Shown piece by piece: positions 1-64,000 of a stretch of 64,000 nt of DNA (positions are counted from its first letter, which is position 1; each line of letters opens with the position of its first letter). The notes under the pieces were generated by a model, which was not told the origin of the DNA, searched no databases, and worked only from the letters and a program-made list of their open reading frames with translations. The position numbers and the translations under genes were made by a program. This DNA comes from Bacteroidota bacterium (lineage in GTDB: Bacteria > Bacteroidota > Bacteroidia > UKL13-3): positions 18,965 to 82,964 of the forward strand of contig JAUXUD010000014.1 in assembly GCA_030680835.1 (NCBI GenBank), in the 5' to 3' direction.

Positions 1-388
1 AGTTCCTGTTGCAGCGGTTGCGATGGGCGCAAGTGTAATTGAGAAACATTTCACATTGGATAAAAACATGGATGGCCCGGATCACAAAGCATCACTGGAG
101 CCCGGGGAATTGAAACAAATGGTTTCTGCCATCAGAAATATTGAAAAAGCAATGGGCGATGGGATCAAAAAGCCATCCCCCTCCGAAACAAAAAATATGG
201 TTATTGCCAGAAAAAGTATTCATCTGGTGAAAGCTTTTGATAAAGGTCACGTGCTAACCAAATCAGATCTTGTCATGAAGAGACCTGGTAATGGAATTTC
301 GCCAATGGAATATAACCAGGTTATCGGCAAAAAACTGTTAACTAATCTTGGCTCAGATCACATGCTCAATTGGGACGAATTAATATGA
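1..388 (+). CDS. N-acylneuraminate/legionaminate-type nonulosonic acid synthase, C-terminal fragment. The gene starts upstream of the window.
   Basis: The frame is open from nt 2. The translation ...VAMGASVIEKHFTLDK...SLEP.EL resembles the NeuB/LegI/PseI C-terminal SAF domain. The stop overlaps the next gene start (ATGA). Confidence 0.75.
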   Translation, partial: VPVAAVAMGASVIEKHFTLDKNMDGPDHKASLEPGELKQMVSAIRNIEKAMGDGIKKPSPSETKNMVIARKSIHLVKAFDKGHVLTKSDLVMKRPGNGISPMEYNQVIGKKLLTNLGSDHMLNWDELI

Positions 389-1488
389 AGATTGGTATTC
401 TCACCAGTTCCCGTGCTGATTATGGTATTTATTTACCACTGTTGAAAGCTCTATATGGTGACTCTTTTTTTAAACCTGAAATTATTGCTTTTGGAACCCA
501 TTTGTCTCCTGCATTTGGCAACACGGTGAAGGCTATAGAAGAAGATGGTTTTCTGGTACCGCATAAAATTGATACCATCCCTAATGGCGACCAGCCTGAA
601 AATATCAGCTATGCAATTGGTAAAACCGTAATCAATTTTTCTTCATTTTGGAAAGACAACCAGTTTGATCTGGTGTTCGCCCTTGGCGATCGTTACGAGA
701 TGTTTGCTGCAGTAATCTCGTCAGTTCCTTTTAATGTAAAAATTGCTCATATTCATGGAGGTGAAACTACATCCGGCGCCATTGATGATGCCTTTCGACA
801 TAGCATTACCCACATGTCATTCATCCATTTTACAAGTGCAGCACCTTATGCAAACCGGGTTAAAGAATTAATAGGATCGTTTAATCATGTATATAATGTT
901 GGTGCATTGAGTTTTGATAACCTGAAAAATATTACACTCTACAGCATTGCTGAATTCAGGGATAAATTTGGGGTCGACCTTACTAAACCTACCATCCTGA
1001 TCACGTTTCATCCTGAAACAATTGATTTTGAAAAAAATCGGGCATATGCTGCCGAACTTGTGGCAGCATTGAATCAAACCAAAGGATTCCAGTTTCTGAT
1101 TACAATGCCTAATTCTGATACCATGGGCAATATTATCAGAACATCTTTACAGGGATTTATTGAAAGAAATACGAACGCATTTGGTTTCGAAAACTTAGGA
1201 ATGATAGGATACTTATCGGCGATGAAACATTGCATAGTCATGATTGGAAATACGTCGAGCGGATGTATTGAAGCAAACTGGTTTCCAAAATGGGTTATTA
1301 ATTTGGGTAACAGGCAAAAGGGAAGAATAGAAACACCAAACAGGATCAATTGCGAAATAAAAAAAGAAATGATTGCGGAAAAACTTGCACTGATAAAACA
1401 AGCATCAATTCCTGAACATACCGATATTTACGGACATGGCAATAGTGCCTTTAAAATTGTGCAAATTATTAAACAAAATTATGCCTGA
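385..1488 (+). CDS. UDP-N-acetylglucosamine 2-epimerase (hydrolysing), NeuC/LegG family
   Basis: Motifs GDRYEMFAAV and HIHGGETTSG are typical of hydrolysing 2-epimerases. I chose the ATG at 385 (MKIGILTSS), which overlaps the upstream stop. The track start at 370 is a TTG. Confidence 0.75.
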   Translation: MKIGILTSSRADYGIYLPLLKALYGDSFFKPEIIAFGTHLSPAFGNTVKAIEEDGFLVPHKIDTIPNGDQPENISYAIGKTVINFSSFWKDNQFDLVFALGDRYEMFAAVISSVPFNVKIAHIHGGETTSGAIDDAFRHSITHMSFIHFTSAAPYANRVKELIGSFNHVYNVGALSFDNLKNITLYSIAEFRDKFGVDLTKPTILITFHPETIDFEKNRAYAAELVAALNQTKGFQFLITMPNSDTMGNIIRTSLQGFIERNTNAFGFENLGMIGYLSAMKHCIVMIGNTSSGCIEANWFPKWVINLGNRQKGRIETPNRINCEIKKEMIAEKLALIKQASIPEHTDIYGHGNSAFKIVQIIKQNYA

Positions 1489-2527
1489 TTTCAAAAAGCA
1501 CATCATACATGAAAATGCACAAATCAGTGTAGCTCTGAATATGCTGAATGATTTAGGCGAAAATCTGACCCTTTTTGCAATAAACGAAAAGGAAGAATTG
1601 ACGGCTACCTTAACAGATGGCGATGTAAGAAGAGGCCTATTAAATGGATATGGTATTACGGAAAGTATCAGCAAAATAACAAATTCCAATTTCTTTTTTA
1701 TAAAGAAAGGTCATGAATCGCTTAGCGAAGTAATCCGGGCAAAACAAAAAGGGATACAGATTTTACCGATTGTAAATGATAAAATGAAAATCGTTAACAT
1801 GGTATTTTTTTCTGTTAACAAATCCTATCTCCCTCTGGATTGCCTGATTATGGCTGGAGGAGAAGGAATCAGACTACGGCCTTTGACAGAGCATTTACCA
1901 AAACCGATGTTAAAAATTGGAGATAAACCAATTATTGAGCATGGTATTGATATGCTGAAACAATATGGTATAGAAAATATTCAAATCAGTATTAATTATC
2001 TGGGAGATAAAGTCATCGAATATTTTGGAGATGGTACAAACAAGAATCTGAATATAAGTTATATCAGGGAAAATAAAAAACTGGGGACAATTGGATCGCT
2101 GAGTCTTGCAGATAATTTTACAAACGATGTTATTCTTGTTATGAATTCGGATTTACTTACAAACATAAATCTTGAGGATTTTTACCTGGACTTTATCAAT
2201 AAAAACGCAGATATGTCTGTTGCTTCCATACCCTATACTGTAAATATTCCATATGCAATTATGGACATACAAAATGAGAATATTGTTGGTTTAAAGGAAA
2301 AACCTAACCTTACATTTCAATCAAATGCAGGTATTTATTTAATTAAAAAGTTATTTATTGAAAAAATCCCATTGAATGAAGTCTATAATGCCACAGATTT
2401 AATAGAAAACTTAATAAGTAACAAAAATAAAGTAATCTACTACCCTATTTTAGGATACTGGCTGGATATAGGTAAAATGGATGATTTCAGGAAAGCTCAG
2501 GAAGACGTCAAACATATAAAATTATAA
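1481..2527 (+). CDS. CBS-domain sugar-phosphate nucleotidyltransferase (PtmE-like, GDP-sugar forming)
   Basis: The N-terminal third is CBS-like. The C-terminal part (MAGGEGIRLRPLT...KPM) is a nucleotidyltransferase fold. The ATG at 1481 overlaps the upstream stop by 8 nt. The track start at 1436 would overlap by 53 nt. Confidence 0.65.
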   Translation: MPDFKKHIIHENAQISVALNMLNDLGENLTLFAINEKEELTATLTDGDVRRGLLNGYGITESISKITNSNFFFIKKGHESLSEVIRAKQKGIQILPIVNDKMKIVNMVFFSVNKSYLPLDCLIMAGGEGIRLRPLTEHLPKPMLKIGDKPIIEHGIDMLKQYGIENIQISINYLGDKVIEYFGDGTNKNLNISYIRENKKLGTIGSLSLADNFTNDVILVMNSDLLTNINLEDFYLDFINKNADMSVASIPYTVNIPYAIMDIQNENIVGLKEKPNLTFQSNAGIYLIKKLFIEKIPLNEVYNATDLIENLISNKNKVIYYPILGYWLDIGKMDDFRKAQEDVKHIKL

Positions 2528-3240
2528 TGTCTGAAATCAGCGATACCTTATTTGTTATAACTGCCAGAGGAGGGTCAAAAGGAATTCCTAAAAAAAATAG
2601 CAAACTACTGGCCGGAAAGCCACTTATTTGTTACTCAATAGATATTGCCAGACAGCTAGCCATTGATGCAGATATATGCGTAAGTACTGATAGCAATGAA
2701 ATCATGGAGATAGTTACCCAATATGGATTGAAAGTGCCATTCATCAGGCCTTCCGAACTGGCCCAGGATACATCTGGCTCACAAGAGGTACTCATTCATT
2801 GCCTGGATTTCTATAAATCCATAGGTAAAAATTACACGAAACTGGTATTACTTCAACCTACCTCACCATTTCGCACCATTCAGCAAACCAGAGAGGCAAT
2901 TGCTCTTTTTGATAATACACTTGATATGGTTGTTTCCGTAAAAGAAAGCGACACAAACCCCTATTATAATTTATTTGAACCAGATGCCTGTGGCCTGTTA
3001 ATAAAAAGCAAAACAGGTTATTATACCAGACGACAGGATTGCCCTGTCGTCTATCAATACAATGGAGCTATATATGTCATCAACACAAACTCTATTTATC
3101 GAACTCCGATGAGTCAATTTAAAAAGGTAAAAGGTTTTATGATGGATGAATTAACATCATTGGATATTGATAATCCACTCGATTGGAATTGGGCAGAATT
3201 CTTAATCGAAAACAACCTCGTACTAATCAAAAATCTATAG
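2527..3240 (+). CDS. CMP-nonulosonic acid synthetase (acylneuraminate cytidylyltransferase family, NeuA/LegF-like)
   Basis: ITARGGSKGIPKKN is the CMP-NeuAc/CMP-Kdo synthetase signature. The protein is 237 aa. Confidence 0.8.
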   Translation: MSEISDTLFVITARGGSKGIPKKNSKLLAGKPLICYSIDIARQLAIDADICVSTDSNEIMEIVTQYGLKVPFIRPSELAQDTSGSQEVLIHCLDFYKSIGKNYTKLVLLQPTSPFRTIQQTREAIALFDNTLDMVVSVKESDTNPYYNLFEPDACGLLIKSKTGYYTRRQDCPVVYQYNGAIYVINTNSIYRTPMSQFKKVKGFMMDELTSLDIDNPLDWNWAEFLIENNLVLIKNL

Positions 3241-4091
3241 TGGGCAATGTAAGGATAATACCCAGGCTTGATATAAAAGGCCCTAACCTGGTAAAGGGAA
3301 TCCACTTGGAAGGGTTACGCGTTTTAGGGAAACCAGAATACTTTGCGAAATACTATTATGAAAATGGTGCTGATGAACTGATATTTCAGGATGTTGTCGC
3401 TAGTTTGTATGAAAGAAACAGCTTGCATGAAATAATTTCAAGAACTGCTAGAGAAATATATATCCCGCTTACTGTTGGAGGAGGGCTTCGCACCCTTGAT
3501 GATATTAAAGAAGTTCTGCGAGCAGGAGCCGATAAAGTTTCACTGAATACAGCAGCAATTAAAAATCCGCAGATCATTAAAGATGCCTCCAGAAAATTTG
3601 GGTCATCAACTATTGTTATTGCCATTGAAGCTATAAAACAACCTGATGGTGAGTATTTTGCCTTTATTGATAATGGCAGGGAAGAAACAGGAATTGAAGT
3701 GGTTAAATGGGCAGAACAAGTTGAAGAATTTGGGGCTGGCGAAATTCTCATCACCTCCGTTGACAGAGAAGGTACGGGGGAAGGATTTGATATTGAACTG
3801 ATCAAAAAAATTTCATCCGCAGTTAAAATACCGGTAATCGCACACGGTGGAGCTGCCGATCCCTGTAATATTAAAAAGGCAATTATTGAAGGGGGGGCAG
3901 ATGCTCTGGCAATCGCCTCAATATTTCATTATGCTTCGATGACTAAAATTTTATCAGGTTCTAAAAGTAAGGAGGAAGGGAACATGTCATTCCTCCAGAG
4001 TGGTAGGAAGTTTGGAATCATCGAACATTCAGACATCAAAAAAGTTAAAACCTTACTTAAAGAAAATAGTATCCCATGCAGACCAATTTAA
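3240..4091 (+). CDS. HisF-like imidazole glycerol phosphate synthase cyclase subunit paralogue (polysaccharide-associated, WbuZ-like)
   Basis: RIIPRLDIKG...GADE...GG fits a HisF TIM-barrel. A GTG start at 3240 gives M-GNVRIIPRLD, a typical HisF N-terminus. The track ATG at 3183 lies inside the upstream gene. Confidence 0.75.
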   Translation: MGNVRIIPRLDIKGPNLVKGIHLEGLRVLGKPEYFAKYYYENGADELIFQDVVASLYERNSLHEIISRTAREIYIPLTVGGGLRTLDDIKEVLRAGADKVSLNTAAIKNPQIIKDASRKFGSSTIVIAIEAIKQPDGEYFAFIDNGREETGIEVVKWAEQVEEFGAGEILITSVDREGTGEGFDIELIKKISSAVKIPVIAHGGAADPCNIKKAIIEGGADALAIASIFHYASMTKILSGSKSKEEGNMSFLQSGRKFGIIEHSDIKKVKTLLKENSIPCRPI

Positions 4092-4104
4092 TTATAAATA
4101 ATAA

Positions 4105-4773
4105 ATGAGTTCGAAAGTTGTCATTGTAGATTACGGACTCGGAAATATATTTAGCATCAATCAGGCATGTAAACATGTGGGTTTGGATTCTACAATAACT
4201 TCAGACCCTAAGCACATATTAAACGCAGATGCACTAATTCTGCCTGGTGTTGGGGCCTTTGGTGATGCTATGAATAGCTTGAGAGAAAATAACCTGATAG
4301 AACCGATTCTTGATTTTGTAAAAACTGGTAAACCTTTTTTAGGAATCTGCCTTGGGATGCAATTATTATTTACCGAAAGCGAAGAATTCGGGGAACATAA
4401 AGGATTAAATCTTGTACCGGGGAAAATTGTCCGCTTTCCTGAATTCAATTCAAATTCAAAGGTAGTTCGTGTTCCGCAGATCCAATGGAACCAGATATAT
4501 AAAAATGATCCACTCGTGTGGAATTCCTCTCCCCTAATTGATATCGAAGAAGGTACCTATATGCATTTTGTGCATTCATATTATGCCATACCGCAAAGCA
4601 ATGATAATATCTTATCCTATAGTGAATACGAAGGTGTCAGATACGCGTCAGCTGTAGCTAAAGACAACATTGTTGGCGTACAGTTCCATCCTGAAAAAAG
4701 TGCGGATCAGGGACTCAAAATATACCGGAACTGGTCCAATTATATTAAAAATAAAGTATATCGCTTATGTTAA
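4105..4773 (+). CDS. HisH-like class I glutamine amidotransferase subunit (WbuY-like)
   Basis: VIVDYGLGNIFSINQA and GICLGMQLL (catalytic Cys) are present, and the HPEKS motif sits near the C-terminus. Confidence 0.8.
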   Translation: MSSKVVIVDYGLGNIFSINQACKHVGLDSTITSDPKHILNADALILPGVGAFGDAMNSLRENNLIEPILDFVKTGKPFLGICLGMQLLFTESEEFGEHKGLNLVPGKIVRFPEFNSNSKVVRVPQIQWNQIYKNDPLVWNSSPLIDIEEGTYMHFVHSYYAIPQSNDNILSYSEYEGVRYASAVAKDNIVGVQFHPEKSADQGLKIYRNWSNYIKNKVYRLC

Positions 4774-6008
4774 AAACAGAAGTACCAGAAGTAAAATACG
4801 GTTTACCCCGTGAAGTTAAATTCTGCAAAAAGTGTGTGATGTCGAATCAGCGTCCCGCATCAGAAATTGAATTCAAACACAATATTAACACCAAAAAGAA
4901 AACGCTTAATTTTGATGAAGAAGGTGTTTGTGATGCCTGCCGTCATGGGGAAGAAAAAGAAAAGATTAATTGGCAAAAAAGAGAAGAAGAGCTGCTTATG
5001 CTGCTGGATAAACACAGAAGTAAAAATGGCTCTTATGATTGTATGGTTCCCGGAAGCGGAGGCAAAGACAGTGCAATGCAGGCTCATATCTTAAAATATA
5101 AATACGGAATGAATCCGCTTACTATAACCTGGCCTCCGATTCTATATACCGACTACGGTTATAAAAACTGGAAAAACTGGATCAACAGTGGATTCGATAA
5201 TGTTACCTTTACCCCTAACGGCAAAGTAATGAATCTGCTAACTAAATTATCCATTGAAAATTTAATGCATCCGTTTCAGACTTTTATGCTGGGACAGAAA
5301 AACCTGGCTCCCAAACTTGCATTAAAATATGATATACCGCTTATATTTTATGGGGAAAATGAAGCTGAATATGGAAATCCAATCGCAGATAATGCTTCCT
5401 CACTCCGGGATAAATCTTATTACGCCATCAGCAATTTGGATGATATCTATCTGGGCGGTGTTTCGATAAAAGAATTGAAAGAAAAATATGCTTTAACCAA
5501 TCTTGATCTGAGTGCATTTCTTCCTGCTGATTCAACCGAACTTGCAAAATCAAATATAGAAGTACATTATCTTGGTTACTATATAAAATGGATCCCACAA
5601 GAATCCTATTACTATGCAGTAGAACATACAGGTTTCAAGGCGCGTCCATTCAGAACTCAGGGCACATACAGTAAATATAACAGCATCGACGATAAGATTG
5701 ATGATCTTCATTATTATACCACATTTATCAAATTCGGTATCGGTAGGGCTACGTATGATGCTTCTCAGGAAATTCGTAATATGCACTTAACAAGGGAAGA
5801 AGGGGTTGCTTTAGTAAAGAAATTTGACGGAGAATTTCCGGACAGATATTTTAATGAGATCATGGACTATATCGGTATGAAATCCGAAAGATTTCATGAA
5901 TTGTGTGATCAGTTCAGGTCTCCTCATTTGTGGGCCAAAAGTGATACAGGAGAATGGAAATTGAGGCATAATGTATCTGGCACTGGTGTTGATGATTTAA
6001 AAAGGTAA
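4767..6008 (+). CDS. N-acetyl sugar amidotransferase (WbpG/WbuX/LfnA family, PP-loop ATPase)
   Basis: SGGKDS PP-loop motif. The N-terminus has a Cys cluster (CKKC...CDAC). It lies directly downstream of the HisF/HisH paralogues, the conserved arrangement for acetimidoyl group formation. Confidence 0.7.
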   Translation: MLKTEVPEVKYGLPREVKFCKKCVMSNQRPASEIEFKHNINTKKKTLNFDEEGVCDACRHGEEKEKINWQKREEELLMLLDKHRSKNGSYDCMVPGSGGKDSAMQAHILKYKYGMNPLTITWPPILYTDYGYKNWKNWINSGFDNVTFTPNGKVMNLLTKLSIENLMHPFQTFMLGQKNLAPKLALKYDIPLIFYGENEAEYGNPIADNASSLRDKSYYAISNLDDIYLGGVSIKELKEKYALTNLDLSAFLPADSTELAKSNIEVHYLGYYIKWIPQESYYYAVEHTGFKARPFRTQGTYSKYNSIDDKIDDLHYYTTFIKFGIGRATYDASQEIRNMHLTREEGVALVKKFDGEFPDRYFNEIMDYIGMKSERFHELCDQFRSPHLWAKSDTGEWKLRHNVSGTGVDDLKR

Positions 6009-6023
6009 AATAATTATTATAAA

Positions 6024-7040
6024 ATGAATGTTGTTATATTAGGATCTGGCAGAATGGGCATCAGACATGCGCAAGGTATTTGCGATATACCTCAATTAAA
6101 CTCACTTTTTTTGGTAGATAAATTTGAAGACGCCCTAACTAATGCAAAGGAATCATTAAAAAACCAGACCGAATTTTCAAAAATAAGTTTCGTATTACTT
6201 GAAGATTTTATCCATTCAGGTGAAAAATTTGATATTGGAATTCTTGCAGCAACATCGCAGAACAGACTGGGAAATTGTCGCCTGCTTGTCAATAAAGGTG
6301 TAAAACACATTCTGGTTGAAAAACCTCTTGGACAAAGCATTTCAGAAGTAATCGAGCTTATCACATTTTTTGATCAAAATCCGGATATTAAAGGGTATGT
6401 TAATCTAAACATGCGATTGTATGAATCTTTCAAAGAATTGAAAAACGACCTTCAAACATTAACTCAATTTAAAGGAGAAAAAAATATTACAGTCAATACA
6501 GGGACGCTTGGTATTGGTGCCAATGGAATCCATTACCTGGATTTGTTATTCTTTTTATTCGATGCCGATGATGCAGAAATACAGTCATGTGAAATAGACC
6601 CTCAAACCATACCAAGTGGCCGTGGTCTTGAGTTTGCCGATTTTGGAGGATGGGCAGTAATCAGATTCTTTAAAAACCAGGAAATACTGGGAAGAGCTTT
6701 AATTTCAATTTCTGCCCGTAGCACAGTTTTTGGCGGGTGGGATATTGTGGGTAGTCATGGAAGAATTTTACTGGACGAAATTCAACAAAAGCGCATTGAT
6801 ATTTTGCGTAAAGCTGATAGTTCAATGCCTATAAGCCGATACGCCGCAGATTACTTACAACCTCTTGAAAAAAAAATCGAGTCCCCGTTTCTTGGTGAAC
6901 TAACAAAAGTATGGTTAGAAAATTTAATAAAAGGGAATGCAGTTTTGCCAGAAATAAAAGAATCACAAAAGGTGCATAAACTAATATTCGAATGGCTTTC
7001 TGCATCAAAAATATATAAGGATTTATTCCCAATTACATAA
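6024..7040 (+). CDS. Gfo/Idh/MocA-like NAD(P)-dependent oxidoreductase
   Basis: The N-terminus has a Rossmann fold (VVILGSGRMG). The EKP motif is present (ILVEKPLG). Confidence 0.5.
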   Translation: MNVVILGSGRMGIRHAQGICDIPQLNSLFLVDKFEDALTNAKESLKNQTEFSKISFVLLEDFIHSGEKFDIGILAATSQNRLGNCRLLVNKGVKHILVEKPLGQSISEVIELITFFDQNPDIKGYVNLNMRLYESFKELKNDLQTLTQFKGEKNITVNTGTLGIGANGIHYLDLLFFLFDADDAEIQSCEIDPQTIPSGRGLEFADFGGWAVIRFFKNQEILGRALISISARSTVFGGWDIVGSHGRILLDEIQQKRIDILRKADSSMPISRYAADYLQPLEKKIESPFLGELTKVWLENLIKGNAVLPEIKESQKVHKLIFEWLSASKIYKDLFPIT

Positions 7041-7076
7041 GCAATATCAATAGATACCAGCAACACCAAGAATCAA

Positions 7077-7772
7077 TTGCAGACAATCAATTTCAATAAA
7101 TCTTTTATCAGATGGCGGTTAAAAAATGACTTGTACGGAAGATTTAATATTGAAGCCTGTTGCAGTGTGATAAACATAATAACTTCAACACAGATTGATT
7201 ATTATTTATTAAGTAGTGTTTTAGCTTGCAAGGTATTATCAGGAAAAGATATGTTACATGATCCCGAATACCTTTTTCAAGCCATATTTTCAGAAAGGGA
7301 CTTTAAAATATTCCGCATCAACAACGCTACCGGAGGCATACGGGATACAAACGGTCTGAATATAGAAAACTTCGAAGAAATAAAAGTTCATTTAACACAT
7401 ACTGATTCAAAAAAATTGAATACTCCAAAAGAAATTTATTTAGCAGTTTTTGATCAAAAATCTTTAAACGCTCAGGTATTTTTCAAAATTGGGGAAATAA
7501 AATACGAACTCAGGTTTCCGGTAAAACACATTAACGTACGTTCAACCGATGATAACTGGCAGGTGGAAACCGGACCTGTACTTATGCCTTTCCTGAATCA
7601 TAAATCAGAAGTAAACGCTAATCATTTCCTTCCGGCTTTTATTGCGTTGAATCACAATGGCATTTTTGACTATGCGACTTTTGAAGAAGAAAAGCTGCAC
7701 AATTACTCCACAAGATTTTATCATAAAAAGGAATCATTGAAAGTTGAATCTCAATTACAAATTATTGAATAA
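7077..7772 (+). CDS. hypothetical protein of unknown function. The start is uncertain: TTG at 7077, first ATG at 7251.
   Basis: Long ORF in the operon frame between two oxidoreductase genes. No motif recognised. Confidence 0.35.
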   Translation: MQTINFNKSFIRWRLKNDLYGRFNIEACCSVINIITSTQIDYYLLSSVLACKVLSGKDMLHDPEYLFQAIFSERDFKIFRINNATGGIRDTNGLNIENFEEIKVHLTHTDSKKLNTPKEIYLAVFDQKSLNAQVFFKIGEIKYELRFPVKHINVRSTDDNWQVETGPVLMPFLNHKSEVNANHFLPAFIALNHNGIFDYATFEEEKLHNYSTRFYHKKESLKVESQLQIIE

Positions 7773-7775
7773 ATT

Positions 7776-8714
7776 ATGATCTGGATTATTGGAACAGGAC
7801 TTATGAGCAGGGAATACGCTAAGGTTCTAAAAGCATTAAATAAGGAGTTCATTGCAATAGGAAAAGGAGAAGAAAATTGTGCTCTATTTGAAAAAGAATA
7901 TAGTGTAAAGACAATAAGAGGTGGACTCAATGATTTTCTAAAAACAAAACCTCCTATTCCGGAATCTGTAATTGTTGGAGTTGGAATTGAAGCACTCACT
8001 GAAACAACCATTGCTCTGTTAAATTACGGTATAGGAAAAATTCTTCTCGAAAAACCAGGAGTGGGGTATGCTTCGGAAATAACTGCTGTTTCAGAACTCG
8101 TAAAAGAGCAAAATGCTCACGTCTTACTTGCATATAACAGGAGATTTTACTCCTCTGTTATACAAGCACAAAAAATAATAAAAGATGATGGCGGAGTGGT
8201 TTCATTCAATTTTGAATTTACCGAATGGTCGCACTTAATACGAAACTTAAAGAAGCATAAAACAGAACATCACAATTGGTTCCTGGGAAACTCTACACAT
8301 GTTATTGATACTGCCTTCTATCTTGGTGGTAACCCTAAAGAATTATGTGCTTTTTTCAAAGGTGGTCTAGACTGGCATCCTGCTTCATCTGTTTTTGCAG
8401 GTGCAGGGGTGAGTGAAAACAATGCCTTATTTTCTTACCAGGCAAATTGGGAAGGTCCGGGGCGTTGGGTTATTGAATTGATTACACCCATTCACCGGCT
8501 TATTTTCAAACCTATGGAGACCCTTCAAATCCAAAATATAGGAAGTGTTGCAGTTGAGCCAGTATTAGTTGACGATCATTTAGATAAAGAATTCAAACCC
8601 GGTATCTATTTACAAACAGAAACTTTTATAAAAGGTGATTATTCGAGGTTCTGTTCTGTTCAGGATCAAAAAAATATGATTGAAAAATATTATAATAAAA
8701 TGAGTGGTTATTGA
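7776..8714 (+). CDS. Gfo/Idh/MocA-like oxidoreductase (second copy)
   Basis: N-terminus IIGTGLMSREYA and LLEKPG (EKP motif). Confidence 0.45.
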   Translation: MIWIIGTGLMSREYAKVLKALNKEFIAIGKGEENCALFEKEYSVKTIRGGLNDFLKTKPPIPESVIVGVGIEALTETTIALLNYGIGKILLEKPGVGYASEITAVSELVKEQNAHVLLAYNRRFYSSVIQAQKIIKDDGGVVSFNFEFTEWSHLIRNLKKHKTEHHNWFLGNSTHVIDTAFYLGGNPKELCAFFKGGLDWHPASSVFAGAGVSENNALFSYQANWEGPGRWVIELITPIHRLIFKPMETLQIQNIGSVAVEPVLVDDHLDKEFKPGIYLQTETFIKGDYSRFCSVQDQKNMIEKYYNKMSGY

Positions 8715-9580
8715 TAAAAAATATGAATAAAATAGAAGAATCGACTCAATGGGACCTCATTCTCACCCCGCAAAAGGGGTGGTTCAAACTTGATTTAGGG
8801 GCAATTTGGAGGTATCGGGACCTGCTGATGCTGCTTGTTCGACGAGATATAGTTGCTTTTTACAAGCAGACCATCTTTGGTCCGCTCTGGTATTTTATCC
8901 AGCCGGTATTCACCACCATTGTATTTACTTTTATATTTGGTAAATTAGCTAAACTTTCTACCGATGGACTCCCTCAATCTGTGTTTTATCTCGTTGGAAT
9001 TACTGCATGGAACTATTTTTCAGACTGCTTAATAAAAACATCTACCGTCTTCAGGGATAATCAGGCAATATTCGGTAAGGTTTATTTTCCAAGGATAATA
9101 AGTCCGTTAAGTATTGTTGTTTCCAATCTGCTGAGGTTTGCAATTCAACTTGTCCTTTTGTTAGGTTTAATAATCTATTTTTATTTTCAGGGAGTCATAT
9201 TTCCCATAGGCTGGAATATCTTCTTGTTTCCTGTATTTATTTTGTTTATGGCTATGCAGGGGCTCGGCCTTGGAATGATGGTTACTGCCATGACAAATAA
9301 ATACAAGGACCTATCCATTCTTGTTCCATTTGGTATGCAACTTTTGATGTATGCCACAACAGTTATTTATCCACTTTCCAGTCTCAGTGGAAATATGTAC
9401 CGCATCGTTGCGCTTAATCCCATGACTTATGTCATTGAAGGCATAAAAGCCAGTACGCTTGGTGTTGGCGTACTCACCTTCCAAACTTTTACCTATTCAT
9501 TTCTTGTCTCCGTATTCATCCTTAGCATCGGATATATTATATTTAATAAAGCGGAAAAATCATTTATTGATACCATTTAG
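8711..9580 (+). CDS. wzm: ABC-2 type polysaccharide export permease (Wzm/KpsM/TagG family)
   Basis: Conserved RDIVAFYKQTIFGPLWYFIQP N-terminal motif. The rest is multi-TM hydrophobic. Confidence 0.8.
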   Translation: MIKNMNKIEESTQWDLILTPQKGWFKLDLGAIWRYRDLLMLLVRRDIVAFYKQTIFGPLWYFIQPVFTTIVFTFIFGKLAKLSTDGLPQSVFYLVGITAWNYFSDCLIKTSTVFRDNQAIFGKVYFPRIISPLSIVVSNLLRFAIQLVLLLGLIIYFYFQGVIFPIGWNIFLFPVFILFMAMQGLGLGMMVTAMTNKYKDLSILVPFGMQLLMYATTVIYPLSSLSGNMYRIVALNPMTYVIEGIKASTLGVGVLTFQTFTYSFLVSVFILSIGYIIFNKAEKSFIDTI

Positions 9581-9664
9581 GCAGATGCCCAGTCATCACT
9601 TATGAAGTGGTAGCATTATATTCTTTCTGAGCAATAACTATAATAACCTACAAAAAAAAACTAA

Positions 9665-10957
9665 ATGATCGCAATAAAAGTTGAAAATCTTACCAAAGCA
9701 TATCAGATAGGCCAGTTCACTACCGGCACCTTGTCACGCGATATTGAGCGCTGGTGGGCATTGGCTCGTGGCAAGGAGGATCCGTTCCTGACAATCGGGG
9801 AAACCAATGACCGCTCTAAAAAAGGGAAAAGTGATATCGTCTGGAGCCTGAAAGATCTTAATTTTGAAATCGAACACGGCGAAGCCATTGGCATAATAGG
9901 CAAGAATGGTGCAGGAAAAAGCACCTTGTTGAAAATCTTAAGTCAGGTAACCATGCCAACCGCCGGTACAGTTAAATTGAAAGGCAGGGTAGCGAGTTTA
10001 TTGGAGGTAGGCACCGGCTTTCATCCGGAACTTACGGGCAGGGAAAATATATTCCTGAACGGTGCCATTATGGGGATGCGCAAAAGTGAAATCAAACTCA
10101 AGTTCGATGAAATCGTAGATTTTTCAGGAGTGGATAGGTATATTGATACTCCTGTTAAGAGATATTCATCAGGTATGTATGTAAGGCTCGCCTTTGCTGT
10201 TGCCGCTTATTTAGAAAGTGAAATACTCGTAGTTGATGAAGTACTTGCAGTGGGGGATTATGAATTTCAAAAGAAATGTCTGAGTAAAATGGGGGATTTG
10301 TCCAAAGGAGAGGGCAGAACAATTTTGTTCGTAAGTCATAACTTGCAGAGTATATCCAGTCTCTGTACAAAAGCTATCGTGCTTGTAAATGGTGAAATAA
10401 AATGCAATACCAATGTAACCGAAGCTATCGATTTTTATCAGAAAAGTATTATAAGCGGTAACAATACAATTGAACAAAGCAGAATTGGTGGCAGTGGTCA
10501 GGTCAGAATACAATCAATCAAGATTAAAGACAATCAGGGTATTATTTATTATAATCAGGAAATATGCTTCGAGTTTGAGCTTATTTCAAATTCAAATGAA
10601 ACTATTAATAATATATCATTATGGTTTGGTTTCTCTGATCTGAAAAATAATACAGTAATAAATTCATTCAGTAAAGAAAAAGTTGAAATACTCCCCTTTG
10701 CGACAGCTATATTATTTGTGACATTACCTCCTAACAGGAATTTGATGCCAGGCGAGTATCAGGTAGGATTTAACCTGGCAAAAAATGTTTCAGGTGTTAA
10801 TTACGAGCCACTGGATATGGTTGTTGGTTATCCTGTGTTTAGAGTAATTATTGGTCAGGATACCGGCGATAATCCTGTATCAATGGTTTCTTATTGGCCA
10901 CAAGGTTGGGGCTCGATTGCATACGAAAACAATATTAGAATTGAAAATAAATTATGA
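9665..10957 (+). CDS. wzt: ABC transporter ATP-binding protein Wzt with a C-terminal extension (a putative polysaccharide-terminus binding domain)
   Basis: Walker A GKNGAGKST, signature YSSGM, Walker B ILVVDE. About 180 extra C-terminal residues follow the NBD. Confidence 0.85.
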   Translation: MIAIKVENLTKAYQIGQFTTGTLSRDIERWWALARGKEDPFLTIGETNDRSKKGKSDIVWSLKDLNFEIEHGEAIGIIGKNGAGKSTLLKILSQVTMPTAGTVKLKGRVASLLEVGTGFHPELTGRENIFLNGAIMGMRKSEIKLKFDEIVDFSGVDRYIDTPVKRYSSGMYVRLAFAVAAYLESEILVVDEVLAVGDYEFQKKCLSKMGDLSKGEGRTILFVSHNLQSISSLCTKAIVLVNGEIKCNTNVTEAIDFYQKSIISGNNTIEQSRIGGSGQVRIQSIKIKDNQGIIYYNQEICFEFELISNSNETINNISLWFGFSDLKNNTVINSFSKEKVEILPFATAILFVTLPPNRNLMPGEYQVGFNLAKNVSGVNYEPLDMVVGYPVFRVIIGQDTGDNPVSMVSYWPQGWGSIAYENNIRIENKL

Positions 10958-11730
10958 AAGTAGTAATACTTGCAGGAGGACTCGGAACCCGTATTTCAGA
11001 AGAATCCCATCTAAAACCAAAACCCATGGTTGAAATTGGCGATAAGCCAATACTTTGGCATATCATGAAAAATTTTTCAAGCCAGGGTTTTAACGATTTT
11101 ATTATTTGCCTTGGTTATAAAGGCTATATTATAAAAGAATATTTTTCCAATTATTTTTTGCATAATTCAGACATTACAATTGAAGTAAAAGATAACAATA
11201 TTAAAGTACATAATTCGAATGCAGAAGACTTTATAGTAACTTTAGTTGAAACAGGTTTACACACAAAAACCGCCGGACGCTTAAAAAGAATTCAAACGTA
11301 CGTCAAGGATGAAGAGTTTATACTAACCTATGGTGATGGCGTTTGCGATATTGACCTTCAAAAATTAATCAATTTCCACAAGGGGCATAGCCAGGTGGCT
11401 ACTGTCACAGCTATTCAGCCTGTTGGAAGGTATGGCGTGATGCAAATAAATTCCGATAATTCAGTTGGGGTTTTCATGGAAAAAATGAAGGGAGATGAAG
11501 GTTGGATAAATGGCGGTTATTTTATTTTACGGCCTCAGGTTTTTGACTATTTGCCGCCGGATGCCGACAATGTGATGTGGGAAGAGTCCCCGATGCAGAA
11601 GTTAGCAAAAAATAATCAATTAATGGCTTACCAGCATGAAGGATTTTGGAAATGTATGGATGCTATTCGCGATAAGATTGAGCTTGAAGAAATCTGGAAT
11701 TCAGGAAATGCTAAATGGAAAATCTGGTAA
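10954..11730 (+). CDS. rfbF: glucose-1-phosphate cytidylyltransferase (RfbF/DdhA)
   Basis: The N-terminus is MKVVILAGGLGTRISEES...KPMVEIG. The length (258 aa) is typical. Confidence 0.85.
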   Translation: MKVVILAGGLGTRISEESHLKPKPMVEIGDKPILWHIMKNFSSQGFNDFIICLGYKGYIIKEYFSNYFLHNSDITIEVKDNNIKVHNSNAEDFIVTLVETGLHTKTAGRLKRIQTYVKDEEFILTYGDGVCDIDLQKLINFHKGHSQVATVTAIQPVGRYGVMQINSDNSVGVFMEKMKGDEGWINGGYFILRPQVFDYLPPDADNVMWEESPMQKLAKNNQLMAYQHEGFWKCMDAIRDKIELEEIWNSGNAKWKIW

Positions 11731-11746
11731 AAAAAATAAAAAATAT

Positions 11747-12760
11747 ATGAGAGTATTTGTAACGGGTCATCAGGGATTTATAGGCCCACATTTAATTGAA
11801 ATATTAAAGTCCAAAGGGCATTTTGTAACCGGATGCGATATTAATTTATTTGGCGATTGCAAAATTTCTGAAGTTGTTAAACCTGATATTGAACTTGAAA
11901 AAGACATAAGGAATGTAACAGTTGAAGATTTATATGGCTATGATTGTGTTATGCACCTCGCTGCCATTTCGAACGATCCAATGGGAAATTTTGATCCTGA
12001 ATTAACATACAGCATCAATAAAGAAGGTTCAATAAATATAGGTGCACTGGCAAAAAAAGCCGGTGTAAAAAAGTTTTTATTTTCAAGTAGTTGTTCTATT
12101 TATGGAAAGGGTGAAAGTTTGGATTTAGATGAAAACGCTTCATTTAACCCACTTACCGCTTATGCCATTTCAAAAATAGAAACCGAGAAAGCGGTTAGTA
12201 ACATGGCAGATGAAAATTTCTGTCCGGTTTTTTTACGTAACTCGACCGCTTATGGTTATTCACCAATGTTTAGGATAGATTTAGTAGTAAATAATTTTTT
12301 AGCTTGTGCGGTTGCAAAAGGTGACATTAAAATTATGAGTGATGGTGAACCCTGGCGGCCTTTAGTGCACTGTAGGGATATTGCCAGGGCCTTTGTTGCC
12401 GTTGCAGAAGCTCCTACTGAAACCGTGTTTAACAAAGCCATTAATATTGGCGGAAACAAAGAGAATTACCAGGTAAAAGAAGTAGCTAAATTTGTACAGG
12501 ATTTAATGCCTGAAGCGAATATTGTTTTCACCGGGGAAGTCGGAAACGACCCAAGGGATTACCGTGTGAATTTTGATTTGTTATATAAACTTTTGCCCGG
12601 TTTTGAACTGGAATACACACTTAAAAAAGGAATGAGTGAGTTGTATGGGTATTTGAAAAAATCAAATTTTTCAGCTAAGGATTTTGATGGTGACAGATTT
12701 GTAAGAATGAAATTGTTGAAAAATAATCTTCATAAAATAACAACACCTGATGAAGTTTAA
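11747..12760 (+). CDS. NAD-dependent epimerase/dehydratase (extended SDR) in the CDP-sugar module
   Basis: N-terminus MRVFVTGHQGFIGPHL and the catalytic YAISK (YxxxK). The start is set at the ATG at 11747. The track start at 11636 overlaps upstream. Confidence 0.7.
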   Translation: MRVFVTGHQGFIGPHLIEILKSKGHFVTGCDINLFGDCKISEVVKPDIELEKDIRNVTVEDLYGYDCVMHLAAISNDPMGNFDPELTYSINKEGSINIGALAKKAGVKKFLFSSSCSIYGKGESLDLDENASFNPLTAYAISKIETEKAVSNMADENFCPVFLRNSTAYGYSPMFRIDLVVNNFLACAVAKGDIKIMSDGEPWRPLVHCRDIARAFVAVAEAPTETVFNKAINIGGNKENYQVKEVAKFVQDLMPEANIVFTGEVGNDPRDYRVNFDLLYKLLPGFELEYTLKKGMSELYGYLKKSNFSAKDFDGDRFVRMKLLKNNLHKITTPDEV

Positions 12761-13295
12761 ACCAACGAATTTTGAAGGTTTAATTCTTGTAGAATCGGAG
12801 CCAAAAGGTGACGAAAGAGGATGGTTTGCAAGAACATTTTGCAAGGAAGAGTTTAAGCAAATAGGCCATACCGAGGAATGGTTGCAAACCAATCATTCTT
12901 ATACGCAACATAGCGGGACCATAAGAGGTATTCACTATCAACTTCCTCCATATCAGGAAATAAAGTTGGTTCGGTGTATTGCAGGTTCCGTATTCGATGT
13001 GGTGGTGGATATCAGGAAAAATTCATCCACCTTTTTACAGTGGTTTAGTATTGAACTTTCGGCAACCAATAAAAAAGCGATATATATACCCAAAGGCTTT
13101 GCACATGGTTTTCAAACCCTAAGCAATGATTGTGAACTTATTTATTATCATACACAATTTTATACGCCAAACAGCGAAGCTGCGATAAGGTATAACGATG
13201 AAATGATAAATATAAAATGGCCCTTACTTGTGACCGATATGTCGGATAAAGATAAAAGCCATCCACTACTCACAAAAGATTATAAAGGAATATAA
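12750..13295 (+). CDS. RmlC-like cupin NDP-4-keto-6-deoxyhexose 3,5-epimerase family
   Basis: 181 aa. ERGWFARTF...IRGIHYQ is typical of the dTDP-4-dehydrorhamnose 3,5-epimerase fold. Confidence 0.65.
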   Translation: MKFKPTNFEGLILVESEPKGDERGWFARTFCKEEFKQIGHTEEWLQTNHSYTQHSGTIRGIHYQLPPYQEIKLVRCIAGSVFDVVVDIRKNSSTFLQWFSIELSATNKKAIYIPKGFAHGFQTLSNDCELIYYHTQFYTPNSEAAIRYNDEMINIKWPLLVTDMSDKDKSHPLLTKDYKGI

Positions 13296-13297
13296 TT

Positions 13298-15634
13298 ATG
13301 CAATGCAGATTTTGTAAAACTGAATTAGTACATGAGTTTATTGACCTGGTTAATTGTCCTGCAAGCAATAGCTTTCTTACCATAGAACAACTTAGCGAAC
13401 CTGAAGTTTTTTACCCCTTAAAAGTTTATACTTGTCACAAATGTTTTTTGGTGCAGGTAGATGAGTACAAAAAATCGGATGCTATTTTTAGCAGCGATTA
13501 CGTTTATTTTTCTTCATTCTCTACTACCTGGCTGCAACACAGCAAAGCTTACGTTGAAAAAATGATTCAACGTTTTGACTTTGATCAAAATTCATTCGTG
13601 ATGGAGATCGCCAGTAATGACGGATATTTGCTGCAATATTTTAAAGAAAAAGGAGTGCCAGTTTTAGGGATTGAACCAACTATAAATACTGCTAACGCTG
13701 CCAGGGAAAAAGGTATTGAAAGTGTAAATGAATTTTTCGGAACAGCGCTAGCAACCAGCTTAGCCCAACAAAAAAAGCCGGATCTTTTATTGGGAAATAA
13801 TGTCCTCGCTCATGTGCCGGATATTGTAGATTTTGTTGCCGGAATGAAAATTGTATTGGCTGATAAAGGTGTGATAACTATGGAGTTCCCGCACCTATTG
13901 CAATTGGTTGACAATAACCAGTTCGACACCATTTATCACGAGCATTTTTCTTACTTATCTTTCTTCACGGTAAAACAGATTTTTGAATCCCGCGGACTTG
14001 AAATGTTTGATGTGGAAGAGATTCCCACACATGGTGGTTCTCTTCGTATTTATGCCAAACATAAAGGTGATTCATCCAAACCCATATCTGCAAATGTTCA
14101 ACAATTAATCAATAAGGAAATAAGTTCCGGTATTAATAATATCGAATATTATAACGGTTTCTTTAAAAGGGCTCAAACTGTTAAAATAGATTTATTGAAT
14201 TTTTTGATTAAACAGAAAAACGAAGGGAAAACTGTCGCTGCATATGGAGCTGCTGCCAAAGGTAACACGCTGTTGAACTTTTGTGGAATTAAAAATGATT
14301 TGATCAGTTTTGTTGTGGATGCGAATCCTGCCAAACAAAACAAATTCTTACCCGGTAGCCATATTCCGGTGATGAATGAGGCATACTTGAAGAATACAAA
14401 ACCTGCTTATGTTATCATCTTTCCCTGGAATCTTAAGGAAGAGATCGTGAAACAATTAGATTATATTAATGAATGGGAAGGGAAATTTGTCATACCCATT
14501 CCGAAATTAGAAATTATGAACACCGCAGTACAACAAAGGATCCCAATTTCAAAACCTTCTATTACCCAGTTAGAAATTAATTATGTGAATGATGCCATAA
14601 CTAATGGATGGGGATCCCATTGTTATGATTATATCATTCGTTTTCAAAAATTATTCGCATCCTATTTGAAATCGGATTATGCCTTGGCTACTTCAAGTTG
14701 TACCGGGGCCATACATCTTGCTTTTCTTTCTATCGGGTTACAACCCGGAGACGAAGTGATATGTCCTGATATCACCTGGATAGCCTCAGTAGCCCCTATC
14801 ACTTATATCGGAGCAAAACCGGTATTTGTTGACGTTAAAAAAGACACCTGGTGTATTGATCCTGAAAAAATTGAACAGGCAATTACCTCCAGAACAAAAG
14901 CCATCATGCCTGTGCACCTATACGGAAATGTATGTGAAATGGATGAGATCATGGCAATTGCAAAAAAATATAATTTGTTTGTCATCGAAGACGCTGCGGA
15001 GGCTTTGGGCTCTGAATATAAGGGAAAGAAAGTTGGCAGCATCGGAGACTTTGGCGCATTTTCTTTTCACGGCACAAAAACGATGACTACAAGTGAAGGC
15101 GGGATGCTGGTGACAAACAATAAAACTTTGTTTGATGAAGCATTAATTTACAATGATCATGGCAGAGACCATCGGAATCCCAAAACATTCTGGATGGAGC
15201 GGATTGGCTATAAATATAAAATCTCAAACTTACAGGCTGCCTTAGGTTGTGCACAGGTTGAACGGCTTGAAGATTTAGTGAATAAAAAAAGGGAAATATT
15301 TAATAGCTACAAAACACTTTTAAATGGTTTGCCCGGTTTGAGCATGAATGCAGAACAGGAATATGTAAAAAACAGTTACTGGATGCCAACAATCATATTT
15401 GACGAACCGGTAAATTTTAACAGGGAAAATTTATTTGCACAAATGAAAGAACACAATATTGACAGCAGGCCTTTCTTTTACCCCTTATCCTTTCTGCCTA
15501 TGTTTGAAACAAAAAAAGAAAACACCGTGTCATATGGTATTTATGATAGAGGAATTAATCTTCCAAGCTATTATGACATTACTCAAAAAGAAATTGAAAA
15601 AGTGGTTAATGTTATTAAAAGTAAAGTAAAGTGA
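13298..15634 (+). CDS. bifunctional fusion protein: NDP-hexose C-methyltransferase (TylCIII/EvaC family) fused to a DegT/DnrJ/EryC1 PLP aminotransferase
   Basis: The N-terminus CRFCKTELVHEFIDLVNCPASNSF is the zinc-ribbon start of sugar C-methyltransferases. A SAM-methyltransferase core follows (about 410 aa). The C-terminal ~370 aa has the DegT PLP-lysine motif (FSFHGTKTMT). It is one uninterrupted 778-aa ORF. Confidence 0.7.
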   Translation: MQCRFCKTELVHEFIDLVNCPASNSFLTIEQLSEPEVFYPLKVYTCHKCFLVQVDEYKKSDAIFSSDYVYFSSFSTTWLQHSKAYVEKMIQRFDFDQNSFVMEIASNDGYLLQYFKEKGVPVLGIEPTINTANAAREKGIESVNEFFGTALATSLAQQKKPDLLLGNNVLAHVPDIVDFVAGMKIVLADKGVITMEFPHLLQLVDNNQFDTIYHEHFSYLSFFTVKQIFESRGLEMFDVEEIPTHGGSLRIYAKHKGDSSKPISANVQQLINKEISSGINNIEYYNGFFKRAQTVKIDLLNFLIKQKNEGKTVAAYGAAAKGNTLLNFCGIKNDLISFVVDANPAKQNKFLPGSHIPVMNEAYLKNTKPAYVIIFPWNLKEEIVKQLDYINEWEGKFVIPIPKLEIMNTAVQQRIPISKPSITQLEINYVNDAITNGWGSHCYDYIIRFQKLFASYLKSDYALATSSCTGAIHLAFLSIGLQPGDEVICPDITWIASVAPITYIGAKPVFVDVKKDTWCIDPEKIEQAITSRTKAIMPVHLYGNVCEMDEIMAIAKKYNLFVIEDAAEALGSEYKGKKVGSIGDFGAFSFHGTKTMTTSEGGMLVTNNKTLFDEALIYNDHGRDHRNPKTFWMERIGYKYKISNLQAALGCAQVERLEDLVNKKREIFNSYKTLLNGLPGLSMNAEQEYVKNSYWMPTIIFDEPVNFNRENLFAQMKEHNIDSRPFFYPLSFLPMFETKKENTVSYGIYDRGINLPSYYDITQKEIEKVVNVIKSKVK

Positions 15635-15662
15635 GAATTTTAGGCTTATTTCTGTAATCAGC

Positions 15663-16304
15663 ATGCAAAATCATACCCTTATCAATAAAATCAAGTCTCA
15701 AAATATCGTTTATGATGTAATTCGAGATGACCAAACTGTTATCTCGCAACTATTACCAGTTAATTATAAAATAATCAACGATGACTTTTTAATTAACCAG
15801 CTTACAAAGTGGCGTAATGAATCAATGCGTTTTTTTAAATCCCAGTTTAAATCTACATCAGAAGGCACTAAAACCTGGCTCACAGAAAAAATAGTACCAG
15901 CTAACGATAGAATATTATTTTTAGTGTCCAGTAAAGGAAAGGTAGTTGGACATTTTGGATTATGTAATATAACAGATATTTCAGCAGAATTAGATAATGC
16001 AATACGTGGTGAAATTGGAGGGCCATCAGATTTATTTGCCTTTGTTGAAAAAACTTTATTGAATATATCGTTTACTGAATTAAACGTTGAACAGGTGGTT
16101 GCTAAGGTGTTTTCTAATAATATTTTTGCTTTGCAATTGCATAAGAATCTTGGTTTTCAAGAAAAAAACCGAGTACCACTAAAATTAATAATATCTGAAA
16201 ACAAAAAGGTTTATGAAGAATGTTTAAGAAAAGACGCTAATGTAAATTTTGATTATGCAGAATTAGTTATTAGCAAGTCTGATTATATGGAAATACATAA
16301 GTGA
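15663..16304 (+). CDS. GNAT-family N-acyltransferase (a putative amino-sugar N-acylase)
   Basis: GNAT core pattern (VVGHFGL...LHKNLGF). It is adjacent to the ACP, SDR and ligase genes. Confidence 0.5.
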   Translation: MQNHTLINKIKSQNIVYDVIRDDQTVISQLLPVNYKIINDDFLINQLTKWRNESMRFFKSQFKSTSEGTKTWLTEKIVPANDRILFLVSSKGKVVGHFGLCNITDISAELDNAIRGEIGGPSDLFAFVEKTLLNISFTELNVEQVVAKVFSNNIFALQLHKNLGFQEKNRVPLKLIISENKKVYEECLRKDANVNFDYAELVISKSDYMEIHK

Positions 16305-16354
16305 GCAACTTATTAATAATGAGTGAAACTAATAGTCCATAAAATTTAATTTAG

Positions 16355-16699
16355 ATGAGTAGAAGACCTAAATTTATAAATAAAATGTTACAAAGAGAAA
16401 AAATAAAAGAAATAGTATTAAATACTATCAAGGAGTTTCAAGTTGAACTTGATGATGATAATTTTAATCTCAATGAAGGTGAAACAACACGCTTATTTGG
16501 AGGTGGAGCTTCGCTTGATTCTTTAAGCCTGGTAAGGTTGATTATACAAATTGAAGAAGCTATTGAAGAACATTTAAATATTTCAATTGTATTGGCAAGC
16601 GAACAAGCGATGTCTAGAAGGACTAGTCCTTTTTCACGAATTTCATATCTTATTGACTATATTTATGAGTTAGTTAATACTCAACAAAATGGAAAGTAA
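16355..16699 (+). CDS. acyl carrier protein-like
   Basis: GGGASLDSLSLVRL contains the DSL phosphopantetheine attachment motif. Confidence 0.6.
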   Translation: MSRRPKFINKMLQREKIKEIVLNTIKEFQVELDDDNFNLNEGETTRLFGGGASLDSLSLVRLIIQIEEAIEEHLNISIVLASEQAMSRRTSPFSRISYLIDYIYELVNTQQNGK

Positions 16700-17396
16700 T
16701 AAGGTAATTTTAATCACCGGGAGTCGTAAAGGAATAGGAAGAGGTCTTGCAGAATATTATTTAGAAAAAAAATATTTCGTTGTTGGCTGTAGTAGGCTTG
16801 CATCTGATTTATCTCATTCTAATTATCTTCATTTTACGCTTGATATTTCTGATGAACTTGCAGTAAAAAAGATGATGATATCTGTCAAAGACAAATTTGG
16901 AAAACTTGATATTTTAATTAATAATGCAGGAATTGCATCAATGAATCATGTATTACTTACACCTCTTTCAACAGTTATTAAGTTATTTGAAACTAATTTC
17001 TTAGGGACTTTTTTATGTAGCAGAGAAGCAGTAAAATTGATGCAAAAAAAGAAATTTGGCAGAATAGTCAATCTAACCAGTATAGCTGTCCCATTACAAT
17101 TGGAGGGTGAAGCTATTTATGCTTCATCAAAATCTGCAGTTGAGCAACTGACTAAAAATATGGCTAAAGAATTAGGAGTTTTTGGTATAACAATGAACGC
17201 AATTGGCCCAACACCTATTGAAACTGACTTAATTAAAGCCGTTCCAAAAAATAAGATTGAAGATTTATTAGATAAACAAACTATTAAAAGATATGGAAAC
17301 CTAAATGATATTATCAACATCGTAGAATTCTTTATTTCGCCAAATAGTTCATTTATCACCGGCCAAATTCTTTATCTTGGAGGAATTGTAAAATAA
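16689..17396 (+). CDS. SDR-family oxidoreductase (3-oxoacyl-ACP reductase FabG-like)
   Basis: TGSRKGIGRG (TGxxxGxG) and YASSKSAVEQL (YxxxK). Confidence 0.8.
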   Translation: MESNKVILITGSRKGIGRGLAEYYLEKKYFVVGCSRLASDLSHSNYLHFTLDISDELAVKKMMISVKDKFGKLDILINNAGIASMNHVLLTPLSTVIKLFETNFLGTFLCSREAVKLMQKKKFGRIVNLTSIAVPLQLEGEAIYASSKSAVEQLTKNMAKELGVFGITMNAIGPTPIETDLIKAVPKNKIEDLLDKQTIKRYGNLNDIINIVEFFISPNSSFITGQILYLGGIVK

Positions 17397-17403
17397 ACAA
17401 ACT

Positions 17404-18765
17404 ATGTTTAATAATTTATTTGTAAATAAAATATTCTCATTTACCGACAATGTTGCAGTAATCATAAATGATATTTCATTTACATATGTTCATTTAAATG
17501 AATCAGTAAAAAAAGCTTGTAAATTTCTTATTGAGCAGAAAATTATTCCTGGAAAATCAGTGGTAATTAAAGCCGATTATAATTTTGAAAGTATCTCTCT
17601 TTTTTTAGCATTAATTGAAAATAGAAATATTATTATACCAATTACAACAAAAAACACTGTAGAATTTAATGATAGACTAAATGAAGCTAATTGTGATTTT
17701 ATTATTACCATTGTTAATGGAGAATTTGAAACCGAAATAATAAATAAAGACCAAGCAAACACTTCTCATTATCTTATTTCTGAAATAGTAGAAAAAGATG
17801 TATCTGGACTCATATTATTCAGTAGCGGAAGCACAGGTCGACCAAAAGCCATGATTCACAATCTGGATAATATCACCTCTACCTTCATGGATAAAAGAGG
17901 CAAACCTTTGATTTTTTTAGTTTTTCTAAGTTTCGATCATATAGGTGGTTTAAATACACTATTTAATTGTTTGGCCATGGGTGCAACCATTGTGATTCCT
18001 AATGAGCGTAAACCTGAAATAATATGCAATTTAATTCAAAAATATAAGATTTCCATTTTGCCATCAAGTCCAACTTTTTTGAATTTGTTGTTAATCAGTA
18101 AAGCTCATGAACACTACGATTTATCTAGCTTAAAAATGATTACCTATGGAACAGAGCCAATGCCAGAAAGTTTATTATTAAAATTAAGAACAGAATTACC
18201 TCATGTAAGATTTATGCAAACCTTTGGAACAAGCGAAACCGGAATAGTAAAAACACAAAGTAAGTCATCAAGTAGTTTATTTTTAAAATTTGAAGATCCT
18301 AACCAAGAACATAAAATTGTTGATGGAGAATTATGGTTAAGAAGCAAAACACAAATTTTAGGTTACTTAAATCATTCAAATGAAAGCTTTACTAAAGATG
18401 GATGGTTTAAAACTGGTGACATTGTAGAAGTGTTGGAAGATGGTTACTTAAAAATTATCGGAAGATCTAAAGAAATAATTAATATAGGAGGAGAAAAAGT
18501 ACTTCCCATGGAAGTAGAAAACCTTATTTTGCAAATAGACGGAGTCAACGATTGTGTTGTTTTCGGACAGCAAAATGCAATCATGGGCCAAATAGTTACT
18601 GCAAATATTAGCATAAACGAAAAATCTGATCCTGTTCAGATTAAGAAGGAAGTAATAAAACTTTGTAAGGAAAAACTTGATAATTATAAAATTCCTTCAA
18701 AGGTTAATATTGTTTCAATGATTGATTTTAATGACCGATTTAAAAAAGACAGAAAACTTCAATAA
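17404..18765 (+). CDS. AMP-dependent synthetase/ligase (acyl-ACP/acyl-CoA ligase-like)
   Basis: AMP-binding motif LFSSGSTGRPKA and a downstream GTSETG-like motif (FGTSETGI). Confidence 0.8.
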   Translation: MFNNLFVNKIFSFTDNVAVIINDISFTYVHLNESVKKACKFLIEQKIIPGKSVVIKADYNFESISLFLALIENRNIIIPITTKNTVEFNDRLNEANCDFIITIVNGEFETEIINKDQANTSHYLISEIVEKDVSGLILFSSGSTGRPKAMIHNLDNITSTFMDKRGKPLIFLVFLSFDHIGGLNTLFNCLAMGATIVIPNERKPEIICNLIQKYKISILPSSPTFLNLLLISKAHEHYDLSSLKMITYGTEPMPESLLLKLRTELPHVRFMQTFGTSETGIVKTQSKSSSSLFLKFEDPNQEHKIVDGELWLRSKTQILGYLNHSNESFTKDGWFKTGDIVEVLEDGYLKIIGRSKEIINIGGEKVLPMEVENLILQIDGVNDCVVFGQQNAIMGQIVTANISINEKSDPVQIKKEVIKLCKEKLDNYKIPSKVNIVSMIDFNDRFKKDRKLQ

Positions 18766-18843
18766 AGCTTCAATTTTTAGTTATTATAAACCACTGCATT
18801 CAGCATTACATATTAAATCATTCAACAAATATAAAAATAAAAT

Positions 18844-19578
18844 ATGGATCCAATTAACCAATTTAACGAAGAAAAAAAACAAAATATTGAAGCGCTTGGA
18901 AAAAATGAGGATCTAAATCAGTTAGGCCTTGATTTTTTGATTGACACGGCTAAAGACAAGTATACTTACAATTTTACCTGGATGGGGCGACCCATTATTG
19001 CTTTTCCACAAGATATGGTTGCAATGCAGGAAATTATTTGGGATGTAAAACCGGAGTTAATAATTGAAACTGGAGTTGCCCACGGTGGATCTATTGTATA
19101 CTATGCGTCTTTGCTTGAGCTTTTGGGCAATAATGGCCTCGTGGTGGGTATAGACATTGATATACGCGCACATAACAGGAAATTAATTGAAGAGCACCCC
19201 ATGAGCAAAAGGATCAAATTGGTGGAAGGTTCTTCTATTAGTGAAAAAGTGTTTGATGAGGTTAAAAATATTGCTAAAGGCAGGAATAAAATAATGATCT
19301 GCCTTGATAGCAATCATACGCACGAACATGTTTTGGAGGAATTAAAACTTTATGCCCCGCTAACATCTGTTGGCAGTTATTGCGTGGTGTTTGATACCGT
19401 AGTTGAAGATATGCCGGATAGTCATTTTGAAAACCGTCCGTGGGGGCATGGCAATAATCCCAAAACTGCTGTTTGGGAATTTCTTAAAACACATGAAGAG
19501 TTTGAAATCGACAAGGGTATTCAAGACAAGCTGCTGATTACCGTCGCGCCGGATGGTTATTTGAAGAGGATTAGGTAA
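18844..19578 (+). CDS. CmcI/cephalosporin-hydroxylase-family class I methyltransferase (sugar O-methyltransferase-like)
   Basis: WMGRPIIAFPQDM...IIETGVAHGGS is typical of the CmcI/rhamnosyl O-methyltransferase family. Confidence 0.65.
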   Translation: MDPINQFNEEKKQNIEALGKNEDLNQLGLDFLIDTAKDKYTYNFTWMGRPIIAFPQDMVAMQEIIWDVKPELIIETGVAHGGSIVYYASLLELLGNNGLVVGIDIDIRAHNRKLIEEHPMSKRIKLVEGSSISEKVFDEVKNIAKGRNKIMICLDSNHTHEHVLEELKLYAPLTSVGSYCVVFDTVVEDMPDSHFENRPWGHGNNPKTAVWEFLKTHEEFEIDKGIQDKLLITVAPDGYLKRIR

Positions 19579-19670
19579 GAAAATGCAATAAACGCAGACA
19601 ATTACATGATTTATGTATAAGCCTAAAAAAAAATCTGAGATGTGTAACTTCCCTTAAAAATGTAAATGAA

Positions 19671-20834
19671 TTGGTTTATAAAGAAAATACTACATTACTT
19701 AATAAATTAACACTTGTTAATCCGACTTATAATCGTCAGGATTTCGCATTGAGGTTGATGAGATATTGGTCGGGCAGAGAACCTCGTGTAATTATTATTG
19801 ATGGAAGCAACGAATCTATACCTGCACAGCAACTGAGCAATTTAGATTCTAACATATCGTATTATCATATCCCTGAAAATATAGTAACACGTATTGGAAA
19901 GGTTTTGAATTTGATTGATACCGAATATGTGGCCTTGATAGCTGATGATGAATTTCATCTGCCAGGTGCCCTTCATAAAAGCATTGAATGGCTCGAAATC
20001 AGAACTGATTATGTAGCCTGCATGGGAAGGGCTATGGGCTTCGGAATTGATGAAGATGGTAAGGTAATTGGACATATTGCTTATCCGGACCATAAAGGAT
20101 ATGAAATAACCAACACAGATCCAGCGAGTAGAATGTTGAAACATATGCGCCATTATACTCCATCTACAATATACTCGGTTGTGAGATCTAAAGAGTGGAT
20201 AAATTCTTTCAAGGCGTATGTGGCAAAAGAGTTTCCTATATATGCAATTGGTGAACTTCAATTTGAACTGTCAATTTGTTATTTCGGTAAAAGCATTATA
20301 TTACCTTATTTACATTGGTTACGTTCATCTGAAAATATTCCAAATCCGGAAGAGCACTTAAAACATCCTGACAAGGATATTTCCCTAAATCCGGGAAATC
20401 AATTTTATTTATGCTGGTCTTCTCCTACCAAAAAAGAGTTCAGGGAGGAGTTCTTGAAAATTACATCCGAAACTTTAGCTAAAACCGATGGAAGAGATAT
20501 CAAAATTGTTTCGGACGAGGTTGAACGGGCGATGGATGCATACGCTGAATTAAGTATGAATTGGGATTCAGCAATATTATCGAATGGCCTTAAACCCAAA
20601 ATCAAGACATTGCTCAAGAAATATTTACCACTTGCATTGAAAGTACCCCACGCACTCAGAACAATACTAAGTGCAACTGATGGAACCGGTAAACCCAAAT
20701 CTTTAATATCCTCGGCCAAAGATATAGAGCGTGGTGGCGTTTTGGTTGATTACGAAGCCTTAAAAGAAATTGAAAATATTGTCTTTGAATTCCATCAAAA
20801 GAAATTTAAAAGCCCAACACAAAATTGTTGCTGA
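19671..20834 (+). CDS. putative GT-A fold glycosyltransferase-like protein
   Basis: The N-terminus TLVNPTYNRQDF...IIIDGSNESIP...ADDEF resembles the GT2 N-terminal sugar-nucleotide binding region. Confidence 0.35.
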   Translation: MVYKENTTLLNKLTLVNPTYNRQDFALRLMRYWSGREPRVIIIDGSNESIPAQQLSNLDSNISYYHIPENIVTRIGKVLNLIDTEYVALIADDEFHLPGALHKSIEWLEIRTDYVACMGRAMGFGIDEDGKVIGHIAYPDHKGYEITNTDPASRMLKHMRHYTPSTIYSVVRSKEWINSFKAYVAKEFPIYAIGELQFELSICYFGKSIILPYLHWLRSSENIPNPEEHLKHPDKDISLNPGNQFYLCWSSPTKKEFREEFLKITSETLAKTDGRDIKIVSDEVERAMDAYAELSMNWDSAILSNGLKPKIKTLLKKYLPLALKVPHALRTILSATDGTGKPKSLISSAKDIERGGVLVDYEALKEIENIVFEFHQKKFKSPTQNCC

Positions 20835-20892
20835 TATAAAAAATATTTATATCAAAAACTACCGCACTATTTTAAAACAAACGGAATAAATA

Positions 20893-21915
20893 ATGAAACC
20901 TTATAAAATAGATATTGCAGTTTTATTATTGTTTTTTGCAAGACCGGATCATTTTGAAAAGGTATTTGATGAGGTAAAAAAAGCAAGCCCTTCCCGATTA
21001 TATTTATATCAGGATGGGCCCAGAGAGGGAAGACCTGATGACCTGGCAAAAATAAAAGCATGCCGTGAAATTGTTGAACAGATTGATTGGGAATGTGAAA
21101 TTCATACCAACTACCAGGTAAAAAACATTGGTTGTGATCCATCAGAATATTTAAGCCAGAAATGGATGTTTGAAACGGAAGAAATGGGAATTATCCTCGA
21201 AGATGATGATGTTCCTTCCCAATCATTTTTCCCTTTCTGTAAGGAACTCCTGGAAAAGTATAAGGACGATAAAAGAATTTACTGCATTTCAGGCATGAAT
21301 CATTTAGATGAATATAAATCTGAGATGGCAGATTATATTTTTACAAGCAATCAAAGCATTTGGGGTTGGGCTACCTGGAAAAGATGTATTGATTTATGGG
21401 ATGTGAATATGCCTTTTTTAGAAGATAAATACGCATTAGAAATATTGGGAAATAATTTAACGGGTTTTAAAGATACTGTCAATACTTGCACCTGGCATAG
21501 GGCAAGTGGAATCGAATGGTATGAATCTATCTCATGGGCTGCACAAAACCTCAATAATATGTTGAATATTGTACCCACAAGGAACCTGATATCCAATATT
21601 GGTATTGGGGAGGATGGAACCCATGGTGCAGGGTCAGTTATAGAACTACCCAAATCTGTCAGAAGTATTTTTAATAAAAAAACTTTTGAATTAAGTTTGC
21701 CATTAAGACATCCTGATTTTGTATTAAATGACACTATTTTTTTGGAAAAGCTTAACCGAATTACAGGTAATGGATATCCAATAATAAGTTTCTTCAGAAA
21801 GGCCGAGAATGCAATGCGGAGGTTTTACTTTGCGGATAAAAAATCTAAAATAGAAAAAATCCTCAGAATCCCAAAAACAATTCTAGTCATCTTTCAAAAG
21901 CGATTTGCAAATTGA
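20893..21915 (+). CDS. putative GT2-like glycosyltransferase
   Basis: IAVLLLFFARPDHFEKVFDEV...LEDDDV (DxD-like). Confidence 0.4.
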   Translation: MKPYKIDIAVLLLFFARPDHFEKVFDEVKKASPSRLYLYQDGPREGRPDDLAKIKACREIVEQIDWECEIHTNYQVKNIGCDPSEYLSQKWMFETEEMGIILEDDDVPSQSFFPFCKELLEKYKDDKRIYCISGMNHLDEYKSEMADYIFTSNQSIWGWATWKRCIDLWDVNMPFLEDKYALEILGNNLTGFKDTVNTCTWHRASGIEWYESISWAAQNLNNMLNIVPTRNLISNIGIGEDGTHGAGSVIELPKSVRSIFNKKTFELSLPLRHPDFVLNDTIFLEKLNRITGNGYPIISFFRKAENAMRRFYFADKKSKIEKILRIPKTILVIFQKRFAN

Positions 21916-23102
21916 ATATTTTAATTGGGAATACCCAGGAATTTAATCCTCAAATAGGTGGAGTGGAGATGGTTTCCTCCATCCTGGCTAAGGTATTTAC
22001 TGAAATGGGACACAAAGTTTTTTTTGTTGCCTGTCTCAAATCGCCTTATAGTAAGATGTATGTGCCGGCAGTTGAACAAACCCTATTACCGGATAAAACC
22101 TACGACTCTGTCATTAACAAACAAAAACTTCTTTCGGTTTGTGCAGATAAAAAAATTGAGATCATACTGAATCAGGCAGGAAATATTGCAGAATTTACAA
22201 GACTCTGCGCCTTTGTTTCAAAAGAACAGCAAATTCCATTGATTTCAGCAATTCACATAAACCCCTTAAATAAAATTTCGGCAATAAAGGATTATAAATT
22301 TTCTGCCATTAACAAATTTAGCTATCTAAAAGGATTTGGAAGAATGTTATTAATGCCGCTGAGATATAGACGTATTTATATGGAGGAACAGATATTATAT
22401 GGGGAAGTATGTTCAACAAGTGATAAAGTAGTTCTGTTATCAAAGGGTTATTTAAAAGAATTGGAATATCTAACAGGGAAAGGTTATTTAAAAAACGTAA
22501 TTGCGATAGCAAACCCAGTGAATTCTAAATTTCTCAACAAACCAATAATTAAAGAAAAAATTGTTTTGTTTGTTGGCCGGTTAGATTTTGATCATAAGAG
22601 ACCCGACCGGTTAATTTGCATCTGGGAGAGAATGTATAAAAATTATCCGGATTGGAAACTAAAATTTGCCGGCGATGGCCCATTCAAAAAACAATTGATG
22701 GATTATATTGTCAAAAAAGGAATTCGGAATGTTGAGTTTCTGGGTTTTTGTGACACCAGTAAACAATATCAGAACGCATCAATACTCTGTTTAACTTCCA
22801 CAATTGAAGGCTTGCCAATGGTATTGTTAGAAGGTATTAGTTATGGGTGCATCCCCCTTTCCTTCGATAGTTTTAATAGTGTTTTTGACGTTATTGAAAA
22901 CAATAAAAACGGCTTTATTATTCAATCATATCATTTAAAAAAATATGAAATAAAATTGCGATTACTGATGGACAATGAAGAACTGCGTGCAACAATGTGC
23001 CAAGAGTCAATTGAATCAAGCCATAAATTTGAACCTCATTCAATGGCTTCAGATTGGATCTCATTATTTACAGAAGCAATAAACACAAAGAAGCATGAAT
23101 AG
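21912..23102 (+). CDS. glycosyltransferase family 4 (GT-B, RfaG-like)
   Basis: C-terminal motif EGLPMVLLEGISYGCIPLSFD (E-x7-E). Confidence 0.7.
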   Translation: MNILIGNTQEFNPQIGGVEMVSSILAKVFTEMGHKVFFVACLKSPYSKMYVPAVEQTLLPDKTYDSVINKQKLLSVCADKKIEIILNQAGNIAEFTRLCAFVSKEQQIPLISAIHINPLNKISAIKDYKFSAINKFSYLKGFGRMLLMPLRYRRIYMEEQILYGEVCSTSDKVVLLSKGYLKELEYLTGKGYLKNVIAIANPVNSKFLNKPIIKEKIVLFVGRLDFDHKRPDRLICIWERMYKNYPDWKLKFAGDGPFKKQLMDYIVKKGIRNVEFLGFCDTSKQYQNASILCLTSTIEGLPMVLLEGISYGCIPLSFDSFNSVFDVIENNKNGFIIQSYHLKKYEIKLRLLMDNEELRATMCQESIESSHKFEPHSMASDWISLFTEAINTKKHE

Positions 23103-24144
23103 GATTTATATCTGTCATACGTATTATAATGTGTATGTTTCTATACTTAAAGAATTAAATGGCCAAAAAACCGATAGTCAAAAAGGAACCATAGCACTCA
23201 GCCTGATGAGTACAGATTTTAAAGATTTAAAATCAAGACTCGAAAAATCAAGTTTATTTGCAGAAGTTTTTGAACTGAATGAAGTACACCCCAGATTTTT
23301 TAAAGAAAAATTCAGATATGCAACTGAAGCAAAAAACTGGCTCTTAAGAACAATTATTGACGATTTGTTTGCATGGCGATTCACAGCTAAACAAGAAGAA
23401 AGGTACTTAAATATTGATTTCTCGGTTTATCGTGAAATATTCGTTTACTGCGATGCAGATCCAATCGGTCAATATTTAAATTATAAAAAAATATATTATC
23501 ATGCAATAGAAGATGGCCTTGATGCATGTAAAATACAAGATGTTAAAAAAAACTCCAGATTCTTCTATATTAGATTACTGCTAGCCAGGTTAGGAATCGT
23601 CTTCATATATGATGGCTATTCGAAATATGCCCTTGATATAGAAGTTAACAATAGTCAGGGTATCAATACTTTTGGGAGAAAAGTCAGGGAGGTATCAAGA
23701 AAGAACCTCTTAGATCAACTAACCAATAATGAGAAACAAACAATCTATGATATCTTCTTCCTTGGCAATACGAATAAAAAATTTAATAATAACAAAAAGA
23801 ATATTTTGATTATGACTCAACCTCTTTGCACAAAAGAGAAAAGAATTGAAATGTACAGGGATATTATTAAAAATCACGGTAACGGATACAATATCTACAT
23901 AAAACCCCATCCTATTGATGATGGTAATTATGAAAAAGAATTCCCTGAATGCATAGTTCTCGAACGATTTTTCCCTGTCGAAATATTCAATTTTAAATGT
24001 GAATTAGACATCGAAAAAATAATAACCGTGTATACCGTTTTAAATGATTTGACATTTGCAAAAGAAAAAATACGTTTAGGTATTGGTTTGTTGGATAGTT
24101 ATGAGGATCCAATATTACATAATTATGTGAAAGATGTAGAATAA
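23095..24144 (+). CDS. GT52-like glycosyltransferase (candidate sialyl/legionaminyl-transferase)
   Basis: The protein is about 350 aa. The N-terminus is MNRIYICHTYYNVY. The IKPHP motif resembles the conserved PHP motif of GT52 sialyltransferases. It is assigned by resemblance only. Confidence 0.4.
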   Translation: MNRIYICHTYYNVYVSILKELNGQKTDSQKGTIALSLMSTDFKDLKSRLEKSSLFAEVFELNEVHPRFFKEKFRYATEAKNWLLRTIIDDLFAWRFTAKQEERYLNIDFSVYREIFVYCDADPIGQYLNYKKIYYHAIEDGLDACKIQDVKKNSRFFYIRLLLARLGIVFIYDGYSKYALDIEVNNSQGINTFGRKVREVSRKNLLDQLTNNEKQTIYDIFFLGNTNKKFNNNKKNILIMTQPLCTKEKRIEMYRDIIKNHGNGYNIYIKPHPIDDGNYEKEFPECIVLERFFPVEIFNFKCELDIEKIITVYTVLNDLTFAKEKIRLGIGLLDSYEDPILHNYVKDVE

Positions 24145-24213
24145 TTAAAAGGGGAAAAATTGAACTTTAGTAATTTGTATGAAGCGGATTTGAAAGGTGC
24201 CAATTTTTAAAAT

Positions 24214-25464
24214 ATGAAAGTACTCTGGTTTTCTAATACTCCGGCAAATGCCGATGAATATTTTAATAATGAATTAAATGGCTCCGGTGGCTGGCTTCAA
24301 GCATTAGACCAATCGCTACAGAATCATGTGGAATTGCATATTGCTTTTTTCGATCAGCATAAAGAAGTTTTCAGGTATAAAAACGCTACCTATTATCCCA
24401 TACCCATTAATCAGGGGATACTAAAAAGAGCCATACAAAGATTTTTTAATTTTTCATCAGAAAAGCGGAAACTTTCTATATTTCTTGACATTATAGAACA
24501 GGTAAAACCTGATATCATTCACATTCAGGGTACGGAGAACCTTTTTACAGAAATCCTGCCGCATACAGAGGTTCCGGTAGTTATTTCTATTCAGGGAATC
24601 ATAACTGTTGTAAGACATAAGTATTGCAGTGGTTTTGAAAATCATTTTTTACATAGACCCGATAGAAAAGCAATAAGTATAAAAAGTTTGCTATTCCCCT
24701 ATTCATTTCATGTTGAGTATAGAAAATTTGGCCCTATGCAAAAAAGAGAAACAAAAAACCTTAAATTGGCCAAAAACATTATAGGCAGAACCTCCTGGGA
24801 TAACAGAGTTTCAAGAATATTAGCACCTAACAGCACTTATTATCATGGTGATGAAATTTTGCGGGATGCATTTTATCAACATCAATGGAAACCGCATTTT
24901 AGTGATAAAATAATTATTCATACTACCAATAGCAATACCTTTTATAAAGGATTCGAAACGTTGTGCATGGCTTTAAACCTTTTAAATTCAATGGGAATTC
25001 AATGTGTTTGGCAAGTGGCTGGAATCGCTTCTGAAAATCTGATTGTAAAGGTTACTAAGGAAAAATTAAAAAAAGACTTCCCGCAAAAAGGTTTATTATT
25101 AATGGGGCATCTGAATCAAAGTACATTAATTGAAGCCATGTTACGTGCTGATTTGTATGTAATGACTTCGCATATCGATAATAGTCCAAATGGACTCTGT
25201 GAGGCAATGATCCTTGGTTTGCCTGTTATTTCCACTTTTGTTGGGGGAGTAGGTTCATTAATGAAAGATAGAGAAGAAGGTATGCTCATACAGGATGGCG
25301 ACCCCTGGGCAATGGCTGGCGCTATCTTAGAAATATGGAACAATCGGGAGCGTGCTATTCAGTTTGGCCAAAATGCTCGTAAAATTGCATTAATAAGGCA
25401 TAATAAAGAAAGAATAGTAAGCGACTTAATCAACGTTTACGAAAATATTCTTAAAACCAGGTAA
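24214..25464 (+). CDS. glycosyltransferase family 4
   Basis: C-terminus GLCEAMILGLPVISTFVGG. Confidence 0.7.
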   Translation: MKVLWFSNTPANADEYFNNELNGSGGWLQALDQSLQNHVELHIAFFDQHKEVFRYKNATYYPIPINQGILKRAIQRFFNFSSEKRKLSIFLDIIEQVKPDIIHIQGTENLFTEILPHTEVPVVISIQGIITVVRHKYCSGFENHFLHRPDRKAISIKSLLFPYSFHVEYRKFGPMQKRETKNLKLAKNIIGRTSWDNRVSRILAPNSTYYHGDEILRDAFYQHQWKPHFSDKIIIHTTNSNTFYKGFETLCMALNLLNSMGIQCVWQVAGIASENLIVKVTKEKLKKDFPQKGLLLMGHLNQSTLIEAMLRADLYVMTSHIDNSPNGLCEAMILGLPVISTFVGGVGSLMKDREEGMLIQDGDPWAMAGAILEIWNNRERAIQFGQNARKIALIRHNKERIVSDLINVYENILKTR

Positions 25465-25475
25465 GAAATCTGAAA

Positions 25476-26747
25476 ATGGTTCAAAAAAACACAAAGCAAC
25501 CTGGTATTCTATTTACAATTGCATGCATCTTTTATCTTGCTTACATGTTATTGCCTGCTATAGGTTATTGGTCAAGTGTATATGTTAATATTTTTATGGT
25601 TTCCATAGTCTTATTTTTTATTTTTTCCGGTAAAAATAAAAAATTTATCCAATTCTGTATTCCATTCATATTGATTTTTGTGTTGCAAATAATTAATAAA
25701 TTTTTAAGTCTTAAATCATTTTCGAATGCAGATGATGTAAAAATCAAATTAATTTCGTTATTCAATGGTGTTGATTTTATATTGCCTATGGTTATTGGTT
25801 TTTACCTGCTTTCAAACAATTATTTAAAAACAATAAAATTAGTTTTACTATTTTCAATTGCTTTTTTGTGTATCACCTCAATCACTTCAGCTTATGGATT
25901 AATAGTTGACCCCTTAGCTGCAAAAGAAATGGCATCTGGCATGCAGGGAGACGCAAAATATTTGGAATATCTCAAAAAAAACATTGGTGGATTTACCATT
26001 GTATATATGATTCCACTTGTTATACCCATGATTTTTACATTGTATAAAACGAACAAAATAAATTTGTTGCAATTTATTATAGTAGTGATTCCAATGATTT
26101 ACTATGTATATTCTTCAAGCTATGCAATTGCCCTAATGATTACTCTTATTTCAATTTTGGCAAGTTTCATTACAATAAAATATTCTAAAATGAAATTCAT
26201 TTTTCTCCAGTTTGCTCTCATTTTGGCTTTTTTTGTATTAAAGCCTGTTATTGGCTATTTACTGCACTATTATGCAGGAAATACGGATAGCTTTGAATTA
26301 TCAATTAGGATGAATGCATTGGGAGATGAAATGACAGGTATTAAAAGTACTAATGAAGAATATGAAAGCAGGCAAGAGGCCTATGACTATTCGATTGATA
26401 TGTTTCTATCAGATCCTATTTTTGGTGGCCTAATCTCAGGAAGAAGGGCTTCAGGCGGACACTCATTTATTTTGGATATTTTGGCTTCATATGGGGTAGC
26501 CGGGATTCTGGCATTGTATTTAACATACCGGCAAATATTACTTTTTTTCTATAAACCATTCAAATCACATATTTATTTTGGATATATGTTGTTGAGCTTT
26601 TATTTAAGTATCATTCTTGCATTGGTCAATACTTCGGCTAACATTTTTGTTATTGGTTTATTTGTACCTCTTGTTGCTTATATTCTTCAAAATAATATCT
26701 ATAGTACTACAATAAAAGATGGTAATATCAGACCCGCTGAATTATAA
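25476..26747 (+). CDS. polytopic membrane protein, O-antigen polymerase/ligase (Wzy/WaaL) superfamily-like
   Basis: At least 10 hydrophobic segments, with a periplasmic-loop-like region near the C-terminal third. No soluble domains. Confidence 0.4.
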   Translation: MVQKNTKQPGILFTIACIFYLAYMLLPAIGYWSSVYVNIFMVSIVLFFIFSGKNKKFIQFCIPFILIFVLQIINKFLSLKSFSNADDVKIKLISLFNGVDFILPMVIGFYLLSNNYLKTIKLVLLFSIAFLCITSITSAYGLIVDPLAAKEMASGMQGDAKYLEYLKKNIGGFTIVYMIPLVIPMIFTLYKTNKINLLQFIIVVIPMIYYVYSSSYAIALMITLISILASFITIKYSKMKFIFLQFALILAFFVLKPVIGYLLHYYAGNTDSFELSIRMNALGDEMTGIKSTNEEYESRQEAYDYSIDMFLSDPIFGGLISGRRASGGHSFILDILASYGVAGILALYLTYRQILLFFYKPFKSHIYFGYMLLSFYLSIILALVNTSANIFVIGLFVPLVAYILQNNIYSTTIKDGNIRPAEL

Positions 26748-26932
26748 AAATAAATTTTCAATAGCACAACTTATCACAAAAGATGTTATGCGGTTTTTGA
26801 TAGAATATATAATTGCTACCATCAGATTAAGGTTTTAAAATCTTTAGTGAACCAATTCTTTTATTCGCAAATTTACCTGTTGTTTGTGAAAGAAGTAGAA
26901 AAGAGTTAAAAATATCAAATTATTATACTATT

Positions 26933-27952
26933 ATGATTCTATTAGATTCTCTTTATATTAATAAAAGTGGAGGAGAAGTTCTTCTTGACTATTTAGTTAA
27001 AAACATTGAAAAAGAAGAAATAGATTGTTTTTATCTGTTTGATATAAGAGGAATAGATTGCTTTGATTATATACCTGAAAATAGGAAAATCTATTTAAAG
27101 GCTTCTATTTTTAATAGATATAAATTTTACAAAAAAAATATAAACAAATTTGAAAAAGTAATTTGCTTTGCTAACCTTCCTCCTTTTTCTTCTATAAATA
27201 GGCAAGTATATACCTATTTTCATCAGCCAATGTTTTTGAGTGTGCCTGCGGAATTTTCATTTATTAAGAAAATATCTTTTATGTTAAAAACCTTTCTTTT
27301 AGGTGCAATTATAGATAACACTAATTATTGGCTGGTTCAATCTGATCATATTAAAGTTAAACTACAATCAAAATTTAATATTTCTCCGGAAAAAATAGAA
27401 ATTATCCCCTTTTTCCCTTCTTTTAATACGATTACAAATATAACAAGAAGAAAGCACACATATATTTACGTAAGTACAGCCTCCCCACATAAAAATCATA
27501 TTAGATTGATAGCGGCATTTTGCAAATTTTATGATAAATATAAAATTGGCGAATTAATTCTTACTATAAGTGATGATTATAAAAAAATTATACGACTGAT
27601 TAATTTAAAAAATGATATGGGTTATCCTATTAAAAATATTGGGTACGTGACCAGAGAGAATTTAGTTGAATTTTATCAAAGTTCTGAATTTTCAATTTAC
27701 CCTTCTCTCGCTGAAAGTTTTGGGCTAGGAATAGTTGAAGCAATTGAAAACGGATGCAATATTATTGGTGCTGATTTACCATATACATATTCAATATGCA
27801 AACCATCAATAATTTTTAACCCTTCTGATGTAAACAGCATCTTTTTAGCATTAGAAAATTCCATTAACATTAACATTAACATTAACATTAAACCAACTGA
27901 ACAATTTGTGCAAAATGAAATAGCTGGTATAATTGAAATTCTAAAAAACTAA
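26933..27952 (+). CDS. glycosyltransferase family 4
   Basis: PSLAESFGLGIVEAIENGCNIIGADLP motif. Contains the (ATTAAC)n repeat. Confidence 0.65.
   Translation: MILLDSLYINKSGGEVLLDYLVKNIEKEEIDCFYLFDIRGIDCFDYIPENRKIYLKASIFNRYKFYKKNINKFEKVICFANLPPFSSINRQVYTYFHQPMFLSVPAEFSFIKKISFMLKTFLLGAIIDNTNYWLVQSDHIKVKLQSKFNISPEKIEIIPFFPSFNTITNITRRKHTYIYVSTASPHKNHIRLIAAFCKFYDKYKIGELILTISDDYKKIIRLINLKNDMGYPIKNIGYVTRENLVEFYQSSEFSIYPSLAESFGLGIVEAIENGCNIIGADLPYTYSICKPSIIFNPSDVNSIFLALENSININININIKPTEQFVQNEIAGIIEILKN
27863..27892 (+). repeat. in-frame hexanucleotide tandem repeat (ATTAAC)x4 plus one imperfect unit, encoding (Ile-Asn)4-Ile-Lys
   Basis: Read directly: ccATTAACATTAACATTAACATTAACATTAAAcc. Confidence 0.9.
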
Positions 27953-28104
27953 AAAAAAAGAAAAACCTTCCATAAAAAGAAGTATTTGTTATAAAAATAC
28001 TTTGAAGCGGACATTTCAAACATACTGAAAAGAAAATAATTCAGGAATATCTTATAATCTGCCCTCTTCAATCGATTTTCCATCCGCTTTTAACAATTTA
28101 TTAA

Positions 28105-29313
28105 ATGAAAAGCCCTAAACTATTATACGTCAGTTCTCTTTGTGGGCCAGGTATGCAAAAATATTTATGGGAAACTTCTATTATTAAACCTCGTCAGGCA
28201 GTCCAAAAATTTCATCGTTTACTTTCGGAAGGATTTGCTATGCACGTACCAGAGGGGGTGGATGTATTAAGTTCCATTCCAATAACTTCTTTAAGTCACG
28301 CCCGCCGATGGTGGAGGTCATCAACTGAACAAGCCGGGGGCATCAGATATCGCTATCTGACTTTTATAAATTTGCCCTATATCAAAAATATTTTTATTTT
28401 TTTGTTGAGTATGATGTCCACCCTACGATGGATATTGACTCACAAGGCTCATCAACAGTATGTGATCTGTGATGGTTTAATTTTATCCGTGACCGCTGGA
28501 TGCATGGTAAGTGCCAAACTCATGAAGCAGAAGGTTGCGGTAATCGTAACAGACCTGCCAGGATTGTTGATTGACAACAATCAAATGACCGGCGGGCTGA
28601 ATGAACGGCTTCACAAGCAGTTAGTGTCCTATATTTTAACTCATTTTGATTATTATATTATTCTAACAAGACAGATGAATGAGGTAGTGAATCCAAGGAA
28701 GAAACCCTTTATAGTGATGGAAGGTTTAGTGGATGATAAAGGAAACCAATTGGAGAATACTTTTGAGGAAAAAGGCAGGGAAAGAATTATAATATATGCA
28801 GGAGGTATTTATGAAGAATATGGCATTAAAACCTTAATAAAGGCATTCATGCAGTTAAAGGATGAGACTGTTCGTTTACACATATACGGTAAAGGTGATA
28901 TGGAAAACGATATGCCTAAATATTTAGCACTTGATTCCCGAATTAATTATTTTGGATTAGTTCCAAATGATGTAGTGGTAAAAAGGCTGACAGAAGCAAC
29001 TTTATTGATTAACCCCCGGCCTACTAAAGAAGAATTTGTGAAATATTCTTTCCCTTCCAAGAACATGGATTATATGGCATCAGGTACGCCTTTGCTCACA
29101 ACTGCTTTGCCAGGAATGCCAGAAGATTATTATGACTATGTTTACTTACTAAAGGATGAATCTATTGAAGGATTTCGGATTTGCTTAGAGACTTTGTTAG
29201 ATAAGCATAGTTCTGAACTATATAAATTTGGAGTTAAAGCAAAAAAATTTGTTTTATCCAATAAGAATAATCGTCTGCAGACCAAAAGAATATTAGATTT
29301 AATTGTTAAGTGA
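28105..29313 (+). CDS. glycosyltransferase family 4
   Basis: FPSKNMDYMASGTPLLTT motif (E/GT4 C-terminal). Confidence 0.7.
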   Translation: MKSPKLLYVSSLCGPGMQKYLWETSIIKPRQAVQKFHRLLSEGFAMHVPEGVDVLSSIPITSLSHARRWWRSSTEQAGGIRYRYLTFINLPYIKNIFIFLLSMMSTLRWILTHKAHQQYVICDGLILSVTAGCMVSAKLMKQKVAVIVTDLPGLLIDNNQMTGGLNERLHKQLVSYILTHFDYYIILTRQMNEVVNPRKKPFIVMEGLVDDKGNQLENTFEEKGRERIIIYAGGIYEEYGIKTLIKAFMQLKDETVRLHIYGKGDMENDMPKYLALDSRINYFGLVPNDVVVKRLTEATLLINPRPTKEEFVKYSFPSKNMDYMASGTPLLTTALPGMPEDYYDYVYLLKDESIEGFRICLETLLDKHSSELYKFGVKAKKFVLSNKNNRLQTKRILDLIVK

Positions 29314-29383
29314 TTTTAGAGAACTTTACTGAATGTAACTTTAATTTTTTCTACAAATAGGTTTTAATCTCTCCATTATACTC

Positions 29384-30496
29384 ATGACAACAACCATCTG
29401 TTGTGTATTCAACATAGCATCGCATTATCGAGCTCCAATTTATACACTGATGGACAAAGAGTTGGAATGTGATTTTTTTATTGGAGATCGCCTTCCATAT
29501 GTTATAGAATTAATGCATTATGAAAGTTTAAAAGGATATAAAAATAGATTGAACTACCTACATATAGCTGGGAATTTTTATTGGCAGCAAGGAGCCATTT
29601 CGTTGGCATTTAAATCATACAAGCAATACATACTAACAGGGGAGCCCTATTGTATTTCTACCTGGTTAATTCTGCTTTTAAATAGATTAACAGGCAGGAA
29701 ATCATACTTATGGACACATGGTTGGTATGGAAATGAGACCCGTTTTAAAATATTAATTAAAAAGTTATTTTTTGGACTGGCTGACAAAGTATTACTCTAT
29801 GGCGATTATGCCAGAAATTTAATGCTGAAGGAAGGTTTTAAGTCAGAAAAACTCTTAACAATATATAATTCTTTAGATGTCGAAGAGCAAATGCAAATAT
29901 GGCAAAATTTGAAAGAAACATCAGTATATAAAGAACATTTTAAAAATCAATTCCCGATTTTGCTTTATATTGGACGTATACAGACGAGAAAAAAAATTGA
30001 GTTGCTGATTGAAGCTTTGAATGAATTAATAAAAAATAATTCACCATGTAATTTAATACTTATTGGAAAACAGACTGATGAGACAAATATTCACAAATTA
30101 GTATCCTATTACGGATTAGATAGATATGTTTGGTTTTTTGGCCCATGTTATGATGAAAATATTCTAGGTGAACTTATTTATAATGCGGATGTGTGTGTAT
30201 CTCCTGGAAATGTTGGCTTAACAGCAATGCATGCTCTGGTTTATGGGACTCCGGTTATTACCCAAAACAACTTTACCCGTCAAATGCCGGAGTTTGAAGC
30301 TATATCACCCTCTTTAACCGGTGATTTTTTTACAGAAGATTCTGTTGAAGATTTAACTAAGAAAATTATGGATTGGGTTAATGTTGGATTTGAGCGAAGA
30401 GAAACCATTCGTCAAAATTGTTATAAAATAATTTATGAAAAGTACAATCCCAACAAACAAATTAATGTCTTAAAAGAGGCTTTAAATTTACATTAA
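29384..30496 (+). CDS. glycosyltransferase family 4
   Basis: GT-B C-terminal pattern (SPGNVGLTAMHALVYGTPVITQ). Confidence 0.65.
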   Translation: MTTTICCVFNIASHYRAPIYTLMDKELECDFFIGDRLPYVIELMHYESLKGYKNRLNYLHIAGNFYWQQGAISLAFKSYKQYILTGEPYCISTWLILLLNRLTGRKSYLWTHGWYGNETRFKILIKKLFFGLADKVLLYGDYARNLMLKEGFKSEKLLTIYNSLDVEEQMQIWQNLKETSVYKEHFKNQFPILLYIGRIQTRKKIELLIEALNELIKNNSPCNLILIGKQTDETNIHKLVSYYGLDRYVWFFGPCYDENILGELIYNADVCVSPGNVGLTAMHALVYGTPVITQNNFTRQMPEFEAISPSLTGDFFTEDSVEDLTKKIMDWVNVGFERRETIRQNCYKIIYEKYNPNKQINVLKEALNLH

Positions 30497-30501
30497 GCCT
30501 A

Positions 30502-31836
30502 ATGCACTATCCTAGGGTCCTAATTCTGACAATCAATCGCATTAATAAAACAGATAATTCGAGTAATGGTCTGCTAGTACGAAATCTATTTAATAACTTT
30601 CCACAAAAAAATCTTGCACAGATTTACAGCGGTGGAAGTAATGGTGATGCTGGTTTCTTTGGAAGTTATTATAAAATTGAACAAATAGATCGTAGACTTG
30701 GCCGGTTTTTCTTTAAATTTAAGAATATCACACAAGTGGAAACCAAAAACACATCTAATAACAATAAATCGAACAAGAAGCCAACTTACAAACAATTAAC
30801 TCATTTTTTGGGTGAGCATTTGTTGATGAAAACTGGCCTCTACGAATTGGTATTTAGACCACGCCTTTCCCGGGAAATGATTGAATGGATAGATAACTTC
30901 CATCCTGATATCCTTTTTACTCAAGGATATAATCTGTCATTTACAATCTTACCGCTGATAATATCAAAGCGCATAAAGGTACCTATTGCATATTATCCTG
31001 CCGATGATTGGCCGGATTATTGTTATCTTCCCGAAGAAGGACATGGCAATCTTATCACACTATTTGTTCGAAGTAGAGTAAAAAAGTTATCAAATGACTT
31101 AGTCAGAAAGGCAAGTGTTCATATTGCGTTTAATAACCCAATGAAAAATGAATATCTATGGCGGTATGGAATTGCATTTAATTTATTGATGCAAGGAGAT
31201 GATTTTACCAGATTTGAAGCTATTTCGAGCACAAAAACCAATGATCAAAGTGAATACATAATTGTCTCTACCGGAGATTTCAGTCATCCCAGACTGTCTC
31301 TTTTAGAGGATCTTAACAAAGCATGTGAGATACTTAATGCTGAAGGATTAAATGTCCGTGCAAAAATATTTCCAGCAAATAATTTAGAATATATTATATC
31401 ACAATTGAACCATTGTCAATTCCTTCAATTTGAGAGTTGCCCAACTCATGAAGGCATGGTGCCAGTTCTATTGAGTGCAGATATTTTGTTTTTACCTGAA
31501 CGTTTTGGCACTAATCCTGAACGTGTTCGCCTTAGTGTTTCATCAAAGGCTCATCTTTTTATGTTTAGTGGGAAAGCGATTATTGTATATTCGCATCCAT
31601 TAACAGGTATATTACGTTATGCAAAAGAAGAAGGGTGGGCCTCAATTGTTGAAAAACGTAGCCCTGAAAATTTAGCAATTACCCTAAGGATGTTATTAAC
31701 AGATTCAGTCAAGAGGCAACAACTCATTGACAGGGCCCACCTAATTGCTACAAAAAATCACTTACTCCCTCAAATTCAAGATAATTTTTGCAAATTACTT
31801 CAAGCAGGAATCCAAGATAATTTTATTTCAAAATAA
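30502..31836 (+). CDS. hypothetical protein (possibly glycosyltransferase-like)
   Basis: Long ORF in operon frame. No firm motif. Confidence 0.3.
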   Translation: MHYPRVLILTINRINKTDNSSNGLLVRNLFNNFPQKNLAQIYSGGSNGDAGFFGSYYKIEQIDRRLGRFFFKFKNITQVETKNTSNNNKSNKKPTYKQLTHFLGEHLLMKTGLYELVFRPRLSREMIEWIDNFHPDILFTQGYNLSFTILPLIISKRIKVPIAYYPADDWPDYCYLPEEGHGNLITLFVRSRVKKLSNDLVRKASVHIAFNNPMKNEYLWRYGIAFNLLMQGDDFTRFEAISSTKTNDQSEYIIVSTGDFSHPRLSLLEDLNKACEILNAEGLNVRAKIFPANNLEYIISQLNHCQFLQFESCPTHEGMVPVLLSADILFLPERFGTNPERVRLSVSSKAHLFMFSGKAIIVYSHPLTGILRYAKEEGWASIVEKRSPENLAITLRMLLTDSVKRQQLIDRAHLIATKNHLLPQIQDNFCKLLQAGIQDNFISK

Positions 31837-31846
31837 AACATATTAA

Positions 31847-32917
31847 GTGGTTATGAAAAAGAATCAAATGTGTGAGGATCAGAAACGCCATCGTTATATT
31901 TTAATGCGTTGGCAACAATATGAGAAATTGTTTTTACCAAGCATAGATGGGAGGTTAATACAATCCAGTCTAACAATTCATAAAAGTACGAGTATTAAGG
32001 GCAAAATATTTCATAAAATTCTTGAATCTAAAACATCAATTAGAATATTAGAACAATTTTCGATTGTTAGCTATGAGGAACCCAAAAGGTTCGGTAGTTT
32101 TAGGTGGAAAGAGTGGAAGAATCAAGCACTTAAAATTCTTGATATTAATGAAGGTTGGGTATCCTTTTCATTCCCTCAAAATGAAGACAGAAGATTTGTC
32201 GCTATTTTATTAGACAACAATGCTCAAGCACGAGGGTTTGCTAAAGTGGCTTTAGATGAAAAAACAAAAACATTATTCCAAAATGAAGTAAATGGATTGA
32301 GATATTTTTCACAAATAAAACTGAAGCATTTTTGTGTTCCTAGCGTTCTTTTTGAAGGAGAATTTGAAGGAGCTTATTACTTTATTCAGAGTTTAATCCC
32401 TCATAAAACAAATTATTACTCAAATTTTAATGACAAAAATTGGATTGAATTAGTAAATGAAATAATATCATCTAGTATTTCTCATGAGACACTACGAACT
32501 CAACCATGGTGGACAAAATTAAAAACAATGTCAACCCCGACAGTTAATCTCATTCCTTTTTTAGAAAGTGAAGTAACTGAATCTATTCAAGTTTGTAATA
32601 CCCATGGAGATTTAGGTCCTGGCAATATAAGATTTCAAAATAACAATTTCTGGATTTATGATTGGGAAGGATTCAACAAACAAGCACCAATAATGACAGA
32701 TTATTTGTCATTCGTTATTGAACATTTCATTAAGTCCCCATTTTTAAGCTATAGCAATAAAGCAAATAAAATACTTTATTATTTATCTGAAAACATCCCT
32801 TATGCAAGCAAATGTAATATTGCACTAGCTTTAGCATATTTGTCGACTAGTAGAAATTGGACATTAAATGATAAAATGTCACTTGAATTGTGCAAAGCAT
32901 TATTACGTAGAAATTGA
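31847..32917 (+). CDS. protein kinase-like phosphotransferase (APH/choline kinase fold), a candidate polysaccharide-terminus kinase
   Basis: HGDLGPGNI (Brenner motif) and IYDWEGF (DxE/D) are characteristic of the APH/WbdD kinase fold. Confidence 0.6.
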   Translation: MVMKKNQMCEDQKRHRYILMRWQQYEKLFLPSIDGRLIQSSLTIHKSTSIKGKIFHKILESKTSIRILEQFSIVSYEEPKRFGSFRWKEWKNQALKILDINEGWVSFSFPQNEDRRFVAILLDNNAQARGFAKVALDEKTKTLFQNEVNGLRYFSQIKLKHFCVPSVLFEGEFEGAYYFIQSLIPHKTNYYSNFNDKNWIELVNEIISSSISHETLRTQPWWTKLKTMSTPTVNLIPFLESEVTESIQVCNTHGDLGPGNIRFQNNNFWIYDWEGFNKQAPIMTDYLSFVIEHFIKSPFLSYSNKANKILYYLSENIPYASKCNIALALAYLSTSRNWTLNDKMSLELCKALLRRN

Positions 32918-32959
32918 CAGTAAAAGTAATCACAACTAAAAAAATAAAATCAATAAAAA

Positions 32960-33727
32960 ATGGAAAAATTAAATAAAAATGAAGACTATAAGGATTATTA
33001 CTTATCAAAAGAATCTGCCATTGAGTATGATGAAGTATCATACAAAGAAGGAACTTATGGATCCGTCTTATGGGAAATTGAAAAAGAAAAATTAATAAAC
33101 CATTTAAAAAATTTCTGCAATACAAATAAGAATATAAGATATTTGGATTTTGCTTGTGGAACTGGTAGAATTGTGTCATTAGTTGAGGCCTTTGTTGAAG
33201 AATCTAACGGAATAGATATTAGTCAGTCAATGCTAGATAGAGCAGCACAAAAAACCAAACATACAAATTTGATTCAGGGAGATATTACCAAAGATGTAAA
33301 TATTATTAAAGGTAAATATGACCTGATCACAACTTTTAGATTTGTTTTAAATGCAAATCCTGAATTAAGAGAAGAGGCTCTTGGAATATTAAGTGAAAAA
33401 TTACAATCCAGAGATAGTTGGTTAATATTCAATATGCATACAAATAAATATAGTTATGCATTTTTGAGTTATTTATGGATTAAAATTTTTGGTCAATCAA
33501 AAGATAAAGACCTTAAAAGATTTATGTCAATTAATGATTGCAAATTACTCGCAAGGAAAGCTCATCTGGATATCGTAAAAATAGAAGGTTTGGGATTTCT
33601 TTCCAGTAAGATTTTCAGGATACTTCCACACTTTCTTGGACTTAATATCGAAAAGACACTTTCAAAAATTCCATTGATAAATCTATTGGGAACCGACTTA
33701 ATATTTTTCTGTAAAAAAAAGGAATAG
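32960..33727 (+). CDS. class I SAM-dependent methyltransferase
   Basis: YLDFACGTGR (motif I). Confidence 0.75.
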   Translation: MEKLNKNEDYKDYYLSKESAIEYDEVSYKEGTYGSVLWEIEKEKLINHLKNFCNTNKNIRYLDFACGTGRIVSLVEAFVEESNGIDISQSMLDRAAQKTKHTNLIQGDITKDVNIIKGKYDLITTFRFVLNANPELREEALGILSEKLQSRDSWLIFNMHTNKYSYAFLSYLWIKIFGQSKDKDLKRFMSINDCKLLARKAHLDIVKIEGLGFLSSKIFRILPHFLGLNIEKTLSKIPLINLLGTDLIFFCKKKE

Positions 33728-33737
33728 ATTTATTCAA

Positions 33738-34886
33738 ATGATACAGCCTACCTTTTATTTTTATACTAACCTTCTTGCTCCATACATGTTTCACCGTTGG
33801 AAGATGATATCAGAGGCATTTCCAGGCAGCATGGTCATTTTAACAAGAAAGGCCGATCCGGGAAGACCCTGGCAATACCAACACAAAGAAATGGACTTTC
33901 CTTGTGTTAATTTTCCGGAGACCTTAAGCCTTTCAAATCATTTATCCTGGTCAAAAGGACTAAGAAAGTTTGTGAGGAAAACTGCTACTCTCCAAACTAT
34001 TCACCTGTTCGAAGATATTTCAGGATTAAACATGCTTAATGTAATGTATGCGGCAAAAAGCAAGCTTTTTTTATTAATAAATGATGGGGGATTTGTTCAA
34101 ACAACGCAACGATACTCTCAGAAACTTAGATGGAATTTGATTGGTCAGAAATGCTTTGGCGCAATAACACCAGGTGAAACAGGTAAGCAATATACAACAG
34201 CCTGGGGTTTTCCGGCAGAAAAAATCTATAACAGTTATTTAAGTCCTGACATGGAAAACTTTTCAAGTTACCGTGACAGTGAACAGGCTAAAAAAGATCG
34301 CAATGAGATCCGAATTGGACTCGGTTTAAATGATAAAGATATTTTAGTGCTTTGTAATAGTCGTTTACTCGACTGGAAACGAATTGAGGATCTTGCAGAA
34401 TCAATACCTTTTTTATCAGAAGGTGCAAAAAACAGAATTTTTCTCCTCATGATCGGAAATGGCCCCTATAAGGGTCCACTGGATTTATTGCAAAGTTTGA
34501 AACATTTTCGATTTAAATGGATCCCTGCAGTCTCCTATGAGGAAATAAAAAAATATTATGCTGCTTCCGATCTTTTAGTTCTGCCAAGTGAAGGCGACAT
34601 ATGGGGACTGGTAATCAATGAGGCATTATCAATGGGGAAACCGGTTGTATGTACCGACTGTATTGGAGCATCCGACCTGGTAAAAAATGGATGGAACGGA
34701 TTTAAAGTTGAGAAAAGAAATCCGAAATCTTTTGCAGAATCAATAGAAAAATTAGTATTGGATGATCAATTACATCAAGTTATGTCATCAAATGCGCGAA
34801 CAATCGAAAAAACCTGGCACAGTGGATTGTTCATAAATGAATTGGAGAGAGTGGTAAAAGATATTTACTTAAAAAATAGCCATTAA
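33738..34886 (+). CDS. glycosyltransferase family 4
   Basis: LPSEGDIWGLVINEALSMGKPVVCTD. Confidence 0.7.
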   Translation: MIQPTFYFYTNLLAPYMFHRWKMISEAFPGSMVILTRKADPGRPWQYQHKEMDFPCVNFPETLSLSNHLSWSKGLRKFVRKTATLQTIHLFEDISGLNMLNVMYAAKSKLFLLINDGGFVQTTQRYSQKLRWNLIGQKCFGAITPGETGKQYTTAWGFPAEKIYNSYLSPDMENFSSYRDSEQAKKDRNEIRIGLGLNDKDILVLCNSRLLDWKRIEDLAESIPFLSEGAKNRIFLLMIGNGPYKGPLDLLQSLKHFRFKWIPAVSYEEIKKYYAASDLLVLPSEGDIWGLVINEALSMGKPVVCTDCIGASDLVKNGWNGFKVEKRNPKSFAESIEKLVLDDQLHQVMSSNARTIEKTWHSGLFINELERVVKDIYLKNSH

Positions 34887-34964
34887 TGCTGTCATTATTA
34901 ACATTCAAAAAGTTTTAATAAATCAAAAAATATTTTACTTCAATCCTGAAAATAATATTCAATT

Positions 34965-35339
34965 ATGGCCGAGATAATCAATCTGAATAAATATACCGAC
35001 AAACGGGGTAATTTAATAGTAATCGAAAAAGTACTACCCTTTACGATCAAAAGAGTCTTTTATATCTACGGTGTTGATGATTCTGTCAGAGGCAATCACC
35101 GTCATAAAACAACCATTCAAGCTGCAGTTTCAATTCAGGGAAGTTGCAGAATTTCGAATAAAAGCGGAATAGGAAATGCTATTGAAGAATTTTCTTTGGA
35201 TACCCCTTCTAAATGCCTTCTTATTAACCCTGAAGACTATCATTGGATGGATAACTTTTCAAAGGATTGTATTTTAATGGTTTTTGCCTCAGAGTATTTT
35301 GACAAAAACGATTATATTTATGAGAACTACCATGATTGA
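34965..35339 (+). CDS. WxcM-like/FdtA-family NDP-4-keto-6-deoxyhexose 3,4-ketoisomerase
   Basis: RGNLIVIEK...KRVFYIYGV...RGNHRHK. Confidence 0.65.
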   Translation: MAEIINLNKYTDKRGNLIVIEKVLPFTIKRVFYIYGVDDSVRGNHRHKTTIQAAVSIQGSCRISNKSGIGNAIEEFSLDTPSKCLLINPEDYHWMDNFSKDCILMVFASEYFDKNDYIYENYHD

Positions 35340-36414
35340 TTACGAAAATTTAGGCAACCTAAACGCTCCCTTTTTTGAGGAATACAAATCCTCTTTTTCA
35401 CGAACGCTCGAATCGGGTTGGTATATTTTGGGTGAAAATGTAAAGAAGTTTGAAATTGACTATGCGCAATATTGCGGAACAAATTATTGTATTGGCCTGG
35501 CATCCGGGTTAGATGCCTTACATCTGGCAATTCGTTGTTTTGATTTTCCTTCCGGAACAGAGATTATAGTTCCTTCAAATACCTATATAGCTACAATATT
35601 ATCAATTGTGCAAAATGGTTTTAAGCCTGTTCTGGTAGAACCTGATATTAAAACATATAATATCAATCCCACAAAAATAGAAGAAAAAATTACACCCAAT
35701 ACACGTGCTATAATGTTGGTACATCTATATGGCAAATGTTGCGATATGGAACCTATACTTTTTGTTGCAAAGAAATACGGATTGAAGGTAATTGAAGATT
35801 GCGCCCAATCTCATGGAAGTAAGTACAAAGGTCAAATTTCTGGTTCTTTTGGTGATTTTGGCGCTCATAGTTTCTACCCAACAAAAAATTTAGGAGCATT
35901 GGGCGATGCAGGAGCTGCAACAACAAATGATATTTTACTTGCCGAAAAACTTAAAGCATTGAGAAACTATGGTTCTAAAGTTAGATATGTGAATGAATAT
36001 GTTGGCTATAATTCACGCCTCGATGAAATGCAGGCTGGTTTTTTATCAATAAAATTAGCTTCGCTTAATGCGATTAACGAACATAAACGCAAGTTAGCAA
36101 AACTATATTTAGATAATCTTAATGTTGAGTTTATAAAACCAGTTGTAGACAAAGACTATTATGATGTATACCACATTTTTAACATTCGACACGCCAAACG
36201 TGATCAATTAAAAGAATATCTGTTATTGCATGGAATAAAGACAGAAATTCATTACCCGATTGCACCGAATAAACAAAAGGCAATGCAGGGTATCATTACC
36301 GGGAATTATCCTGTTTCAGAGGAAATTCACAATACTACATTAAGTTTACCTATTTCATTTTGTCATACAGACGAAGAAATTTACCGGGTTATAGAAACCC
36401 TAAACAAATTTTGA
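35332..36414 (+). CDS. DegT/DnrJ/EryC1 aminotransferase (FdtB/QdtB-like, dTDP-3-amino-3,6-dideoxyhexose forming)
   Basis: PLP-Lys motif FYPTKNLGALGDAGA. The ATG at 35332 overlaps the upstream stop. Confidence 0.75.
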   Translation: MIDYENLGNLNAPFFEEYKSSFSRTLESGWYILGENVKKFEIDYAQYCGTNYCIGLASGLDALHLAIRCFDFPSGTEIIVPSNTYIATILSIVQNGFKPVLVEPDIKTYNINPTKIEEKITPNTRAIMLVHLYGKCCDMEPILFVAKKYGLKVIEDCAQSHGSKYKGQISGSFGDFGAHSFYPTKNLGALGDAGAATTNDILLAEKLKALRNYGSKVRYVNEYVGYNSRLDEMQAGFLSIKLASLNAINEHKRKLAKLYLDNLNVEFIKPVVDKDYYDVYHIFNIRHAKRDQLKEYLLLHGIKTEIHYPIAPNKQKAMQGIITGNYPVSEEIHNTTLSLPISFCHTDEEIYRVIETLNKF

Positions 36415-36415
36415 G

Positions 36416-37444
36416 TTGAAATATAACTTTTGCACACTGTTCGACTCCTATTACCTCACGAGGGGCATGGCTCTTTATGATTCGTTATTGCAGCATTGTG
36501 AAAGTTTTCATTTGTATATTTATTCATTTGACGAGGAGTCTTATATTAAACTAAAATCACTCAATCTTCAGCATGCGACAATTGTACCTCTTGTCGAATT
36601 TGAAACAAAAGAATTACTGAATGTTAAAGAGAGTAGAACCATAGCAGAATATTGCTGGACTTGCACGGCATCAACTATTTGGCATACTTTTAAGCATTAT
36701 AAAGTAGATCATTGTACATACCTTGATGCTGATATGTTGTTTTTTTCCAATCCTGAACCTATCTTCAATGAAATCGGCGAAAGGGCAATTGCCTTTACGG
36801 AACATGATTTTTCATCGAATTTAAAAGCATCTGAAATTTATGGGAAATATTGTGTTCAATTTATGTATTTTAAGAATACAACTATTGGTTTGCATGCCCT
36901 GGACTGGTGGCGGCTCCAATGTATCGAATGGTGTTTTGCCAAATTAGAGATTGAACGATACGCAGATCAGAAATATCTTGAGTTTTTTGAAGAAAAATTC
37001 GGTGATGTTTGCATTATTAAGAACATTGGTTGTGGCGTTGCTCCCTGGAATATTTCTAACTATAAAGAAGTTGTTGGTTCAGAAAACAATTTTAAACTCC
37101 GGATAACTCATAAAAACGGCTTAAATGGGGAGTTGATTTTTTATCACTTTCAGGGGTTAAAAATTATCGAAAAAGAAAATGTTATTTTAAGTGAGGCTTC
37201 AGTTGCCCCAATCAAAAAAGTTTTCTTAGAGTTGATTTATAAACCTTATATTCATAAAGTAGTTTTTAATAAGTATCAGCTACTTGGAGAAAGAGTGAAC
37301 CCAAAGCCAATAGTATTTCACAGACCATTAAAAGTTGCATTAAGTCTTTTTATAAAGCAACAACTAAAACAGTTTATTTGGGTCAGGTATTTATTTTATA
37401 AGATCAAAAGGAATAGATATTCACGTCCCAAAAATATTGAGTAA
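36416..37444 (+). CDS. putative GT-A (DxD) nucleotide-diphospho-sugar transferase
   Basis: YLDADMLFF is a DxD motif. TTG start at 36416. Confidence 0.45.
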   Translation: MKYNFCTLFDSYYLTRGMALYDSLLQHCESFHLYIYSFDEESYIKLKSLNLQHATIVPLVEFETKELLNVKESRTIAEYCWTCTASTIWHTFKHYKVDHCTYLDADMLFFSNPEPIFNEIGERAIAFTEHDFSSNLKASEIYGKYCVQFMYFKNTTIGLHALDWWRLQCIEWCFAKLEIERYADQKYLEFFEEKFGDVCIIKNIGCGVAPWNISNYKEVVGSENNFKLRITHKNGLNGELIFYHFQGLKIIEKENVILSEASVAPIKKVFLELIYKPYIHKVVFNKYQLLGERVNPKPIVFHRPLKVALSLFIKQQLKQFIWVRYLFYKIKRNRYSRPKNIE

Positions 37445-37455
37445 TTTTAATAAAC

Positions 37456-38487
37456 ATGTTAAATAAAAAAGTATTATTAATTACCGGTGGAACAGGTTCA
37501 TTCGGAAATGCGGTCTTAAATCGATTTTTGAATACTGATCATTTTAAAGAAATCAGAATATTTTCAAGGGATGAAAAAAAACAGGACGATATGAGGAATC
37601 AATTTAAGAATGACAAATTGAAATTCTATATCGGCGATGTACGTGATTTTAATAGCATTGAGAGGGCAATGCGAGGAGTAGATTATGTATTTCATGCCGC
37701 CGCACTAAAACAGGTGCCATCTTGTGAGTTTTTCCCTATTGAAGCTGCAAAAACAAATGTATTTGGCACACAAAATGTGATTGACGCTGCTGCAGCAAAT
37801 AATGTAAAAAAAGTTATTTGTTTAAGCACAGACAAGGCTGCTTATCCAATAAATGCAATGGGAATATCAAAAGCCTTGATGGAAAAAGTAGCAGTGGCTG
37901 CATCCAGAAGTCTAACCAACACCACAGTTTGTCTGACAAGATATGGAAATGTGATGGCCTCAAGGGGCTCCGTAATTCCTCTGTTTTTAAAACAAATCAA
38001 ATCCGGCCAACCCATAACAATTACCGACCAAAAAATGACAAGGTTCCTTATGTCATTGGAGGACGCTGTTGAGCTGGTATTATTTGCCTTTGAACATGGT
38101 AACCAGGGTGATTTATTTGTAAACAAAGCACCGGCAGGAACGATTGGTGACCTGGCTCAGGCGTTGAAGGAAATTTGTGAGGCTAATACAGAAATAAAAA
38201 TCATTGGAACGCGACATGGAGAAAAATTATATGAAACACTTTGTACCCGTGAAGAGATGAAGAAAGCTGAAGATATGGGAGAATTTTACAGAGTTCCTGC
38301 TGATAACAGGGATTTGAATTATGCCCAGTATTTCTCTGAAGGAGAACAAGACATATCCCTGATTGAGGATTATCATTCACACAATACAACCCAATTAGAT
38401 ATTGAAGGAATGAAAAAACTATTAATGAAGTTGCCTTTAATACGGAAAGAGGTGTTTGGAGAAGATGTAGCTCAAATGCCGGGTTAG
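37456..38487 (+). CDS. UDP-N-acetylglucosamine 4,6-dehydratase/5-epimerase (CapE/FnlA/WbjB family)
   Basis: MLNKKVLLITGGTGSFGNAVLNRFL and the 343-aa length are typical of CapE/FnlA. Confidence 0.85.
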   Translation: MLNKKVLLITGGTGSFGNAVLNRFLNTDHFKEIRIFSRDEKKQDDMRNQFKNDKLKFYIGDVRDFNSIERAMRGVDYVFHAAALKQVPSCEFFPIEAAKTNVFGTQNVIDAAAANNVKKVICLSTDKAAYPINAMGISKALMEKVAVAASRSLTNTTVCLTRYGNVMASRGSVIPLFLKQIKSGQPITITDQKMTRFLMSLEDAVELVLFAFEHGNQGDLFVNKAPAGTIGDLAQALKEICEANTEIKIIGTRHGEKLYETLCTREEMKKAEDMGEFYRVPADNRDLNYAQYFSEGEQDISLIEDYHSHNTTQLDIEGMKKLLMKLPLIRKEVFGEDVAQMPG

Positions 38488-38488
38488 G

Positions 38489-38636
38489 AGAAAGTAAAAA
38501 GTAAAAAGTAAAAAGTAAAAAGTAAAAAGTAAAAAGTAAAAAGTAAAAAGTGAAAATTGAAAAGTGAAAAGTAAAAAGTAAAAAGTAAAAAGTTAAAAGT
38601 TAAAAGAGAAAAGAAAATAGTGAATAGTAAAAAGTA
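38489..38636. repeat. heptanucleotide tandem array (AAAAGTA)n, about 18 to 20 units with a few variant units
   Basis: Read directly: agtaaaaagtaaaaagtaaaaag... The minus-strand 74-aa ORF here is a repeat artefact (FTFYFLLFTF...). Confidence 0.9.
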
Positions 38637-38719
38637 ATTAGTTTCAGTGCCAACCACATGAATCACTTCACACCTATCCATACTTACTTTTGCCTTTTTA
38701 CTACTCACAAGAATCTAAA

Positions 38720-39133
38720 ATGTCCCCTAAAATAATCAAAGGTAACATTCACTCTGACTCAAGAGGAACATTGTATTATAATAATGATTTTGATGCTTCT
38801 CAAATCAAGCGAATTTATTTTATTGAAAATATAGACACTGATTTTATAAGAGGCTGGCAGGGACATAAGATTGAACAAAGGTGGTTTTCGGCTGTACTTG
38901 GATCTTTTAGAATTAGCATCTTGCCAATAGTGAGTTTTGAATCTTCTACTCAGAAAGTGAAGCCTCTTATATTTGAACTTTTTTCAAAACAACTGGACGT
39001 TTTGCATACACCTGGGGGTTATGTAACCGCCATTCAGGCATTGGAATCAAACGCTAAATTATTGGTAATGGCCGATTACCATTTAGGAGAGATAAATGAC
39101 GAATATCGATTTGAAGTAAAAAGTATAAAGTAA
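38720..39133 (+). CDS. small WxcM-like cupin-domain protein (putative sugar ketoisomerase-like)
   Basis: SDSRGTLYY...IKRIYFI...RGWQGHK resembles the FdtA/WxcM C-terminal domain. The ATG at 38720 is chosen over the TTG at 38690. Confidence 0.45.
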   Translation: MSPKIIKGNIHSDSRGTLYYNNDFDASQIKRIYFIENIDTDFIRGWQGHKIEQRWFSAVLGSFRISILPIVSFESSTQKVKPLIFELFSKQLDVLHTPGGYVTAIQALESNAKLLVMADYHLGEINDEYRFEVKSIK

Positions 39134-39245
39134 AAAGTATAAAGTAATATCAATTCCTTAGTAACTTTTATCTTTTCCCTTTTATCTTTTCCCTTTCCCC
39201 CATTCACTTTTTACTTTTGCCTTTTTACTTTTGCCTTATATCTAA
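39113..39245. repeat. AAAAGTA/TACTTTT-derived repeat block spanning the cupin gene 3' end and the intergenic region
   Basis: aagtaaaaagtataaagtaaaaagtataaagtaa, then tttttacttttgcctttttacttttgcc. The 18-mer TACTTTTGCCTTTTTACT also occurs at 38682-38699 upstream of the gene. Confidence 0.8.
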
Positions 39246-39250
39246 ATATT

Positions 39251-40369
39251 ATGCTTAAAATAGGAATTACTGGCCAATCTGGTTTTATAGGAACACATTT
39301 ATATAACAATCTGGGATTACACCCGGAAGAATTTGTTCGTATTGATTTTCAAGATAGTTTTTTTGAAAATGAAACCGATTTAGATGCATTCGTTTCGCAA
39401 TGTGATGTAATTATACATTTGGCAGCTATGAACCGTCACAATGATCCGCAAGTGATTTATGACACGAATATTGGATTGGTTCAGAAATTAATCACATCTT
39501 TAGAAATATTAAAAAGCAAAGCTCATATTTTGTTTTCCTCCTCCTCTCAGGAGGAGAAAGACAATCTTTATGGGAAATCTAAAAAAGAAGGAAGAGAATT
39601 ATTAATTAAATGGGCTGAAACTTCGGGAGGAAAATTTTCGGGAATGATTATTCCTAATGTATTCGGACCCTTTGGGCACCCAAATTACAATTCATTTATT
39701 GCCACTTTTAGCCATAAATTAACCCATGGTGAAATACCAAAACTTGAGGTAGATGGTTCAGTAAAATTAATTTATGTTGGAGAATTGGTGGCTGAAATTC
39801 TGTCGGAAATCAGAAGTGGAAAAGGTAATAATGAGTTTATAATTCCATATACTTCTGAATCAAAAGTTTCAGAAATATTAAATTTATTAGAAATATACAA
39901 GGAACAATATTTTGTAAAAGGAGAAATTCCAACCATCAACAACCGCTTTGAATTAAATTTATTCAACACCTTTCGTTGTTATATGGATATTGCCAACCAT
40001 TTCCCTTTTAAATACATACAACACACCGATCAAAGAGGTTCGTTTGTTGAAATTATTCGCTTAGGAATTGGCGGGCAAGTATCTTTCTCCACTACTGTGC
40101 CAGGCATCACAAGAGGAAATCATTTTCATACACGGAAGATTGAAAGGTTTTCTGTAATTAAAGGGAAAGCATTGATACAGCTTCGAAAAATTGGAAGTAC
40201 AAAAGTATTAGACTTTTACCTGGATGGCAATGAACCCGCCTATGTTGATATGCCTATATGGTATACGCATAATATAAAGAACATTGGTGATGAAGTATTA
40301 TACACCAACTTTTGGATAAATGAATTTTATGATGTGAACGATCCGGATACGTATTTTGAAACAGTATAG
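39251..40369 (+). CDS. bifunctional UDP-2-acetamido-2,6-dideoxy-hexulose 3-epimerase/reductase (CapF/FnlB/WbjC family)
   Basis: The N-terminal Rossmann region is GITGQSGFIGTHL. There is a C-terminal cupin region. It lies between the CapE and CapG homologues. Confidence 0.75.
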   Translation: MLKIGITGQSGFIGTHLYNNLGLHPEEFVRIDFQDSFFENETDLDAFVSQCDVIIHLAAMNRHNDPQVIYDTNIGLVQKLITSLEILKSKAHILFSSSSQEEKDNLYGKSKKEGRELLIKWAETSGGKFSGMIIPNVFGPFGHPNYNSFIATFSHKLTHGEIPKLEVDGSVKLIYVGELVAEILSEIRSGKGNNEFIIPYTSESKVSEILNLLEIYKEQYFVKGEIPTINNRFELNLFNTFRCYMDIANHFPFKYIQHTDQRGSFVEIIRLGIGGQVSFSTTVPGITRGNHFHTRKIERFSVIKGKALIQLRKIGSTKVLDFYLDGNEPAYVDMPIWYTHNIKNIGDEVLYTNFWINEFYDVNDPDTYFETV

Positions 40370-40370
40370 A

Positions 40371-40421
40371 GGTGATTAGTGACTTGTAACTGGTGATTAG
40401 TGACTTGTAACTGGTGATTAG
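40371..40421. repeat. 21-bp direct repeat GGTGATTAGTGACTTGTAACT, 2 full copies plus 1 partial
   Basis: Read directly. A complementary or inverted counterpart lies at 40876-40930. Confidence 0.85.
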
Positions 40422-40509
40422 TTTTAGGACATTTTGAACCAGTTAATTTTAAATTAAAGGTTTCTCTATCATGCATTAACCGCGATTCACCAATCACCAA
40501 TCACCCCAT

Positions 40510-40863
40510 ATGACTCATAAAGATTTAGAGGTTTGGAAGAAAAGCATTGATTTTGTTACCCGGATATATGATCTCACAAAAGAATATCCAAAGGAAGAAT
40601 TATTTGGTTTAGTTTCACAAATAAGAAGAGCAGCAGTTTCAATTCCTTCGAATATTGCAGAAGGTGCGTCAAGAAAAGGCAAAACAGAATTCAGGCATTT
40701 TTTATATATTTCATTAGCAAGCGGAGCTGAATTAGAAACACAATTAATAATTTCCGGAAATTTAAATTACATTAGTAAAGAAAAGCAAACTGAATTAATT
40801 GAAGAACTAAATATAATATCAAAAATGCTGCAAGGCTTAATCAAATCACTAAATCTAAACTGA
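40510..40863 (+). CDS. four-helix-bundle protein (23S rRNA intervening-sequence protein family, TIGR02436-like)
   Basis: 117 aa. DLEVWKKSIDFVTRIY...LVSQIRRAAVSIPSNIAEGASR is the hallmark of this family. Confidence 0.8.
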   Translation: MTHKDLEVWKKSIDFVTRIYDLTKEYPKEELFGLVSQIRRAAVSIPSNIAEGASRKGKTEFRHFLYISLASGAELETQLIISGNLNYISKEKQTELIEELNIISKMLQGLIKSLNLN

Positions 40864-40875
40864 ATTCAAATAACT

Positions 40876-40930
40876 AACTACAAGTCACTCAATGGACAAA
40901 CCAGTCACTAATCACCAATCACCAATCACC
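40876..40930. repeat. inverted counterpart of the 40371 repeat plus (AATCACC)3
   Basis: actacaagtcactcaatgg...cagtcactaatcaccaatcaccaatcacc. CACCAATCACCAATCACC also occurs at 40487-40506, immediately before the four-helix-bundle gene. Confidence 0.8.
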
Positions 40931-40942
40931 AAGCTAAAAGTA

Positions 40943-42136
40943 ATGACCGTAGTGGGTACCCGCCCCGAAATAATTCGTTTATCCAGAGTAATGGCTAAAT
41001 TGGATGAATCACCAGCAATTGAACATATAATCGTCCATACCGGCCAAAACTATGATTATGAATTGAATCAGATTTTCTTTGACGATATGGGAATCAGAAA
41101 ACCTGATCATTTTTTAAATGCGGCTGGAGAAACGGCAACTGAAACTATTGGCCAGATTCTGATTAAAATTGATGCGTTACTGGCCCATACAAATCCAGAT
41201 GCATTTTTAGTTTTAGGTGATACTAATTCTTGCCTTTGCGCCATACCAGCAAAGAAAAGGCATATCCCGATTTTCCACATGGAGGCTGGGAATCGTTGTT
41301 TTGATCAACGCGTTCCTGAAGAAACCAATCGAAAAATCGTAGATCATATATCCGATATTAATCTAACCTACAGTGATATTGCCAGAGAGTATTTACTTAG
41401 AGAAGGGTTACCAGCCGATAGAATAATAAAAACAGGTTCTCCCATGTTTGAAGTATTAAATCATTATAAAGCTAAAATTGAATCTTCTGATATTTTAAAC
41501 CGGTTGCATTTAGAGAAAGGTAAATATTTCGTTGTGTCCGCTCACCGTGAAGAAAATATAAACAGTGATAAAAACTTTTTGGGGTTAATAACAAGTTTGA
41601 ATGCTATTGCTGAAAAATATAAATTCCCAATAATTGTAAGTACTCATCCCCGCACACGCATTCGTTTGGAGAAGCTCTCAACAGACAGCAATCAGCGGTC
41701 AGCAGTCAGCAGTCAGCTATCAGAAAATAATAGTCAGATGAAAGCTGACCGCCGAATGCTGATAGCTGACAGCTTGATCCAATGGCAAAAACCAATGGGA
41801 TTTAGTGATTACAATTACCTCCAAATGAACGCCTTTGCAGTTTTATCTGATAGTGGTACGATTTCAGAAGAATCATCCATTTTGAATTTCCCCGCCCTAA
41901 ATATTAGAGATGCACATGAAAGACCTGAAGCTATGGAAGAAACTTCAGTAATGATGATGGGATTGAGTCCAGAAAGAATATTACAAGGTTTGGAACAATT
42001 GAAACATGAAGAATTATTTAATCAACGAATTTATAGACCGGTAGACGACTACTCTATGCCTAATGTTTCAGATAAAATGGTTAGGATTATTTTAAGTTAT
42101 ATAGATTATGTGAAAAGGGTTGTTTGGAATGAATAG
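40943..42136 (+). CDS. UDP-N-acetylglucosamine 2-epimerase, non-hydrolysing (CapG/FnlC/WbjD family). Carries an in-frame palindromic insertion.
   Basis: MTVVGTRPEIIRL...HPRTR. The start is moved to the ATG at 40943. The track start at 40892 translates the flanking repeat as TNHQSPITK. The segment coding STDSNQRSAVSSQLSENNSQMKADRRMLIADS (about 41685-41780) is a DNA palindrome. Confidence 0.8.
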   Translation: MTVVGTRPEIIRLSRVMAKLDESPAIEHIIVHTGQNYDYELNQIFFDDMGIRKPDHFLNAAGETATETIGQILIKIDALLAHTNPDAFLVLGDTNSCLCAIPAKKRHIPIFHMEAGNRCFDQRVPEETNRKIVDHISDINLTYSDIAREYLLREGLPADRIIKTGSPMFEVLNHYKAKIESSDILNRLHLEKGKYFVVSAHREENINSDKNFLGLITSLNAIAEKYKFPIIVSTHPRTRIRLEKLSTDSNQRSAVSSQLSENNSQMKADRRMLIADSLIQWQKPMGFSDYNYLQMNAFAVLSDSGTISEESSILNFPALNIRDAHERPEAMEETSVMMMGLSPERILQGLEQLKHEELFNQRIYRPVDDYSMPNVSDKMVRIILSYIDYVKRVVWNE

Positions 42137-43340
42137 TAAGGATATTATTTGTATAGTATCTGCCGTTTTCCCTCCGGAACCAGTTGTTTCAGCGAAATTA
42201 TCATTAGATATTGCAACTGAACTTTCAAAGAGTTTCAAGGTAATTGTTATTACTCCGAAGCCAACCAGACCTTTCGGTATTAACAATTTGGATTTATTTG
42301 TAAATAACAATATTTTTGAGCATCATTACATTGAAAATTATACTTCACCAAAGCCCTCAATTATTGGAAGACTTTATGAAAGTTATTCATTAGGTACAAG
42401 TGTAATTGGATTTATTGAAAAAAATAAAATAAATATCCGGGCAATTTATTTAAATGTCTGGCCTGTATTTTCCCAAGGATTAATTGTTAAGTGGGCTAAA
42501 TCAAATGGAGTTAAAACTATATTACATGTGCAGGATATTTACCCAGAATCCATAACTGCAAAAATGCCATATTTATTGGGATTGCCTGTAAATTATTTTT
42601 TTAGGAAATATGATAAGCATGTCATGCAAAATGCAAGTAAGATTATTGCCATTTCCAACAACATGAAGGCATATTTATCTGAAAGTCGTCATATTGAACC
42701 AGAAAAAATTGAGGTAGTTCGGAATTGGCAAAGTGAGGTTAGAAATATTGAAACTTTAAATTCAAAAAAAGAACGGAATGCAATTTTTACTTTTATGTAT
42801 CTTGGAAGTATTAATAAAAGTTCTGGTTTAGACTTTATTATCAAGTGTTTTGGGGGGCTTAATTTATCAAATACCAGACTTGTAATTGCCGGAAATGGAT
42901 CTGAAAAAGAAAATTGTATGGATTTGGCAAATTCATACCCAACCAGTAAAATTGAGTTTTGGGATGCTTCACCGGATTATGTTTATAAATTACAGGCAGA
43001 TGCAGATGTAATGATATTACCATTAAAAAAAGGGATTGGCCTTACGGCAACCCCTTCAAAATTACTCGCATATTTATTTTCGGCAAAACCAATACTTGCC
43101 TGTGTTGAGTCAATTAGCGATACTGCCAATATCATTGTTAAATCACAAAGTGGCTGGGTTACGCCTCCCGAAGACATAAATGAGTTGAAAAAATCCATTT
43201 TGAATATTGTTAAAATTGATTTCGATGTATTGAAGGAAATGGGGATTAAAGGATATAAATACGCAAATATTAATTTATCCAAAGATGTAAGTTTAAAGGG
43301 AATCGTAAAAATAATTTCTAAAATTCAATCTGCATCATGA
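42120..43340 (+). CDS. glycosyltransferase family 4, WbuB/WbjE-like (L-FucNAc-type transferase)
   Basis: The N-terminus IICIVSAVFPPEPVVSAKLSLDIA is typical of WbuB-like enzymes. Confidence 0.7.
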   Translation: MFGMNSKDIICIVSAVFPPEPVVSAKLSLDIATELSKSFKVIVITPKPTRPFGINNLDLFVNNNIFEHHYIENYTSPKPSIIGRLYESYSLGTSVIGFIEKNKINIRAIYLNVWPVFSQGLIVKWAKSNGVKTILHVQDIYPESITAKMPYLLGLPVNYFFRKYDKHVMQNASKIIAISNNMKAYLSESRHIEPEKIEVVRNWQSEVRNIETLNSKKERNAIFTFMYLGSINKSSGLDFIIKCFGGLNLSNTRLVIAGNGSEKENCMDLANSYPTSKIEFWDASPDYVYKLQADADVMILPLKKGIGLTATPSKLLAYLFSAKPILACVESISDTANIIVKSQSGWVTPPEDINELKKSILNIVKIDFDVLKEMGIKGYKYANINLSKDVSLKGIVKIISKIQSAS

Positions 43341-43957
43341 ATATCAGGCTTGCAAATAATTTGGATATTAATGCAATTACTGATTTGCATTGTATTTCAT
43401 TTACCATTCATGATCATGTACCCATGATGTTAGGTAGGAACTATGTAAAATCAACCTATAGGTGGTTAATTAATTCTAATCAATCTTATGTCCTGGTTTC
43501 AATAATTGATAACGAAATAGCAGGAGTTGTGGCTGTATGTGATGGGCCATTTACAAAACCAATGTTTATTGCCTGTTTGCCTTCATTTATTCGCAGCATT
43601 CTCATAAGTCCAAATAGACTTTTCAATAGATTACTTTGGAATAGATTATTTAGGAAGGCTGAAACGCCTGAGGGGCATAAATTAGAAAATTTACCTGGTT
43701 TTGCTCAAATGACCATTGGGATTGTTGATCCTAAACATCGTGGAAAAGGTGTATTTAGTAAATTAATTGAAGAAACAAAAAACCAATGCAGAACACGGGG
43801 AAGTAAGTTATTACGTGCTGGCATTTATAAAGTAAACAATTCCAGTCGTAAAACATTTATAAATGCAGGTTGGCCTGAATTAAAACAATTAGAAACAAGT
43901 GATACTGTTTTTTATGCTGCATTTATAACAGATGAATATTATAGTTTGTTTTTTTAA
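43337..43957 (+). CDS. GNAT-family N-acetyltransferase
   Basis: GIVDPKHRGKGVFSKL (acetyl-CoA binding R/Q-x-x-G-x-G/A). Confidence 0.5.
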   Translation: MNIRLANNLDINAITDLHCISFTIHDHVPMMLGRNYVKSTYRWLINSNQSYVLVSIIDNEIAGVVAVCDGPFTKPMFIACLPSFIRSILISPNRLFNRLLWNRLFRKAETPEGHKLENLPGFAQMTIGIVDPKHRGKGVFSKLIEETKNQCRTRGSKLLRAGIYKVNNSSRKTFINAGWPELKQLETSDTVFYAAFITDEYYSLFF

Positions 43958-44024
43958 TCTTCGAAATAGTATTTACGCTTTAATCTTAAATTTCTCTATT
44001 TTTTAATCCTCCCTAACTAATTTT

Positions 44025-45242
44025 ATGAATATTCCCTTTTCTCCGCCATTTGTTGATCAAGATGTCATTGATGAAGTTGTTAATACTCTCGAAACAGGTT
44101 GGATTACCACAGGGCCTAAGGTTAAAGCTCTCGAAATTGAGACGGCAAAATTAGTAGAAGTAAATAATGTTCTTTGCGTTAATTCAGCAACTTCGGCCCT
44201 AATGCTAATACTTCATTGGTATGGCATTGGAAGTGGTGATGAAGTAATTGTTCCCGCCTATACATATAGTGCCACGGCTTTAGCTGTTATGCATGTTGGT
44301 GCAATTCCTATAATGGTTGATATTGAAAATGATTTTAACATTTCGGTCCAAAAAATAAAAGCAGCAATTACATCAAGAACAAAAGCAATAATGCCTGTAG
44401 ATATTGCTGGATGGCCATGTAATTATAATGAGATCAATTCTCTTGTAAATGATTCTGAAATAAAAAAACTATTTACTCCAAAAGGAGTTAACCAGGAAAA
44501 TTTAGGACGGATTTTGGTTTTGTCTGATGCAGCACATTCCATTGGTGCAAAATATTATGGTAAACAATCAGGAACCTTAACTGATATTTCTGTTTTCTCT
44601 TATCATGCTGTAAAAAATGTAACAACTGCAGAGGGAGGAGCAATCTGCCTGAATTTACCTGAACCATTTGATAATGCAGAAGTTTATAAAACTTTAAGAC
44701 TTTGGTCGTTAAACGGACAAACAAAAGATGCCTATACCAAGACACAGGCAGGTGGATGGAGGTATGATATTGTATATCCCGGGTTTAAAATAAATATGCC
44801 GGATGTATGTGCTGCAATAGGTTTGGCTCAGATAAAAAAGTATACCCAGCAACTATTAGTGGAAAGAAGAAGAGTATTTGAAGCATATAACAAATTGTTT
44901 TCGGAAAAAGACTGGGCAATTTTACCTCCTTTTGAAACAGAATACATTAAGTCAAGTTACCATTTATACGCACTGCGAATTAATAGTATTACAGAATCTG
45001 AAAGAGATGGAATGATGTATGAAATTGCAAAAACAGGAGTTTCAGTAAATGTTCATTTTATTCCAATGCCTATGTTATCAGTTTTTAAAAATATGGGATA
45101 TGATATAAAGGAATATCCAAATAGCTATGCTAATTATTCAAGGGAAATTTCATTACCTATATATCCACAGTTAACACAAGAACAAATTGAATTTATCGTA
45201 TTATCTACTGAGCAAGCTTTCAAGCAAATAAAAATATTTTAA
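44025..45242 (+). CDS. DegT-family UDP-4-keto-6-deoxy-HexNAc aminotransferase (PglE/WecE-like)
   Basis: PLP-Lys motif SYHAVKNVTTAEGG. Confidence 0.75.
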   Translation: MNIPFSPPFVDQDVIDEVVNTLETGWITTGPKVKALEIETAKLVEVNNVLCVNSATSALMLILHWYGIGSGDEVIVPAYTYSATALAVMHVGAIPIMVDIENDFNISVQKIKAAITSRTKAIMPVDIAGWPCNYNEINSLVNDSEIKKLFTPKGVNQENLGRILVLSDAAHSIGAKYYGKQSGTLTDISVFSYHAVKNVTTAEGGAICLNLPEPFDNAEVYKTLRLWSLNGQTKDAYTKTQAGGWRYDIVYPGFKINMPDVCAAIGLAQIKKYTQQLLVERRRVFEAYNKLFSEKDWAILPPFETEYIKSSYHLYALRINSITESERDGMMYEIAKTGVSVNVHFIPMPMLSVFKNMGYDIKEYPNSYANYSREISLPIYPQLTQEQIEFIVLSTEQAFKQIKIF

Positions 45243-45829
45243 TGATTCGTTTTTTTGATTTTACCTTTTCTATTTGTGGGCTTATTTTAATAAGCCCTTT
45301 GTTTTTAATAATATCCCTGCTCATAAAAATTACTTCAAAGGGACCTGTTTTATTCAAACAAATGAGGGTAGGTTTAAACAATCATGATTTTAAGCTTTAC
45401 AAATTCAGAACAATGAAAATTGATTCAGATAAAAATGGATTACTTACAATTGGTGGAAATGACAGTAGGATTACAAAAATTGGCAATTATCTAAGGAAAT
45501 TAAAATTAGATGAACTGCCGCAACTAATAAATGTTCTTTGGGGTGATATGAGTTTGGTGGGGCCCAGACCAGAAGTAAGAAAATATGTTGATTTATACAA
45601 CCCTGTACAATTAAAGGTTCTGCAAGTTAAACCAGGTATCACAGATTTAGCTTCTATTTATTATAAAAATGAAAATGACGAACTGGGTAGGTCATCAGAT
45701 CCTGAAAAAACATATACCCAGGAAATAATGCCCCATAAATTGGCTTTAAACCAGACCTTTATAAACAATCCTTCTTTGTTTAATTATTTCAAAATTATTT
45801 TCAAAACATTTTTCTCAATTCTAAAATAA
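45242..45829 (+). CDS. initiating undecaprenyl-phosphate sugar-phosphotransferase (small PglC/WbaP-C-terminal bacterial sugar transferase family)
   Basis: KLDELPQLINVLWGDMSLVGPRPE. One N-terminal TM helix. 195 aa. Confidence 0.85.
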   Translation: MIRFFDFTFSICGLILISPLFLIISLLIKITSKGPVLFKQMRVGLNNHDFKLYKFRTMKIDSDKNGLLTIGGNDSRITKIGNYLRKLKLDELPQLINVLWGDMSLVGPRPEVRKYVDLYNPVQLKVLQVKPGITDLASIYYKNENDELGRSSDPEKTYTQEIMPHKLALNQTFINNPSLFNYFKIIFKTFFSILK

Positions 45830-45952
45830 TCTACTTTTCGTGATTTTGATTAAACACACATACGTCATGTCACAATTATAATTGAATTTCGAAATGATAA
45901 ACTTGCAGGACTAATAAATTTCAGAAACTTCAATAAGTAAAAATAAGACAGT

Positions 45953-47089
45953 ATGAAGGTTGCACTAATAACAGGAATTACAGGACAAGATGGAGCATAT
46001 TTAACAGAATTCCTTTTAAACAAAGGGTATTTTGTTCATGGAATTAAAAGACGAAGCAGTCTGTTTAATACTGAAAGAATAGATCATCTCTACCAGGATC
46101 CGCATGAAAAACATCTCCGCTTAAAATTACATTATGGAGATTTAACAGATAGTACTAATCTCATAAGAATTATACAAGAAACCCAACCTGATGAAATATA
46201 TAACCTCGCGGCTATGAGCCATGTACATGTTAGTTTTGAAACCCCTGAATATACTGCAAATGCGGATGGGATCGGAACTCTCAGGATTTTAGAAGCAGTT
46301 CGTTTACTTGGTTTGAGTCAAAAAACAAAAGTTTATCAGGCGTCAACTTCTGAATTATACGGCCTTGTGCAGGAAGTACCCCAGAATGAAAAAACCCCAT
46401 TCTATCCACGTTCACCATATGCCGTTGCTAAATTATATGGATATTGGATTACAGTAAATTACAGGGAGGCATATAAAATGTTTGCTTGCAATGGTATTTT
46501 ATTCAACCATGAAAGTCCGATGCGTGGAGAGACTTTTGTTACACGTAAAATTACCCGGGCAGTTAGCAAAATAGTGTTAGGCCTGAATGAGAAGCTTTAT
46601 TTGGGCAATTTGAATGCCCAACGTGATTGGGGACATGCAAAAGATTATGTAGAAGCCATGTGGTTAATTTTGCAGCAGGAAATGCCAGAAGATTTTGTGA
46701 TTGCAACGGGAATTACTACATCAGTTAGAGAATTTGTACGCTTGGCTTTTGAAAATGTTGGCATTAATTTGGTTTTTGAAGGCTTAGGTGAACATGAATA
46801 TGGAAAGATAGGTTCTTTTAATAATTCCAGACTTACCGAATTGGGAATTATTAACACCAAACTAAAAATTGGAGATACTTTAGTTCAGGTTGATCCAAAA
46901 TATTATCGCCCAACCGAAGTTGATTTGTTAATCGGTGACCCAACAAAATCACAAAGAAAACTTGGATGGAAACCAAAATATGATTTGGCTTCATTGGTAA
47001 CAGAAATGATTGAAAGCGATTTAAAATTGGTAAAAAGAGATTTGTACTTAAAAGATAAAGGGTATAAAGTTTTGTCTAAGCTTGAATGA
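45953..47089 (+). CDS. gmd: GDP-mannose 4,6-dehydratase
   Basis: [22 protein letters not shown]...HGIKRRSS is diagnostic of Gmd. Confidence 0.9.
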
Positions 47090-47327
47090 ATATAACGTGA
47101 AAATGTAAAGATAAAATTGAAAACCCTTTTCACAATGATCTAATTTGATGATGCGTGTTTTCTTAGGACTGTGAGAATTGTGAATGGAAGGGAAACAAAT
47201 ATTAGCCGTTCAATTTTGAAATAGTAGTAGGAATTAAGAGTTAAGAATTAAGAATTTGGAAGTGTGAAAATGATTTCATAATTCATACTTCATCATTCAA
47301 ACTTAAAATAAAACTGAAAGATAAATA

Positions 47328-48479
47328 ATGTCAAAAATAAAATTTGTAATTATTGGATTTGGGCATATTGGCAAACGCCATGCAACCATTGCGAATGATT
47401 ACCCGGGAGCTGAAGTAGTGGCTGTGGTGGATTTGAATAAAGATGTTGTAAAGCATGAGTTATTTCCTAAGGGTGCACAGTTTTTTGAAAGCATTGAAGC
47501 TTTTATGGGGGCGAAAGTTGCAGCGGATATTGTAACCATAGCAACACCAAATGGGTTTCATTGTCCGTATGCAATTAAGATGCTTGATGTGGGTTACCAT
47601 GTGGTGATTGAAAAACCTATGGGGCTCAGCAAAGCAGAGTGTGAACAGGTAATTTTTAAATCGCTTCAGGTATCCAAACAGGTATTTGTGGTTAAACAAA
47701 ATAGATATAGTCCGCCCAGTAAATGGATGAAGGAGATTGTTGGAAATAAAACAATTGGGGAAGTGTTAATGGTACAGGTTAATTGTTATTGGAATAGGGA
47801 TGAACGATACTATAAGAAGCGAGATCCCGATAGCTATCGGGAGAGAAACGAAATCCTTCGACAAGCTCAGGATGACAGGGAAATGAGAGTGGATATAGAT
47901 AAAAAAACTCATACCTCATACCTAATACCTCATAACTCATCAGACTGGAAAGGAACTTTGGATTTAGACGGTGGTACCCTGTTCACCCAATTCTCGCACT
48001 TCGTGGATATTATGTACTGGGTATTTGGCGATGTGAAAAACATCAAAGCTACCTTCGCCGATTTTAACCATGCTGAGCTTACTGAGTTTGAAGACAGCGG
48101 GGTTATAAATTTTGAGTTTGTAAATGGAGGATTAGGATGTATTAACTTTTCAACTTCTGTATGGGACACCAATATGGAAAGCAGCATTACAGTTGTTGGA
48201 ACAAAGGGAAGTTTTAAAGTAGGCGGACAGTATATGAATGAGGTAGTGTATTGCCATATAAAAGATTATGAAATGCCGGTGCTCCCTCCTACCAATGCGC
48301 CGAATGACTATGGTCCGTTTAAGGGGAGTGCGGCGAATCATCATTTTGTGATTGAGAATGTGGTGAATACTTTGAATGGCAGGGATACGATTACTGCGAA
48401 TGCGTTGGAGGGGTTGAAGGTTGTGGATATAATTGAACGCATCTACGAGCAGAGAGATTTGGCTAAATTAAAGAAATAA
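47328..48479 (+). CDS. UDP-N-acetyl-2-amino-2-deoxyglucuronate 3-dehydrogenase (WbpB/WlbA-like Gfo/Idh/MocA). Carries an in-frame MITE-derived insertion.
   Basis: FVIIGFGHIGKRHA and VVIEKPMG. The segment 47853-47944 matches the intergenic TIR repeat (ccttcgacaagctcaggatgacagg) and codes ...ILRQAQDDREMRVDIDKKTHTSYLIPHNS. Confidence 0.7.
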   Translation: MSKIKFVIIGFGHIGKRHATIANDYPGAEVVAVVDLNKDVVKHELFPKGAQFFESIEAFMGAKVAADIVTIATPNGFHCPYAIKMLDVGYHVVIEKPMGLSKAECEQVIFKSLQVSKQVFVVKQNRYSPPSKWMKEIVGNKTIGEVLMVQVNCYWNRDERYYKKRDPDSYRERNEILRQAQDDREMRVDIDKKTHTSYLIPHNSSDWKGTLDLDGGTLFTQFSHFVDIMYWVFGDVKNIKATFADFNHAELTEFEDSGVINFEFVNGGLGCINFSTSVWDTNMESSITVVGTKGSFKVGGQYMNEVVYCHIKDYEMPVLPPTNAPNDYGPFKGSAANHHFVIENVVNTLNGRDTITANALEGLKVVDIIERIYEQRDLAKLKK

Positions 48480-48480
48480 C

Positions 48481-48560
48481 CCGTTCACGCAGATTCCGCA
48501 GATTTTAGCAGATTCAATCTGCGATAATCTCCATTAATCTGCCAAATCTGCGTGAAAGGA
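48481..48560. repeat. REP-like palindromic element: TTCACGCAGAT (GCAGAT x3) ... (ATCTGC x3) ATCTGCGTGAA
   Basis: Read directly. Related copies are at 50396-50510 and 51025-51100. Confidence 0.85.
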
Positions 48561-48567
48561 TAAATAA

Positions 48568-49149
48568 ATGAATATGAAAAATTATTATTCACACGAAACA
48601 GCTATCATTGATGAAGGCTGTGAGATTGGTGAGGGTGTAAAAATCTGGCACTTCTCACATATTATGACGAATTGTATTATTGGCGAAAAATGCAATATTG
48701 GTCAGAATGTTGTGGTATCGCCTGAAGTTGTTTTGGGGAAAAATGTGAAGGTTCAAAACAATGTAAGTATTTATACGGGTGTTATTTGTGAGGATGATGT
48801 ATTTCTGGGACCGAGCATGGTTTTTACCAATGTGATAAATCCACGGAGTGCGGTGAATCGGAAGAGTGAATATGCAAAAACGGTAGTTAAAAAGGGAGCC
48901 AGTATTGGTGCCAATGTAACGATTGTATGCGGACATGATATTGGTGAGTATGCTTTTATCGGTGCGGGAGCGGTGGTTACCAAAACAGTTCCGGCTTATG
49001 CTCTTGTAGTGGGGAATCCGGCGAAGCAGATTGGTTGGGTATCGGAGTATGGGCATCGGTTGGTTTTTGATGAGAAAGGGAAAGCTTTTTGTATTGAAAC
49101 CAAACAGGAATATGAACTGAAAGACAATGTAGTAAAACGCCTTTTTTAA
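48568..49149 (+). CDS. left-handed beta-helix N-acetyltransferase (WbpD/WlbB-like)
   Basis: Hexapeptide repeats (IGEKCNIGQNVVV..., IGANVTIVCG...). It lies between the WbpB and WbpE homologues. Confidence 0.75.
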   Translation: MNMKNYYSHETAIIDEGCEIGEGVKIWHFSHIMTNCIIGEKCNIGQNVVVSPEVVLGKNVKVQNNVSIYTGVICEDDVFLGPSMVFTNVINPRSAVNRKSEYAKTVVKKGASIGANVTIVCGHDIGEYAFIGAGAVVTKTVPAYALVVGNPAKQIGWVSEYGHRLVFDEKGKAFCIETKQEYELKDNVVKRLF

Positions 49150-49264
49150 TTTTTAAAATTCTTATGCTACAAAGAAACAAAGGAACAAATAGTGACTCGA
49201 AATTTCTTATAGTCGTACTTTGTTTCTTTGTGCCTTTGTAGCAAAAAAAAAGTGAAAACATAAA

Positions 49265-50389
49265 ATGAAAATCCAAATGGTAGACTTAAAAAGTCAATAT
49301 GAAAAAATTAAATCGGAAGTAGATGCGGGTATCCAGGAAGTAATTGATAATACCGCTTTCATTAAAGGTCCGCAGGTAAAGAAGTTTGAAACAGAACTTA
49401 CGGCGTATTTAAATGTAAAGCATGTAATAGCCTGCGCCAACGGAACGGATGCTTTGCAAATAGCTATGATGGCGTTGGAACTGAAACCGGGTGATGAAGT
49501 TATTTTGCCTGCTTTTACATATGTTGCTACAGCGGAGGTGATTGCGTTATTGGGGTTGAAACCAGTAATGGTTGACGTGGAACCGGAGACGTTTTGTATA
49601 AATGTTCAATTAATCGAATCCAAAATTACCCCTAAAACAAAAGCTATTGTTCCAGTGCACTTGTTTGGGCAATGTGCCAATATGGACGCAATTTTAACAA
49701 TTGCCAGCAAGCACAGATTATTTGTAATTGAAGATACTGCACAGGCTTTAGGTTCTGTCTATACTTTTGGCGACCGGAGTAAAAAAAGTGCAGGGTGCAT
49801 GGGTACAATTGGTACTACAAGTTTTTTCCCTTCCAAAAACCTGGGTTGCTATGGGGATGGAGGAGCGTTAATGACGAACGACGATGAACTGGCTAAAAAA
49901 CTTAGAATGGTGGCAAACCATGGCCAGGCAATACAATATAAACATGATTGCATAGGTGTTAATTCAAGGTTGGATACCCTGCAGGCTGCGATATTACTTG
50001 CTAAGCTCCCACATTTGGATGCATATGCAGCAGCACGCCACCAGGCTGCAAACATATATGATCAACTATTGGGAAATCATCCAAAAATAAAAATACCGGC
50101 TCGCAATCCACAATCTACCCATGTGTTTCATCAATATACGATGCAATTAACAGGCGTTGACAGAGACACAGTTAGAAAAGCATTGGCTGATAAAGGAATT
50201 CCATCCATGGTTTATTATCCAATTCCACTTCATCAGCAAAAAGCGTTTTATAATCCCGATTATACCGATGCGGATTTTCCGGTGACGGTTGAGTTATGTA
50301 AGTCGGTTTTATCTTTGCCTATACATACGGAAATGGATGAAGAGATGATTCAATTTATATCCAATAATTTATTGGAGTTGGTTAGTTAG
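49265..50389 (+). CDS. DegT-family aminotransferase (WbpE/WlbC-like)
   Basis: FFPSKNLGCYGDGGALMT (PLP-Lys). Confidence 0.8.
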   Translation: MKIQMVDLKSQYEKIKSEVDAGIQEVIDNTAFIKGPQVKKFETELTAYLNVKHVIACANGTDALQIAMMALELKPGDEVILPAFTYVATAEVIALLGLKPVMVDVEPETFCINVQLIESKITPKTKAIVPVHLFGQCANMDAILTIASKHRLFVIEDTAQALGSVYTFGDRSKKSAGCMGTIGTTSFFPSKNLGCYGDGGALMTNDDELAKKLRMVANHGQAIQYKHDCIGVNSRLDTLQAAILLAKLPHLDAYAAARHQAANIYDQLLGNHPKIKIPARNPQSTHVFHQYTMQLTGVDRDTVRKALADKGIPSMVYYPIPLHQQKAFYNPDYTDADFPVTVELCKSVLSLPIHTEMDEEMIQFISNNLLELVS

Positions 50390-50395
50390 TATACG

Positions 50396-50510
50396 GTTCA
50401 CGCACCCTTCGACAGGCTCAGGGTGACAAAAAGATTAAAGCAGATTATCGGAGATTAATTTCTGCGATAATCTGCTTTAATCTGCGACATCTGCGTGAGT
50501 GTGAAAAATT
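50396..50510. repeat. composite repeat: GTTCACGCA, then a solo MITE TIR (CCTTCGACAGGCTCAGGGTGACA), then ATCTGCG palindromic repeats
   Basis: Read directly. Confidence 0.8.
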
Positions 50511-50524
50511 AAAACCCAATCACA

Positions 50525-51049
50525 ATGCAAAAGCCATTAAGCTTTTTTTTAATCTTTGCAGCAAGTTATATTCTATTGAACCTGCTGTACCAGGCTTTGC
50601 TTTATTACTATACTCCCCTGCCCGATTTGTTTACGGTTGCTGTTACACGAGTTACTTTAACGTTATTACCCAACTTAAGCTATCAAACACTTTCTCATGC
50701 GACCGGACTGCAAATAATATCTGCCACACATGCAATTGTTAATATTAAAGAAGGATGCAATGGGATAGCGGTTTGGATTGCTTTGTTGAGTTTTATTATT
50801 GCTTTTAAATCCGGGAGTTTTAAAGCATATCTTATTTTTATTCCTGTTTCATTTATTATTATTCAGGTATGTAATGTTTTGAGGTTATATTTATTGATTC
50901 AGATTAAAATGAACCGGGTTTATTATTTTGATTTTTTTCATACCTATATTTTCCCGGCAATTATTTATTTATTTGCTTTTTTGTTGATGGTGGTTTGGGT
51001 TATGAGATTTGTTAAAGTGATACCTGTTCACGCAGATTATAAAGATTAA
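50525..51049 (+). CDS. exosortase-family membrane protein, XrtF-like
   Basis: 174 aa, polytopic. KEGCNGI (candidate active-site Cys) and CNVLRLY (conserved Arg) resemble exosortase motifs. The C-terminus runs into the REP-like element. Confidence 0.45.
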   Translation: MQKPLSFFLIFAASYILLNLLYQALLYYYTPLPDLFTVAVTRVTLTLLPNLSYQTLSHATGLQIISATHAIVNIKEGCNGIAVWIALLSFIIAFKSGSFKAYLIFIPVSFIIIQVCNVLRLYLLIQIKMNRVYYFDFFHTYIFPAIIYLFAFLLMVVWVMRFVKVIPVHADYKD

Positions 51050-51122
51050 AGCTGATTTGGGAGATGCGAATCTGCGAAATCTGCGTGAAAGGAAAAAACG
51101 CTCAAACCAAACAGCATTATCA

Positions 51123-51515
51123 ATGAAAACCAAAATTATAATAACCTTTTCGATCCTCCTCATCATCCTTAATTTCTCGCTTCAAACTTTTGATATATAT
51201 ACTTTCTCCTTCAATAAATGTGGCTTTTATTTGTTTGATTCTTCCTGTATGGATCGGGCTACATTTATCACTAATAAACTCATCCGGTTTATTGTAAACA
51301 GCTCCTGTTTACTGTTATTGGTTCATGGCTTTACGAAGCGCTCCGGAAACCAATTTTTATTTCTCCTTTTTGTTTTGATTTTTCTTTTGGGTATTGACTT
51401 GTTTTTTGCAATGCATGGTGGTGAATTTTTTGTTCAGTTGCATAAAATTCTTAACCCTATTGTTTACAGTCCATTAGTAACGATAGCCTATATCGGCTCA
51501 CGGTTTTTTAGATAA
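51123..51515 (+). CDS. small membrane protein, candidate exosortase-F-associated partner
   Basis: Hydrophobic 130-aa ORF immediately after the XrtF-like gene. The track start at 51057 reads through the repeat, so the ATG at 51123 is preferred. Confidence 0.35.
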   Translation: MKTKIIITFSILLIILNFSLQTFDIYTFSFNKCGFYLFDSSCMDRATFITNKLIRFIVNSSCLLLLVHGFTKRSGNQFLFLLFVLIFLLGIDLFFAMHGGEFFVQLHKILNPIVYSPLVTIAYIGSRFFR

Positions 51516-51730
51516 CATTCATCCATTTATTAATTAAATTACGCCCTTTCAGGGCTTAGGAATTTGTGGGCTTCATTGAACGATGGGCTTCACCCATCGC
51601 TATTGATGGCGGCCTTTCAGGCCTGGGATTATTCGCTTAAATTTTTATATTTTTTAATGATAATTTTGTGGGAAGGTGGGAAGGGCAAAATGCAATTTGC
51701 CCGTACCAGTGATTTTATATAGATTTGTTT

Positions 51731-53449
51731 ATGTTGTTTTTGATTGCTTATTTTATTTTTGTTTTTGTTTTGCTGTTTGTTTATGGGGTGCTGCCATTTG
51801 TTTTTTTGAAACAGGTTCCGCCGCGAAATCCGTTTGTGGGTTTTGTTCTTGGGTTTGCAGTGCTGGGGTTTATGAGCATTTTGTTTTGGGTGGGTGGGCC
51901 TGTTAATTTTCTTTGTTTTTGGGTTACGGTTTTGGGGGCTGTTGTTGCACTATGGATGAACCGGGAATATTATTTATTGGCGTTTACGCAATTAATTAAT
52001 TGGGTCAGACAACAAGCCCTTTTTGAAAAGGCATTGATTGGATTGTTGTTAATTGTGATTCTCTACCAAAGTGCGCAAGCACCAAAAATTAATGATATGG
52101 GCATGTATTATTTACAAACCATGCAATGGATGCACAGTTATGGTTTGGTTCATGGGCTTGCTAACCTGCATCCTGCATTGGGATTGGGTTCAGCCTGGCA
52201 TAGCCTTGTGGTTTTATTGGATCCGTTTTCAATTGGATTGGGGCATTTTTGGCAATTAAATGGGGTGTTGCTGTATGTGTTTATTTTGTTTTGTTGGTTT
52301 GAAATTAAACAATATGCTTCTGTTTATTTATGGATTGTATTTATTATTTCTATTCCTGTTTCGTTTATGTATCTTACGGCTCCGAGTCCGGATTTGCCTG
52401 TTTTATTATTGAGTGGGATTTTGTTTTATACTGTTTGGTTTCTTACTGATAAAATACATTGGTTTACACTACTGCTTTTATGTGTATTTATATTTGCCTG
52501 CAAGCCTCCGGCTTTTTTGGCGGTGTTGATGGCTTTTGTAGTTTTTATTAGCATCGTTAAATCAGCAAAAAAAAGAATACTTTTTATTTTTTTTGGATTG
52601 CTTTTGTGTTCATTAGTTTTATATAAAAATTATATTTTATCGGGCTATTTGTTGTACCCTTATAGTAAGCCGGATATTATGGATGTAAGCTGGAAGGTGC
52701 CTGCAGATTGGAATGCAGCCTACACTAAGGGTATTGTTAGTTGGGGATTAAGGGACAAATGGGACTTGGGGGACAAGGGGGACTTATGGGGGAATTATGG
52801 GGGAAATACCAGGTTATGGGTTTGGTTGACACGATTGGGGTATAAGGGGTTTATGAATAAGCTGATTTTTTTGAATTTTTTGTTGGGGCTTGTGAATTTA
52901 TTTTTGGGACTTAAAGCTAAGAAAATATTTTCGAAAGATTATTTGGTTTTGATTGCTATTCTGTTTATTCAAATCATTGAATGGTTGATGTTGAGTCAGT
53001 ATCGGTTGATGTTGCCAGGCAGTTTGGTTTTAGTTGGATTTAATTTTTATTTAATTGTAAATTCATTTAAAATTGAAAATTCATGGCTAACACGATTTAA
53101 TTTATCATTTAAACCTTTGGTTGTTTATGCCCTTATGATGTTTTACGGGCTTGCATTAATTCCTTTTAGTGTATTCTCTAAAGGATCGAGGAACAAAACG
53201 ATTACCCGATTGGACGGGTTTAATAGCAATTATTTGATTGAACCATACAAGGGATTTGTTAATGAAAAAATGGATAGTATAATTGTTGATTCTATGAATA
53301 TTTATTATTATCCCAATCAAACTTATTGCTGGGATTGTGCGATTCCTTGTGTGAGTAATTCACATAGGAAATTTCTGTTTAATAATTTTGAATATACTGT
53401 GAAGCCTTTGGGTACAAGGGTTTCGGAGGGATTTATGTTGATTAAATAG
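51731..53449 (+). CDS. large polytopic membrane protein of unknown function (N-terminal ~400 aa hydrophobic, C-terminal soluble region)
   Basis: Continuous 570-aa ORF. The smaller overlapping + ORFs (51676..51906, 52071..52259) are rejected. Confidence 0.45.
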   Translation: MLFLIAYFIFVFVLLFVYGVLPFVFLKQVPPRNPFVGFVLGFAVLGFMSILFWVGGPVNFLCFWVTVLGAVVALWMNREYYLLAFTQLINWVRQQALFEKALIGLLLIVILYQSAQAPKINDMGMYYLQTMQWMHSYGLVHGLANLHPALGLGSAWHSLVVLLDPFSIGLGHFWQLNGVLLYVFILFCWFEIKQYASVYLWIVFIISIPVSFMYLTAPSPDLPVLLLSGILFYTVWFLTDKIHWFTLLLLCVFIFACKPPAFLAVLMAFVVFISIVKSAKKRILFIFFGLLLCSLVLYKNYILSGYLLYPYSKPDIMDVSWKVPADWNAAYTKGIVSWGLRDKWDLGDKGDLWGNYGGNTRLWVWLTRLGYKGFMNKLIFLNFLLGLVNLFLGLKAKKIFSKDYLVLIAILFIQIIEWLMLSQYRLMLPGSLVLVGFNFYLIVNSFKIENSWLTRFNLSFKPLVVYALMMFYGLALIPFSVFSKGSRNKTITRLDGFNSNYLIEPYKGFVNEKMDSIIVDSMNIYYYPNQTYCWDCAIPCVSNSHRKFLFNNFEYTVKPLGTRVSEGFMLIK

Positions 53450-53450
53450 T

Positions 53451-53602
53451 ATCCTTCGACAGGCTCAGGATGACAAGCCTTCTTGTTATATTTGGCAGTG
53501 ATTTTTGGTGGGATAAATTTTTTGCAAAGCAAAAAATTTATCCCACCAAAAATCACTGCTCTTAATTAATTGCGTATTGTCATCCTGAGCTTGCCGAAGG
53601 AT
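53451..53602. mobile_element. MITE-like non-autonomous palindromic element
   Basis: Terminal inverted repeats ATCCTTCGACAGGCTCAGGATGACAA (53451-53476) and TTGTCATCCTGAGCTTGCCGAAGGAT (53577-53602). They enclose a perfect internal palindrome, gcagtgatttttggtgggataaatttttt-gcaaagc-aaaaaatttatcccaccaaaaatcactgc. Confidence 0.6.
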
Positions 53603-53710
53603 CTTCCAACTGTGTTGCTAAGGCTATCCGCGTTTCCAAAATCTCAAAAATTTTAAAGATAAACCTTGCATTTATGTTAAAATTAATATATTTGTAGGTC
53701 TTCAACCATT

Positions 53711-55681
53711 ATGAAACTCCTTAGATTACTCTTTCTGAAATCGAACCAGATACCTCGCTGGTTTATATTCCTGTTTGATTTGGGACTGTGTTCGGTTGCC
53801 TATTTGCTAGCGGTATTTACGCGCTATGTACTGGATTTTAATTCCAATCTTTTTTATAGTGCCATATCTGCTATTCCTGTATTATTGCTGGTAAAGGGCA
53901 TCACCATCAGCTATTTCAGATTACAGGCTTTTGTTATACGTTATACAAGTGTACAAGATGGGGTGCGGATTTTTTATGCCATGGGTGCTGCTGTTTTAAT
54001 CCTGTTTGGGATTGATTCGTTACATACATATTTCCCGATTGGTCAGAACCATCTTTTTCCGATTTCAATACTTTTGATTGACTTTGTTTTATCGGTATTT
54101 TTACTGGCTGCGTTTCGGGTATTTGTTAAACTGATGTATATCCGCATAAATATGTCGACTACGGAAAAGAAGACTTTTTATGCCATATACGGAGCAGGTG
54201 CTGCGGGATTAACCACCAAAAGAAAACTGGAGCAGGAAAGCAAAAACGGGATTAAGGTAATTGCTTTTTTTGATGATAATATTAACCAGCACCATAAAAT
54301 ATTAGAAGGCATCACCATTTATAATGGCTCTTCGGAGATGGAGGATGTGATTAAAAAGCATCATGTTGAACAGTTGATTATTGCCATCCCGAGTATTTCG
54401 AAAGCGCGCAAACAGGATATTATTGAAAGGTGCCTGGCCATGAATGTTGCAGTAAGAAACGTTCCTCCTGTTGAGAAATGGATTAACGGAGAATTGAGTT
54501 TTAACCAGATAAAAAATGTAAAAATTGAAGATTTAATTGAACGCGATGTAATTTCCCTGGATAAAGAAATGATTGGCGAGCAGGTAAATGGAAGGGTTAT
54601 AATGGTTACGGGAGCGGGTGGTTCTATAGGATCAGAAATGGTACGGCAACTCCTGAAATTTAAACCCAAGAAATTATTGTGTGTTGACAAATCGGAGATT
54701 AACCTATACCAATTGGATAGTTATATAAGTGAAAACCATCCCAATGAACTGAATACATTTGTTGAAATATTGGTTGGGGATATAACCAATGAGCCCAGGA
54801 TGCGCCTGATTTTTGAAAAGTACAAACCTGAAATCATATACCATGCGGCTGCGTACAAACATGTGCCTTTAATGGAAGAAAATCCAGGGGAAGCAGTTTG
54901 GGTGAATATTAAAGGTACCAAAACTATTGCTGATTTATCGGTACGTTTTAAAACGGAACGTTTTGTTATGGTGAGTACGGATAAGGCTGTGAATCCTACC
55001 AATGTAATGGGTGCCAGTAAACGCATAGCGGAAATATACGTTCAGTCGCTTTCTAATTATCATTTAAAAAACAATACCGGCAAAACCAAGTTTATCACTA
55101 CCCGTTTTGGAAATGTGCTGGGTTCAAGCGGCTCAGTAATCCCCCGGTTCAGAAAACAAATTGAAGAAGGGGGTCCAATTACGGTTACCCACCCCGATAT
55201 TACCCGTTATTTTATGACCATACCTGAAGCCTGCCAACTGGTATTGGAGGCCGGTAAAATGGGCAGAGGGGGCGAAATCTACATATTCGATATGGGCAAA
55301 TCGACCCGGATTGTTGATCTGGCTCGTAAAATGGTAAAACTATCGGGACTTACTCTGGGCAAGGATATTCAAATAGTATACACCGGTTTACGCCCGGGTG
55401 AAAAGATATACGAAGAACTGCTGAACGACGAAGAAAATTCGTTACCTACGCATCATGACAAGATTATGATTGGTAAAGTACGTTCCTATGATTTTGAGGA
55501 CATAAAAAAATGTATTGGTGAACTGATAGAGGCCTATTCAACCCAGGATGGCATGCTGATGGTAGCGAAAATGAAAAAGATTGTACCTGAATTTAAAAGT
55601 AAGAATTCTATATTCGAGAGTCTTGATAATGATGTACAGCTGCCGGATAGCTCGGATTTGGAGCGGATGCTGCTGTCGTAA
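53711..55681 (+). CDS. membrane-anchored UDP-GlcNAc 4,6-dehydratase (PglF/CapD/WbpM family polysaccharide biosynthesis protein)
   Basis: Four N-terminal TM helices. IMVTGAGGSIGSEMVRQL. 656 aa. Confidence 0.85.
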   Translation: MKLLRLLFLKSNQIPRWFIFLFDLGLCSVAYLLAVFTRYVLDFNSNLFYSAISAIPVLLLVKGITISYFRLQAFVIRYTSVQDGVRIFYAMGAAVLILFGIDSLHTYFPIGQNHLFPISILLIDFVLSVFLLAAFRVFVKLMYIRINMSTTEKKTFYAIYGAGAAGLTTKRKLEQESKNGIKVIAFFDDNINQHHKILEGITIYNGSSEMEDVIKKHHVEQLIIAIPSISKARKQDIIERCLAMNVAVRNVPPVEKWINGELSFNQIKNVKIEDLIERDVISLDKEMIGEQVNGRVIMVTGAGGSIGSEMVRQLLKFKPKKLLCVDKSEINLYQLDSYISENHPNELNTFVEILVGDITNEPRMRLIFEKYKPEIIYHAAAYKHVPLMEENPGEAVWVNIKGTKTIADLSVRFKTERFVMVSTDKAVNPTNVMGASKRIAEIYVQSLSNYHLKNNTGKTKFITTRFGNVLGSSGSVIPRFRKQIEEGGPITVTHPDITRYFMTIPEACQLVLEAGKMGRGGEIYIFDMGKSTRIVDLARKMVKLSGLTLGKDIQIVYTGLRPGEKIYEELLNDEENSLPTHHDKIMIGKVRSYDFEDIKKCIGELIEAYSTQDGMLMVAKMKKIVPEFKSKNSIFESLDNDVQLPDSSDLERMLLS

Positions 55682-56093
55682 GGGAAATGGGACCCTTCGA
55701 CAAGATCAGGATGATATGGGAAATGGGCAGGGTTCAATTTTGATATCAATTAAAATGGGCACGCGCGAGGCTTGCCCCTACGGGATTTTTATTGTGAATA
55801 AATTCGCTATATGAATTTATTATGCCATTACATTATTAATAATCAAATCCTTTTAATTAGATTTATTCTAAATAGTATTTTTTTTTCACATGCTATGCAG
55901 TGAAGATGGTGTGTGCTTATATTCGCGGCACATTAGTAAAAAGCAATAGAGTCTGTCTATAATGTCCTCTGGCTGCGTTATGCTCGTCCCCAAAAATGCT
56001 CATGTACACGAGCACACTGCGCTTTTTGGAAACTCGCATGCCTTGCCAGAGAACATTCTATCCCAGACTCTATACTAATGGACTGACACAAAT

Positions 56094-56101
56094 TAGTTTT
56101 G
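56094..56101 (+). promoter_or_regulatory. candidate Bacteroidetes sigmaA -7 element (TAnnTTTG) upstream of actA
   Basis: tagttttg lies 42 nt upstream of the actA ATG. This is a motif match only. Confidence 0.25.
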
Positions 56102-56142
56102 CAAATCCTTAATAATTAAAGACATAATCATCCTAAAAATAA

Positions 56143-57417
56143 ATGAAGCTTAATAGACTACTTATCTTAGCCGTTTCATTCCTTATCACAATCAACCTGG
56201 CGAAAGCCGATGTTGCGGAGGGAGAAAAACTATTCAAGGCCAATTGTACTTCGTGCCATGCAATTCACGACAAAATTGTTGGGCCGGCTTTAAAAGATGT
56301 GCATAAACGTAGGGATGCCAAATGGTTGATTAAATGGATTAAAAATTCACCGGCAATGGTACAATCGGGTGATGCTACGGCGGTTCAATTGTTTAAGGAC
56401 AATAATAGCATGCCGATGCTTGCATTTGAGAACCTGAGTGATGCGCAAATTGCATCGATGGTAGAATACATTAAGCAGGAAAGTGAAAAACCTCCGGTTG
56501 CAGCCGTTGCTGCAGTTACTACCGGCGGAAATAAAAGCGGTGGCAATGGACTTTATAGCAATACCACTTTTATTGCATTAAGTGTAATGGCACTGGTTTT
56601 ATTAGTGATTGTTTTCATTTTATTCAGAATTAAAAAAGTTGTTGAAGAATTATACAAACAAAAATTTCCGGAAGCTGCGGCTGCTGAAAAGGCTGTTACC
56701 CTAAGCTGGAAAACGAACCGCTCCGATTTCCGTTATAAATTATTTAAAAAACATCCGGTAGTGGGTACCTTGTTTGTGATGTTAACCTTCACCCTGATAT
56801 TTGGTTTATATGGTTTTGATTATGGCAATAAAGTAATTGGGGTTCAAAAAGGATATGCCCCCGCGCAACCGATTAATTATTCGCATCAGTTGCATGCAGG
56901 TACGTACAAAATAAATTGTTTGTATTGCCATAGCGGTGCTGATAAAGGCAAACAGGCCTCTATCCCTTCTGCAGGTACTTGTATGAACTGCCATATGCAT
57001 GTTACTGCCAGTGCAAAATACAATGGAAACATTTCTCCGGAGATACAAAAAATTTATAATGCAGTGGGCTGGGATGCAGTTAAACGTACTTATGATCCTG
57101 CATTACCCAAGACTCCTATCAAATGGGTGCGGATTCACAATTTACCGGATCATGCCTATTTTAATCATGCACAGCATGTAAAAATTGGAAAGGTAGAATG
57201 CCAGGCTTGTCATGGTCCGATTGAAACCATGGCTGTTGTTTCGCAGCAACGCAGTTTGCAAATGGGATGGTGCATTAACTGTCACCGTGATGCCAAAGTG
57301 GATGTTGCCAATAATGACTACTATGAAAAATTACATGCCGGTTTAAAAATTGATGGCAAAGAATTTATAACAGTAGCTCAAAACGGTGGTTTGGAATGTG
57401 GTAAATGCCACTACTAA
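56143..57417 (+). CDS. actA: alternative complex III subunit ActA (multihaem cytochrome c)
   Basis: Six CxxCH motifs (CTSCH, CLYCH, CMNCH, CQACH, CINCH, CGKCH). An N-terminal signal/anchor is present. Confidence 0.85.
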   Translation: MKLNRLLILAVSFLITINLAKADVAEGEKLFKANCTSCHAIHDKIVGPALKDVHKRRDAKWLIKWIKNSPAMVQSGDATAVQLFKDNNSMPMLAFENLSDAQIASMVEYIKQESEKPPVAAVAAVTTGGNKSGGNGLYSNTTFIALSVMALVLLVIVFILFRIKKVVEELYKQKFPEAAAAEKAVTLSWKTNRSDFRYKLFKKHPVVGTLFVMLTFTLIFGLYGFDYGNKVIGVQKGYAPAQPINYSHQLHAGTYKINCLYCHSGADKGKQASIPSAGTCMNCHMHVTASAKYNGNISPEIQKIYNAVGWDAVKRTYDPALPKTPIKWVRIHNLPDHAYFNHAQHVKIGKVECQACHGPIETMAVVSQQRSLQMGWCINCHRDAKVDVANNDYYEKLHAGLKIDGKEFITVAQNGGLECGKCHY

Positions 57418-57476
57418 ATTTCTGAACCCAGAACGAATGTTTGTTTCAACAACAATTAACAGGAAAAAAATTATCA

Positions 57477-60400
57477 ATGGAAAATAAAAATCAATATTGG
57501 AGAGGCTTAGAGGAATTAAACAATGATCCCAAATTTTTAGCGGGAAAGAAACGTGAATTTGCAGAAGGCATACCCCTGGAAGATGTGTTTACTGAAGAAG
57601 ATGGTGGGCTGAACTCGAACCGCAGAGATTTTTTGAAATATTTCGGTTTTGGAATTTCTGCAGTTGCATTGGCAGCCTGTAATAAAACTCCCATTAAAAA
57701 TGCAATCCCCTATATTATAAAACCCGAAAATATTACTCCGGGTACCCCCAACTGGTATGCATCCACCTGCAATGCATGTGCTGCCAATTGCAGTATATTG
57801 GTTAAAACCCGTGAAGGCCGTCCGATTAAAATTGAAGGCAATGCGGAGTCGCCGGTTTTTAAAGGAGCAACCTGCGGCATGGGCCAGGCAAGCCTTTTGG
57901 GCTTATATGATAATGAGCGTTTACGCAAACCCAAAGCAAAAGGGAATGATGTGAGCTGGGAAACATTGGATGCTGAAATAAAAACGGCTTTGGCCGGATC
58001 AAAAAATATCAGGTTAATTAGTGGTACGGTAAACAGTCCCTCTACCAAAAAAGCCATAGCTGAATTCACAGCAAAATATCCTTCCACACAACATATTCAA
58101 TACGAAGCAAACTCGATGGGTGCGCTTGCGGAAGCAACCAAACGTGCATTTGGTAAAGCAGTAGTTCCCGGATATCGTTTTGATAAAGCAAATGTAATTG
58201 TAAGTTTTGGGGCAGACTTTTTAGGTACCTGGATTTCGCCGGTAGAATATACCAAACAATGGACGGTTAACCGGAGACCGGAAAACAAAAACATGAGCCG
58301 CCATATTCAATTGGAATCGTATCTTTCGTTAAGCGGTTCGAATGCCGATGTGCGTTATCCGATAAAACCGTCGGCTGAAGGTGCATATATTATCAGCTTA
58401 TATAACCGCATTGCTTCTTTAGCAGGTGCTCCCCAATTGGGCACCATGCCTGCCGTTGAATTGCCTTTAGATGGAATTACTACCATGGCCAAAGAATTAT
58501 GGGCAGCCAAAGGCCAGTCATTAGTAGTTTGTGGTTCCAATAATATTGATCATCAGTTATTGGTTCATGCCATTAATAATATGCTTGGAAATATTGGCAA
58601 TACAGTTGATTTAAACAACTACAGCAACCAGCATTATAGCGATGATGCTGCCTTTGAAACATTCGCAAAAGAACTGGAAAGCGGTGTTGTAGATGCAGTT
58701 ATTTTTTATAATACCAATCCGGTTTACAGTTATTATAACGGAGCCAAACTGGCTGCTTCCATAAAGAAAGCCAAGGTAAGTATTGCCAGCAATACAAACC
58801 TGGATGAAACTTCAGAGAATTGCCAGTACAATGCACCTGATCATCATTTTCTGGAAGCATGGAATGACAATGAACCTAAGGCAGGGTATTTCACATTTAC
58901 ACAACCCAGCATTTCAAATGTTTTTCAAACCAGGCAGATGCAGGAAAGTTTATTGAACTGGGCCGGAAATACAAGTAACTATTACGACTATTTAAAAAAC
59001 AACTGGGCATCACGCTTAAGTGGTGAAACTTGGGTGAAGGCCATTCATGATGGTTTTTACATACAGCCTGTTGCCGCTTCAAACACCAGCTTTAACGCAG
59101 ATTTAAATGCTGCTGTGAGTCCGGCTTACTCGGTTTATACCACAGCGAAAACAAAATTAGAGCTTAAGTTATATTCTAAAATAGGCGTTCGTGATGGTTC
59201 AAACGGACATAACCCCTGGTTGCAGGAATTGCCTGATCCGATTAGTAAAGTATGCTGGGATAATTATGCATGCATAGGAAATGCAACAGCAAAAGAACTG
59301 AATATAAAAGATGGTGACCTGATTAATATTAATTTAAAAGGTTCAAAAATTGAAGCAGTACCGGTTTTGGTTCAACCCGGACAACCCAATAATGTGATAG
59401 CCCTGGCAATTGGTTACGGACGCACCAGCGGCGGAAAAGCAGGTAAGAATGTAGGTAAGAATGCATATCCTGCAAGCAGCTTTATGAATTCTTTTTCTTT
59501 TATTAATACGGATATTACTATTGAAAAAGCAGATGGTGAATATGAACTGGCACATACCCAAACTCACCATACCATTGAAGGAAGAAATCTGATTAAAGAA
59601 ACTTCATTGAATGAGTATAATAAAGATAACAAATCGGATAACCAGGATACCCATAAAGTAATTAAAGAGCAAGGCAATTTGATTACACTTTGGGATGAAC
59701 GCGACCATAAAGGTCATCGTTGGGCTATGGCCGTTGACATGAACAAATGCACAGGTTGCGGCTCATGTGTGGTGAGCTGTAATGCCGAAAATAATGTTCC
59801 TGTTGTAGGTAGAAAAGAAGTATTGGTAAGCAGGGAAATGCACTGGATTCGTATTGACCGCTACTATCGTTTTAGTAATGCTACCGATAATAAAATTACA
59901 AAGGAAGACGATTACAATAAAGAAAATTCGGGCATTAATTTCGAGAATGTAAGTGTTACGTTTCAACCGATGTTATGTCAGCAATGCGGACATGCACCTT
60001 GCGAAACGGTGTGCCCGGTAATTGCAACTGTACATAGCAGTGAAGGTTTGAACCATATGGCGTATAACCGTTGTGTGGGAACCCGCTATTGTGCGAATAA
60101 CTGTCCGTATAAAGTACGCAGGTTTAACTGGTTTAAATACCGTGCCAACGATCAGTTTGATTTTAACTTCAACAACGATTTGGGACGTATGGTTATTAAT
60201 CCGGATGTTACGGTTCGGTCGCGCGGGGTAATGGAAAAATGTTCATTCTGTGTACAAAGAATACAGGCAGGTAAATTAATGGCCAAAATGGAAAACAGAA
60301 TTGTAAAAGATGGAGATATAAAAACAGCCTGTCAGCAATCATGCCCTGCCGATGCGATTATTTTTGGAGATATCAATGATGAGAAAAGTGAGGTAAGAAA

Positions 60401-60512
60401 ATATTTTGAGAATGACCGTTCGTTCTTTTTATTGGAAGAATATAATGTTCAGCCTTCGGTAACGTATTTGACGAAGGTGAGGAATGTTGGGGAGAAATTG
60501 GTTAACACCTAG
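57477..60512 (+). CDS. actB: alternative complex III subunit ActB (molybdopterin-oxidoreductase-like plus 4Fe-4S fusion)
   Basis: Tat motif RRDFLKYFGFG. C-terminal Cys clusters (CTGCGSCVVSC, CQQCGHAPC). About 1000 aa. The ATG at 57477 gives MENKNQYWRGLEEL. Confidence 0.85.
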   Translation: MENKNQYWRGLEELNNDPKFLAGKKREFAEGIPLEDVFTEEDGGLNSNRRDFLKYFGFGISAVALAACNKTPIKNAIPYIIKPENITPGTPNWYASTCNACAANCSILVKTREGRPIKIEGNAESPVFKGATCGMGQASLLGLYDNERLRKPKAKGNDVSWETLDAEIKTALAGSKNIRLISGTVNSPSTKKAIAEFTAKYPSTQHIQYEANSMGALAEATKRAFGKAVVPGYRFDKANVIVSFGADFLGTWISPVEYTKQWTVNRRPENKNMSRHIQLESYLSLSGSNADVRYPIKPSAEGAYIISLYNRIASLAGAPQLGTMPAVELPLDGITTMAKELWAAKGQSLVVCGSNNIDHQLLVHAINNMLGNIGNTVDLNNYSNQHYSDDAAFETFAKELESGVVDAVIFYNTNPVYSYYNGAKLAASIKKAKVSIASNTNLDETSENCQYNAPDHHFLEAWNDNEPKAGYFTFTQPSISNVFQTRQMQESLLNWAGNTSNYYDYLKNNWASRLSGETWVKAIHDGFYIQPVAASNTSFNADLNAAVSPAYSVYTTAKTKLELKLYSKIGVRDGSNGHNPWLQELPDPISKVCWDNYACIGNATAKELNIKDGDLININLKGSKIEAVPVLVQPGQPNNVIALAIGYGRTSGGKAGKNVGKNAYPASSFMNSFSFINTDITIEKADGEYELAHTQTHHTIEGRNLIKETSLNEYNKDNKSDNQDTHKVIKEQGNLITLWDERDHKGHRWAMAVDMNKCTGCGSCVVSCNAENNVPVVGRKEVLVSREMHWIRIDRYYRFSNATDNKITKEDDYNKENSGINFENVSVTFQPMLCQQCGHAPCETVCPVIATVHSSEGLNHMAYNRCVGTRYCANNCPYKVRRFNWFKYRANDQFDFNFNNDLGRMVINPDVTVRSRGVMEKCSFCVQRIQAGKLMAKMENRIVKDGDIKTACQQSCPADAIIFGDINDEKSEVRKYFENDRSFFLLEEYNVQPSVTYLTKVRNVGEKLVNT

Positions 60513-60513
60513 A

Positions 60514-60640
60514 GACGCCATAAATGGCGTCTGTACGGGTGGAAGCGGAACATTGGATGGGAAATGGGGTGGAAGCCGAATATTGGGTGGTAACATGTAA
60601 AGACGCCATTTATGGCGTCTCCTGGTGGAAGCCAAATATT
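60514..60640. repeat. twin 20-nt hairpins (AGACGCCATAAATGGCGTCT and AGACGCCATTTATGGCGTCT) flanking three approximately 22-bp direct repeats (GGTGGAAGCnnAAnATTGGnT) in the actB-actC spacer
   Basis: Read directly. Confidence 0.85.
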
Positions 60641-60674
60641 GGATATTGAAAATTTTAAAAACAAACAGTAAAAA

Positions 60675-62096
60675 ATGTCATACGAATCACCAATTAGAGA
60701 TCAATTAGTAACGGGGGGTAAAACGTATCATGATGTATCGAGCGACATCACACGTCCGTTGGAAAATGCACCAACAAAAAGCTGGTGGTTTGGTTTCAGC
60801 ATTTCCTCTATCGTTCTGGCCATATGGATAGGTACCACCACCTATACCATGTTAGTAGGTATTGGGGCCTGGGGTTTAAATAAAACAGTGGGTTGGGCAT
60901 TTGATATTACCAACTTTGTATTCTGGATTGGTATTGGACACGCAGGTACGCTTATCTCGGCGGTATTGTTATTATTCCGCCAGAAATGGAGAATGTCAAT
61001 TAACCGCTCGGCAGAAGCGATGACCATTTTTGCGGTAGTGTGCGCAGCGTCATTTATTTTATCCCATATGGGGCGTCCATGGGTAGCTTATTGGCCTATT
61101 CCGTTACCCAATGCATTTGGTACTTTATGGGTGAACTTTAACTCACCATTGGTTTGGGATGTATTTGCCATCTCTACTTATTTCACCGTGTCGCTGATAT
61201 TCTGGTATTGCGGTTTGATTCCGGATATTGCAACGGTAAGAGACCGTGCTAAAACAAAAATGCGCAAGTTCTGGTATGGCTTTTTTGCCATGGGCTGGAC
61301 GGGTTCAACCCGTACCTGGCACCGTTATGAAGTGATCAGTTTGATTTTGGCGGGTATCTCTACTCCCCTTGTACTTTCGGTTCACTCCATTGTATCTATG
61401 GACTTTGCTACATCACTGGTACCGGGATGGCATACAACCATCTTCCCTCCATACTTTGTTGCCGGTGCGATTTTTTCGGGATTTGGAATGGTACTTACCT
61501 TGTTGGTAGTTGCTCGTGAAGTGATGGGCTATAAAAATTATATCACCACCGAGCATTTGGATGCCATGGCAAAAATTGTGATGGTAACCGGTACGATGGT
61601 GGGTTTGGCATATATCACCGAATTTTTTGTTGCCGCTTATTCAGGAATGGAATATGAGCAATACGCTTTTTTTAACCGTGCCTTTGGACCTTACTGGTGG
61701 GCATATTGGACCATGATGAGTTGCAATCTGTTGGCACCTCAGGTCTTTTGGTCGCGCTGGGCACGTACTACACCCTGGTTCTTATTTATTATGTCAATCA
61801 TTGTAAATATTGGAATGTGGTTCGAACGATTTGTAATTATCGTTACTTCATTACACCGGGATTTCTTACCTTCCAGCTGGACCATGTATACTCCTACCCT
61901 TATTGAAGTAAGTATTTTAATCGGATCCTTCGGATTGTTTTTCTTCCTGTTCTTTTTATTTATTAAATTTTTACCTTCTATCAATATGGCTGAAATAAAA
62001 AGCATTATGCATGTAGGTTCAGATGATGATCACACACACCATACCGAACATCATGATAAACCTGTAACTGAGAAAGGAGCTGTACATGGAGTCTGA
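60675..62096 (+). CDS. actC: alternative complex III subunit ActC (NrfD/PsrC-like quinol-interacting membrane subunit)
   Basis: Polytopic 473-aa protein in the conserved operon position. Confidence 0.85.
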   Translation: MSYESPIRDQLVTGGKTYHDVSSDITRPLENAPTKSWWFGFSISSIVLAIWIGTTTYTMLVGIGAWGLNKTVGWAFDITNFVFWIGIGHAGTLISAVLLLFRQKWRMSINRSAEAMTIFAVVCAASFILSHMGRPWVAYWPIPLPNAFGTLWVNFNSPLVWDVFAISTYFTVSLIFWYCGLIPDIATVRDRAKTKMRKFWYGFFAMGWTGSTRTWHRYEVISLILAGISTPLVLSVHSIVSMDFATSLVPGWHTTIFPPYFVAGAIFSGFGMVLTLLVVAREVMGYKNYITTEHLDAMAKIVMVTGTMVGLAYITEFFVAAYSGMEYEQYAFFNRAFGPYWWAYWTMMSCNLLAPQVFWSRWARTTPWFLFIMSIIVNIGMWFERFVIIVTSLHRDFLPSSWTMYTPTLIEVSILIGSFGLFFFLFFLFIKFLPSINMAEIKSIMHVGSDDDHTHHTEHHDKPVTEKGAVHGV

Positions 62097-62616
62097 TAAA
62101 TTATTAATTTTAGGGATTTATGACAATCCTGATAAAACCTATACGGCCACAAAAAAACTCATCGCCGGTGGCTATGAAATATTTGATGTGTATTCTCCAT
62201 TCGCGATACATGGGTTGGACCGGGTGATGGGTATTAAGAGAACACGCCTTTCCATTGCTGCATTTGTATTTGCCATGACGGGACTTTCGCTGGCATTAAT
62301 ATTTATGATTTATACCTCCTATTTTGACTGGCAAATAAATGTAGGTGGTAAGCCTTCATTGCATATACCCACTTATATTCCGATTACTTTTGAGTTGGGT
62401 ATCTTATTTACTGCTATTGGTATGGTTACCTGTTTTTTTATTGTGAACCGAATGTTCTGGGGCAAGAATGCCGACATTATGGATATTCGGGTAACAGACG
62501 ATTTATTTGTGGTTGCTGTAGATGTTAAAAAAAGCAAAGCAGATATTGGCATGCTGAACCAAATGTTAATTGATAACGGTGCCATTGAAGTGAGAGAAAG
62601 GATTAAAGAAGTATGA
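62086..62616 (+). CDS. actD: alternative complex III subunit ActD
   Basis: 176 aa. MESDKLLILGIYDNPDKTY. Two C-terminal TM helices. Confidence 0.7.
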   Translation: MESDKLLILGIYDNPDKTYTATKKLIAGGYEIFDVYSPFAIHGLDRVMGIKRTRLSIAAFVFAMTGLSLALIFMIYTSYFDWQINVGGKPSLHIPTYIPITFELGILFTAIGMVTCFFIVNRMFWGKNADIMDIRVTDDLFVVAVDVKKSKADIGMLNQMLIDNGAIEVRERIKEV

Positions 62617-63224
62617 AATTGAAATTTTTATATAACGCGCTTATCATCGGTTCAGGCATTGCAATCCTTGCAGGTTGCGGTGCAGGAGGGAACAGTACCG
62701 GTTATGAATATGCACCGAATATGTACCACTCATTTGCGTATGAACCTTTTACACAAATGGCTGATGAACCCAATACCATTAATCCGAATGGGATGAACAT
62801 GCGTTTGCCTGCACCCAATACCATTGCAAGGGGACAAATGGATTATACAAATTACAGTTTTACTGTCAGCAATGCGTCGTATGAAGCTTCAGCGTCTTTA
62901 AAAAACCCAGTTGCTTCTTCTCCGGCAGTACTGGCAGAAGCAAAAACTTTATATAATATCAATTGTACTCCATGCCATGGTGATGCCGGAAAAGGGGATG
63001 GCTCGATTGTAGCAGATGGGAAATTTCCTCCTCCTCCTGCTTATGATTCAGACCGGATCAAGACCACTCCTGATGGAAAATTGTTTTATTCGATTCGTTA
63101 CGGAAAAAACCTGATGGGTGCGTATGGCACGGTATTAAGTCCGAAACAAATATGGACAGTAATCCATTATATAAGAACCGTAAGCGGACCGTATAAGGCA
63201 GCTGCATTAACCGCATCTAAATAA
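62613..63224 (+). CDS. actE: alternative complex III subunit ActE (monohaem cytochrome c lipoprotein)
   Basis: Lipobox LAGC and a single CTPCH haem motif. Confidence 0.75.
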   Translation: MKLKFLYNALIIGSGIAILAGCGAGGNSTGYEYAPNMYHSFAYEPFTQMADEPNTINPNGMNMRLPAPNTIARGQMDYTNYSFTVSNASYEASASLKNPVASSPAVLAEAKTLYNINCTPCHGDAGKGDGSIVADGKFPPPPAYDSDRIKTTPDGKLFYSIRYGKNLMGAYGTVLSPKQIWTVIHYIRTVSGPYKAAALTASK

Positions 63225-63250
63225 CATACAAACCCAAGAAAACTATTACA

Positions 63251-64000
63251 ATGGAACACGAAGAAGTTCATATAAGAGAAGAAAAATATCTGATTACTGA
63301 AGGCAACAAAAAATGGGCTTTTGGTTTAATGATTATCGGTTTGATTTTAGCTGCAATAGGCTATTTTACATACCACCCCCATATTGAAGGTTTGTCGGAA
63401 CACGACTTACATCACCTTTCCCTGAAACGTTTGTTAAGCAATATATTGGTTAACGGTTATTTCTTTTTTATCATTTCGGTTTGTGCCGCGGTGTTTATTG
63501 CCATCAGTCAGATTGCCAATGCAGGCTGGTATGTAGCCATACGCAGGATTCCGGAGGCCATGAGTGAATACACAGTACCGGGAGGTATCATAGTTATAGT
63601 GTTAACACTTTTTGGATTATCGACCTTATACCACTGGGCACATGAAGGCATTATGACCAAGGGCAGTGCCAATTATGATGCTTTACTTGCTGGAAAGAGC
63701 TGGTATTTAAACAAGCCTTTTTACTTTATCAGAATGGTATTGTTTATTGGATTCTGGATATTTTGTGCTTTTATGATCCGCAAATATTCACGCAATGAAG
63801 ATGAGGTGGGCGGGCTCGTAAATTTCAAAAAAACCTACGCATTATCTGCGGCCTTTGTGGTAATTTTTGCATTCACTTTTTCCATGTATTCATGGGATCA
63901 GATCATGAGTATTGATGCACATTGGTATTCAACTATTTTCTCGGTTTATAATTTTGCTACGGGTTGGGTAAGTGCATTAACCATCATTTATTTATTTACC
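63251..64000 (+). CDS. actF: alternative complex III subunit ActF (NrfD-like), 5' part only. It continues beyond the window.
   Basis: The frame is open from the ATG at 63251 to the end of the window. It is hydrophobic and follows actE. Confidence 0.65.
   Translation, partial: MEHEEVHIREEKYLITEGNKKWAFGLMIIGLILAAIGYFTYHPHIEGLSEHDLHHLSLKRLLSNILVNGYFFFIISVCAAVFIAISQIANAGWYVAIRRIPEAMSEYTVPGGIIVIVLTLFGLSTLYHWAHEGIMTKGSANYDALLAGKSWYLNKPFYFIRMVLFIGFWIFCAFMIRKYSRNEDEVGGLVNFKKTYALSAAFVVIFAFTFSMYSWDQIMSIDAHWYSTIFSVYNFATGWVSALTIIYLFT

Follow-up and report, generated by a model that had tools for sequence, protein, structure and literature searches.

The DNA analysed here is a stretch of 64 kb, which we call the window in its entirety, and in it a gene encoding a four-helix-bundle protein of 117 amino acids (40510..40863, forward strand) is located between two enzymes of one pathway, as a previous reading made from the letters alone (the sequence-only reading) had claimed. 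The upstream host gene is fnlB/capF (39251..40369, forward strand), a UDP-2-acetamido-2,6-dideoxy-hexulose reductase (NF047837 WbcJ, E=4e-68; PF14667, PF01370) whose stop codon lies 1-2 nt from the first repeat arm. The downstream host gene is fnlC/capG (40892..42136, forward strand), a UDP-N-acetylglucosamine 2-epimerase of the WecB type (TIGR00236, E=1.6e-70) whose frame is conserved. Profile searches assign the operon neighbours as FnlA/CapE, a small cupin, FnlB/CapF (WbcJ-type reductase) and FnlC/CapG (WecB-type 2-epimerase), and the host is a UDP-L-FucNAc-type sugar operon. Scans of the 64-kb window with Rfam and for tRNAs gave no matches, rRNA families included, and a scan of 38400-42200 for sigma-70 promoters and intrinsic terminators found none above shuffles, Bacteroidota promoters being outside the model used in that scan.

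The protein belongs to the PF05635 / TIGR02436 / NF008911 family, with scores of 139.6 bits for PF05635 (cut-off 33.8; residues 4-109 of 117), 133.9 bits for TIGR02436 (cut-off 24) and 144.9 bits for NF008911 (cut-off 137); more than 7,900 PF05635/TIGR02436 relatives were returned by one search. The motif GxxRxxxSxxxNxxE cited for this family (PMC3936711) is present as GLVSQIRRAAVSIPSNIAEG, positions G33, R39, S44, N48, E51 and G52 are invariant across 19 homologues, and the motif RRxxxSIPSNIAEG is nearly invariant among homologues. Sequence similarity extends to the solved pentamers PDB 2GSC (E=5e-23) and 2RLD (E=1.6e-7). Values of dN/dS between 0.06 and 0.16, at dS values of about 1 or more (0.87-3.0), indicate strong purifying selection on the protein, and over these distances the heptamer family of the flanking repeats is nevertheless conserved.

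The repeats enclose the gene on both sides. The 5' arm (A; 40371..40422, forward strand) comprises 2.5 copies of a 21-mer, that is 7.5 heptamers of the form NGTRAYT, and holds stops in all three frames. The 21-mer, GGTGATTAGTGACTTGTAACT, is composed of the heptamers GGTGATT, AGTGACT and TGTAACT and is exact at 40371-40391 and 40392-40412, a third and partial copy reaching 40422; Tandem Repeats Finder reports the array at period 21 with 2.5 copies and a 100% match, with 0/100 shuffles matching, close to the 2.4 direct copies claimed from the letters. A spacer of 58 nt (40423..40480, forward strand), apparent in the sequence and having a counterpart of comparable length (about 40-60 nt) in the equivalent position in two related loci (L096 and L110), separates this arm from a proximal complementary array (A'; 40481..40506, forward strand), which reads (TCACCAA)2.7 and holds the exact 18-mer CACCAATCACCAATCACC. 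One exact copy of this 18-mer, at 40488-40505, ends 4 nt upstream of the ATG of the four-helix-bundle gene, and the second, at 40913-40930, is the downstream copy of the heptamer array already noticed in the sequence-only reading and falls within the distal 3' arm (A'; 40898..40932, forward strand), built of AATCACC/AGTCACT heptamers. The inverted version of the 21-mer said to follow the gene is also there, but it is split and degenerate, a partial copy matching ACTACAAGTCACT at 40877..40889 (forward strand) and the exact AGTCACTAATCACC at 40903-40916. The two outer arms are 82% complementary over 33 nt (40376-40408 against 40900-40932), and with its extra proximal complementary array the cassette of the window has the layout A-A'-ORF-A', shared by some other loci. 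Copy numbers such as 2.5 and 2.7 may be imprecise, since in short-read assemblies from the same sample the breaks fall inside the arrays.

Among tandem repeats with periods of 4-12 nt, period 7 dominates the 64-kb window, with 5 regions and 306 nt, each of the other periods having 0-1 regions, and the Tandem Repeats Finder rows lie at 38491, 39114, 39172, 40371 (period 21), 40487, 40900 and 41678. With tandem 7-nt units in at least 3 copies at intergenic positions, the arrays are of the kind known as heptamer long simple-sequence repeats (STRR-like). All the repeat elements described in the sequence-only reading are confirmed, and chance alone would be expected to give none of them. Further repeat hairpins are present elsewhere in the window, and an oxidoreductase ORF carries a CTCATAC array (47908-47940) with no partner arm and no significant fold.

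Thirty nucleotides of the distal 3' arm (40901-40930) make up codons 4-13 of the fnlC frame when this gene is read from ATG 40892, the more probable of two candidate starts, the alternative being an internal ATG at 40943. That the 3' array overlaps the N-terminus of the epimerase had been recognised, and the resulting "TNHQSPITK" stretch had been taken for an artefact. The overlap stands, whereas the extension is probably no artefact because it is conserved in frame among relatives: the ATG and the 30-nt arm are held in frame in four diverged loci (the window, L007, L015 and L018), and in L100-L102 the native fnlC ATG is gone. The stretch is thus probably translated, with ATG 40892 as the real start.

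Comparable repeats accompany other copies of the gene, a comparison that had been suggested. Our survey took in 79 homologous genes of Bacteroidota, Planctomycetota, Patescibacteria, Firmicutes, Desulfobacterota, Nitrospirota, Acidobacteriota and other phyla, which occupy unrelated gene contexts with the architecture unchanged. The flanks reach a maximum autocorrelation at lag 7 of 0.69 upstream and 0.68 downstream, against 0.45 at control positions and 0.42-0.52 at other lags, and 57/79 loci (72%) have a heptamer array on one side or both, compared with 3.8% of 601 control segments. The upstream heptamer is the reverse complement of the downstream one, with at most one mismatch, in 23/36 two-sided loci as opposed to 3.3% of mismatched pairings; in 63/76 loci (83%) the ungapped inverted complementarity lies above the null's 95th percentile, and RNA duplexes between flanks have a mean energy of -45.6 kcal/mol, mismatched partners giving -29.9 (p = 1e-14). 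The heptamer unit is common only to proteins at least 70% identical and varies by lineage, the two arms of a cassette co-varying. These results show that, across phyla, the 7-nt period belongs specifically to this gene family and that the arms are an integral part of the cassette, inherited and diverging with the gene while remaining complementary to each other throughout. In 85% of loci the adjacent genes point in the same direction as the cassette, the gap to the upstream gene having a median of 68 nt. The arms reach about 250 nt in L100-L102, and in some loci, L019 among them, the arrays are direct and not inverted. Cultivable carriers include Sphingobacterium alkalisoli Y3L14 (L016) and Haoranjiania flava LIP-5 (L018).

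Uninterrupted capF-capG junctions, another comparison that had been proposed, are frequent. A census of 79 related loci found the fnlB|fnlC junction empty in 33, occupied by a four-helix-bundle gene in 12 and by an unrelated GxxExxY gene in 21, with all inserts in the sense direction. It is a hot spot of polymorphic occupancy, about 40% of related operons having nothing inserted there. The GxxExxY genes bring their own 9-10-nt repeats without the 7-nt signal, and the period-7 signal at this junction is 0.78 in the flanks of four-helix-bundle genes and 0.48 in those of GxxExxY genes. Different four-helix-bundle lineages carry different units there (GCTGACA, AATCACC, AAAAGTA or GGTTAGT), and in L003 and L101 the cassette lineage of the window sits at the fnlA|cupin junction, its heptamer family unchanged; the repeats therefore follow the lineage of the gene and not the target. 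The footprint of site-specific insertion that the repeats had been thought to resemble can thus be kept only in part: there was an insertion into the operon, but the repeats are inherited with the cassette rather than left at the site.

Because relatives with four-helix-bundle proteins 59-84% identical have the gene at the same fnlB|fnlC junction, and because synonymous sites are saturated, the insertion in the lineage of the window is old. Turnover at the junction is fast, L154 sharing with L157/L158 an identical fnlB and the first 50 nt of the arm but having different cargo. Two loci with identical genes (L101 and L102) have arrays differing by 42 nt, or six units. Where filled junctions were paired with empty or differently filled ones, the closest pairs are 87-92% identical in fnlB, too diverged for the exact insertion boundaries or a target duplication to be defined.

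Heptamer elements without an ORF occur in the same operon. One lies at the fnlA|cupin junction (38486..38702, forward strand), with (AAAGTAA)21 and a complementary array at 38663-38702; the second is a hairpin at the cupin|fnlB junction (39114..39243, forward strand), made of AAGTAAA units and their complement (fold z = -4.1); and the third is a hairpin within fnlC (41673..41775, forward strand) of CAGCNNT / GCTGACN units, which folds at -46.1 kcal/mol (z = -4.1) and forms an in-frame insert of 26 aa (78 nt) missing from 4 homologues. Around the cupin, AAAAGTA is repeated 21 times at 38491-38637, with complementary arrays occupying 38663-38702 and 39165-39243. Units of AAAAGTA also flank four-helix-bundle genes in L118 and L011, and the heptamer family of the fnlC hairpin flanks such genes in L096 and L110. 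From these shared units, the arrays flanking the cupin and the fnlC hairpin would be ORF-less relatives of the four-helix-bundle cassettes.

The cupin itself (38720..39133, forward strand; WxcM/FdtA-like, with a weak match to PF05523), which starts at ATG 38720 and not at TTG 38690, had been proposed to share an insertion process with the four-helix-bundle gene. Its AAAAGTA arrays are real, but the gene occupies the same place in relatives, and in 53 of them it stands between fnlA and fnlB with median gaps of 8 nt on the fnlA side and 16 nt on the fnlB side. We reject the cupin as cargo of a heptamer cassette on account of these tight junctions; it is a native gene of the operon, and the insertions around it are ORF-less heptamer hairpins. 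We also considered that the heptamers were copied from the target, as some empty junctions contain ATGAAATCACAA, which is AATCACC-like, and in the fnlC hairpin the 3' arm runs over codons that look native. This candidate was rejected because unrelated heptamers are found at the same junction and because the GCTGACN units of the fnlC hairpin match the arms of L096/L110.

Placing these results together, the feature is a promoterless PF05635/TIGR02436 gene held between a 5' arm of NGTRAYT heptamers and a 3' arm of their reverse complement, inserted in sense at fnlB|fnlC. In both the minimum-free-energy and the centroid folds of 40360-40950, the 5' arm pairs with the distal 3' arm (40898-40932) around the ORF, although the stability of the fold of the entire 591-nt region is not above that of shuffles (z = -1.2). 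Our favoured explanation, to which we give a probability of roughly 0.55, is that this is a cassette of the intervening-sequence (IVS) type whose complementary heptamer arms pair so that the ORF is looped out. Within the transcript of the operon the arms would form a long stem tolerant of shifts in register, juxtaposing the end of fnlB and the start of fnlC. Such an insertion may be tolerated because the 5' arm begins just past the fnlB stop and the 3' arm is codons 4-13 of fnlC, and the expression of fnlC may in this way remain coupled to the translation of fnlB. In an rRNA host the equivalent stem would be an RNase III site; excision in the rRNA style would be harmful here, since a cut in the stem would fall inside the fnlC frame. 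Slippage would alter the length of the arrays, and loss of the ORF would leave behind heptamer hairpins like the ones that flank the cupin or lie within fnlC. A simple stem model leaves unexplained the direct arrays of L019 and the A-A'-ORF-A' layouts, that of the window included.

Pairing in RNA need not be what maintains the arms. Inter-arm transition mismatches on the sense strand comprise 65 G.U and 96 A.C, without the excess of G.U that selection on the sense RNA alone predicts, and homogenisation of the arms at the DNA level is hence at least as likely a cause of their complementarity. The cassette could accordingly be seen as a DNA-level element in which the arms are mobile-element ends forming ssDNA hairpins, the recombinase is encoded elsewhere and the pairing in RNA is incidental. 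Integron attC sites are conserved in structure and not in sequence, and they and the ends of IS200/IS605 are ssDNA hairpins recognised by structure; the arms likewise conserve structure without conserving sequence. Occupancy of the junction differs among loci, some sites being empty, and turns over rapidly (L154 against L157/L158), one cassette lineage occurs at different junctions, and fnlC has newly acquired an ORF-less hairpin in frame. On the other hand, neither the ORFs scanned (34965-53449) nor the gene tables of the related loci include an integrase, transposase or reverse transcriptase, the available junction pairs define no target duplication, and both the sense bias of 85% and the scarcity of starts and stops in the 3' arm point to constraints imposed by transcription and translation. 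Compatible as it is with the RNA stem, we regard this explanation as rather unlikely, while giving it more weight than the three that follow.

The specificity of the 7-nt period to one gene family also raises the idea that the heptamers are binding sites for the Avd-like four-helix-bundle protein itself, which would bind nucleic acid and so regulate its own expression or build a nucleoprotein structure on the DNA or RNA of the operon. The unit co-diverges with the protein lineage, the protein is under strong purifying selection, and its family includes Avd, the DGR accessory protein, which acts with a reverse transcriptase on RNA (PMC10053308). Set against this are the free variation of the heptamer while RRxxxSIPSNIAEG is nearly invariant, and the persistence of ORF-less arrays without an adjoining gene, and we consider such binding sites improbable.

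Very improbable, in our view, is a phase-variation switch in which slippage by 7 nt at the 5' end of fnlC shifts the frame and turns the sugar pathway on and off. Surface-polysaccharide loci are classic targets of phase variation, the 3' array lies inside the fnlC frame from ATG 40892, and copy number differs between the near-identical L101 and L102. But the translated arm is exactly 30 nt in the window, L007, L015 and L018, its length being held constant in four diverged loci instead of varying; many loci have another start on offer, either the internal ATG 40943 or a native ATG beyond the arm; and the switch leaves unexplained both the inverted 5' arm and the link to a gene family. That the gene is an ordinary, integrated member of the FucNAc operon beside generic intergenic simple-sequence repeats of the genome, as the fnlB|fnlC synteny in several relatives, the purifying selection and the other repeat hairpins of the window might suggest, is already contradicted by the census (no gene in 33/79 related operons and a GxxExxY gene in 21/79) and hardly tenable given that homologues keep the same architecture in unrelated contexts across phyla, that members of the family have been reported from within cas operons and rRNA genes (PMC3936711; bioRxiv 10.1101/2024.02.27.582315) and that period 7 is tied to the gene family and not to the junction.

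Among known systems, the closest to our favoured IVS-type cassette are the 23S rRNA IVSs with an ORF of Leptospira and Coxiella burnetii ('S23p'). Both have PF05635 proteins, complementary termini forming a stem around the ORF (82% over 33 nt for the arms of the window), sense insertion in a highly transcribed unit and ORF-less versions (PMC4990558; bioRxiv 10.1101/2024.02.27.582315). In the Coxiella 23S IVS the same protein family lies in a 28-bp terminal stem cut by RNase III, and the ORF is preceded by 2-3 tandem heptamers (GACAGAT) whose number varies among strains (PMC4990558), a likeness that extends to the variable-number tandem heptamers before the ORF. The differences are that our cassette occupies an intergenic junction of a protein operon, between fnlB and fnlC, and not helix 25 or 45 of the 23S rRNA; that arms of this type consist entirely of tandem heptamers, up to about 250 nt (L100-L102); that the 3' arm supplies codons to the downstream gene; and that the ORF is under strong purifying selection whereas the Coxiella ORF is decaying. 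Avd has the same fold and superfamily as the protein of the window, yet the matches to PF22296 bAvd (33.5 bits, cut-off 40) and NF033474 (31.9 bits, cut-off 80) are both under the curated cut-offs, and no reverse transcriptase domain was seen among the ORFs scanned at 34965-53449. To our knowledge heptamer arms are not a described feature of DGRs.

Integron cassettes are small promoterless ORFs, co-directional in a transcribed array, with the attC site as an imperfect palindrome. Our cassette resembles them in its small promoterless ORF, co-directional insertion and structure-conserved ends, and differs in that no integrase among the ORFs scanned (34965-53449) and no attI were seen, and in having tandem heptamer repeats on both sides of the ORF and single copies inside ordinary operons. 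Rickettsia palindromic elements are in-frame insertions in genes with a stable fold, and the fnlC hairpin (41673-41775), a stably folded in-frame insert of 78 nt in an enzyme gene, is similar to them; compared with these elements, REPINs and MITEs, the arms here are tandem heptamers, and copies in the same genome share only period and symmetry. The heptamer simple-sequence repeats described previously (cyanobacterial STRR; TAACTGA of Beggiatoaceae, Cyanobacteria and Bacteroidetes; GGGAATC of Xanthomonas) are also 7-nt intergenic tandems, many of which stop immediately ahead of a start codon; they occur sporadically among Cyanobacteria and Bacteroidetes, are missing from the same junction in close relatives and have no function assigned (PMC4679880; PMC4692102). 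These published repeats are direct, with one favoured unit per genome and no link to a gene family, whereas ours are inverted pairs around one gene family, with a unit that differs per cassette.

The sequence-only interpretation is partly supported by these results, and neither of the two outcomes that it named as refuting it was observed, since other four-helix-bundle genes do have comparable repeats and empty junctions do exist. In the published literature we found no link between the PF05635 family and flanking heptamers, the note on the Coxiella IVS excepted, and the general architecture of a heptamer-armed cassette has apparently not been described before. We suggest, tentatively and with rather less confidence than we place in the IVS-type reading of this locus, that PF05635 genes with inverted heptamer arms may constitute a widespread, undescribed class of insertable cassettes whose ends are set by period (7 nt) and symmetry. 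The 23S IVSs would then be the special case in rRNA, ORF-less derivatives would explain part of the bacterial excess of heptamer repeats (cyanobacterial STRR, Bacteroidetes, Beggiatoa), and a sister class at the same junctions would be made up of GxxExxY/PDDEXK_3 genes, whose arms have 9-10-nt units with a GCAGAT core. Such a class would join three separate puzzles, namely where rRNA IVSs come from, why small "hitch-hiker" genes sit within cas and polysaccharide operons and why bacterial genomes have an excess of heptamer repeats. At the practical level, the arrays break short-read assemblies and mislead the calling of starts in polysaccharide loci. PF05635/TIGR02436 is among the largest families of small proteins without an assigned function and has so far been known chiefly as the ORF of rRNA IVSs and as a relative of Avd; an architecture found throughout the family, with co-varying arms and a fixed period of 7 nt, offers concrete handles for experiments.

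The four-helix-bundle ORF (40510-40863) is a full-length match to PF05635 (139.6 bits) and TIGR02436 (133.9 bits), resembles the pentameric XCC0516 structure 2GSC (E = 5e-23) and, in profile searches, scores under the cut-offs for Avd, the accessory protein of diversity-generating retroelements. An identical protein is on record from a Bacteroidota metagenome-assembled genome. The ORF lies among fnlA/capE (37456-38487), a small cupin gene (38720-39133), fnlB/capF (39251-40369) and fnlC/capG (40892-42136), which jointly encode a UDP-L-FucNAc-type pathway. Its dN/dS values are low (0.06-0.16) with dS of 0.87-3.0, synonymous sites being near saturation, and the protein is therefore in use. The flanking arms retain their heptamer family across a distance that would scramble neutral sequence.

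The repeats that the sequence-only reading had described around this gene were all located, namely 2.5 perfect tandem copies of GGTGATTAGTGACTTGTAACT at 40371-40422 (matched by none of the shuffles), CACCAATCACCAATCACC exact at 40488-40505, 4 nt ahead of the ATG, and again at 40913-40930, and the reverse complement of the 21-mer 3' of the ORF, split into ACTACAAGTCACT (40877-40889) and AGTCACTAATCACC (40903-40916, exact). Since the 21-mer is composed of three heptamers (GGTGATT, AGTGACT and TGTAACT), all repeats at the cassette belong to a single heptamer family, NGTRAYT and its complement, and complementarity between the arms is 82% (40376-40408 against 40900-40932). The cassette spans 40371-40930, starting 2 nt past the fnlB stop codon and abutting AAG CTA AAA GTA ATG, the conserved KLKVM of fnlC. 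Its layout, a 5' array (A), a spacer, a complementary array (A'), the ORF and a further A', recurs in the compared loci L011, L096, L100-L102, L076 and L048, and in both the minimum-free-energy and the centroid folds of 40360-40950 the 5' arm pairs with the distal 3' arm, enclosing the ORF. When tandem periods of 4-12 nt were counted over the whole window, period 7 gave five regions (306 nt), all within 38.4-48 kb, and any other period none or one. Copy numbers in the window, 21 x AAAGTAA for instance, may be inexact because short-read contigs of the source sample (L001 and L002, Logan assembly of SRR13727518) stop inside the heptamer arrays.

Comparable repeats accompany other members of the family, as the sequence-only reading had anticipated. 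A scan with an alignment of 19 homologues, taking one genome per species, returned 80 loci from many phyla, and the 78 with a clean ORF together with the window showed a heptamer array on one or both sides in 57 of 79 cases, and on both in 36, against 3.8% of 601 control segments under a strict run score. Within 120 nt of the ORF, lag-7 autocorrelation in the 78 loci peaked on average at 0.69 upstream and 0.68 downstream, compared with 0.45 at control positions of the same loci and 0.42-0.52 for the remaining lags of 3-12. The upstream and downstream units are reverse complements of each other, with at most one mismatch, in 23 of the 36 two-array loci and in 3.3% of mismatched locus pairs; 63 of 76 loci have more ungapped inverted complementarity than 95% of the mismatched-partner null, and the flank-flank RNA duplex energy has a mean of -45.6 kcal/mol versus -29.9 for mismatched partners (p = 1e-14). 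The unit itself varies by locus (GTTTTCG, AGTGATG, TAGTCGC, CGTATGT, GGGTTAT and TAGGCAC, for example) and is common only to proteins with 70% identity or more; between the units of such pairs the Hamming distance averages 1.57, versus 3.2-3.4 for more distant ones. The two arms thus co-vary across the family, and arms and gene are inherited as one unit.

In 85% of loci the cassette and the genes on either side of it point the same way, and the gene upstream lies a median of 68 nt away. In 61 of 76 loci the 5' arm is rich in G+T and the 3' arm in A+C. Owing to this A+C-rich composition, start trinucleotides are scarce in the 3' arm (0.013 vs 0.074), as are stop trinucleotides (0.055 vs 0.091), which fits a place directly before, or within, the start of the next gene. 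Across the survey loci (L016-L095) the 5' arms are rich in stop and start trinucleotides and the 3' arms poor in both (61/76), this polarity being the same on both strands because the arms are complementary.

Relatives with an uninterrupted capF-capG junction, with which the sequence-only reading had proposed a comparison, do exist. Among 80 metagenomic loci found with an FnlB query (72-81% identical to that of the window), the fnlB-fnlC junction is short and empty (22-69 nt) in 33, where fnlC begins ATG AAA nnn nnn YTA AAA GTA ATG; it holds a TIGR02436 four-helix-bundle gene in 12, a TIGR04256 GxxExxY/PDDEXK_3 gene in 21 (three with a cupin besides), only a cupin in one, and content without match to the query proteins in 12, mostly ORF-less segments of 114-197 nt, with a hexapeptide-transferase gene in L139. 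The inserted genes are in sense orientation without exception; insertion is in the sense orientation and into short intergenic junctions, and the junction is polymorphic. Four-helix-bundle units here are GCTGACA (L096, L110), AATCACC/AGTCACC (L100-L102, L150), AAAAGTA (L118) and GGTTAGT (L136), and since distinct lineages bear distinct units at one junction, the unit moves with the cassette and is not target-derived. Period 7 is specific to the four-helix-bundle family, whose flanks at this junction score 0.78 at period 7 and 0.82 at period 14; GxxExxY flanks have only a weak 9-10-nt periodicity (0.59), and the 7-nt signal is absent from them (0.48). The GxxExxY genes constitute a second cassette type at the same junctions, lying between inverted arrays of 9-10-nt units with the conserved core GC[AG]GAT(T) (L003 6050-6790; L107, L109, L112, L137, L170).

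The closest four-helix-bundle homologues (79-84% identical) all lie within fnlA-fnlB-fnlC operons of other metagenomic genomes, mostly between fnlB and fnlC (L007, L011, L015) and in one lineage between fnlA and the cupin (L003-L006), and every one has NGTRAYT-type heptamers upstream and their complement downstream. Among these loci FnlC (74-79% identical) has diverged about as much as the four-helix-bundle protein. Junction turnover is fast. The fnlB genes of L097 and L100 are 92% identical; the junction holds an ORF-less segment in the former and a four-helix-bundle gene in the latter. The arrays also vary in length, L101 and L102 having identical genes and one array differing by 42 nt (six heptamers). 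L154 and L157/L158 are 100% identical over 900 nt of fnlB, and their arms begin with the same 50 nt, but the cargo differs: L154 carries a GxxExxY gene of type 2, L157/L158 one of type 1 together with a cupin, a swap that suggests recombination inside the arms. The Flavobacteriia metagenome-assembled genome represented by L101/L102 (175-kb contig) carries two different four-helix-bundle cassettes in its fnl operon, at fnlA-cupin and at fnlB-fnlC, with arrays up to about 250 nt.

In the window, L007, L015 and L018 the 3' arm measures exactly 30 nt (ten codons); it follows the ATG and two further codons (in L018, five) and precedes the KLKVM motif. In L100-L102 the native fnlC ATG is gone, the sole remaining ATG being upstream of the arm. 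The in-frame arm and this loss make ATG 40892 probably the true fnlC start, so that the "TNHQSPITK" stretch, previously dismissed as an artefact, is probably translated.

The cupin had been suggested as a further insertion, flanked by AAAAGTA. The arrays are present; the gene, however, is native to the operon, since the fnlA-cupin-fnlB junctions have medians of 8 and 16 nt in 53 relatives versus 232 and 117 nt in the window, and the arrays are ORF-less insertions, present at each cupin junction. The cupin ORF was called mechanically from TTG 38690, within a heptamer array, and comparison (over 38690-38737) with L003 and L007 places its real start at ATG 38720 (MSPKIIKGN...). Four-helix-bundle genes bordered by AAAAGTA units occur in L118 and L011. 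A CAGCNNT/GCTGACN ORF-less hairpin (41673-41775; -46.1 kcal/mol, z = -4.1) forms an in-frame 78-nt (26-aa) insert within fnlC that is missing from four homologues 74-79% identical, and its units match the cassette arms of L096/L110. These ORF-less elements look like derivatives of four-helix-bundle cassettes and parallel the ORF-less rRNA intervening sequences.

Other repeats occur nearby. A Gfo/Idh/MocA oxidoreductase gene is preceded by GAATTAA/TTCATAA heptamer arrays (47231-47304), and its ORF contains a CTCATAC x4.7 array (47908-47940) with no partner arm and no significant fold. Three intergenic elements of GxxExxY-type units without the gene (48478-48560, 50390-50505 and about 51030-51090) include strong hairpins in the two folded (z = -7.95 and -6.8), and another intergenic hairpin (49160-49250; -32.9 kcal/mol, z = -7.2) has arms of tandem 8-mers (ACAAAGAA and its complement). 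A 574-aa ORF (51725-53449) without Pfam match has several short tandem-repeat regions (51724-51784, 52761-52912).

The window feature is an intervening-sequence-type cassette outside rRNA. Its documented parallel is the Coxiella 23S rRNA intervening sequence, where the same protein family is enclosed by a terminal stem of 28 bp, which RNase III cleaves, and 2-3 tandem GACAGAT units, variable in number among strains, precede the ORF (PMC4990558). The family has also been reported within cas operons (PMC3936711) and, for CPR bacteria, in insertions within rRNA (bioRxiv 10.1101/2024.02.27.582315). By our reading, the arms would pair in the operon transcript with the ORF looped out, and this pairing would hold the fnlB end and the fnlC start together and so may render the insertion tolerable. 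A serious rival places the function of the arms in DNA, as structure-defined recombination ends or as sequences homogenised by template switching. Arm mismatches show no G.U excess (65 G.U vs 96 A.C), and RNase III cleavage of this stem would fall inside fnlC, both of which count against a purely RNA-level reading; the two views are compatible, and no mobility enzyme was seen near the cassette.

Heptamer tandem repeats are over-represented in bacterial genomes and unexplained (PMC4692102; PMC4679880). In the indexed full-text literature the Coxiella remark was the only link found between PF05635 genes and heptamer repeats, and database family comments or unindexed literature could differ. On a wider view, these cassettes would form a class whose defining traits are period and symmetry and from which many heptamer repeats would also originate.

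Follow-up and report, generated by a model that had tools for sequence, protein, structure and literature searches.

Tandem arrays of 7-nt units, the STRRs of the Cyanobacteria, occur as many unit types per genome and are mostly intergenic. These heptamer repeats were reportedly described by Mazel et al. in 1990, and Vioque is said to have found STRRs inside the gene that encodes the RNase P RNA of heterocystous cyanobacteria in 1997. The intervening sequences of 23S rRNA are hairpins at a permissive point of an essential gene, with or without an open reading frame (ORF) of the PF05635 family. The context of PF05635 and Avd is described elsewhere (PMC10053308).

In Xanthomonas and in Nostoc PCC 7120, GGGAATC or GGGGAYT heptamer arrays lie scattered through the genome (Rehm et al. 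2015, PMC4692102). Xanthomonas contains 70-75 convergent heptamer pairs per genome with stem-loop potential, and the repeats overlap ORFs in 7-11% of cases in Xanthomonas and in about one third of cases in Nostoc (PMC4692102). The TAACTGA direct repeats have a patchy distribution across phyla and are found in Beggiatoaceae, Cyanobacteria and five Bacteroidetes (MacGregor 2015, PMC4679880). They are translatable in one orientation only, in which TCAGTTA reads LSVISYQ; the other orientation contains stops in all frames, and the copies within ORFs lie at the protein periphery (PMC4679880). In the summary of Ogata et al. (2000) given by PMC10969869, Rickettsia palindromic elements of ~100-150 bp are described in frame within unrelated housekeeping genes, at sites compatible with fold and function.

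Here we describe an imperfect hairpin of 90 nt with a 36-bp stem, located at 41686-41775 of a 64-kb stretch of DNA (the window) and in frame within a UDP-GlcNAc 2-epimerase gene. Like the STRRs, it is made of tandem 7-nt units that are tolerated at a permissive site inside a functional gene. Unlike them, it is hosted by a Bacteroidota MAG with Saprospiraceae relatives and is translated within an enzyme. To our knowledge, AGCRGTC, the unit type of its left arm, is not among the three canonical STRR units. The insertion of a hairpin at a permissive point of a gene is shared with the 23S rRNA intervening sequences, but the epimerase hairpin has no ORF, lies in a protein-coding gene and shows no sign of RNase III excision. 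Heptamer arrays, inverted pairs and intragenic copies are shared with the GGGAATC repeats of Xanthomonas and Nostoc, whose units are G-rich and studied as quadruplex formers (PMC4692102), whereas the unit here is not G-rich. A translated inverted pair in a conserved enzyme loop is not apparent in Rehm et al. (2015), and neither is a recurrent hot spot in orthologues (PMC4692102). The TAACTGA repeats are nearly all direct, with one indirect case reported, and lie mostly just upstream of start codons (PMC4679880). In the epimerase hairpin, by contrast, translation runs through both orientations, and a substitution that removes a stop is needed for this.

Host gene and locus

The epimerase ORF matches Pfam PF02350 (Epimerase_2) over profile positions 2-346 of 347 (E = 2e-89; 300 bits, cut-off 30.6). 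It also matches PDB chains 4hwg (E = 4e-127) and CapG 7ya2 (E = 1e-120). The NCBI annotation of the protein is 403 aa long (MDP1725494.1). The ORF is intact, 215 invariant columns are common to the epimerase and 27 orthologues, and all family-invariant residues are kept. A protein that is 100% identical (P0001) comes from a Bacteroidota MAG, and the relatives are Saprospiraceae. A cyanobacterial host, which the STRR-like repeats would suggest, is rejected on these grounds.

In the Logan assembly of SRR13727518 (locus L168), the DNA is identical at the hairpin locus. This assembly is independent, and the insert is therefore no assembly artefact. It is extremely improbable that the repeat is mis-assembled or that the gene is inactivated and the low-complexity stretch meaningless. 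Heptamer arrays do break assemblies, and the L168 contig itself ends before the TCACCAA array next to the four-helix-bundle gene, ~90 nt upstream of it. However, the hairpin DNA is the same in two assemblies, a homologous insert is present in an independent metagenome (L169, below), the Pfam match to the intact ORF is full-length, and a stop-avoiding codon in the right arm argues for continuing selection on the frame.

Upstream of the epimerase, the arrays at 40371-40424 and 40898-40935 are inverted repeats of 33-34 nt with 76-82% complementarity. The second is the right arm of an inverted pair around a four-helix-bundle gene. Table 1 lists the features of the locus.

Table 1. Features of the epimerase locus, in window coordinates.
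Feature	Position	Strand	Basis or remark
(GGTGATT AGTGACT TGTAACT) x2.5 array	40371..40424	+	Left arm of the pair bracketing the PF05635 gene 40510-40863
UDP-GlcNAc 2-epimerase gene, non-hydrolysing, WecB/CapG/FnlC type (predicted)	40892..42136	+	Longest ORF 414 aa
(ACCAATC/ACCAGTC) array	40898..40935	+	Tandem Repeats Finder; translated as PVTNHQSPIT, the 'N-terminal extension' of the epimerase ORF
Variable/insert segment, residues S263-S294, STDSNQRSAVSSQLSENNSQMKADRRMLIADS	41678..41773	+	PDB alignment breaks, loop survey, AlphaFold2, GC
Left arm, tandem heptamers AGCAATC AGCGGTC AGCAGTC AGCAGTC AGCTATC AG	41686..41723	+	Tandem Repeats Finder, pattern and period-7 scans, heptamer parsing
Hairpin loop aaaataatagtcaga, 15 nt, without ORF	41724..41738	+	Fold; alignment with L169
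Right arm, reverse-complement heptamers AGCTGAC CGCCGAA TGCTGAT AGCTGAC AGC	41739..41775	+	Inverted repeats I1-I4, Tandem Repeats Finder
CGA codon, Arg288	41753..41755	+	In-silico right-arm repair; L169 units

Architecture of the hairpin

An earlier note on this DNA had described a long imperfect palindrome within the gene. The DNA and the peptide that it quoted are present where it placed them, and the palindrome exceeds chance. The inverted-repeat arms (41687-41722 and 41739-41774) are 36 nt each, 78% complementary and 16 nt apart, and a position-by-position listing of the stem gives 28 of 36 positions paired. Folding of the segment, one of the checks that the note had proposed, gives an RNA minimum free energy of -40.2 kcal/mol. 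The value for 200 dinucleotide shuffles is -24.9 +/- 3.5 (z = -4.45), and none of them is as stable. With DNA parameters, z is -3.78.

Both arms are built of 7-nt tandem units, a feature missing from the earlier note. The units run head-to-tail as at least three imperfect copies per arm, and the two arms are arrays of the same unit on opposite strands, close enough to form a stem-loop. Tandem Repeats Finder assigns period 7 and 5.7 copies to 41678-41717 (78% matches) and again to 41735-41774. A pattern scan returns six overlapping matches in the left arm, with 0.02 expected. All three frames of the + strand are open across the left-arm array.

No family of the Rfam 15 covariance models matches the hairpin (best score 19 bits against gathering scores of 60-61). 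The sense strand contains no intrinsic terminator, as there is no U-tract. On the antisense strand of the hairpin loop there is a weak terminator-like site, which is within chance expectation.

Position of the insert in the protein

The insert lies in a variable loop between the conserved HPRTR..LEKL and LIQWQKP segments, as previously proposed. Alignments to the PDB chains break at the insert (query residues 263->297 for 4hwg and 261->292 for 7ya2). The HPRT..QKP segment is 50 aa long in the epimerase. Among the matches listed, 109 of the 124 homologous loci have a 24-aa segment; these matches are genome and metagenome loci and mostly distant, insert-less homologues. Comparison with homologues, another check named in the note, shows a variable loop here. 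Relative to the 24-aa ground state, the net gain is about 26 aa (78 nt). The GC content of the insert segment is 47%, compared to 36% in the remainder of the gene.

In the AlphaFold2 model, residues 267-289 have a pLDDT below 50 and lie between a helix (253-263) and a strand (296-299). The model is only moderate (mean pLDDT 69), so the assignment to a surface loop rests mainly on comparative tolerance. On this basis, the insert probably lies in a surface loop of the C-terminal domain that is structurally permissive and connects a helix to the following strand.

A six-frame check across the insert finds only the epimerase's own frame open, and the host ORF continues through the hairpin without interruption. 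If the right arm is replaced by a perfect complement of the left arm, one in-frame TGA appears, only at 41753-41755 ('...MIADC*LLTADC'). The actual codon is CGA, in which C41753 faces A41708 as a mismatch of the stem. The corresponding unit of L169 has CAA. The stretch is thus kept open in the enzyme frame, and the sole position at which complementarity would create a stop is a mismatch in the stem. The CGA, in avoiding a stop, speaks for selection that still acts on the frame.

The same loop in orthologous genes

The informative close orthologues were obtained by exact-protein look-ups. Among the 120 closest proteins, the loop is measurable in 118. In 63 of these, the loop is 26-76 aa long and contains other heptamer-derived inserts. 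Within groups that share the same flanks, loop lengths are 39/46/53/60, 35/42/49 and 45/52 aa. They step by 7 aa, equal to 21 nt or three units, and these whole-unit differences preserve the reading frame. Arrays of this unit family occupy the loop across a clade of Saprospiraceae-like Bacteroidota. In the nearest orthologues, the same loop contains direct, non-hairpin (CCARTCA)n arrays. Their unit is a 1-nt variant of the (GCARTCA)n unit found here, and the flanks are homologous.

The closest counterpart of the hairpin is the insert of P0002, encoded at L169 in an independent metagenome. This insert is homologous, exactly 7 aa shorter when counted from the shared SN, and shares the loop core 'gaaaataat'. 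Its fold is also significant (z = -4.0). The conserved parts of the epimerase gene on either side have 74-77% DNA identity between L169 and the window. In both lineages, the array consists of a left arm and its reverse complement, which together form a hairpin of ~36 bp. The pairing register differs between P0002 and the window, so no covariation is claimed.

Hairpin inserts are present in the same loop at a minimum of three other loci (L005, z = -5.1; L171, z = -4.9; L170, z = -3.0). Their left arms are ATCAGTN, which resembles the TCAGTTA form of the TAACTGA repeats, with peptides such as SVISNQS and LSVNSEQ. AGCGGTC/AGCAGTC units also occur in frame elsewhere: in L039 at a different site of the enzyme, in L023 within a neighbouring gene. 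Within one genome, one heptamer type tends to fill several sites of the epimerase gene. Arrays of the QSPITNH type (ACCAATC) that occur in epimerase orthologues are also found in Sphaerospermopsis, Dolichospermum and Anabaena.

These comparisons bear on a possible cis-acting role, in which the hairpin would be selected as an RNA or DNA structure, for example a processing or stability site of the polycistronic mRNA, a translational pause or a site for a repeat-binding protein, and the coding sequence would merely accommodate it. Hairpin potential is kept in the window and in L169 despite ~25% divergence of the gene DNA, and hairpins form again in the loop of L005, L170 and L171. Intergenic arrays in this genome likewise have a hairpin arrangement, and the epimerase hairpin is present despite the cost of a stop-avoiding mismatch. 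However, many close orthologues have direct, non-hairpin arrays or no insert (55 of 118 proteins; 109 of 124 listed loci), and the window and L169 do not pair in the same register. Neither sequence nor position within the loop is conserved, the sense strand offers no U-tract terminator, and the best Rfam score of 19 bits compares with a gathering score of 61. A dedicated cis-acting structure is distinctly unlikely. The persistence of the hairpin in two lineages that are ~25% diverged in gene DNA, together with its recurrence in four other orthologues, hints that it is maintained or regenerated rather than simply neutral.

Other arrays in the window and the wbpB insert

The window contains six period-7 arrays, compared to 0-2 for each of the periods 5, 6 and 8-11 and none in shuffles; within this scope, period 7 is over-represented. 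Most of these arrays come as inverted pairs, and further pairs fold significantly (for example 39105-39250, z = -3.8).

The earlier note had joined the epimerase insert with one in a wbpB-like ORF and suggested a genome-wide family of protein-invading palindromic elements. The wbpB-like ORF does carry 39 extra aa, inserted cleanly and in frame: in the alignment to PDB 3q2i, the query jumps 163->203 and the chain remains at position 173. This composite insert contains a small palindrome, a REP-like 23-mer with five occurrences in the window and a (CTCATAC)4.7 array. Its fold is no better than that of shuffles (z = -0.74). Membership in the same family as the epimerase hairpin is rejected, as the composition is different and there is no comparable fold. 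The two in-frame inserts are real and share heptamer arrays, which enter permissive protein loops across the lineage. The hairpin is a pair of inverted heptamer arrays and the wbpB insert is not, and the suggested genome-wide palindromic family is therefore overstated.

A discrete mobile palindromic element of the MITE, REPIN or Rickettsia-palindromic-element type, transposed in frame and belonging to such a family, is improbable. The palindromic architecture and the GC difference from the host gene are in keeping with one, and the REP-like 23-mer of the wbpB insert is truly dispersed. There is also a 17-nt exact match, GCTGATAGCTGACAGCT, between the right arm and an array of the same unit family downstream of a four-helix-bundle gene at metagenome locus L108. 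The Rickettsia elements (PMC10969869) provide a precedent for palindromic DNA inserted in frame at fold-compatible sites. They are complex sequences that form near-identical dispersed copies, each with a conserved peptide, whereas the hairpin here is a simple repeat array. A search for other copies, which the note had advised for the genome, finds only the hairpin itself in the 64-kb window, where neither arm recurs at <=3 mismatches. The encoded 33-aa peptide has no match by phmmer among 1.84 billion representative proteins. There is no terminal inverted repeat or target duplication apart from the repeat itself; the palindrome fades into its flanks (AAGCT...AGCTT), which have no direct repeat. 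The arms are plain 7-nt arrays. The identical site in the nearest orthologues contains the non-palindromic variant arrays, with length varying by unit number, which is the pattern of a graded array and not of a block. The wbpB insert, with its different heptamer array and no hairpin, is otherwise unrelated in sequence. On these searches of the window and of representative proteins, the proposal that a discrete repeat element integrated here is not supported. The epimerase insert is a real insertion, of a known simple-repeat kind, and not a transposable-element copy.

Four-helix-bundle genes and inverted arrays

In Bacteroidota and on cyanobacterial plasmids, PF05635 four-helix-bundle genes lie between inverted heptamer arrays and form the loop of a long stem. 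Within 172 sequences (171 fetched loci and the window), period-7 arrays number 3.67 per kb at <=200 nt from a four-helix-bundle gene and 0.055 per kb elsewhere. The flanks of the gene are mutually complementary beyond every shuffle in 13 of 17 loci. Complementary array flanks are also found in five of eight unrelated plasmid contexts, in Nostoc, Anabaena (between cas6 and cas4), Geminocystis and Riemerella. Inverted pairs that lack a gene are found alongside gene-carrying ones, and one of the former lies inside a CDS of a Nostoc plasmid. In the window, the cassette at 40371-40935 has a PF05635 ORF between its inverted arms and the epimerase hairpin does not.

The gene-less and the gene-carrying hairpins may be linked. 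By analogy, inverted heptamer-array hairpins could be a mobile or templated repeat system common to the Bacteroidota and Cyanobacteria. With a PF05635 gene (23S-rRNA-IVS or bAvd-like) in its loop, such a hairpin would be 'loaded'; the one at 41686-41775 would be a 'solo' derivative that lacks the gene and landed or was seeded in a permissive protein loop. Binding or propagation of the arrays would fall to the four-helix-bundle protein. This proposal is tentative and unlikely. The two forms may be analogous to 23S rRNA intervening sequences with and without an ORF, or to insertion sequences and MITEs.

Discussion

The segment is probably a pair of inverted heptanucleotide tandem arrays of the STRR/LSSR type that is tolerated and translated in a permissive loop of the epimerase. 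As a kind of sequence, it most likely belongs with the cyanobacterial STRRs, the 'long simple sequence repeats' of Mrazek, the GGGAATC repeats of Xanthomonas and the TAACTGA repeats of Beggiatoaceae.

Arrays of this kind would grow and shrink by replication slippage. Switching of strand or template could have produced the inverted arm, as could seeding from another inverted array. Variants that break the frame or create a stop would be removed by selection on the enzyme. The 26-30 encoded residues would form a tolerated loop, disordered or loosely helical, with no catalytic role. The presence of the same heptamer type at several gene sites per genome points to active seeding or homogenisation rather than to slippage that is purely local.

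Heptamer arrays have mostly been regarded as oddities of intergenic DNA in cyanobacteria, Xanthomonas and Beggiatoaceae. In Saprospiraceae-like Bacteroidota, they also colonise conserved enzymes. This colonisation is repeated at the same permissive sites (the N-terminus, one loop and a second loop) and includes hairpins, where translation covers both strands of the repeat. As a natural map, the arrays mark which loops of a GT-B-fold epimerase tolerate insertions. The hairpin is a clean example of a coding constraint that shapes a DNA hairpin through a single stop-avoiding mismatch. For annotation, low-complexity 'N-terminal extensions' and loop inserts such as QSPITNH should be recognised as repeat-derived. 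If the link to PF05635 is true, it would supply a testable candidate protein partner for heptamer repeats, whose origin and function have been in question since 1990.

The epimerase gene and its insert

The epimerase gene that contains the hairpin is probably functional. Its closest solved structures are PDB 4hwg and CapG 7ya2. The identical protein in NCBI, MDP1725494.1, comes from a Bacteroidota MAG, and the named relatives are Saprospiraceae/Saprospirales. The DNA of the gene is identical in an independent Logan assembly (run SRR13727518), and mis-assembly of the insert is therefore unlikely.

In HMMER alignments to PDB chains, the protein falls into two pieces, which leave query residues 264-296 (4hwg) and 262-291 (7ya2) unaligned. 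Loop length was taken as the distance between HPRT and the (I/V)Q..KP motif in all homologous loci fetched. Of the 124 loci among the matches listed, 109 have a loop of 24 aa; that of the window has 50 aa, a net gain of about 26 aa (78 nt). Both results bear out the in-frame insertion relative to the family that the earlier note described, and the peptide it gave matches exactly. In an AlphaFold2 model (mean pLDDT 69), residues 267-289 fall below pLDDT 50 and sit between helix 253-263 and strand 296-299.

The opening 11-17 codons of the ORF (40892-40942), MDKPVTNHQSPITKLKV, are an in-frame ACCAATC array. The NCBI start is 11 codons downstream (403 aa) of the 414-aa ORF start, and the real start may be M18 or close by, as in the PDB homologues. 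This "N-terminal extension" is the right arm, in the frame of the ORF, of the array pair around the upstream four-helix-bundle gene.

Structure and coding constraint of the hairpin

The DNA of 41686-41775 reads cagcaatcagcggtcagcagtcagcagtcagctatcag / aaaataatagtcaga / tgaaagctgaccgccgaatgctgatagctgacagct. The palindrome reported earlier is real: the inverted-repeat finder gives arms of 36-37 nt with 76-78% complementarity, and the RNA fold of a 111-nt stretch reaches -40.2 kcal/mol versus -24.9 +/- 3.5 in shuffles (z = -4.45; dinucleotide-preserving, n=200, 0/200 as good). With DNA parameters, the fold has z = -3.78. Both arms have period 7 in Tandem Repeats Finder. In register, the left-arm units are AGCAATC, AGCGGTC, AGCAGTC, AGCAGTC and AGCTATC, and the right-arm units are AGCTGAC, CGCCGAA, TGCTGAT and AGCTGAC, the complement of the left-arm unit type.

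All three frames of (GCAGTCA)n are open, and its complement contains one TGA every 21 nt. When the right arm is swapped in silico for the perfect left-arm complement, a single in-frame stop results, at 41753-41755. The actual codon there is CGA, and C41753 is among the eight stem mismatches; in L169 (the locus of protein P0002), whose insert is homologous, the matching unit reads CAA. Across the insert, the frame of the enzyme is the only open one of six. One open frame together with stop avoidance argues, at the level of sequence, for translation of the insert and for a limit, set by selection on the ORF, to the perfection that the hairpin can reach.

Coordinates of features in the window
Feature	Coordinates	Strand	Details
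Non-hydrolysing UDP-GlcNAc 2-epimerase, 414 aa	40892-42136	+	Pfam PF02350, E = 2e-89
PF05635 four-helix-bundle gene (23S rRNA IVS protein / bAvd-like), 117 aa	40510-40863
(AAAGTAA)21 array, intergenic	38491-38637		pairs with 38681-38708
(AAGTAAA/AAGTATA)n array, intergenic	39114-39147		pairs with 39165-39243; fold z = -3.8
Heptamer array	40371-40424		pairs with 40487-40507 and with 40898-40935
In-frame insert of wbpB-like ORF, 39 aa	47817-47933
REP-like 23-mer copies	47855-47877, 50406-50428, 53453-53475, 53578-53600 (-), 55694-55716

Comparison with orthologues

The loop is measurable in 118 of the 120 closest proteins and exceeds 24 aa (26-76 aa) in 63 of the 118. Heptapeptide periodicity is visible in most of these inserts, with QSPITNH (unit ACCAATC/ACCAGTC), SQITDHR (unit AGATCAC), and SVISNQS and LSVNSEQ (unit ATCAGTN). 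Within groups that have the same flanks, loop lengths form series in 7-aa steps (39/46/53/60, 35/42/49 and 45/52); 7 aa equals three heptamer units, the smallest change that keeps the frame. The epimerase accepts arrays at two more sites: its N-terminus and, in proteins P0051, P0061, P0081 and P0112 and in locus L039, a loop near residue 375.

In the nearest orthologues (loci L081, L085 and L086; 80-83% aa identity), the loop holds direct (CCARTCA)n arrays, whose unit differs by one base from (GCARTCA) of the window. Their insert flanks, ..EKL..SN and ..[ND]SLIQW, are homologous to those of the window, and their inserts fold no better than shuffles. The hairpin of L169 is clearly homologous to that of the window. 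AGCAATC units and the loop core gaaaataat are common to both, as is the right-arm end, GCTGA[TA]AGCTGA[CT]AGCTTGAT. The L169 insert (z = -4.0) is 7 aa shorter counted from the common SN, and DNA identity in the conserved gene parts is just 74-77%. Hairpin inserts made of other units occupy the same loop in loci L005 (z = -5.1), L171 (z = -4.9) and L170 (z = -3.0). Direct in-frame arrays of AGCGGTC/AGCAGTC units, as in the left arm of the window, are found in the second epimerase loop of L039 (4020-4135) and in a loop of the neighbouring FnlB-like reductase gene in locus L023 (2160-2205). Site 3 of L171 is a further in-frame heptamer array.

The hairpin potential kept between the window and L169 is consistent with maintenance of the hairpin itself, as is the tendency of one unit type to fill several gene sites per genome. 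Such maintenance could be as a cis-acting RNA or DNA structure, which we consider rather unlikely; the target has no Rfam match and no terminator on its sense strand. Maintenance as a mobile unit is about as unlikely. Neither arm has a second copy in the 64-kb window at <=3 mismatches, and the insert has no terminal or target repeats besides the array itself. A search of 1.84 billion representative proteins gave the 33-aa insert peptide no match at E <= 0.001; so short a query has limited power, yet near-identical copies would have shown. These results speak against the discrete integrated element proposed in the earlier note.

Heptamer arrays and other repeats in the window

At one common threshold for all periods, the window yields six arrays of period 7, as against zero to two for periods 5, 6 and 8-11; shuffled sequence yields none. 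Most of the other period-7 arrays have an inverted partner close by. Inverted heptamer arrays are thus a general feature of this genome, and the target is an example of them that lies within a gene. In the long intergenic pairs at 38491-38708 and 39114-39243, the second array has the complementary unit, CTTTTAC/CTTTTCC; it follows the first within 20-45 nt and reaches or overlaps the beginning of the next gene.

A genome-wide palindromic family, also including wbpB, had been suggested. The wbpB-like Gfo/Idh/MocA oxidoreductase (ORF 47328-48479) does contain a clean in-frame insert; in the alignment to PDB 3q2i, the query jumps from 163 to 203 with the chain position fixed at 173. Three parts make up this composite insert, namely a small palindrome (gatcccgatagctatcggg), a REP-like 23-mer (CCTTCGACAAGCTCAGGATGACA) and a (CTCATAC)4.7 array, and its fold does not differ significantly from shuffles (z = -0.74). 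The presence of heptamer arrays is the sole trait common to the two inserts. Membership of both in one family was rejected, and the suggested genome-wide palindromic family is borne out in part only.

The REP-like 23-mer (CCTTCGACAGGCTCAGGATGACA) is dispersed, with five copies in the window at <=3 mismatches versus 0 expected; the copy within the wbpB-like ORF codes for ILRQAQDD. Directly past the ORF ending at 53449, two 31-nt arms of perfect complementarity enclose a 3-nt loop (53495-53559, GCAGTGATTTTTGGTGGGATAAATTTTTTGC / complement); this inverted repeat sits between two inverted REP-like copies. Strong intergenic hairpins at 48481-48559, 49143-49265 and 50432-50483 (z = -5.3 to -7.4) have GCAGATT-type units with a period of about 10, or ACAAAGAA with period 8, and could act as terminators or represent another family of repeats. 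At 60498-60635, at the end of a 1023-aa ORF (57441-60512), a 39-nt inverted repeat is 85% complementary, with 60 nt between arms and a small palindrome (AGACGCCATAAATGGCGTCT) in each arm.

Four-helix-bundle genes and inverted arrays

The four-helix-bundle gene is flanked by inverted heptamer arrays within 40371-40935. Across 172 sequences (171 fetched loci and the window), array density is 3.67 per kb within 200 nt of such a gene versus 0.055 per kb elsewhere (~67x), and in 13 of 17 of these loci the upstream and downstream flanks of the gene are complementary beyond 100/100 shuffles. The sample is biased, the fetched loci all being epimerase neighbourhoods, and homologues in a plasmid collection were examined for this reason (41 records, mainly Nostocales, plus Riemerella). 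Bracketed genes are found in loci L001, L005, L009, L039, L053, L092, L108, L121 and L171, and inverted heptamer arrays bracket the gene in 5 of 8 plasmid contexts (cyanobacterial and Riemerella loci L172-L174, L178 and L179). The bracket is GGGAACA/TGTTCCC on a Nostoc sp. C052 plasmid, and in Anabaena sp. 90 the bracketed cassette lies between cas6 and cas4. On the Anabaena plasmid, all five arrays are within 750 nt of the gene. In L108, the arrays are (GCTATCA)n and GCTGATAGCTGACAGCT.., the latter a 17-nt exact match to the right arm of the target. The gene thus occupies the loop of a long potential stem in Bacteroidota and in cyanobacterial and Riemerella plasmids.

A 40-kb stretch of the Nostoc plasmid contains eight arrays, including one gene-less inverted pair within an annotated CDS. 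This AAGGCAG / CTTCTGC pair (locus L180, Nostoc sp. C052 pC052_D, 15938-16070; CDS 15879-16895) parallels, in a cyanobacterium, the hairpin within the epimerase gene. Our literature search found no paper tying PF05635 to heptamer repeats. We treat the association as a lead on the origin of the hairpin and not as a result.

Discussion

Among the long simple-sequence repeats of many prokaryotes, heptamer arrays are the most frequent (Mrazek 2007, as cited in PMC4679880). In MacGregor 2015 (PMC4679880), TAACTGA repeats occur in Beggiatoaceae, Cyanobacteria and five Bacteroidetes, are translatable in reverse orientation only (LSVISYQ), and lie at protein peripheries when within ORFs. Rehm 2015 (PMC4692102) gives 70-75 convergent (inverted) pairs of GGGAATC arrays per Xanthomonas genome, with 7-11% of repeats overlapping ORFs, places about one third of the GGGGAYT arrays of Nostoc PCC 7120 within genes, and reports no mobile-element association. 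Most hits of a search with (QSPITNH)6 are spurious ORFs of short length; the hits come from Sphaerospermopsis, Dolichospermum, Anabaena, Prosthecochloris, Chitinophagales and Paludibacteraceae, and so several phyla have the ACCAATC array type in common. Rickettsia palindromic elements, as described in PMC10969869, are likewise in-frame palindromic inserts in housekeeping genes, but they form families of dispersed copies and the target does not.

We think it likely that the insert is an inverted heptamer array of the STRR/LSSR type (cyanobacterial STRR heptamer repeats / long simple sequence repeats) and not a transposon copy. The loop has an array structure, frame-preserving steps in unit number, tolerance of length, stop avoidance and recurrent hairpin forms. 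On the mechanism that we consider likely, replication slippage would change the array length. A switch of template or strand at the array may have given rise to the inverted arm, or another inverted array may have seeded it. Variants that break the frame or create a stop would be weeded out by purifying selection on the enzyme, and the encoded loop would have no catalytic role.

The target belongs within a known class of sequence. In it, a pair of inverted heptamer arrays is translated as part of a conserved enzyme loop that is a recurrent hot spot in this lineage. It is a clear, well-documented case of repeats invading a conserved enzyme, and it shows a trade-off between coding and structure.

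Follow-up and report, generated by a model that had tools for sequence, protein, structure and literature searches.

An in-frame insert of repeat-element DNA in a WlbA-like dehydrogenase gene from a Bacteroidota metagenome assembly

The host gene and its insert

In the window, by which we mean the entire 64,000-nt stretch that was analysed, the gene of interest is an uninterrupted ORF (Table 1) whose product keeps all of the family-invariant residues and contains the GFO_IDH_MocA and C-terminal domains recognised by Pfam. Its top relatives in the PDB, by sequence and by fold alike, are the WlbA structures 3q2i and 3q2k. The first-pass annotation called the gene WbpB-like, which is right as to the general WlbA/WbpB type, but WlbA is the closest match and WbpB proper (3o9z, 3oa2) is far more distant. 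No NCBIfam equivalog matched the protein at cut-off; homologues carry the JGI name UDP-N-acetyl-2-amino-2-deoxyglucuronate dehydrogenase. At the syntenic locus of a close relative (L081), the neighbouring genes encode a DegT aminotransferase, a hexapeptide acetyltransferase and another DegT protein, a set that fits the five-enzyme UDP-ManNAc3NAcA pathway (PMC10622841). Based on fold and cluster context, we refer to the gene as a putative WlbA/WbpB-type dehydrogenase. We know the window allele from a single assembly, a MAG contig, and its protein stands alone in its cluster.

The first-pass annotation gave the length of the product and the peptide encoded within it correctly, and its expectation that homologues would be shorter is borne out: they are typically 343–347 residues long. 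The orthologue alignment that it proposed places the difference at a single position, the linker between the YYx and WKG motifs, which is 3 residues long in 54 of the 57 scorable species-representative loci and 43 residues long in the window. In agreement with this, residues 164–202 of the query have no counterpart when the protein is aligned with the solved WlbA structures. The left boundary lies at about 47817–47826, somewhat upstream of the position 47840 first proposed. Within the insert, the frame in use contains no stop codons, whereas the other two contain three and four. AlphaFold predicts a confident core for the host protein and assigns pLDDT values of 28–58 to the insert, which fits a poorly ordered loop; the model as a whole is of medium quality (mean pLDDT 75.7), and the placement of the loop rests on the alignment together with the model. 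The inserted residues are probably disordered and of low complexity.

At the nucleotide level, the insert is composite and degraded, consisting of a 16-nt palindrome, a 25-nt motif and heptamer remnants. The palindrome recurs exactly in an intergenic spacer of the syntenic L081 contig (14237–14252) and in four unrelated metagenome contigs that also bear the motif (L095, L118, L129 and L157). The triple repeat described earlier as CTCATACCT-like is indeed a repeat, although its unit is a heptamer, and only two of the CTCATAC units in the array are perfect. As RNA, the insert folds no better than its shuffled versions (z = −1.15). It contains a single copy of the motif with no inverted partner, and we found no direct repeat that could represent a target-site duplication flanking either 47817–47945 or the 25-nt motif.

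Table 1. Coordinates of the host gene, the parts of its insert and related repeat features (positions in the window)
Feature	Position	Strand	Remarks
Hairpin of TCAGCAG / CAGCTGA heptamer arrays, in frame in the UDP-GlcNAc 2-epimerase gene (ORF 40892–42136)	41673–41774	+	fold z = −5.2
Host gene, WlbA/WbpB-type UDP-GlcNAcA 3-dehydrogenase-like (Gfo/Idh/MocA family)	47328–48479	+	383 aa; ORF open
In-frame insert region, encoding KRDPDSYRERNEILRQAQDDREMRVDIDKKTHTSYLIPHNSSD	47817–47945	+	43 codons against 3 in insert-free orthologues; net +120 nt, +40 aa
Module 1, perfect 16-nt palindrome CCCGATAGCTATCGGG	47826–47841	.	inside the insert
Module 2, REP-like 25-nt motif	47853–47877	+	in-frame peptide LRQAQDD; the 27-mer of the first-pass annotation is 47853–47879
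Purine-rich heptamer remnants GGGAAAT GAGAGTG GATATAG	47878–47900	+	cf. the left arms in L081 and L082, built of GGAGAAA-type units
Heptamer array, CTCATAC × 4.7, right arm	47908–47940	+	found by TRF; resembles the TCTCATC/TCCCATA arrays of L081 and L082
Intergenic hairpin of GCAGATT-type repeats	48480–48567	+	directly after the stop codon; dG −35.9
Solo motif copy, followed by a repeat hairpin	50404–50428	+	15 nt past the stop of ORF 49265–50389
152-nt palindromic element, with a perfect 31-nt palindrome inside and a motif copy on either side, the two in inverted orientation	53451–53602	.	2 nt past the stop of ORF 51725–53449
Motif copy flanked by GGGAAATGGG	55672–55722	+	76% identity over 51 nt to 47833–47883 in the CDS; motif copy 11 nt past the stop of ORF 53711–55681

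Inserts at the same site in orthologues

Orthologues that are 73–85% identical to the window protein carry different hairpin inserts at exactly the same site, and these lack the 27-mer. In the two closest relatives, L081 and L082 (83–84% protein identity), the inserts are clean inverted-heptamer hairpins, with GGAGAAA-type units on the left arm and TCTCATC/TCCCATA-type units on the right, and both fold better than shuffled sequences (z = −3.2 and −3.5). Their lengths, 111 and 132 nt, differ by exactly 21 nt, or three units. In a second group (clade B, represented by L083 and L084), the arms are instead of the GAATCCA and GATTCTC types, and the fold is not significant (z = +0.4 for L083). The window insert has something in common with both groups: its left edge, AAGAAGCGAGA, is that of the clade-B inserts, and its right edge, TCAGAC/T plus a CTCATNC-type array, is that of L081 and L082. 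The 16-nt palindrome and the 25-nt motif, by comparison, have no match in the other orthologue inserts, and the motif is also absent from 21 kb of the syntenic L081 sequence. Judging from the comparison with L081 and L082, the purine-rich heptamers that follow the motif would be the decayed left arm of an ancestral hairpin.

More broadly, inserts of 23–44 residues are found at the identical position in 16 of 115 scorable close homologues. LRQAQDD, the peptide encoded by the motif, is absent from all 16 of these other inserts, whose peptides show a 7-residue period (ESRIQNP-ESR..., SHLPSPISH...), as expected from a translated 7-nt repeat. Three loci (L005, L012 and L014) have unrelated, non-repeat inserts in the same loop. 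The hairpin inserts without the 27-mer at this site in orthologues suggest that the site was already occupied; on the simplest view, the 27-mer is a module that arrived within it later. The insert looks old, fast-changing and tolerated, rather than like the fresh jump of one mobile element.

These comparisons also bear on whether an intergenic-type repeat was mis-threaded into the gene during metagenome assembly. The allele comes from one MAG contig only, and short repeats can confuse assemblers. However, the insert is in frame, with a single open frame and the two halves of the gene in the correct order, it differs from every other copy in the window (by 2–3 mismatches, or with only 76% identity over 51 nt), and inserts at this site also turn up in the independent assemblies L081–L084. 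The single open frame and these same-site inserts lead us to regard an artefact as highly improbable.

When the insert is masked and a neighbour-joining tree built, the genes that carry inserts lie scattered over it, near-identical inserts are found in different host-gene clades, and three very close pairs (P0017/P0048, P0004/P0008 and P0006/P0024) each consist of one gene with an insert and one without. For the one of these three sister pairs that was compared at the nucleotide level, L084 (with insert) and L085 (without), about 4.7% of sites differ overall, while just 3′ of the indel 19 of 49 sites differ, mostly synonymously. This tract is a local mosaic. Recombination between alleles is frequent at polysaccharide loci, and the mosaic suggests that it is by this route that alleles gain or lose the insert. 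The L084 patch shows no specific similarity to the other insert-bearing alleles, to which it is no closer; co-transfer of the insert with its 3′ flank was therefore rejected, and we claim only the mosaic.

A different explanation of the same pattern is that the loop is a hotspot whose codons are the preferred or the sole tolerated target, so that each clade received its own element independently. The inserts are wholly different between clades, those of L005, L012 and L014 are not repeats at all, and the distribution on the tree is patchy, all of which would fit. On the other hand, the window insert shares edges with both other clades, and the near-identical inserts in different host-gene clades, together with the mosaic tract by the indel, point to recombinational spread of existing inserts. 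The shared edges are only 6–11 nt long and possibly convergent, which makes a single origin something that we infer and leaves the independent insertions some chance; we nevertheless consider them unlikely.

The 27-mer in the window and across metagenomes

The first-pass annotation had proposed that the 27-mer ATCCTTCGACAAGCTCAGGATGACAGG (47853–47879) is the arm sequence of the 152-nt palindromic element further downstream, and we agree: it matches 53451–53477 on the plus strand with 2 mismatches and 53576–53602 on the minus strand with 3, and none of 100 dinucleotide-preserving shuffles contained such a match. A 23-nt core, CCTTCGACARGCTCAGGRTGACA, occurs five times in the window, at 47855, 50406, 53453, 53578 (minus strand) and 55694, all of them confined to 47.8–55.7 kb; the solo copies placed earlier at 50407–50430 and 55691–55720 were thus located correctly to within a few bases. 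The intergenic plus-strand copies all begin shortly past the stop codon of an ORF (Table 1), and the spacer holding the 152-nt element is predicted to fold into a long hairpin at −107.5 kcal/mol. Sequence resembling GGGAAATGGG is found both in the heptamer remnants of the insert and in the flanks of the copy at 55692, where the repeats on either side belong to the surrounding heptamer array and are not a target duplication.

Spacers in this polysaccharide cluster are filled by hairpins of short tandem units, namely inverted 7-nt arrays together with small palindromic modules, and TRF finds many other period-7 arrays at 38–48 kb. The hairpin that directly follows the host gene has an orthologue in the L081 spacer (dG −58.3) in which the base is kept and both arms are built of GCAGAGT-type units; the interior units thus change on both arms together (GCAGATT/AATCTGC in the window, GCAGAGT/ACTCTGC in L081).

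Several of these observations would be expected if a classical MITE, that is, a non-autonomous transposon bounded by 27-nt inverted repeats, had recently jumped into the gene and left a partial copy, a reading in line with the MITE-derived insertion proposed in the first-pass annotation. The 27-mer matches both ends of the 152-nt element, several motif copies lie within 8 kb, the copy in the CDS and that at 55672–55722 are 76% identical over 51 nt, and in-frame fusions with MITEs have been described from other bacteria (PMC10969869). The motif and modules, at 25–152 nt, with no transposase ORF and with five motif copies per 64 kb, also have the size and copy number of MITEs. However, the CDS has one motif copy with neither a second inverted repeat nor a target duplication, a hairpin insert without the motif is already present at the exact site in orthologues, and the TGTCA ends of the 152-nt element point inward. 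In the window neighbourhood we found no transposase, and no insertion sequence whose inverted repeats would make it a candidate parent. Given the single motif copy, the lack of a target duplication and the earlier occupation of the site, a fresh jump of this kind seems quite unlikely. What stands of the original proposal is that repeat-element DNA lies in frame in the gene, as judged against orthologues and WlbA structures; what does not is its derivation from a single recent MITE.

The wider distribution of the motif likewise argues against a MITE. An exact-pattern scan of metagenome contigs returned at least 141 copies on at least 120 contigs, with GC contents of 31–71% among the matches listed. 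In the 141 copies listed, the nucleotide 5′ of CC and the R of AGGR covary (T:A 57, C:G 72, C:A 11, T:G 1), so that the two pair in 129 of 141 and form a 5-bp stem with a conserved 11-nt loop. An inverted partner lies within 300 nt for 45 of these 141 copies, and one contig (L124) contains four 73-nt tandem units of inverted motif pairs. Also among the matches listed, the adjoining gene ends are 3′ ends in 106 cases and 5′ ends in 60, in both orientations; since copies at 3′ ends occur in both orientations, we ruled out a strand-specific RNA motif. The neighbours are ordinary and diverse housekeeping genes, with no enrichment of any transposase family in the 150 adjacent ORFs and no RAYT (Y1) transposase seen near motif copies. 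Dispersal beside housekeeping genes without transposase enrichment, and occurrence as single stem-loops, inverted pairs and tandem clusters, give the motif a REP/BIME-like profile and not that of a MITE end, the exception being its sequence identity across phyla.

REPs are extragenic by definition and usually species-specific, with a GTAG-type head and a RAYT partner. The motif resembles the REP, BIME and REPIN sequences of proteobacteria in being a short imperfect palindrome with a covarying stem, in lying mostly outside genes, next to their 3′ ends, in either orientation, in forming inverted doublets (as at 53451–53602) and tandem clusters (as in L124), and in having no adjacent transposase. 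It differs from REPs in that the 23-nt sequence is exact across contigs of 31–71% GC among the matches listed, in that it lacks a GTAG-type head, and in that some copies are intragenic. Four of its six frames are free of stops (LRQAQDD, FDKLRMT, VILSLSK and CHPELVE), and on unrelated high-GC contigs it lies in frame within genes for an S9 peptidase (as LRQAQDDK), a DEAD/Helicase_C protein, TilS and a Met_gamma_lyase-family protein. Searches of the literature with the motif, its reverse complement and the translated peptides returned nothing relevant, and Rfam, at gathering and at permissive thresholds, returned over the palindromes only generic hairpin noise in the form of miRNA-precursor models. 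A sub-threshold match to the Rfam family Acido-Lenti-1 at 51581–51624 is unrelated to the insert.

A second gene, and the proposed history of the insert

The first-pass annotation expected such an insertion to be unusual for this lineage, which is not what we find, as a UDP-GlcNAc 2-epimerase gene of the same window also carries an in-frame heptamer hairpin (Table 1). In the PDB alignment, residues 248–280 of the epimerase face 9 residues of 4hwg, leaving about 24–33 residues unmatched. Among close homologues the corresponding linker exceeds its 14-residue baseline, by up to 52 residues, in 66 of the 99 that could be scored, about two thirds, a fraction that the use of an insert-bearing query may have raised. 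Many of these inserts read NHQSPIT or SHQSPVT, as (ACCAATC)n does when translated, and their lengths are spaced 7 residues apart (24/31/38/45 and 28/35/42/49). For one homologue (L207) the array consists, at the DNA level, of 13–14 degenerate units and forms no hairpin.

That two genes of one polysaccharide cluster hold such arrays raises the question of a function at the nucleic-acid level: the repeats could be sites of RNase action or translational pausing, or a 7-nt contingency locus that switches a surface-polysaccharide gene. The hairpins of L081, L082 and the window epimerase are significantly stable, the orthologous intergenic hairpins keep the complementarity of their arms despite the change of unit, and adding or dropping a single 7-nt unit would put the gene out of frame; other bacteria are well known to switch surface structures by means of repeats (PMC2651432, PMC3315296). 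Against this, the hairpin is lost in both the window insert and L083 (z values above), no array is long or pure (the window insert has two perfect CTCATAC units, and the units of L207 are degenerate), most orthologues do without any insert, and no frameshifted allele was seen among homologues that were collected as intact proteins, a collection in which frameshifted alleles would escape detection. A phase-variable contingency locus in particular is not what we observe, the arrays being impure and the length differences multiples of 21 nt. We therefore regard a functional element of either kind as improbable in general. A regulatory or switching role is conceivable for the clean hairpins, but is weakly indicated at best for the window insert, which lacks both a structure and a pure repeat.

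The reading that we prefer, and think likely, is that repeat-element DNA in a permissive loop has been translated through, filtered for frame, subject to slippage and decay, and spread or lost by recombination. A heptamer hairpin would have entered the three-codon linker between ...WNRDERYYK and WKGTLDLDGG... in the ancestor of this WlbA-like group. Only versions that were in frame and free of stops would have survived, and as a result of that filter the protein would have gained 20–44 low-complexity residues; the ribosome would read through the 120 nt of repeat DNA in a working enzyme gene, with an effect that we suppose to be neutral or nearly so. Slippage of the heptamers would be retained in 21-nt steps, point mutation would cause the hairpin to decay, and homologous recombination would exchange insert-bearing and insert-free alleles. 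In the lineage of the window, the 16-nt palindrome and the 25-nt REP-like motif would then have been added to the left arm, an addition that may have destroyed the hairpin (z = −1.15). The order of these events is our reconstruction from comparing the inserts.

Colonisation of genes in frame by palindromic repeats is textbook knowledge mainly for Rickettsia, and the analogy with its palindromic elements (RPEs) drawn in the first-pass annotation is apt as a way of working. RPEs are found in frame in unrelated housekeeping genes and also between genes (Ogata et al. 2000, 2002, as described in PMC10969869). The resemblance is that short palindromic repeat DNA, of families also found in intergenic positions, lies in frame as an extra peptide at tolerated positions of conserved genes, in a way compatible with the fold. 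The window insert differs in phylum and, judging from descriptions of RPEs, in sequence; it consists of 7-nt arrays plus 16- and 25-nt modules, whereas an RPE is a unit of about 150 bp with a conserved peptide, and its site is polymorphic among close alleles, with 21-nt length steps. As the host is a Bacteroidota MAG, the likeness is an analogy, and we do not claim membership of that family.

Other repeat classes share some of these properties. REPs are named as a class in PMC10969869. Heptanucleotide simple repeats are known as GGGAATC in Xanthomonas and GGGGAYT in Nostoc (PMC4692102), and as TAACTGA in Beggiatoaceae, cyanobacteria and five Bacteroidetes (PMC4679880). The arrays described here, like those, are head-to-tail 7-nt units of variable copy number between co-oriented genes, near stops and starts; those repeats, however, are reported to be direct and under-represented in coding regions, whereas here the arrays are inverted and two are in frame in conserved enzyme genes. 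Intragenic ERIC and BOX elements and Anabaena MITEs have open frames and fuse in frame with host ORFs (PMC10969869), but they are discrete, with defined ends, while the window insert is mosaic and decayed, and its site is old and shared. As far as our searches show, three things appear to be new: the joint presence of inverted heptamer arrays and REP-like modules in conserved enzymes of free-living Bacteroidota, a single site that is polymorphic in 21-nt length steps, and a cross-phylum 23-nt motif absent from Rfam and from the papers searched.

The same outcome as in Rickettsia is thus seen in free-living Bacteroidota, with other building blocks, namely 7-nt arrays and REP-like modules. The site is found in four states: as a clean or a decayed hairpin, as a hairpin to which modules have been added, and without any insert. 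This series should be useful for understanding how selfish or slippage-prone DNA becomes protein and moves between alleles by recombination. Inserts of this kind inflate protein length, and the low-complexity tags LRQAQDD, FDKLRMT, NHQSPIT and ESRIQNP are worth recognising as products of repeats by annotators and structure predictors. More speculatively, and we would give this idea only a modest chance, the YCCTTCGACARGCTCAGGRTGACA stem-loop, the 16-nt palindrome and the heptamer hairpins might be parts of an undescribed cross-phylum system of small DNA modules, mobile or structure-forming, that routinely colonises coding sequences in stop-free frames, and that in these Bacteroidota could also act on surface-polysaccharide expression, through mRNA processing at hairpins or repeat-number switching. 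If so, bacterial proteins in general would owe some of their loop insertions and length polymorphism to such modules; the widespread 23-nt motif deserves a survey of its own.

A separate observation concerns a small ORF at 40510–40863, which resembles PF05635 and is bracketed by inverted heptamer arrays, as a small gene in the loop of a hairpin. Intervening sequences of 23S rRNA carry PF05635 four-helix-bundle genes. The ORF within its heptamer hairpin is like these; the insert in the host gene is unlike them, in that it contains no ORF and lies in a protein-coding gene, and we note the two as a co-occurrence only.

The 23-nt motif in other genes and its companion palindrome

Outside the window, the 23-nt REP-like motif is read in frame within genes on the metagenome contigs L153, L168, L197 and L152: those for an S9 peptidase (LRQAQDDK), a DEAD/Helicase_C protein (SFDKLRTGSAQGD), TilS (LRQAQGDN) and a Met_gamma_lyase-family protein (PFDKLRMT). 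The hosts of these genes are high-GC bacteria throughout. The metagenome contigs that also carry a perfect 16-nt palindrome are unrelated and were retrieved solely for carrying the 23-nt motif; in one of them, L157, CCCGATAGCTATCGGG sits between two copies of that motif. The palindrome is a second module, widespread like the 23-nt motif and occurring together with it. The motif cluster of metagenome contig L124 resembles a BIME cluster in its arrangement.

Coordinates and composition of repeat features and associated ORFs
Feature	Location	Composition or context
Perfect 16-nt palindrome	window 47826-47841; L081 14237-14252; L095, L118, L129, L157	CCCGATAGCTATCGGG, exact copies
Tandem cluster	L124 5891-6132	4 units of 73 nt, each with two inverted motif variants (GTCATGCTGAGCTTGTCGAAGCA ... 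CCCTTCGACAGGCTCAGGGTGACA)
117-aa ORF	40510-40863, region 40371-40932	similar to 23S rRNA intervening-sequence / four-helix-bundle proteins
147-aa FdtA/WxcM-like ORF	38690-39133	between heptamer arrays 38491-38637 and 39165-39243
Second in-frame heptamer hairpin	41673-41774	inside UDP-GlcNAc 2-epimerase ORF 40892-42136; TCAGCAG / CAGCTGA arrays

Heptamer hairpins within and between genes

The epimerase-gene hairpin has a significantly stable fold (z = -5.2), and variable inserts occupy the same linker in 66 of the 99 close homologues that could be scored, with their lengths differing in steps of 7 aa. Between genes, the hairpin at 48480-48567 is orthologous to that at 11135-11254 of L081, the syntenic locus from a relative: the two have a common base (CCCGTTCNCGCAGA...TCTGCGNGAAAGGATAA), whereas their interior units differ in both arms together, being GCAGATT in the window and GCAGAGT in L081. 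These paired arm changes look like concerted or compensatory change.

Small genes bracketed by inverted arrays

Inverted heptamer arrays lie on both sides of the 117-aa ORF, GGTGATT-type upstream and ACCAATC downstream; on the contig carrying the protein P0134, too, a PF05635 gene is found directly upstream of the epimerase gene. The arrays around the FdtA/WxcM-like ORF consist of a very long AAAGTAA run (21 copies) and inverted CTTTTCC-type units, and their arms are 72-79% complementary across ~75-100 nt. In L081, a PD-(D/E)XK_3 (PF13366) gene is nested within arms of CGCAGAG-type repeats (11831-12365), while at the orthologous position in the window (49150-49264) the spacer is a bare 115-nt hairpin with no nested gene; L081 thus has a small gene inside a hairpin element at an orthologous position.

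Other structured regions

The spacer upstream of the DUF8201 gene (51516-51724) is strongly structured and is kept in L081 (14735-15135), with GGGCTTCACCCAT... and CCTTTCAGGCC motifs common to both; an Acido-Lenti-1 match within it (51581-51624) scores 24.1 bits (E = 0.039), below the gathering threshold of 37. An inverted repeat at 60498-60635, unrelated to the 23-nt motif, has 39-nt arms that are 85% complementary and separated by 60 nt, each containing its own GACGCCATAAATGGCGTC palindrome.

Follow-up and report, generated by a model that had tools for sequence, protein, structure and literature searches.

Dispersed TGTC-tagged hairpin repeats, and a tail-tail dimer of them, in a Bacteroidota polysaccharide-biosynthesis locus, and the linkage of such repeats to genes for SsnA-type nucleases

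The window analysed here, meaning the whole stretch of 64,000 nucleotides of Bacteroidota DNA that was examined, has a GC content of 35% and carries nearly all of its long open reading frames (ORFs) on the + strand. The region under study is a polysaccharide-biosynthesis cluster with wlbA-, hexapeptide acetyltransferase- and DegT aminotransferase-type genes, a gene for a DUF8201 protein and a gene for a Polysacc_synt_2 (CapD/WbpM-like) protein. A 152-bp composite element (53451-53602) sits between two co-directional genes of this cluster, its left arm beginning 2 nt past the stop codon of ORF 51725-53449, whose product belongs to the DUF8201 family according to a precomputed Pfam call on a contig of the Logan assembly SRR13727518. 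The composite, its parts and the related single units elsewhere in the cluster are as follows.

47817..47933, + strand: in-frame insertion in wlbA, 117 nt or 39 codons, relative to PDB 3q2i/3q2k and to homologues of about 345 aa
47853..47878, - strand: solo unit, in frame in the wlbA-type dehydrogenase gene (47328-48479), to whose product it contributes ILRQAQDD
50404..50429, - strand: solo unit with the stem ACCCT/AGGGT (a compensatory variant), 15 nt past the aminotransferase stop codon
53451..53476, - strand: left arm of the composite, ATCCTTCGACAGGCTCAGGATGACAA, with the tagged strand 5'-TTGTCATCCTGAGCCTGTCGAAGGAT-3'
53477..53576, no strand assigned: spacer of 100 nt, made up of an 18-nt linker, a perfect palindrome and a 17-nt linker
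53495..53559, no strand assigned: inner palindrome, AT-rich and perfect, 31+3+31 nt
53577..53602, + strand: right arm of the composite, tagged strand TTGTCATCCTGAGCTTGCCGAAGGAT
55692..55717, - strand: solo unit, slightly degenerate (tag TATC, loop GATC), 11 nt past the Polysacc_synt_2 stop codon

The original prediction for this DNA had described a 152-bp unit bounded by 26-nt inverted repeats and enclosing a 65-nt perfect hairpin, and both structures were recovered. The outer arms (53451-53476 and 53577-53602) are complementary at 24 of 26 positions (92%) with 100 nt between them, while the inner arms (53495-53525 and 53529-53559) are complementary over all 31 nt (100%) around a 3-nt loop. 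By eye, the two linkers of the spacer show no complementarity to each other, and a repeat search of the 64-kb window reported no second copy of either the interior of the composite or its inner palindrome. The TGTC tags of the arms at 53451 and 53577 point inward, an arrangement termed 'tail-tail' (TT), and in the published nomenclature of REP elements the composite is a tail-tail dimer of hairpin repeats with a 100-nt structured spacer. The Logan contig, which comes from an independent assembly, is identical to the window from 46626 to 53524 and ends 3 nt before the centre of the palindrome (53527), a break of the kind to be expected of an assembler that meets a perfect palindrome. A search of the window against Rfam returned no match at the gathering threshold and only sub-threshold, generic miRNA-hairpin matches at a permissive threshold, and a literature search by sequence strings produced only coincidences with primers, for example at the 5' end of 16S.

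To describe the arms as a family, we searched the window with the 22-nt arm pattern CATCCTGAGCNNNNCGAAGGAT, allowing up to three mismatches, and found five copies, at 47853(-), 50404(-), 53451(-), 53581(+) and 55692(-). The number expected by chance is 0.02, none of 100 shuffles reached five copies, and all five lie between 47.8 and 55.7 kb, with none in the remaining 56 kb of the window. The arms thus belong to a dispersed repeat family, as had been predicted from four copies within 8 kb, although two of the positions given for those copies (50407 and 55691) were off by 1-3 nt and are here corrected to 50404 and 55692. The peptides predicted from the arms also proved correct: the arms translate into LRQAQDD/HPELVEG-type peptides, and in one case, that of the 47853 copy (...ILRQAQDD...), the peptide belongs to the reading frame of a real gene. 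A derivation of the arms from a fragment of a known gene, which the same prediction had considered, did not hold up: they match a repeat family, not a gene.

Units in the window occur in four contexts: paired (the composite), solo and bracketed by a direct repeat, embedded in a repeat of a different family, and intragenic. The solo unit at 55692 lies between two identical 10-bp direct copies of GGGAAATGGG (55682-55691 and 55718-55727). The unit at 50404 is nested in the left arm of a copy (50396-50498) of a second palindromic repeat family, GTTCACGCAGATT…AATCTGCGTGAA, of which intact copies are present at 48479-48560 and 51022-51097. A scan of the window for further families of a similar kind, using 'GTCA + hairpin' as the query, gave 17 matches where 14±3 are expected, which is at chance level; the scan rises above chance only by four of the five known copies, the one at 55692, with its degenerate tag, not being expected among the matches. 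As a separate observation, GC skew is positive throughout the window and all genes are on the + strand, so that the + strand is probably the leading strand; for four of the five units (n = 5 only) the tagged strand, which by analogy would be the cleavable one, would then be the leading-strand template and little exposed as single-stranded DNA (ssDNA).

Each unit has a polarity. On the tagged strand it reads (T)TGTC-ATCCT-GAGC-YTGY-CGA-AGGAT, and consists of an unpaired 5' tag, (T/C)GTCA, a stem of 5 bp, a conserved internal loop GAGC…CGA and an apex of 3-5 nt. The internal loop allows tandem G·A/A·G mismatches and one or two inner pairs, so that five Watson-Crick pairs, two G·A positions and the one or two inner pairs add up to about nine stem positions. 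Stem variants include ATCCT/AGGAT, ACCCT/AGGGT, ATTCT/AGAAT, ATGCT/AGCAT and others, and the first two stem pairs are A-T, followed by T-A (or C-G). In the window, four of the five copies are preceded by TGTCA. Among the 4-mers that stand 5' of the stem, TGTC is the most frequent (114 cases), joined by CGTC (7 cases). The 3' tail, CT(N) across the wider family, differs between the window copies; it is CCA in neither group. In most phyla the apex reads GCGNAGC, with N free, which we take to be a GNA-triloop DNA mini-hairpin, a feature that would fit a single-stranded DNA form.

Folding energies say little about these units: nearest-neighbour rules make a single one only weakly stable (-1.5 to -2.7 kcal/mol) and no better than shuffles, a result that is uninformative, though as it stands it does not favour the hairpin. 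Covariation was assessed on units near ssnA genes (described below), with the 3' arm left unconstrained. Pairing was seen in 81% of cells, compared with 22-47% when partners were slid, and double-sided changes numbered 61 against 19±5.5 in shuffles, none of 500 shuffles reaching 61. Five of the seven pairs covary, including an inner G-C/A-T pair of the internal loop. Each arm of the composite is a self-contained, covarying hairpin module and not a transposon end. A hammerhead or K-turn reading of the string CUGAGC…CGAAG was considered and rejected, the hammerhead core being incomplete and the tagged strand being antisense to transcription in most window copies.

The intragenic copy lies in an insertion that corresponds to residues 164-202 of WlbA, between …RYYK and …WKG. 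The insert is a mosaic, beginning with a palindrome, ATCCCGATAGCTATCGGGA (47824-47842), which was found nowhere else in the window, and continuing with the hairpin unit and then a CTCATACC-type repeat. Sixteen of 23 aligned WlbA homologues (75-86% identical to the window protein) carry inserts of about 20-45 residues in the same loop, and these inserts are of at least five unrelated sequence types; among the 23 homologues and the window protein, only the insert of the latter contains the hairpin unit. In the closest relatives the insert has the same 3' part but reads DMGKEKG where the window has RDPDSYRERNEILRQAQDDR, which suggests that an older insert was itself the site of a secondary insertion.

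A related genome (L202), in which WlbA is 84% identical and the gene order is the same, was compared with the window site by site. After its DUF8201 gene it has, in place of the 152-bp dimer, a single unit of a different variant, GTCAGTTCGAGCGGAGTCGAGAACT, in which four of the five stem pairs differ from those of the window and all four differences are compensatory. The promoter-proximal part of the spacer that follows the DUF8201 gene is conserved between the two genomes. The relative has no unit at the other three sites, which are occupied instead by another hairpin repeat, by an uninterrupted copy of a related palindromic element or by a different wlbA insert; its own variant recurs at 14165-14189. 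These differences indicate that units appear, vanish or are replaced within a short evolutionary time, each genome having its own stem variant.

The same comparison bears on an RNA-level role for the composite, according to which it would be a hairpin at the 3' end of the upstream mRNA, serving to terminate transcription or to protect that mRNA, the repeat identity of its arms being incidental. The position of the composite, 2 nt past a stop codon and between co-directional genes, would suit such a role, elements of the REP type that follow ORFs are in many cases part of the transcript and able to stabilise it (PMC3733652), and the predicted transcript fold is so strong (-94.8 kcal/mol, z -16) that the composite may affect the 3' end of the upstream mRNA. 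A simple scan of 53451-53602, however, found no T-run and no terminator-like site, and the features of an intrinsic terminator were not found there, the inner stem being AT-rich and the 3' flank reading CTTCCAACTG. In addition, the sense transcript would contain the untagged strand of four of the five units, and solo units are weak hairpins. Finally, the composite is missing from the orthologous spacer of the close relative, in which the promoter-proximal part of the spacer is nonetheless retained; with only a solo unit of a different variant at that site in the relative, the composite is not a conserved regulatory feature. We therefore consider it quite unlikely that an RNA-level role explains the element, while noting that such a role could be a side effect and as such is compatible with its explanation as a dimer of hairpin repeats.

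To examine how widely the hairpin unit is distributed, we scanned one genome per species for the exact 20-base pattern GTCAYCCTGAGCNNNNCGAAGGRT. The scan returned at least 120 stretches ranging from 31 to 71% GC, with Chloroflexota, Acidobacteriota, Nitrospirota, Saccharibacteria, Planctomycetota, Verrucomicrobiota, Bacillota, Cyanobacteria, Pseudomonadota, Bacteroidota, Omnitrophota and others among the matches listed. The unit is present in more than 15 phyla and is not lineage-specific. Its usual form is tGTCATCCTGAGCG(N)AGCGAAGGATCt, and an inverted partner, either of the same type or with a covarying stem (e.g. ATTCT/AGAAT), often lies 15-100 nt away. Dimers in these loci comprise 44 with the tags outside (HH), 13 with the tags inside (TT) and 16 in tandem (HT). 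The pair in the window is thus of the rarer TT type, and its 100-nt spacer is close to the top of the range for that type, 11 of the 13 TT spacers measuring 6-94 nt and the other two 178 and 256 nt.

Genes that accompany the units were sought by all-against-all BLASTP clustering of the ORFs found within 300 nt of units. One small family proved to be confined to the flanks of units, a protein of about 95 aa with a GIY-YIG domain, while the larger clusters were ordinary enzymes with members also located far from units. In the loci selected by motif, all four GIY-YIG ORFs have units on both sides. The association was then examined in reverse, using 80 metagenome loci picked solely because they encode the ~95-aa GIY-YIG protein and counting strictly defined units within 250 nt of the gene. 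The gene was preceded by a unit in 35 of 75 loci and followed by one in 31 of 74; units stood on both sides of it in 18 of 69 loci and on at least one side in 48 of 80, compared with a background of 0.017 units per equivalent window farther away, an enrichment of about 25-fold. The commonest arrangement is unit, gene and inverted unit, with the tags outward. Most copies that flank these genes have a GNAG apex, whereas the window copies have YTGY and only a few YTGY copies were found near the genes, a mismatch that tells against carrying the link over to the window copies.

The only Pfam domain in the ~95-aa protein is GIY-YIG (PF01541). Its match in N. gonorrhoeae is a 94-aa gene product, 44% identical over 99% of the length, encoded at a single place per genome (tblastn E 6e-18, pairwise E 9e-28); that gene is ssnA, which stands among nine canonical copies of the NTS repeat. 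Judged by these alignments, the unit-linked protein is a true homologue of SsnA. A different assignment of the linked nuclease, to COG2827/UPF0213 (YhbQ), was tried and rejected: the UPF0213 structure 1zg2 was matched only weakly and at the N terminus (E 0.06), and neither an NCBIfam model nor relevant papers turned up. The window itself contains no GIY-YIG/SsnA-like ORF, nor does the 21-kb syntenic locus of the related genome. The original prediction was right that no transposase is present in the window, and it was also right that any protein acting on the units must come in trans, there being no gene for a candidate enzyme in the window.

The inference that had been drawn from this, a MITE-like element, fares less well. 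As a classical MITE the composite would be a 152-bp deletion derivative of a transposon with terminal inverted repeats, moved as a whole by a DDE-type transposase encoded elsewhere, and its 26-nt inverted ends, its length of 152 bp and its want of coding capacity are all as one would find in such an element, as is the perfect 10-bp direct repeat that flanks the solo copy at 55692. The ends, however, also occur alone, nested and within a gene, each of them is itself a covarying, autonomous hairpin, the interior has no second copy in the window, and the linkers between the arms and the palindrome are not complementary. No target-site duplication was found at 53451/53602, and the distribution of flanking direct repeats around 318 units was equal to that of a displaced control; with no excess among these 318 units, we take the 10-bp repeat at 55692 to be idiosyncratic. 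Across phyla, moreover, it is the 24-nt unit that recurs, beside ssnA-type nuclease genes instead of transposase genes. Taken as a MITE, the composite is very unlikely to be correctly described.

Oriented hairpins that flank ssnA-type genes have been described. In Neisseria, the dRS3/NTS repeat (CGTCATTCCCGCGMAVGCGGGAATCYRG) and other Ssn-related motifs (SRM) flank ssnA, the gene for a GIY-YIG protein of 94 aa with a single domain (Chenal 2025, Nat Commun, PMC11893778). The purified protein binds the hairpin and cuts ssDNA only, on the tagged strand only and a few nucleotides upstream, while the reverse strand, dsDNA and RNA remain uncut, as shown for the Neisseria and Wolbachia pairs; in N. 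meningitidis, SsnA action modulates natural transformation (PMC11893778). The units described here resemble SRM/NTS in being oriented hairpins of about 25-30 nt whose 5' tag, (C/T)GTCAT, is unpaired and whose 3' end is of the ATC type, in being dispersed, mostly intergenic and often in inverted pairs around cell-surface genes, and in flanking ssnA homologues, here on either side in 48 of 80 loci and on both sides in 18 of 69, where the published values, obtained with the authors' own motif, are SRM near 71% of ssnA homologues and on both sides in 42% (PMC11893778). They differ in their hosts, most of which in this analysis belong to phyla other than Pseudomonadota, and in their stem, which has only five Watson-Crick pairs and a GAGC…CGA loop, whereas the SRM stem is continuous and GC-rich.

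The last of these differences has a practical consequence. The published SRM search sequence, HGTCWYN(0-2)YYVSBRHN(0-5)WNVSBRGN(0-2)RNCYNB (PMC11893778), matched none of the five window copies, none of 181 copies found by the exact pattern, and only once in the 80 loci selected for ssnA. The ssnA locus of N. gonorrhoeae served as a positive control, in which the same regular expression recovered the nine NTS copies. The pattern fails because it calls for a continuous GC-rich stem at the point where the units follow a 5-bp stem with the GAGC…CGA internal loop. Kinship with SRM consequently rests on architecture and gene linkage and not on the operational definition of those authors.

The same repeats were classed earlier as CGTC-tagged REPs, with families CGTC-1 to -4 that include Neisseria dRS3 and Rickettsia RPE-4/RPE-6 (Di Nocera 2013, BMC Genomics, PMC3733652). 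According to that work, these have an unpaired CGTC tag (TGTC in many repeats, also CCTC), a stem of 8-9 bp that opens with complementary A and T, a loop of 4-5 nt and a 3-nt tail, CCA, and are associated with no transposase; HH dimers prevail and TT dimers are rare, with spacers of 20-100 bp that are sometimes structured; and copies follow the preceding ORF at a distance of under 20 bp or, as with Rickettsia RPE-4/6, are in frame within genes (PMC3733652). The units share with them the CGTC/TGTC terminal tag, the A·T and then T·A first pairs, an excess of HH over TT dimers, spacers of 20-100 bp that sometimes hold stem-loops, locations 2, 11 and 15 nt past stop codons, one intragenic in-frame copy and no transposase. 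In stem, loop and tail the correspondence is partial, with about nine stem positions if both G·A positions are counted and a loop of 3-5 nt, but with two stem positions that are non-Watson-Crick and a CTN or variable tail in place of CCA; a window dimer of the rarer TT type also sets the units apart. The class is already known, CGTC/TGTC-REPs being Ssn-related motifs, while the sequence variant is new and missed by the published pattern; this variant appears to be the common one outside Pseudomonadota.

A palindromic repeat in frame in a conserved gene also recalls the Rickettsia palindromic elements (RPE), as far as these are portrayed in the citation of Ogata 2000 by PMC3733652. Set against that account, the present host is a Bacteroidota metagenome-assembled genome, the 117-nt insert is a mosaic of three short repeats, and many homologues carry inserts unrelated to it in the same WlbA loop.

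REPIN/RAYT systems and bacterial MITEs offer a further comparison, since they too are short inverted doublets that lack coding capacity and would depend on a protein encoded elsewhere. Interpreted as a REPIN, the composite would be a REP doublet mobilised by RAYT, an IS200/IS605-like Y1 transposase, and an inverted doublet of small hairpins with a spacer is indeed the form that REPINs take (PMC3337134), with atypical flanking structures known for some Bacteroidota RAYT subclasses (PMC6006769). Yet the tag is TGTC and not GTAG, repeats of the CGTC type never flank Y1 transposase genes (PMC3733652), and BLASTP clustering of the ORFs beside units yielded no recurrent transposase-like family, the SsnA-like GIY-YIG protein being the only small family confined to their flanks; the units are thus linked to a GIY-YIG nuclease, not to a Y1 or DDE transposase, and show no target-site duplication. 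Mobilisation by RAYT is for these reasons highly improbable. Even less credible is an origin by chance similarity, gene decay or misassembly, for although a perfect 65-nt palindrome is typical of what troubles assemblers and the independent assembly stops near its centre, five copies far exceed the chance expectation, the arms belong to a family of repeats and not to a gene, the flanks run on into syntenic genes, and the independent contig is identical up to its break.

We conclude that the predicted terminal inverted repeats are probably oriented hairpin repeats, a variant of the CGTC/TGTC-tagged REP superfamily (NTS/dRS3, SRM) and presumed targets of SsnA acting in trans, and that the composite is a TT dimer of them around an unrelated palindrome. 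By analogy with the NTS experiments, a small nuclease of the SsnA family, with GIY-YIG as its single domain, would bind the tagged strand once this is single-stranded; the enzyme would be encoded elsewhere in the genome, work in trans and cut ssDNA a few nucleotides 5' of the hairpin. That such a nuclease acts on the copies in this organism, and with what consequence, would follow from the same analogy. The composite would be two units that flank a 100-nt spacer with an unrelated perfect palindrome, and not a transposon with a defined interior. The units would behave as independent modules of fast turnover, placed just 3' of stop codons, nested in a repeat and in a tolerated loop of wlbA.

For this locus, the interpretation means that the element is not a transposon and that no special mechanism is needed to account for it. 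Units of this kind should be masked or annotated as repeats. Extrapolating from the one in-frame case, we presume that they explain a large class of spurious 'hypothetical proteins' with LRQAQDD-, FDKLRMT-, HPELVEG- and VILSEAKDL-type peptides, as well as unexpected insertions in real genes.

The SsnA/SRM system is widened by these findings to a variant that lies outside the published search pattern, and, the variant having been missed by that pattern, estimates of the prevalence of Ssn targets, and the catalogue of enzyme/target pairs from which ssDNA tools are drawn, may be incomplete. A broader proposal, which we offer tentatively and regard as doubtful, is that the GTCAYYCTGAGC…CGAAGRRT unit may be a major and largely unrecognised class of SsnA target in more than 15 phyla, missed by the SRM pattern, and that it may be in active turnover in this surface-polysaccharide locus, the in-frame insertion into wlbA, at a loop that is a hotspot of repeat insertion, being one instance. 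In analogy with the NTS repeats around the surface genes of Neisseria, the units could then mark the locus for SsnA cutting of incoming or replicating ssDNA. If this is true, recombination would be biased at a surface-antigen locus.

Beyond the 26-nt tagged hairpin unit (TGTC tag, 5-bp stem), the window carries several other repeats, listed below with a plasmid-borne relative of the system.

Other repeat features in the window, and the ssnA locus of a Spirosoma plasmid
38463-38650 and 39138-39237: mutually inverted arrays built from a 7-nt repeat, AAGTAAA with its variants (about 25 units)
40376-40408 and 40900-40932: 33-nt inverted repeat TTAGTGACTTGTAACTGGTGATTAGTGACTTGT, 82% complementary
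47817-47933: in-frame mosaic repeat insertion of 117 nt, inside ORF 47328-48479, a wlbA-type UDP-GlcNAcA 3-dehydrogenase gene
48479-48560, 50396-50498 and 51022-51097: second palindromic repeat family, GTTCACGCAGATT…AGCWGATT / AATCTGC…AATCTGCGTGAA
60498-60536 and 60597-60635: 39-nt inverted repeat, 85% complementary, across the stop of a 1023-aa ORF (57441-60512)
L205 760-1560: ssnA homologue with flanking repeats, on a plasmid of Spirosoma oryzicola (Bacteroidota)

Of 23 close homologues of the WlbA protein, 16 hold unrelated inserts of approximately 20-45 residues at the surface loop (…RYYK|…WKG) that contains the mosaic insertion, which makes this loop a hotspot for repeat-derived insertions. 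The second palindromic family begins at stop codons or shortly 3' of them, and its middle copy is split by a 26-nt hairpin unit. In L202, a related genome with the same gene order, the orthologous site carries a related palindrome (CTCGCAGAG…TCTGCGAGA). The wlb module of this relative also includes a 112-aa PDDEXK_3-family gene (11955-12293) between the acetyltransferase and aminotransferase genes; no gene of this family is found at the corresponding position in the window. The 39-nt inverted repeat, with a small palindrome (GAGACGCCAT(A/T)AATGGCGTCT) in either arm, is a REP-like doublet of a family distinct from the hairpin unit. The arms of the 33-nt inverted repeat enclose about 520 nt without a long ORF, one neighbouring ORF ending at 40369 and another starting at 40892. 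Inverted microsatellite arrays around a single gene are an unusual arrangement, found here on both sides of a 147-aa ORF (38690-39133) whose FdtA/WxcM-like match is weak and below threshold.

Every 8-kb bin of the window (1-64000) has a positive GC skew, and all of its long ORFs lie on the plus strand. Four of the five window units have their tagged strand on the minus strand, the probable leading-strand template.

Among the matches listed from loci L002-L201 of other genomes and metagenomes, the unit's apex in most phyla reads GCGNAGC, where N can be any base (GAA, GCA, GTA, GGA), while the window's subfamily has a YTGY apex in its place. The GCGNAGC apex matches the GNA-triloop DNA mini-hairpin, a likeness hinting that the functional form of the unit is single-stranded DNA. 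At L013, L016, L038, L061, L078 and L086, two to three tandem partial copies, comprising the 5' half only, precede complete units (for example, tgtcatcctgagcacttac twice, then the full hairpin), a pattern that points to slippage at the hairpin or to abortive events recurring there, or else to iterated half-sites.

On the Spirosoma plasmid, an inverted dimer with tags outside, made of a further unit variant (GTCATCCCGAGGAACGAGGGATC), lies upstream of the ssnA homologue, and a perfect palindrome (TTTTGTCATCCT…AGGATGACAAAA) lies downstream. The GAGGAACGA variant at this locus is presumably the source of the common spurious Bacteroidota peptides 'VIPRNEG/SLRGTKQS'.

The published degenerate pattern for Ssn-related motifs (SRM; Chenal 2025) matched none of 181 copies of the hairpin unit among the matches listed, and only one site across the 80 ssnA-selected loci. 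Since the pattern misses the hairpin unit, a large share of ssnA genes may have been counted as having no motif nearby.
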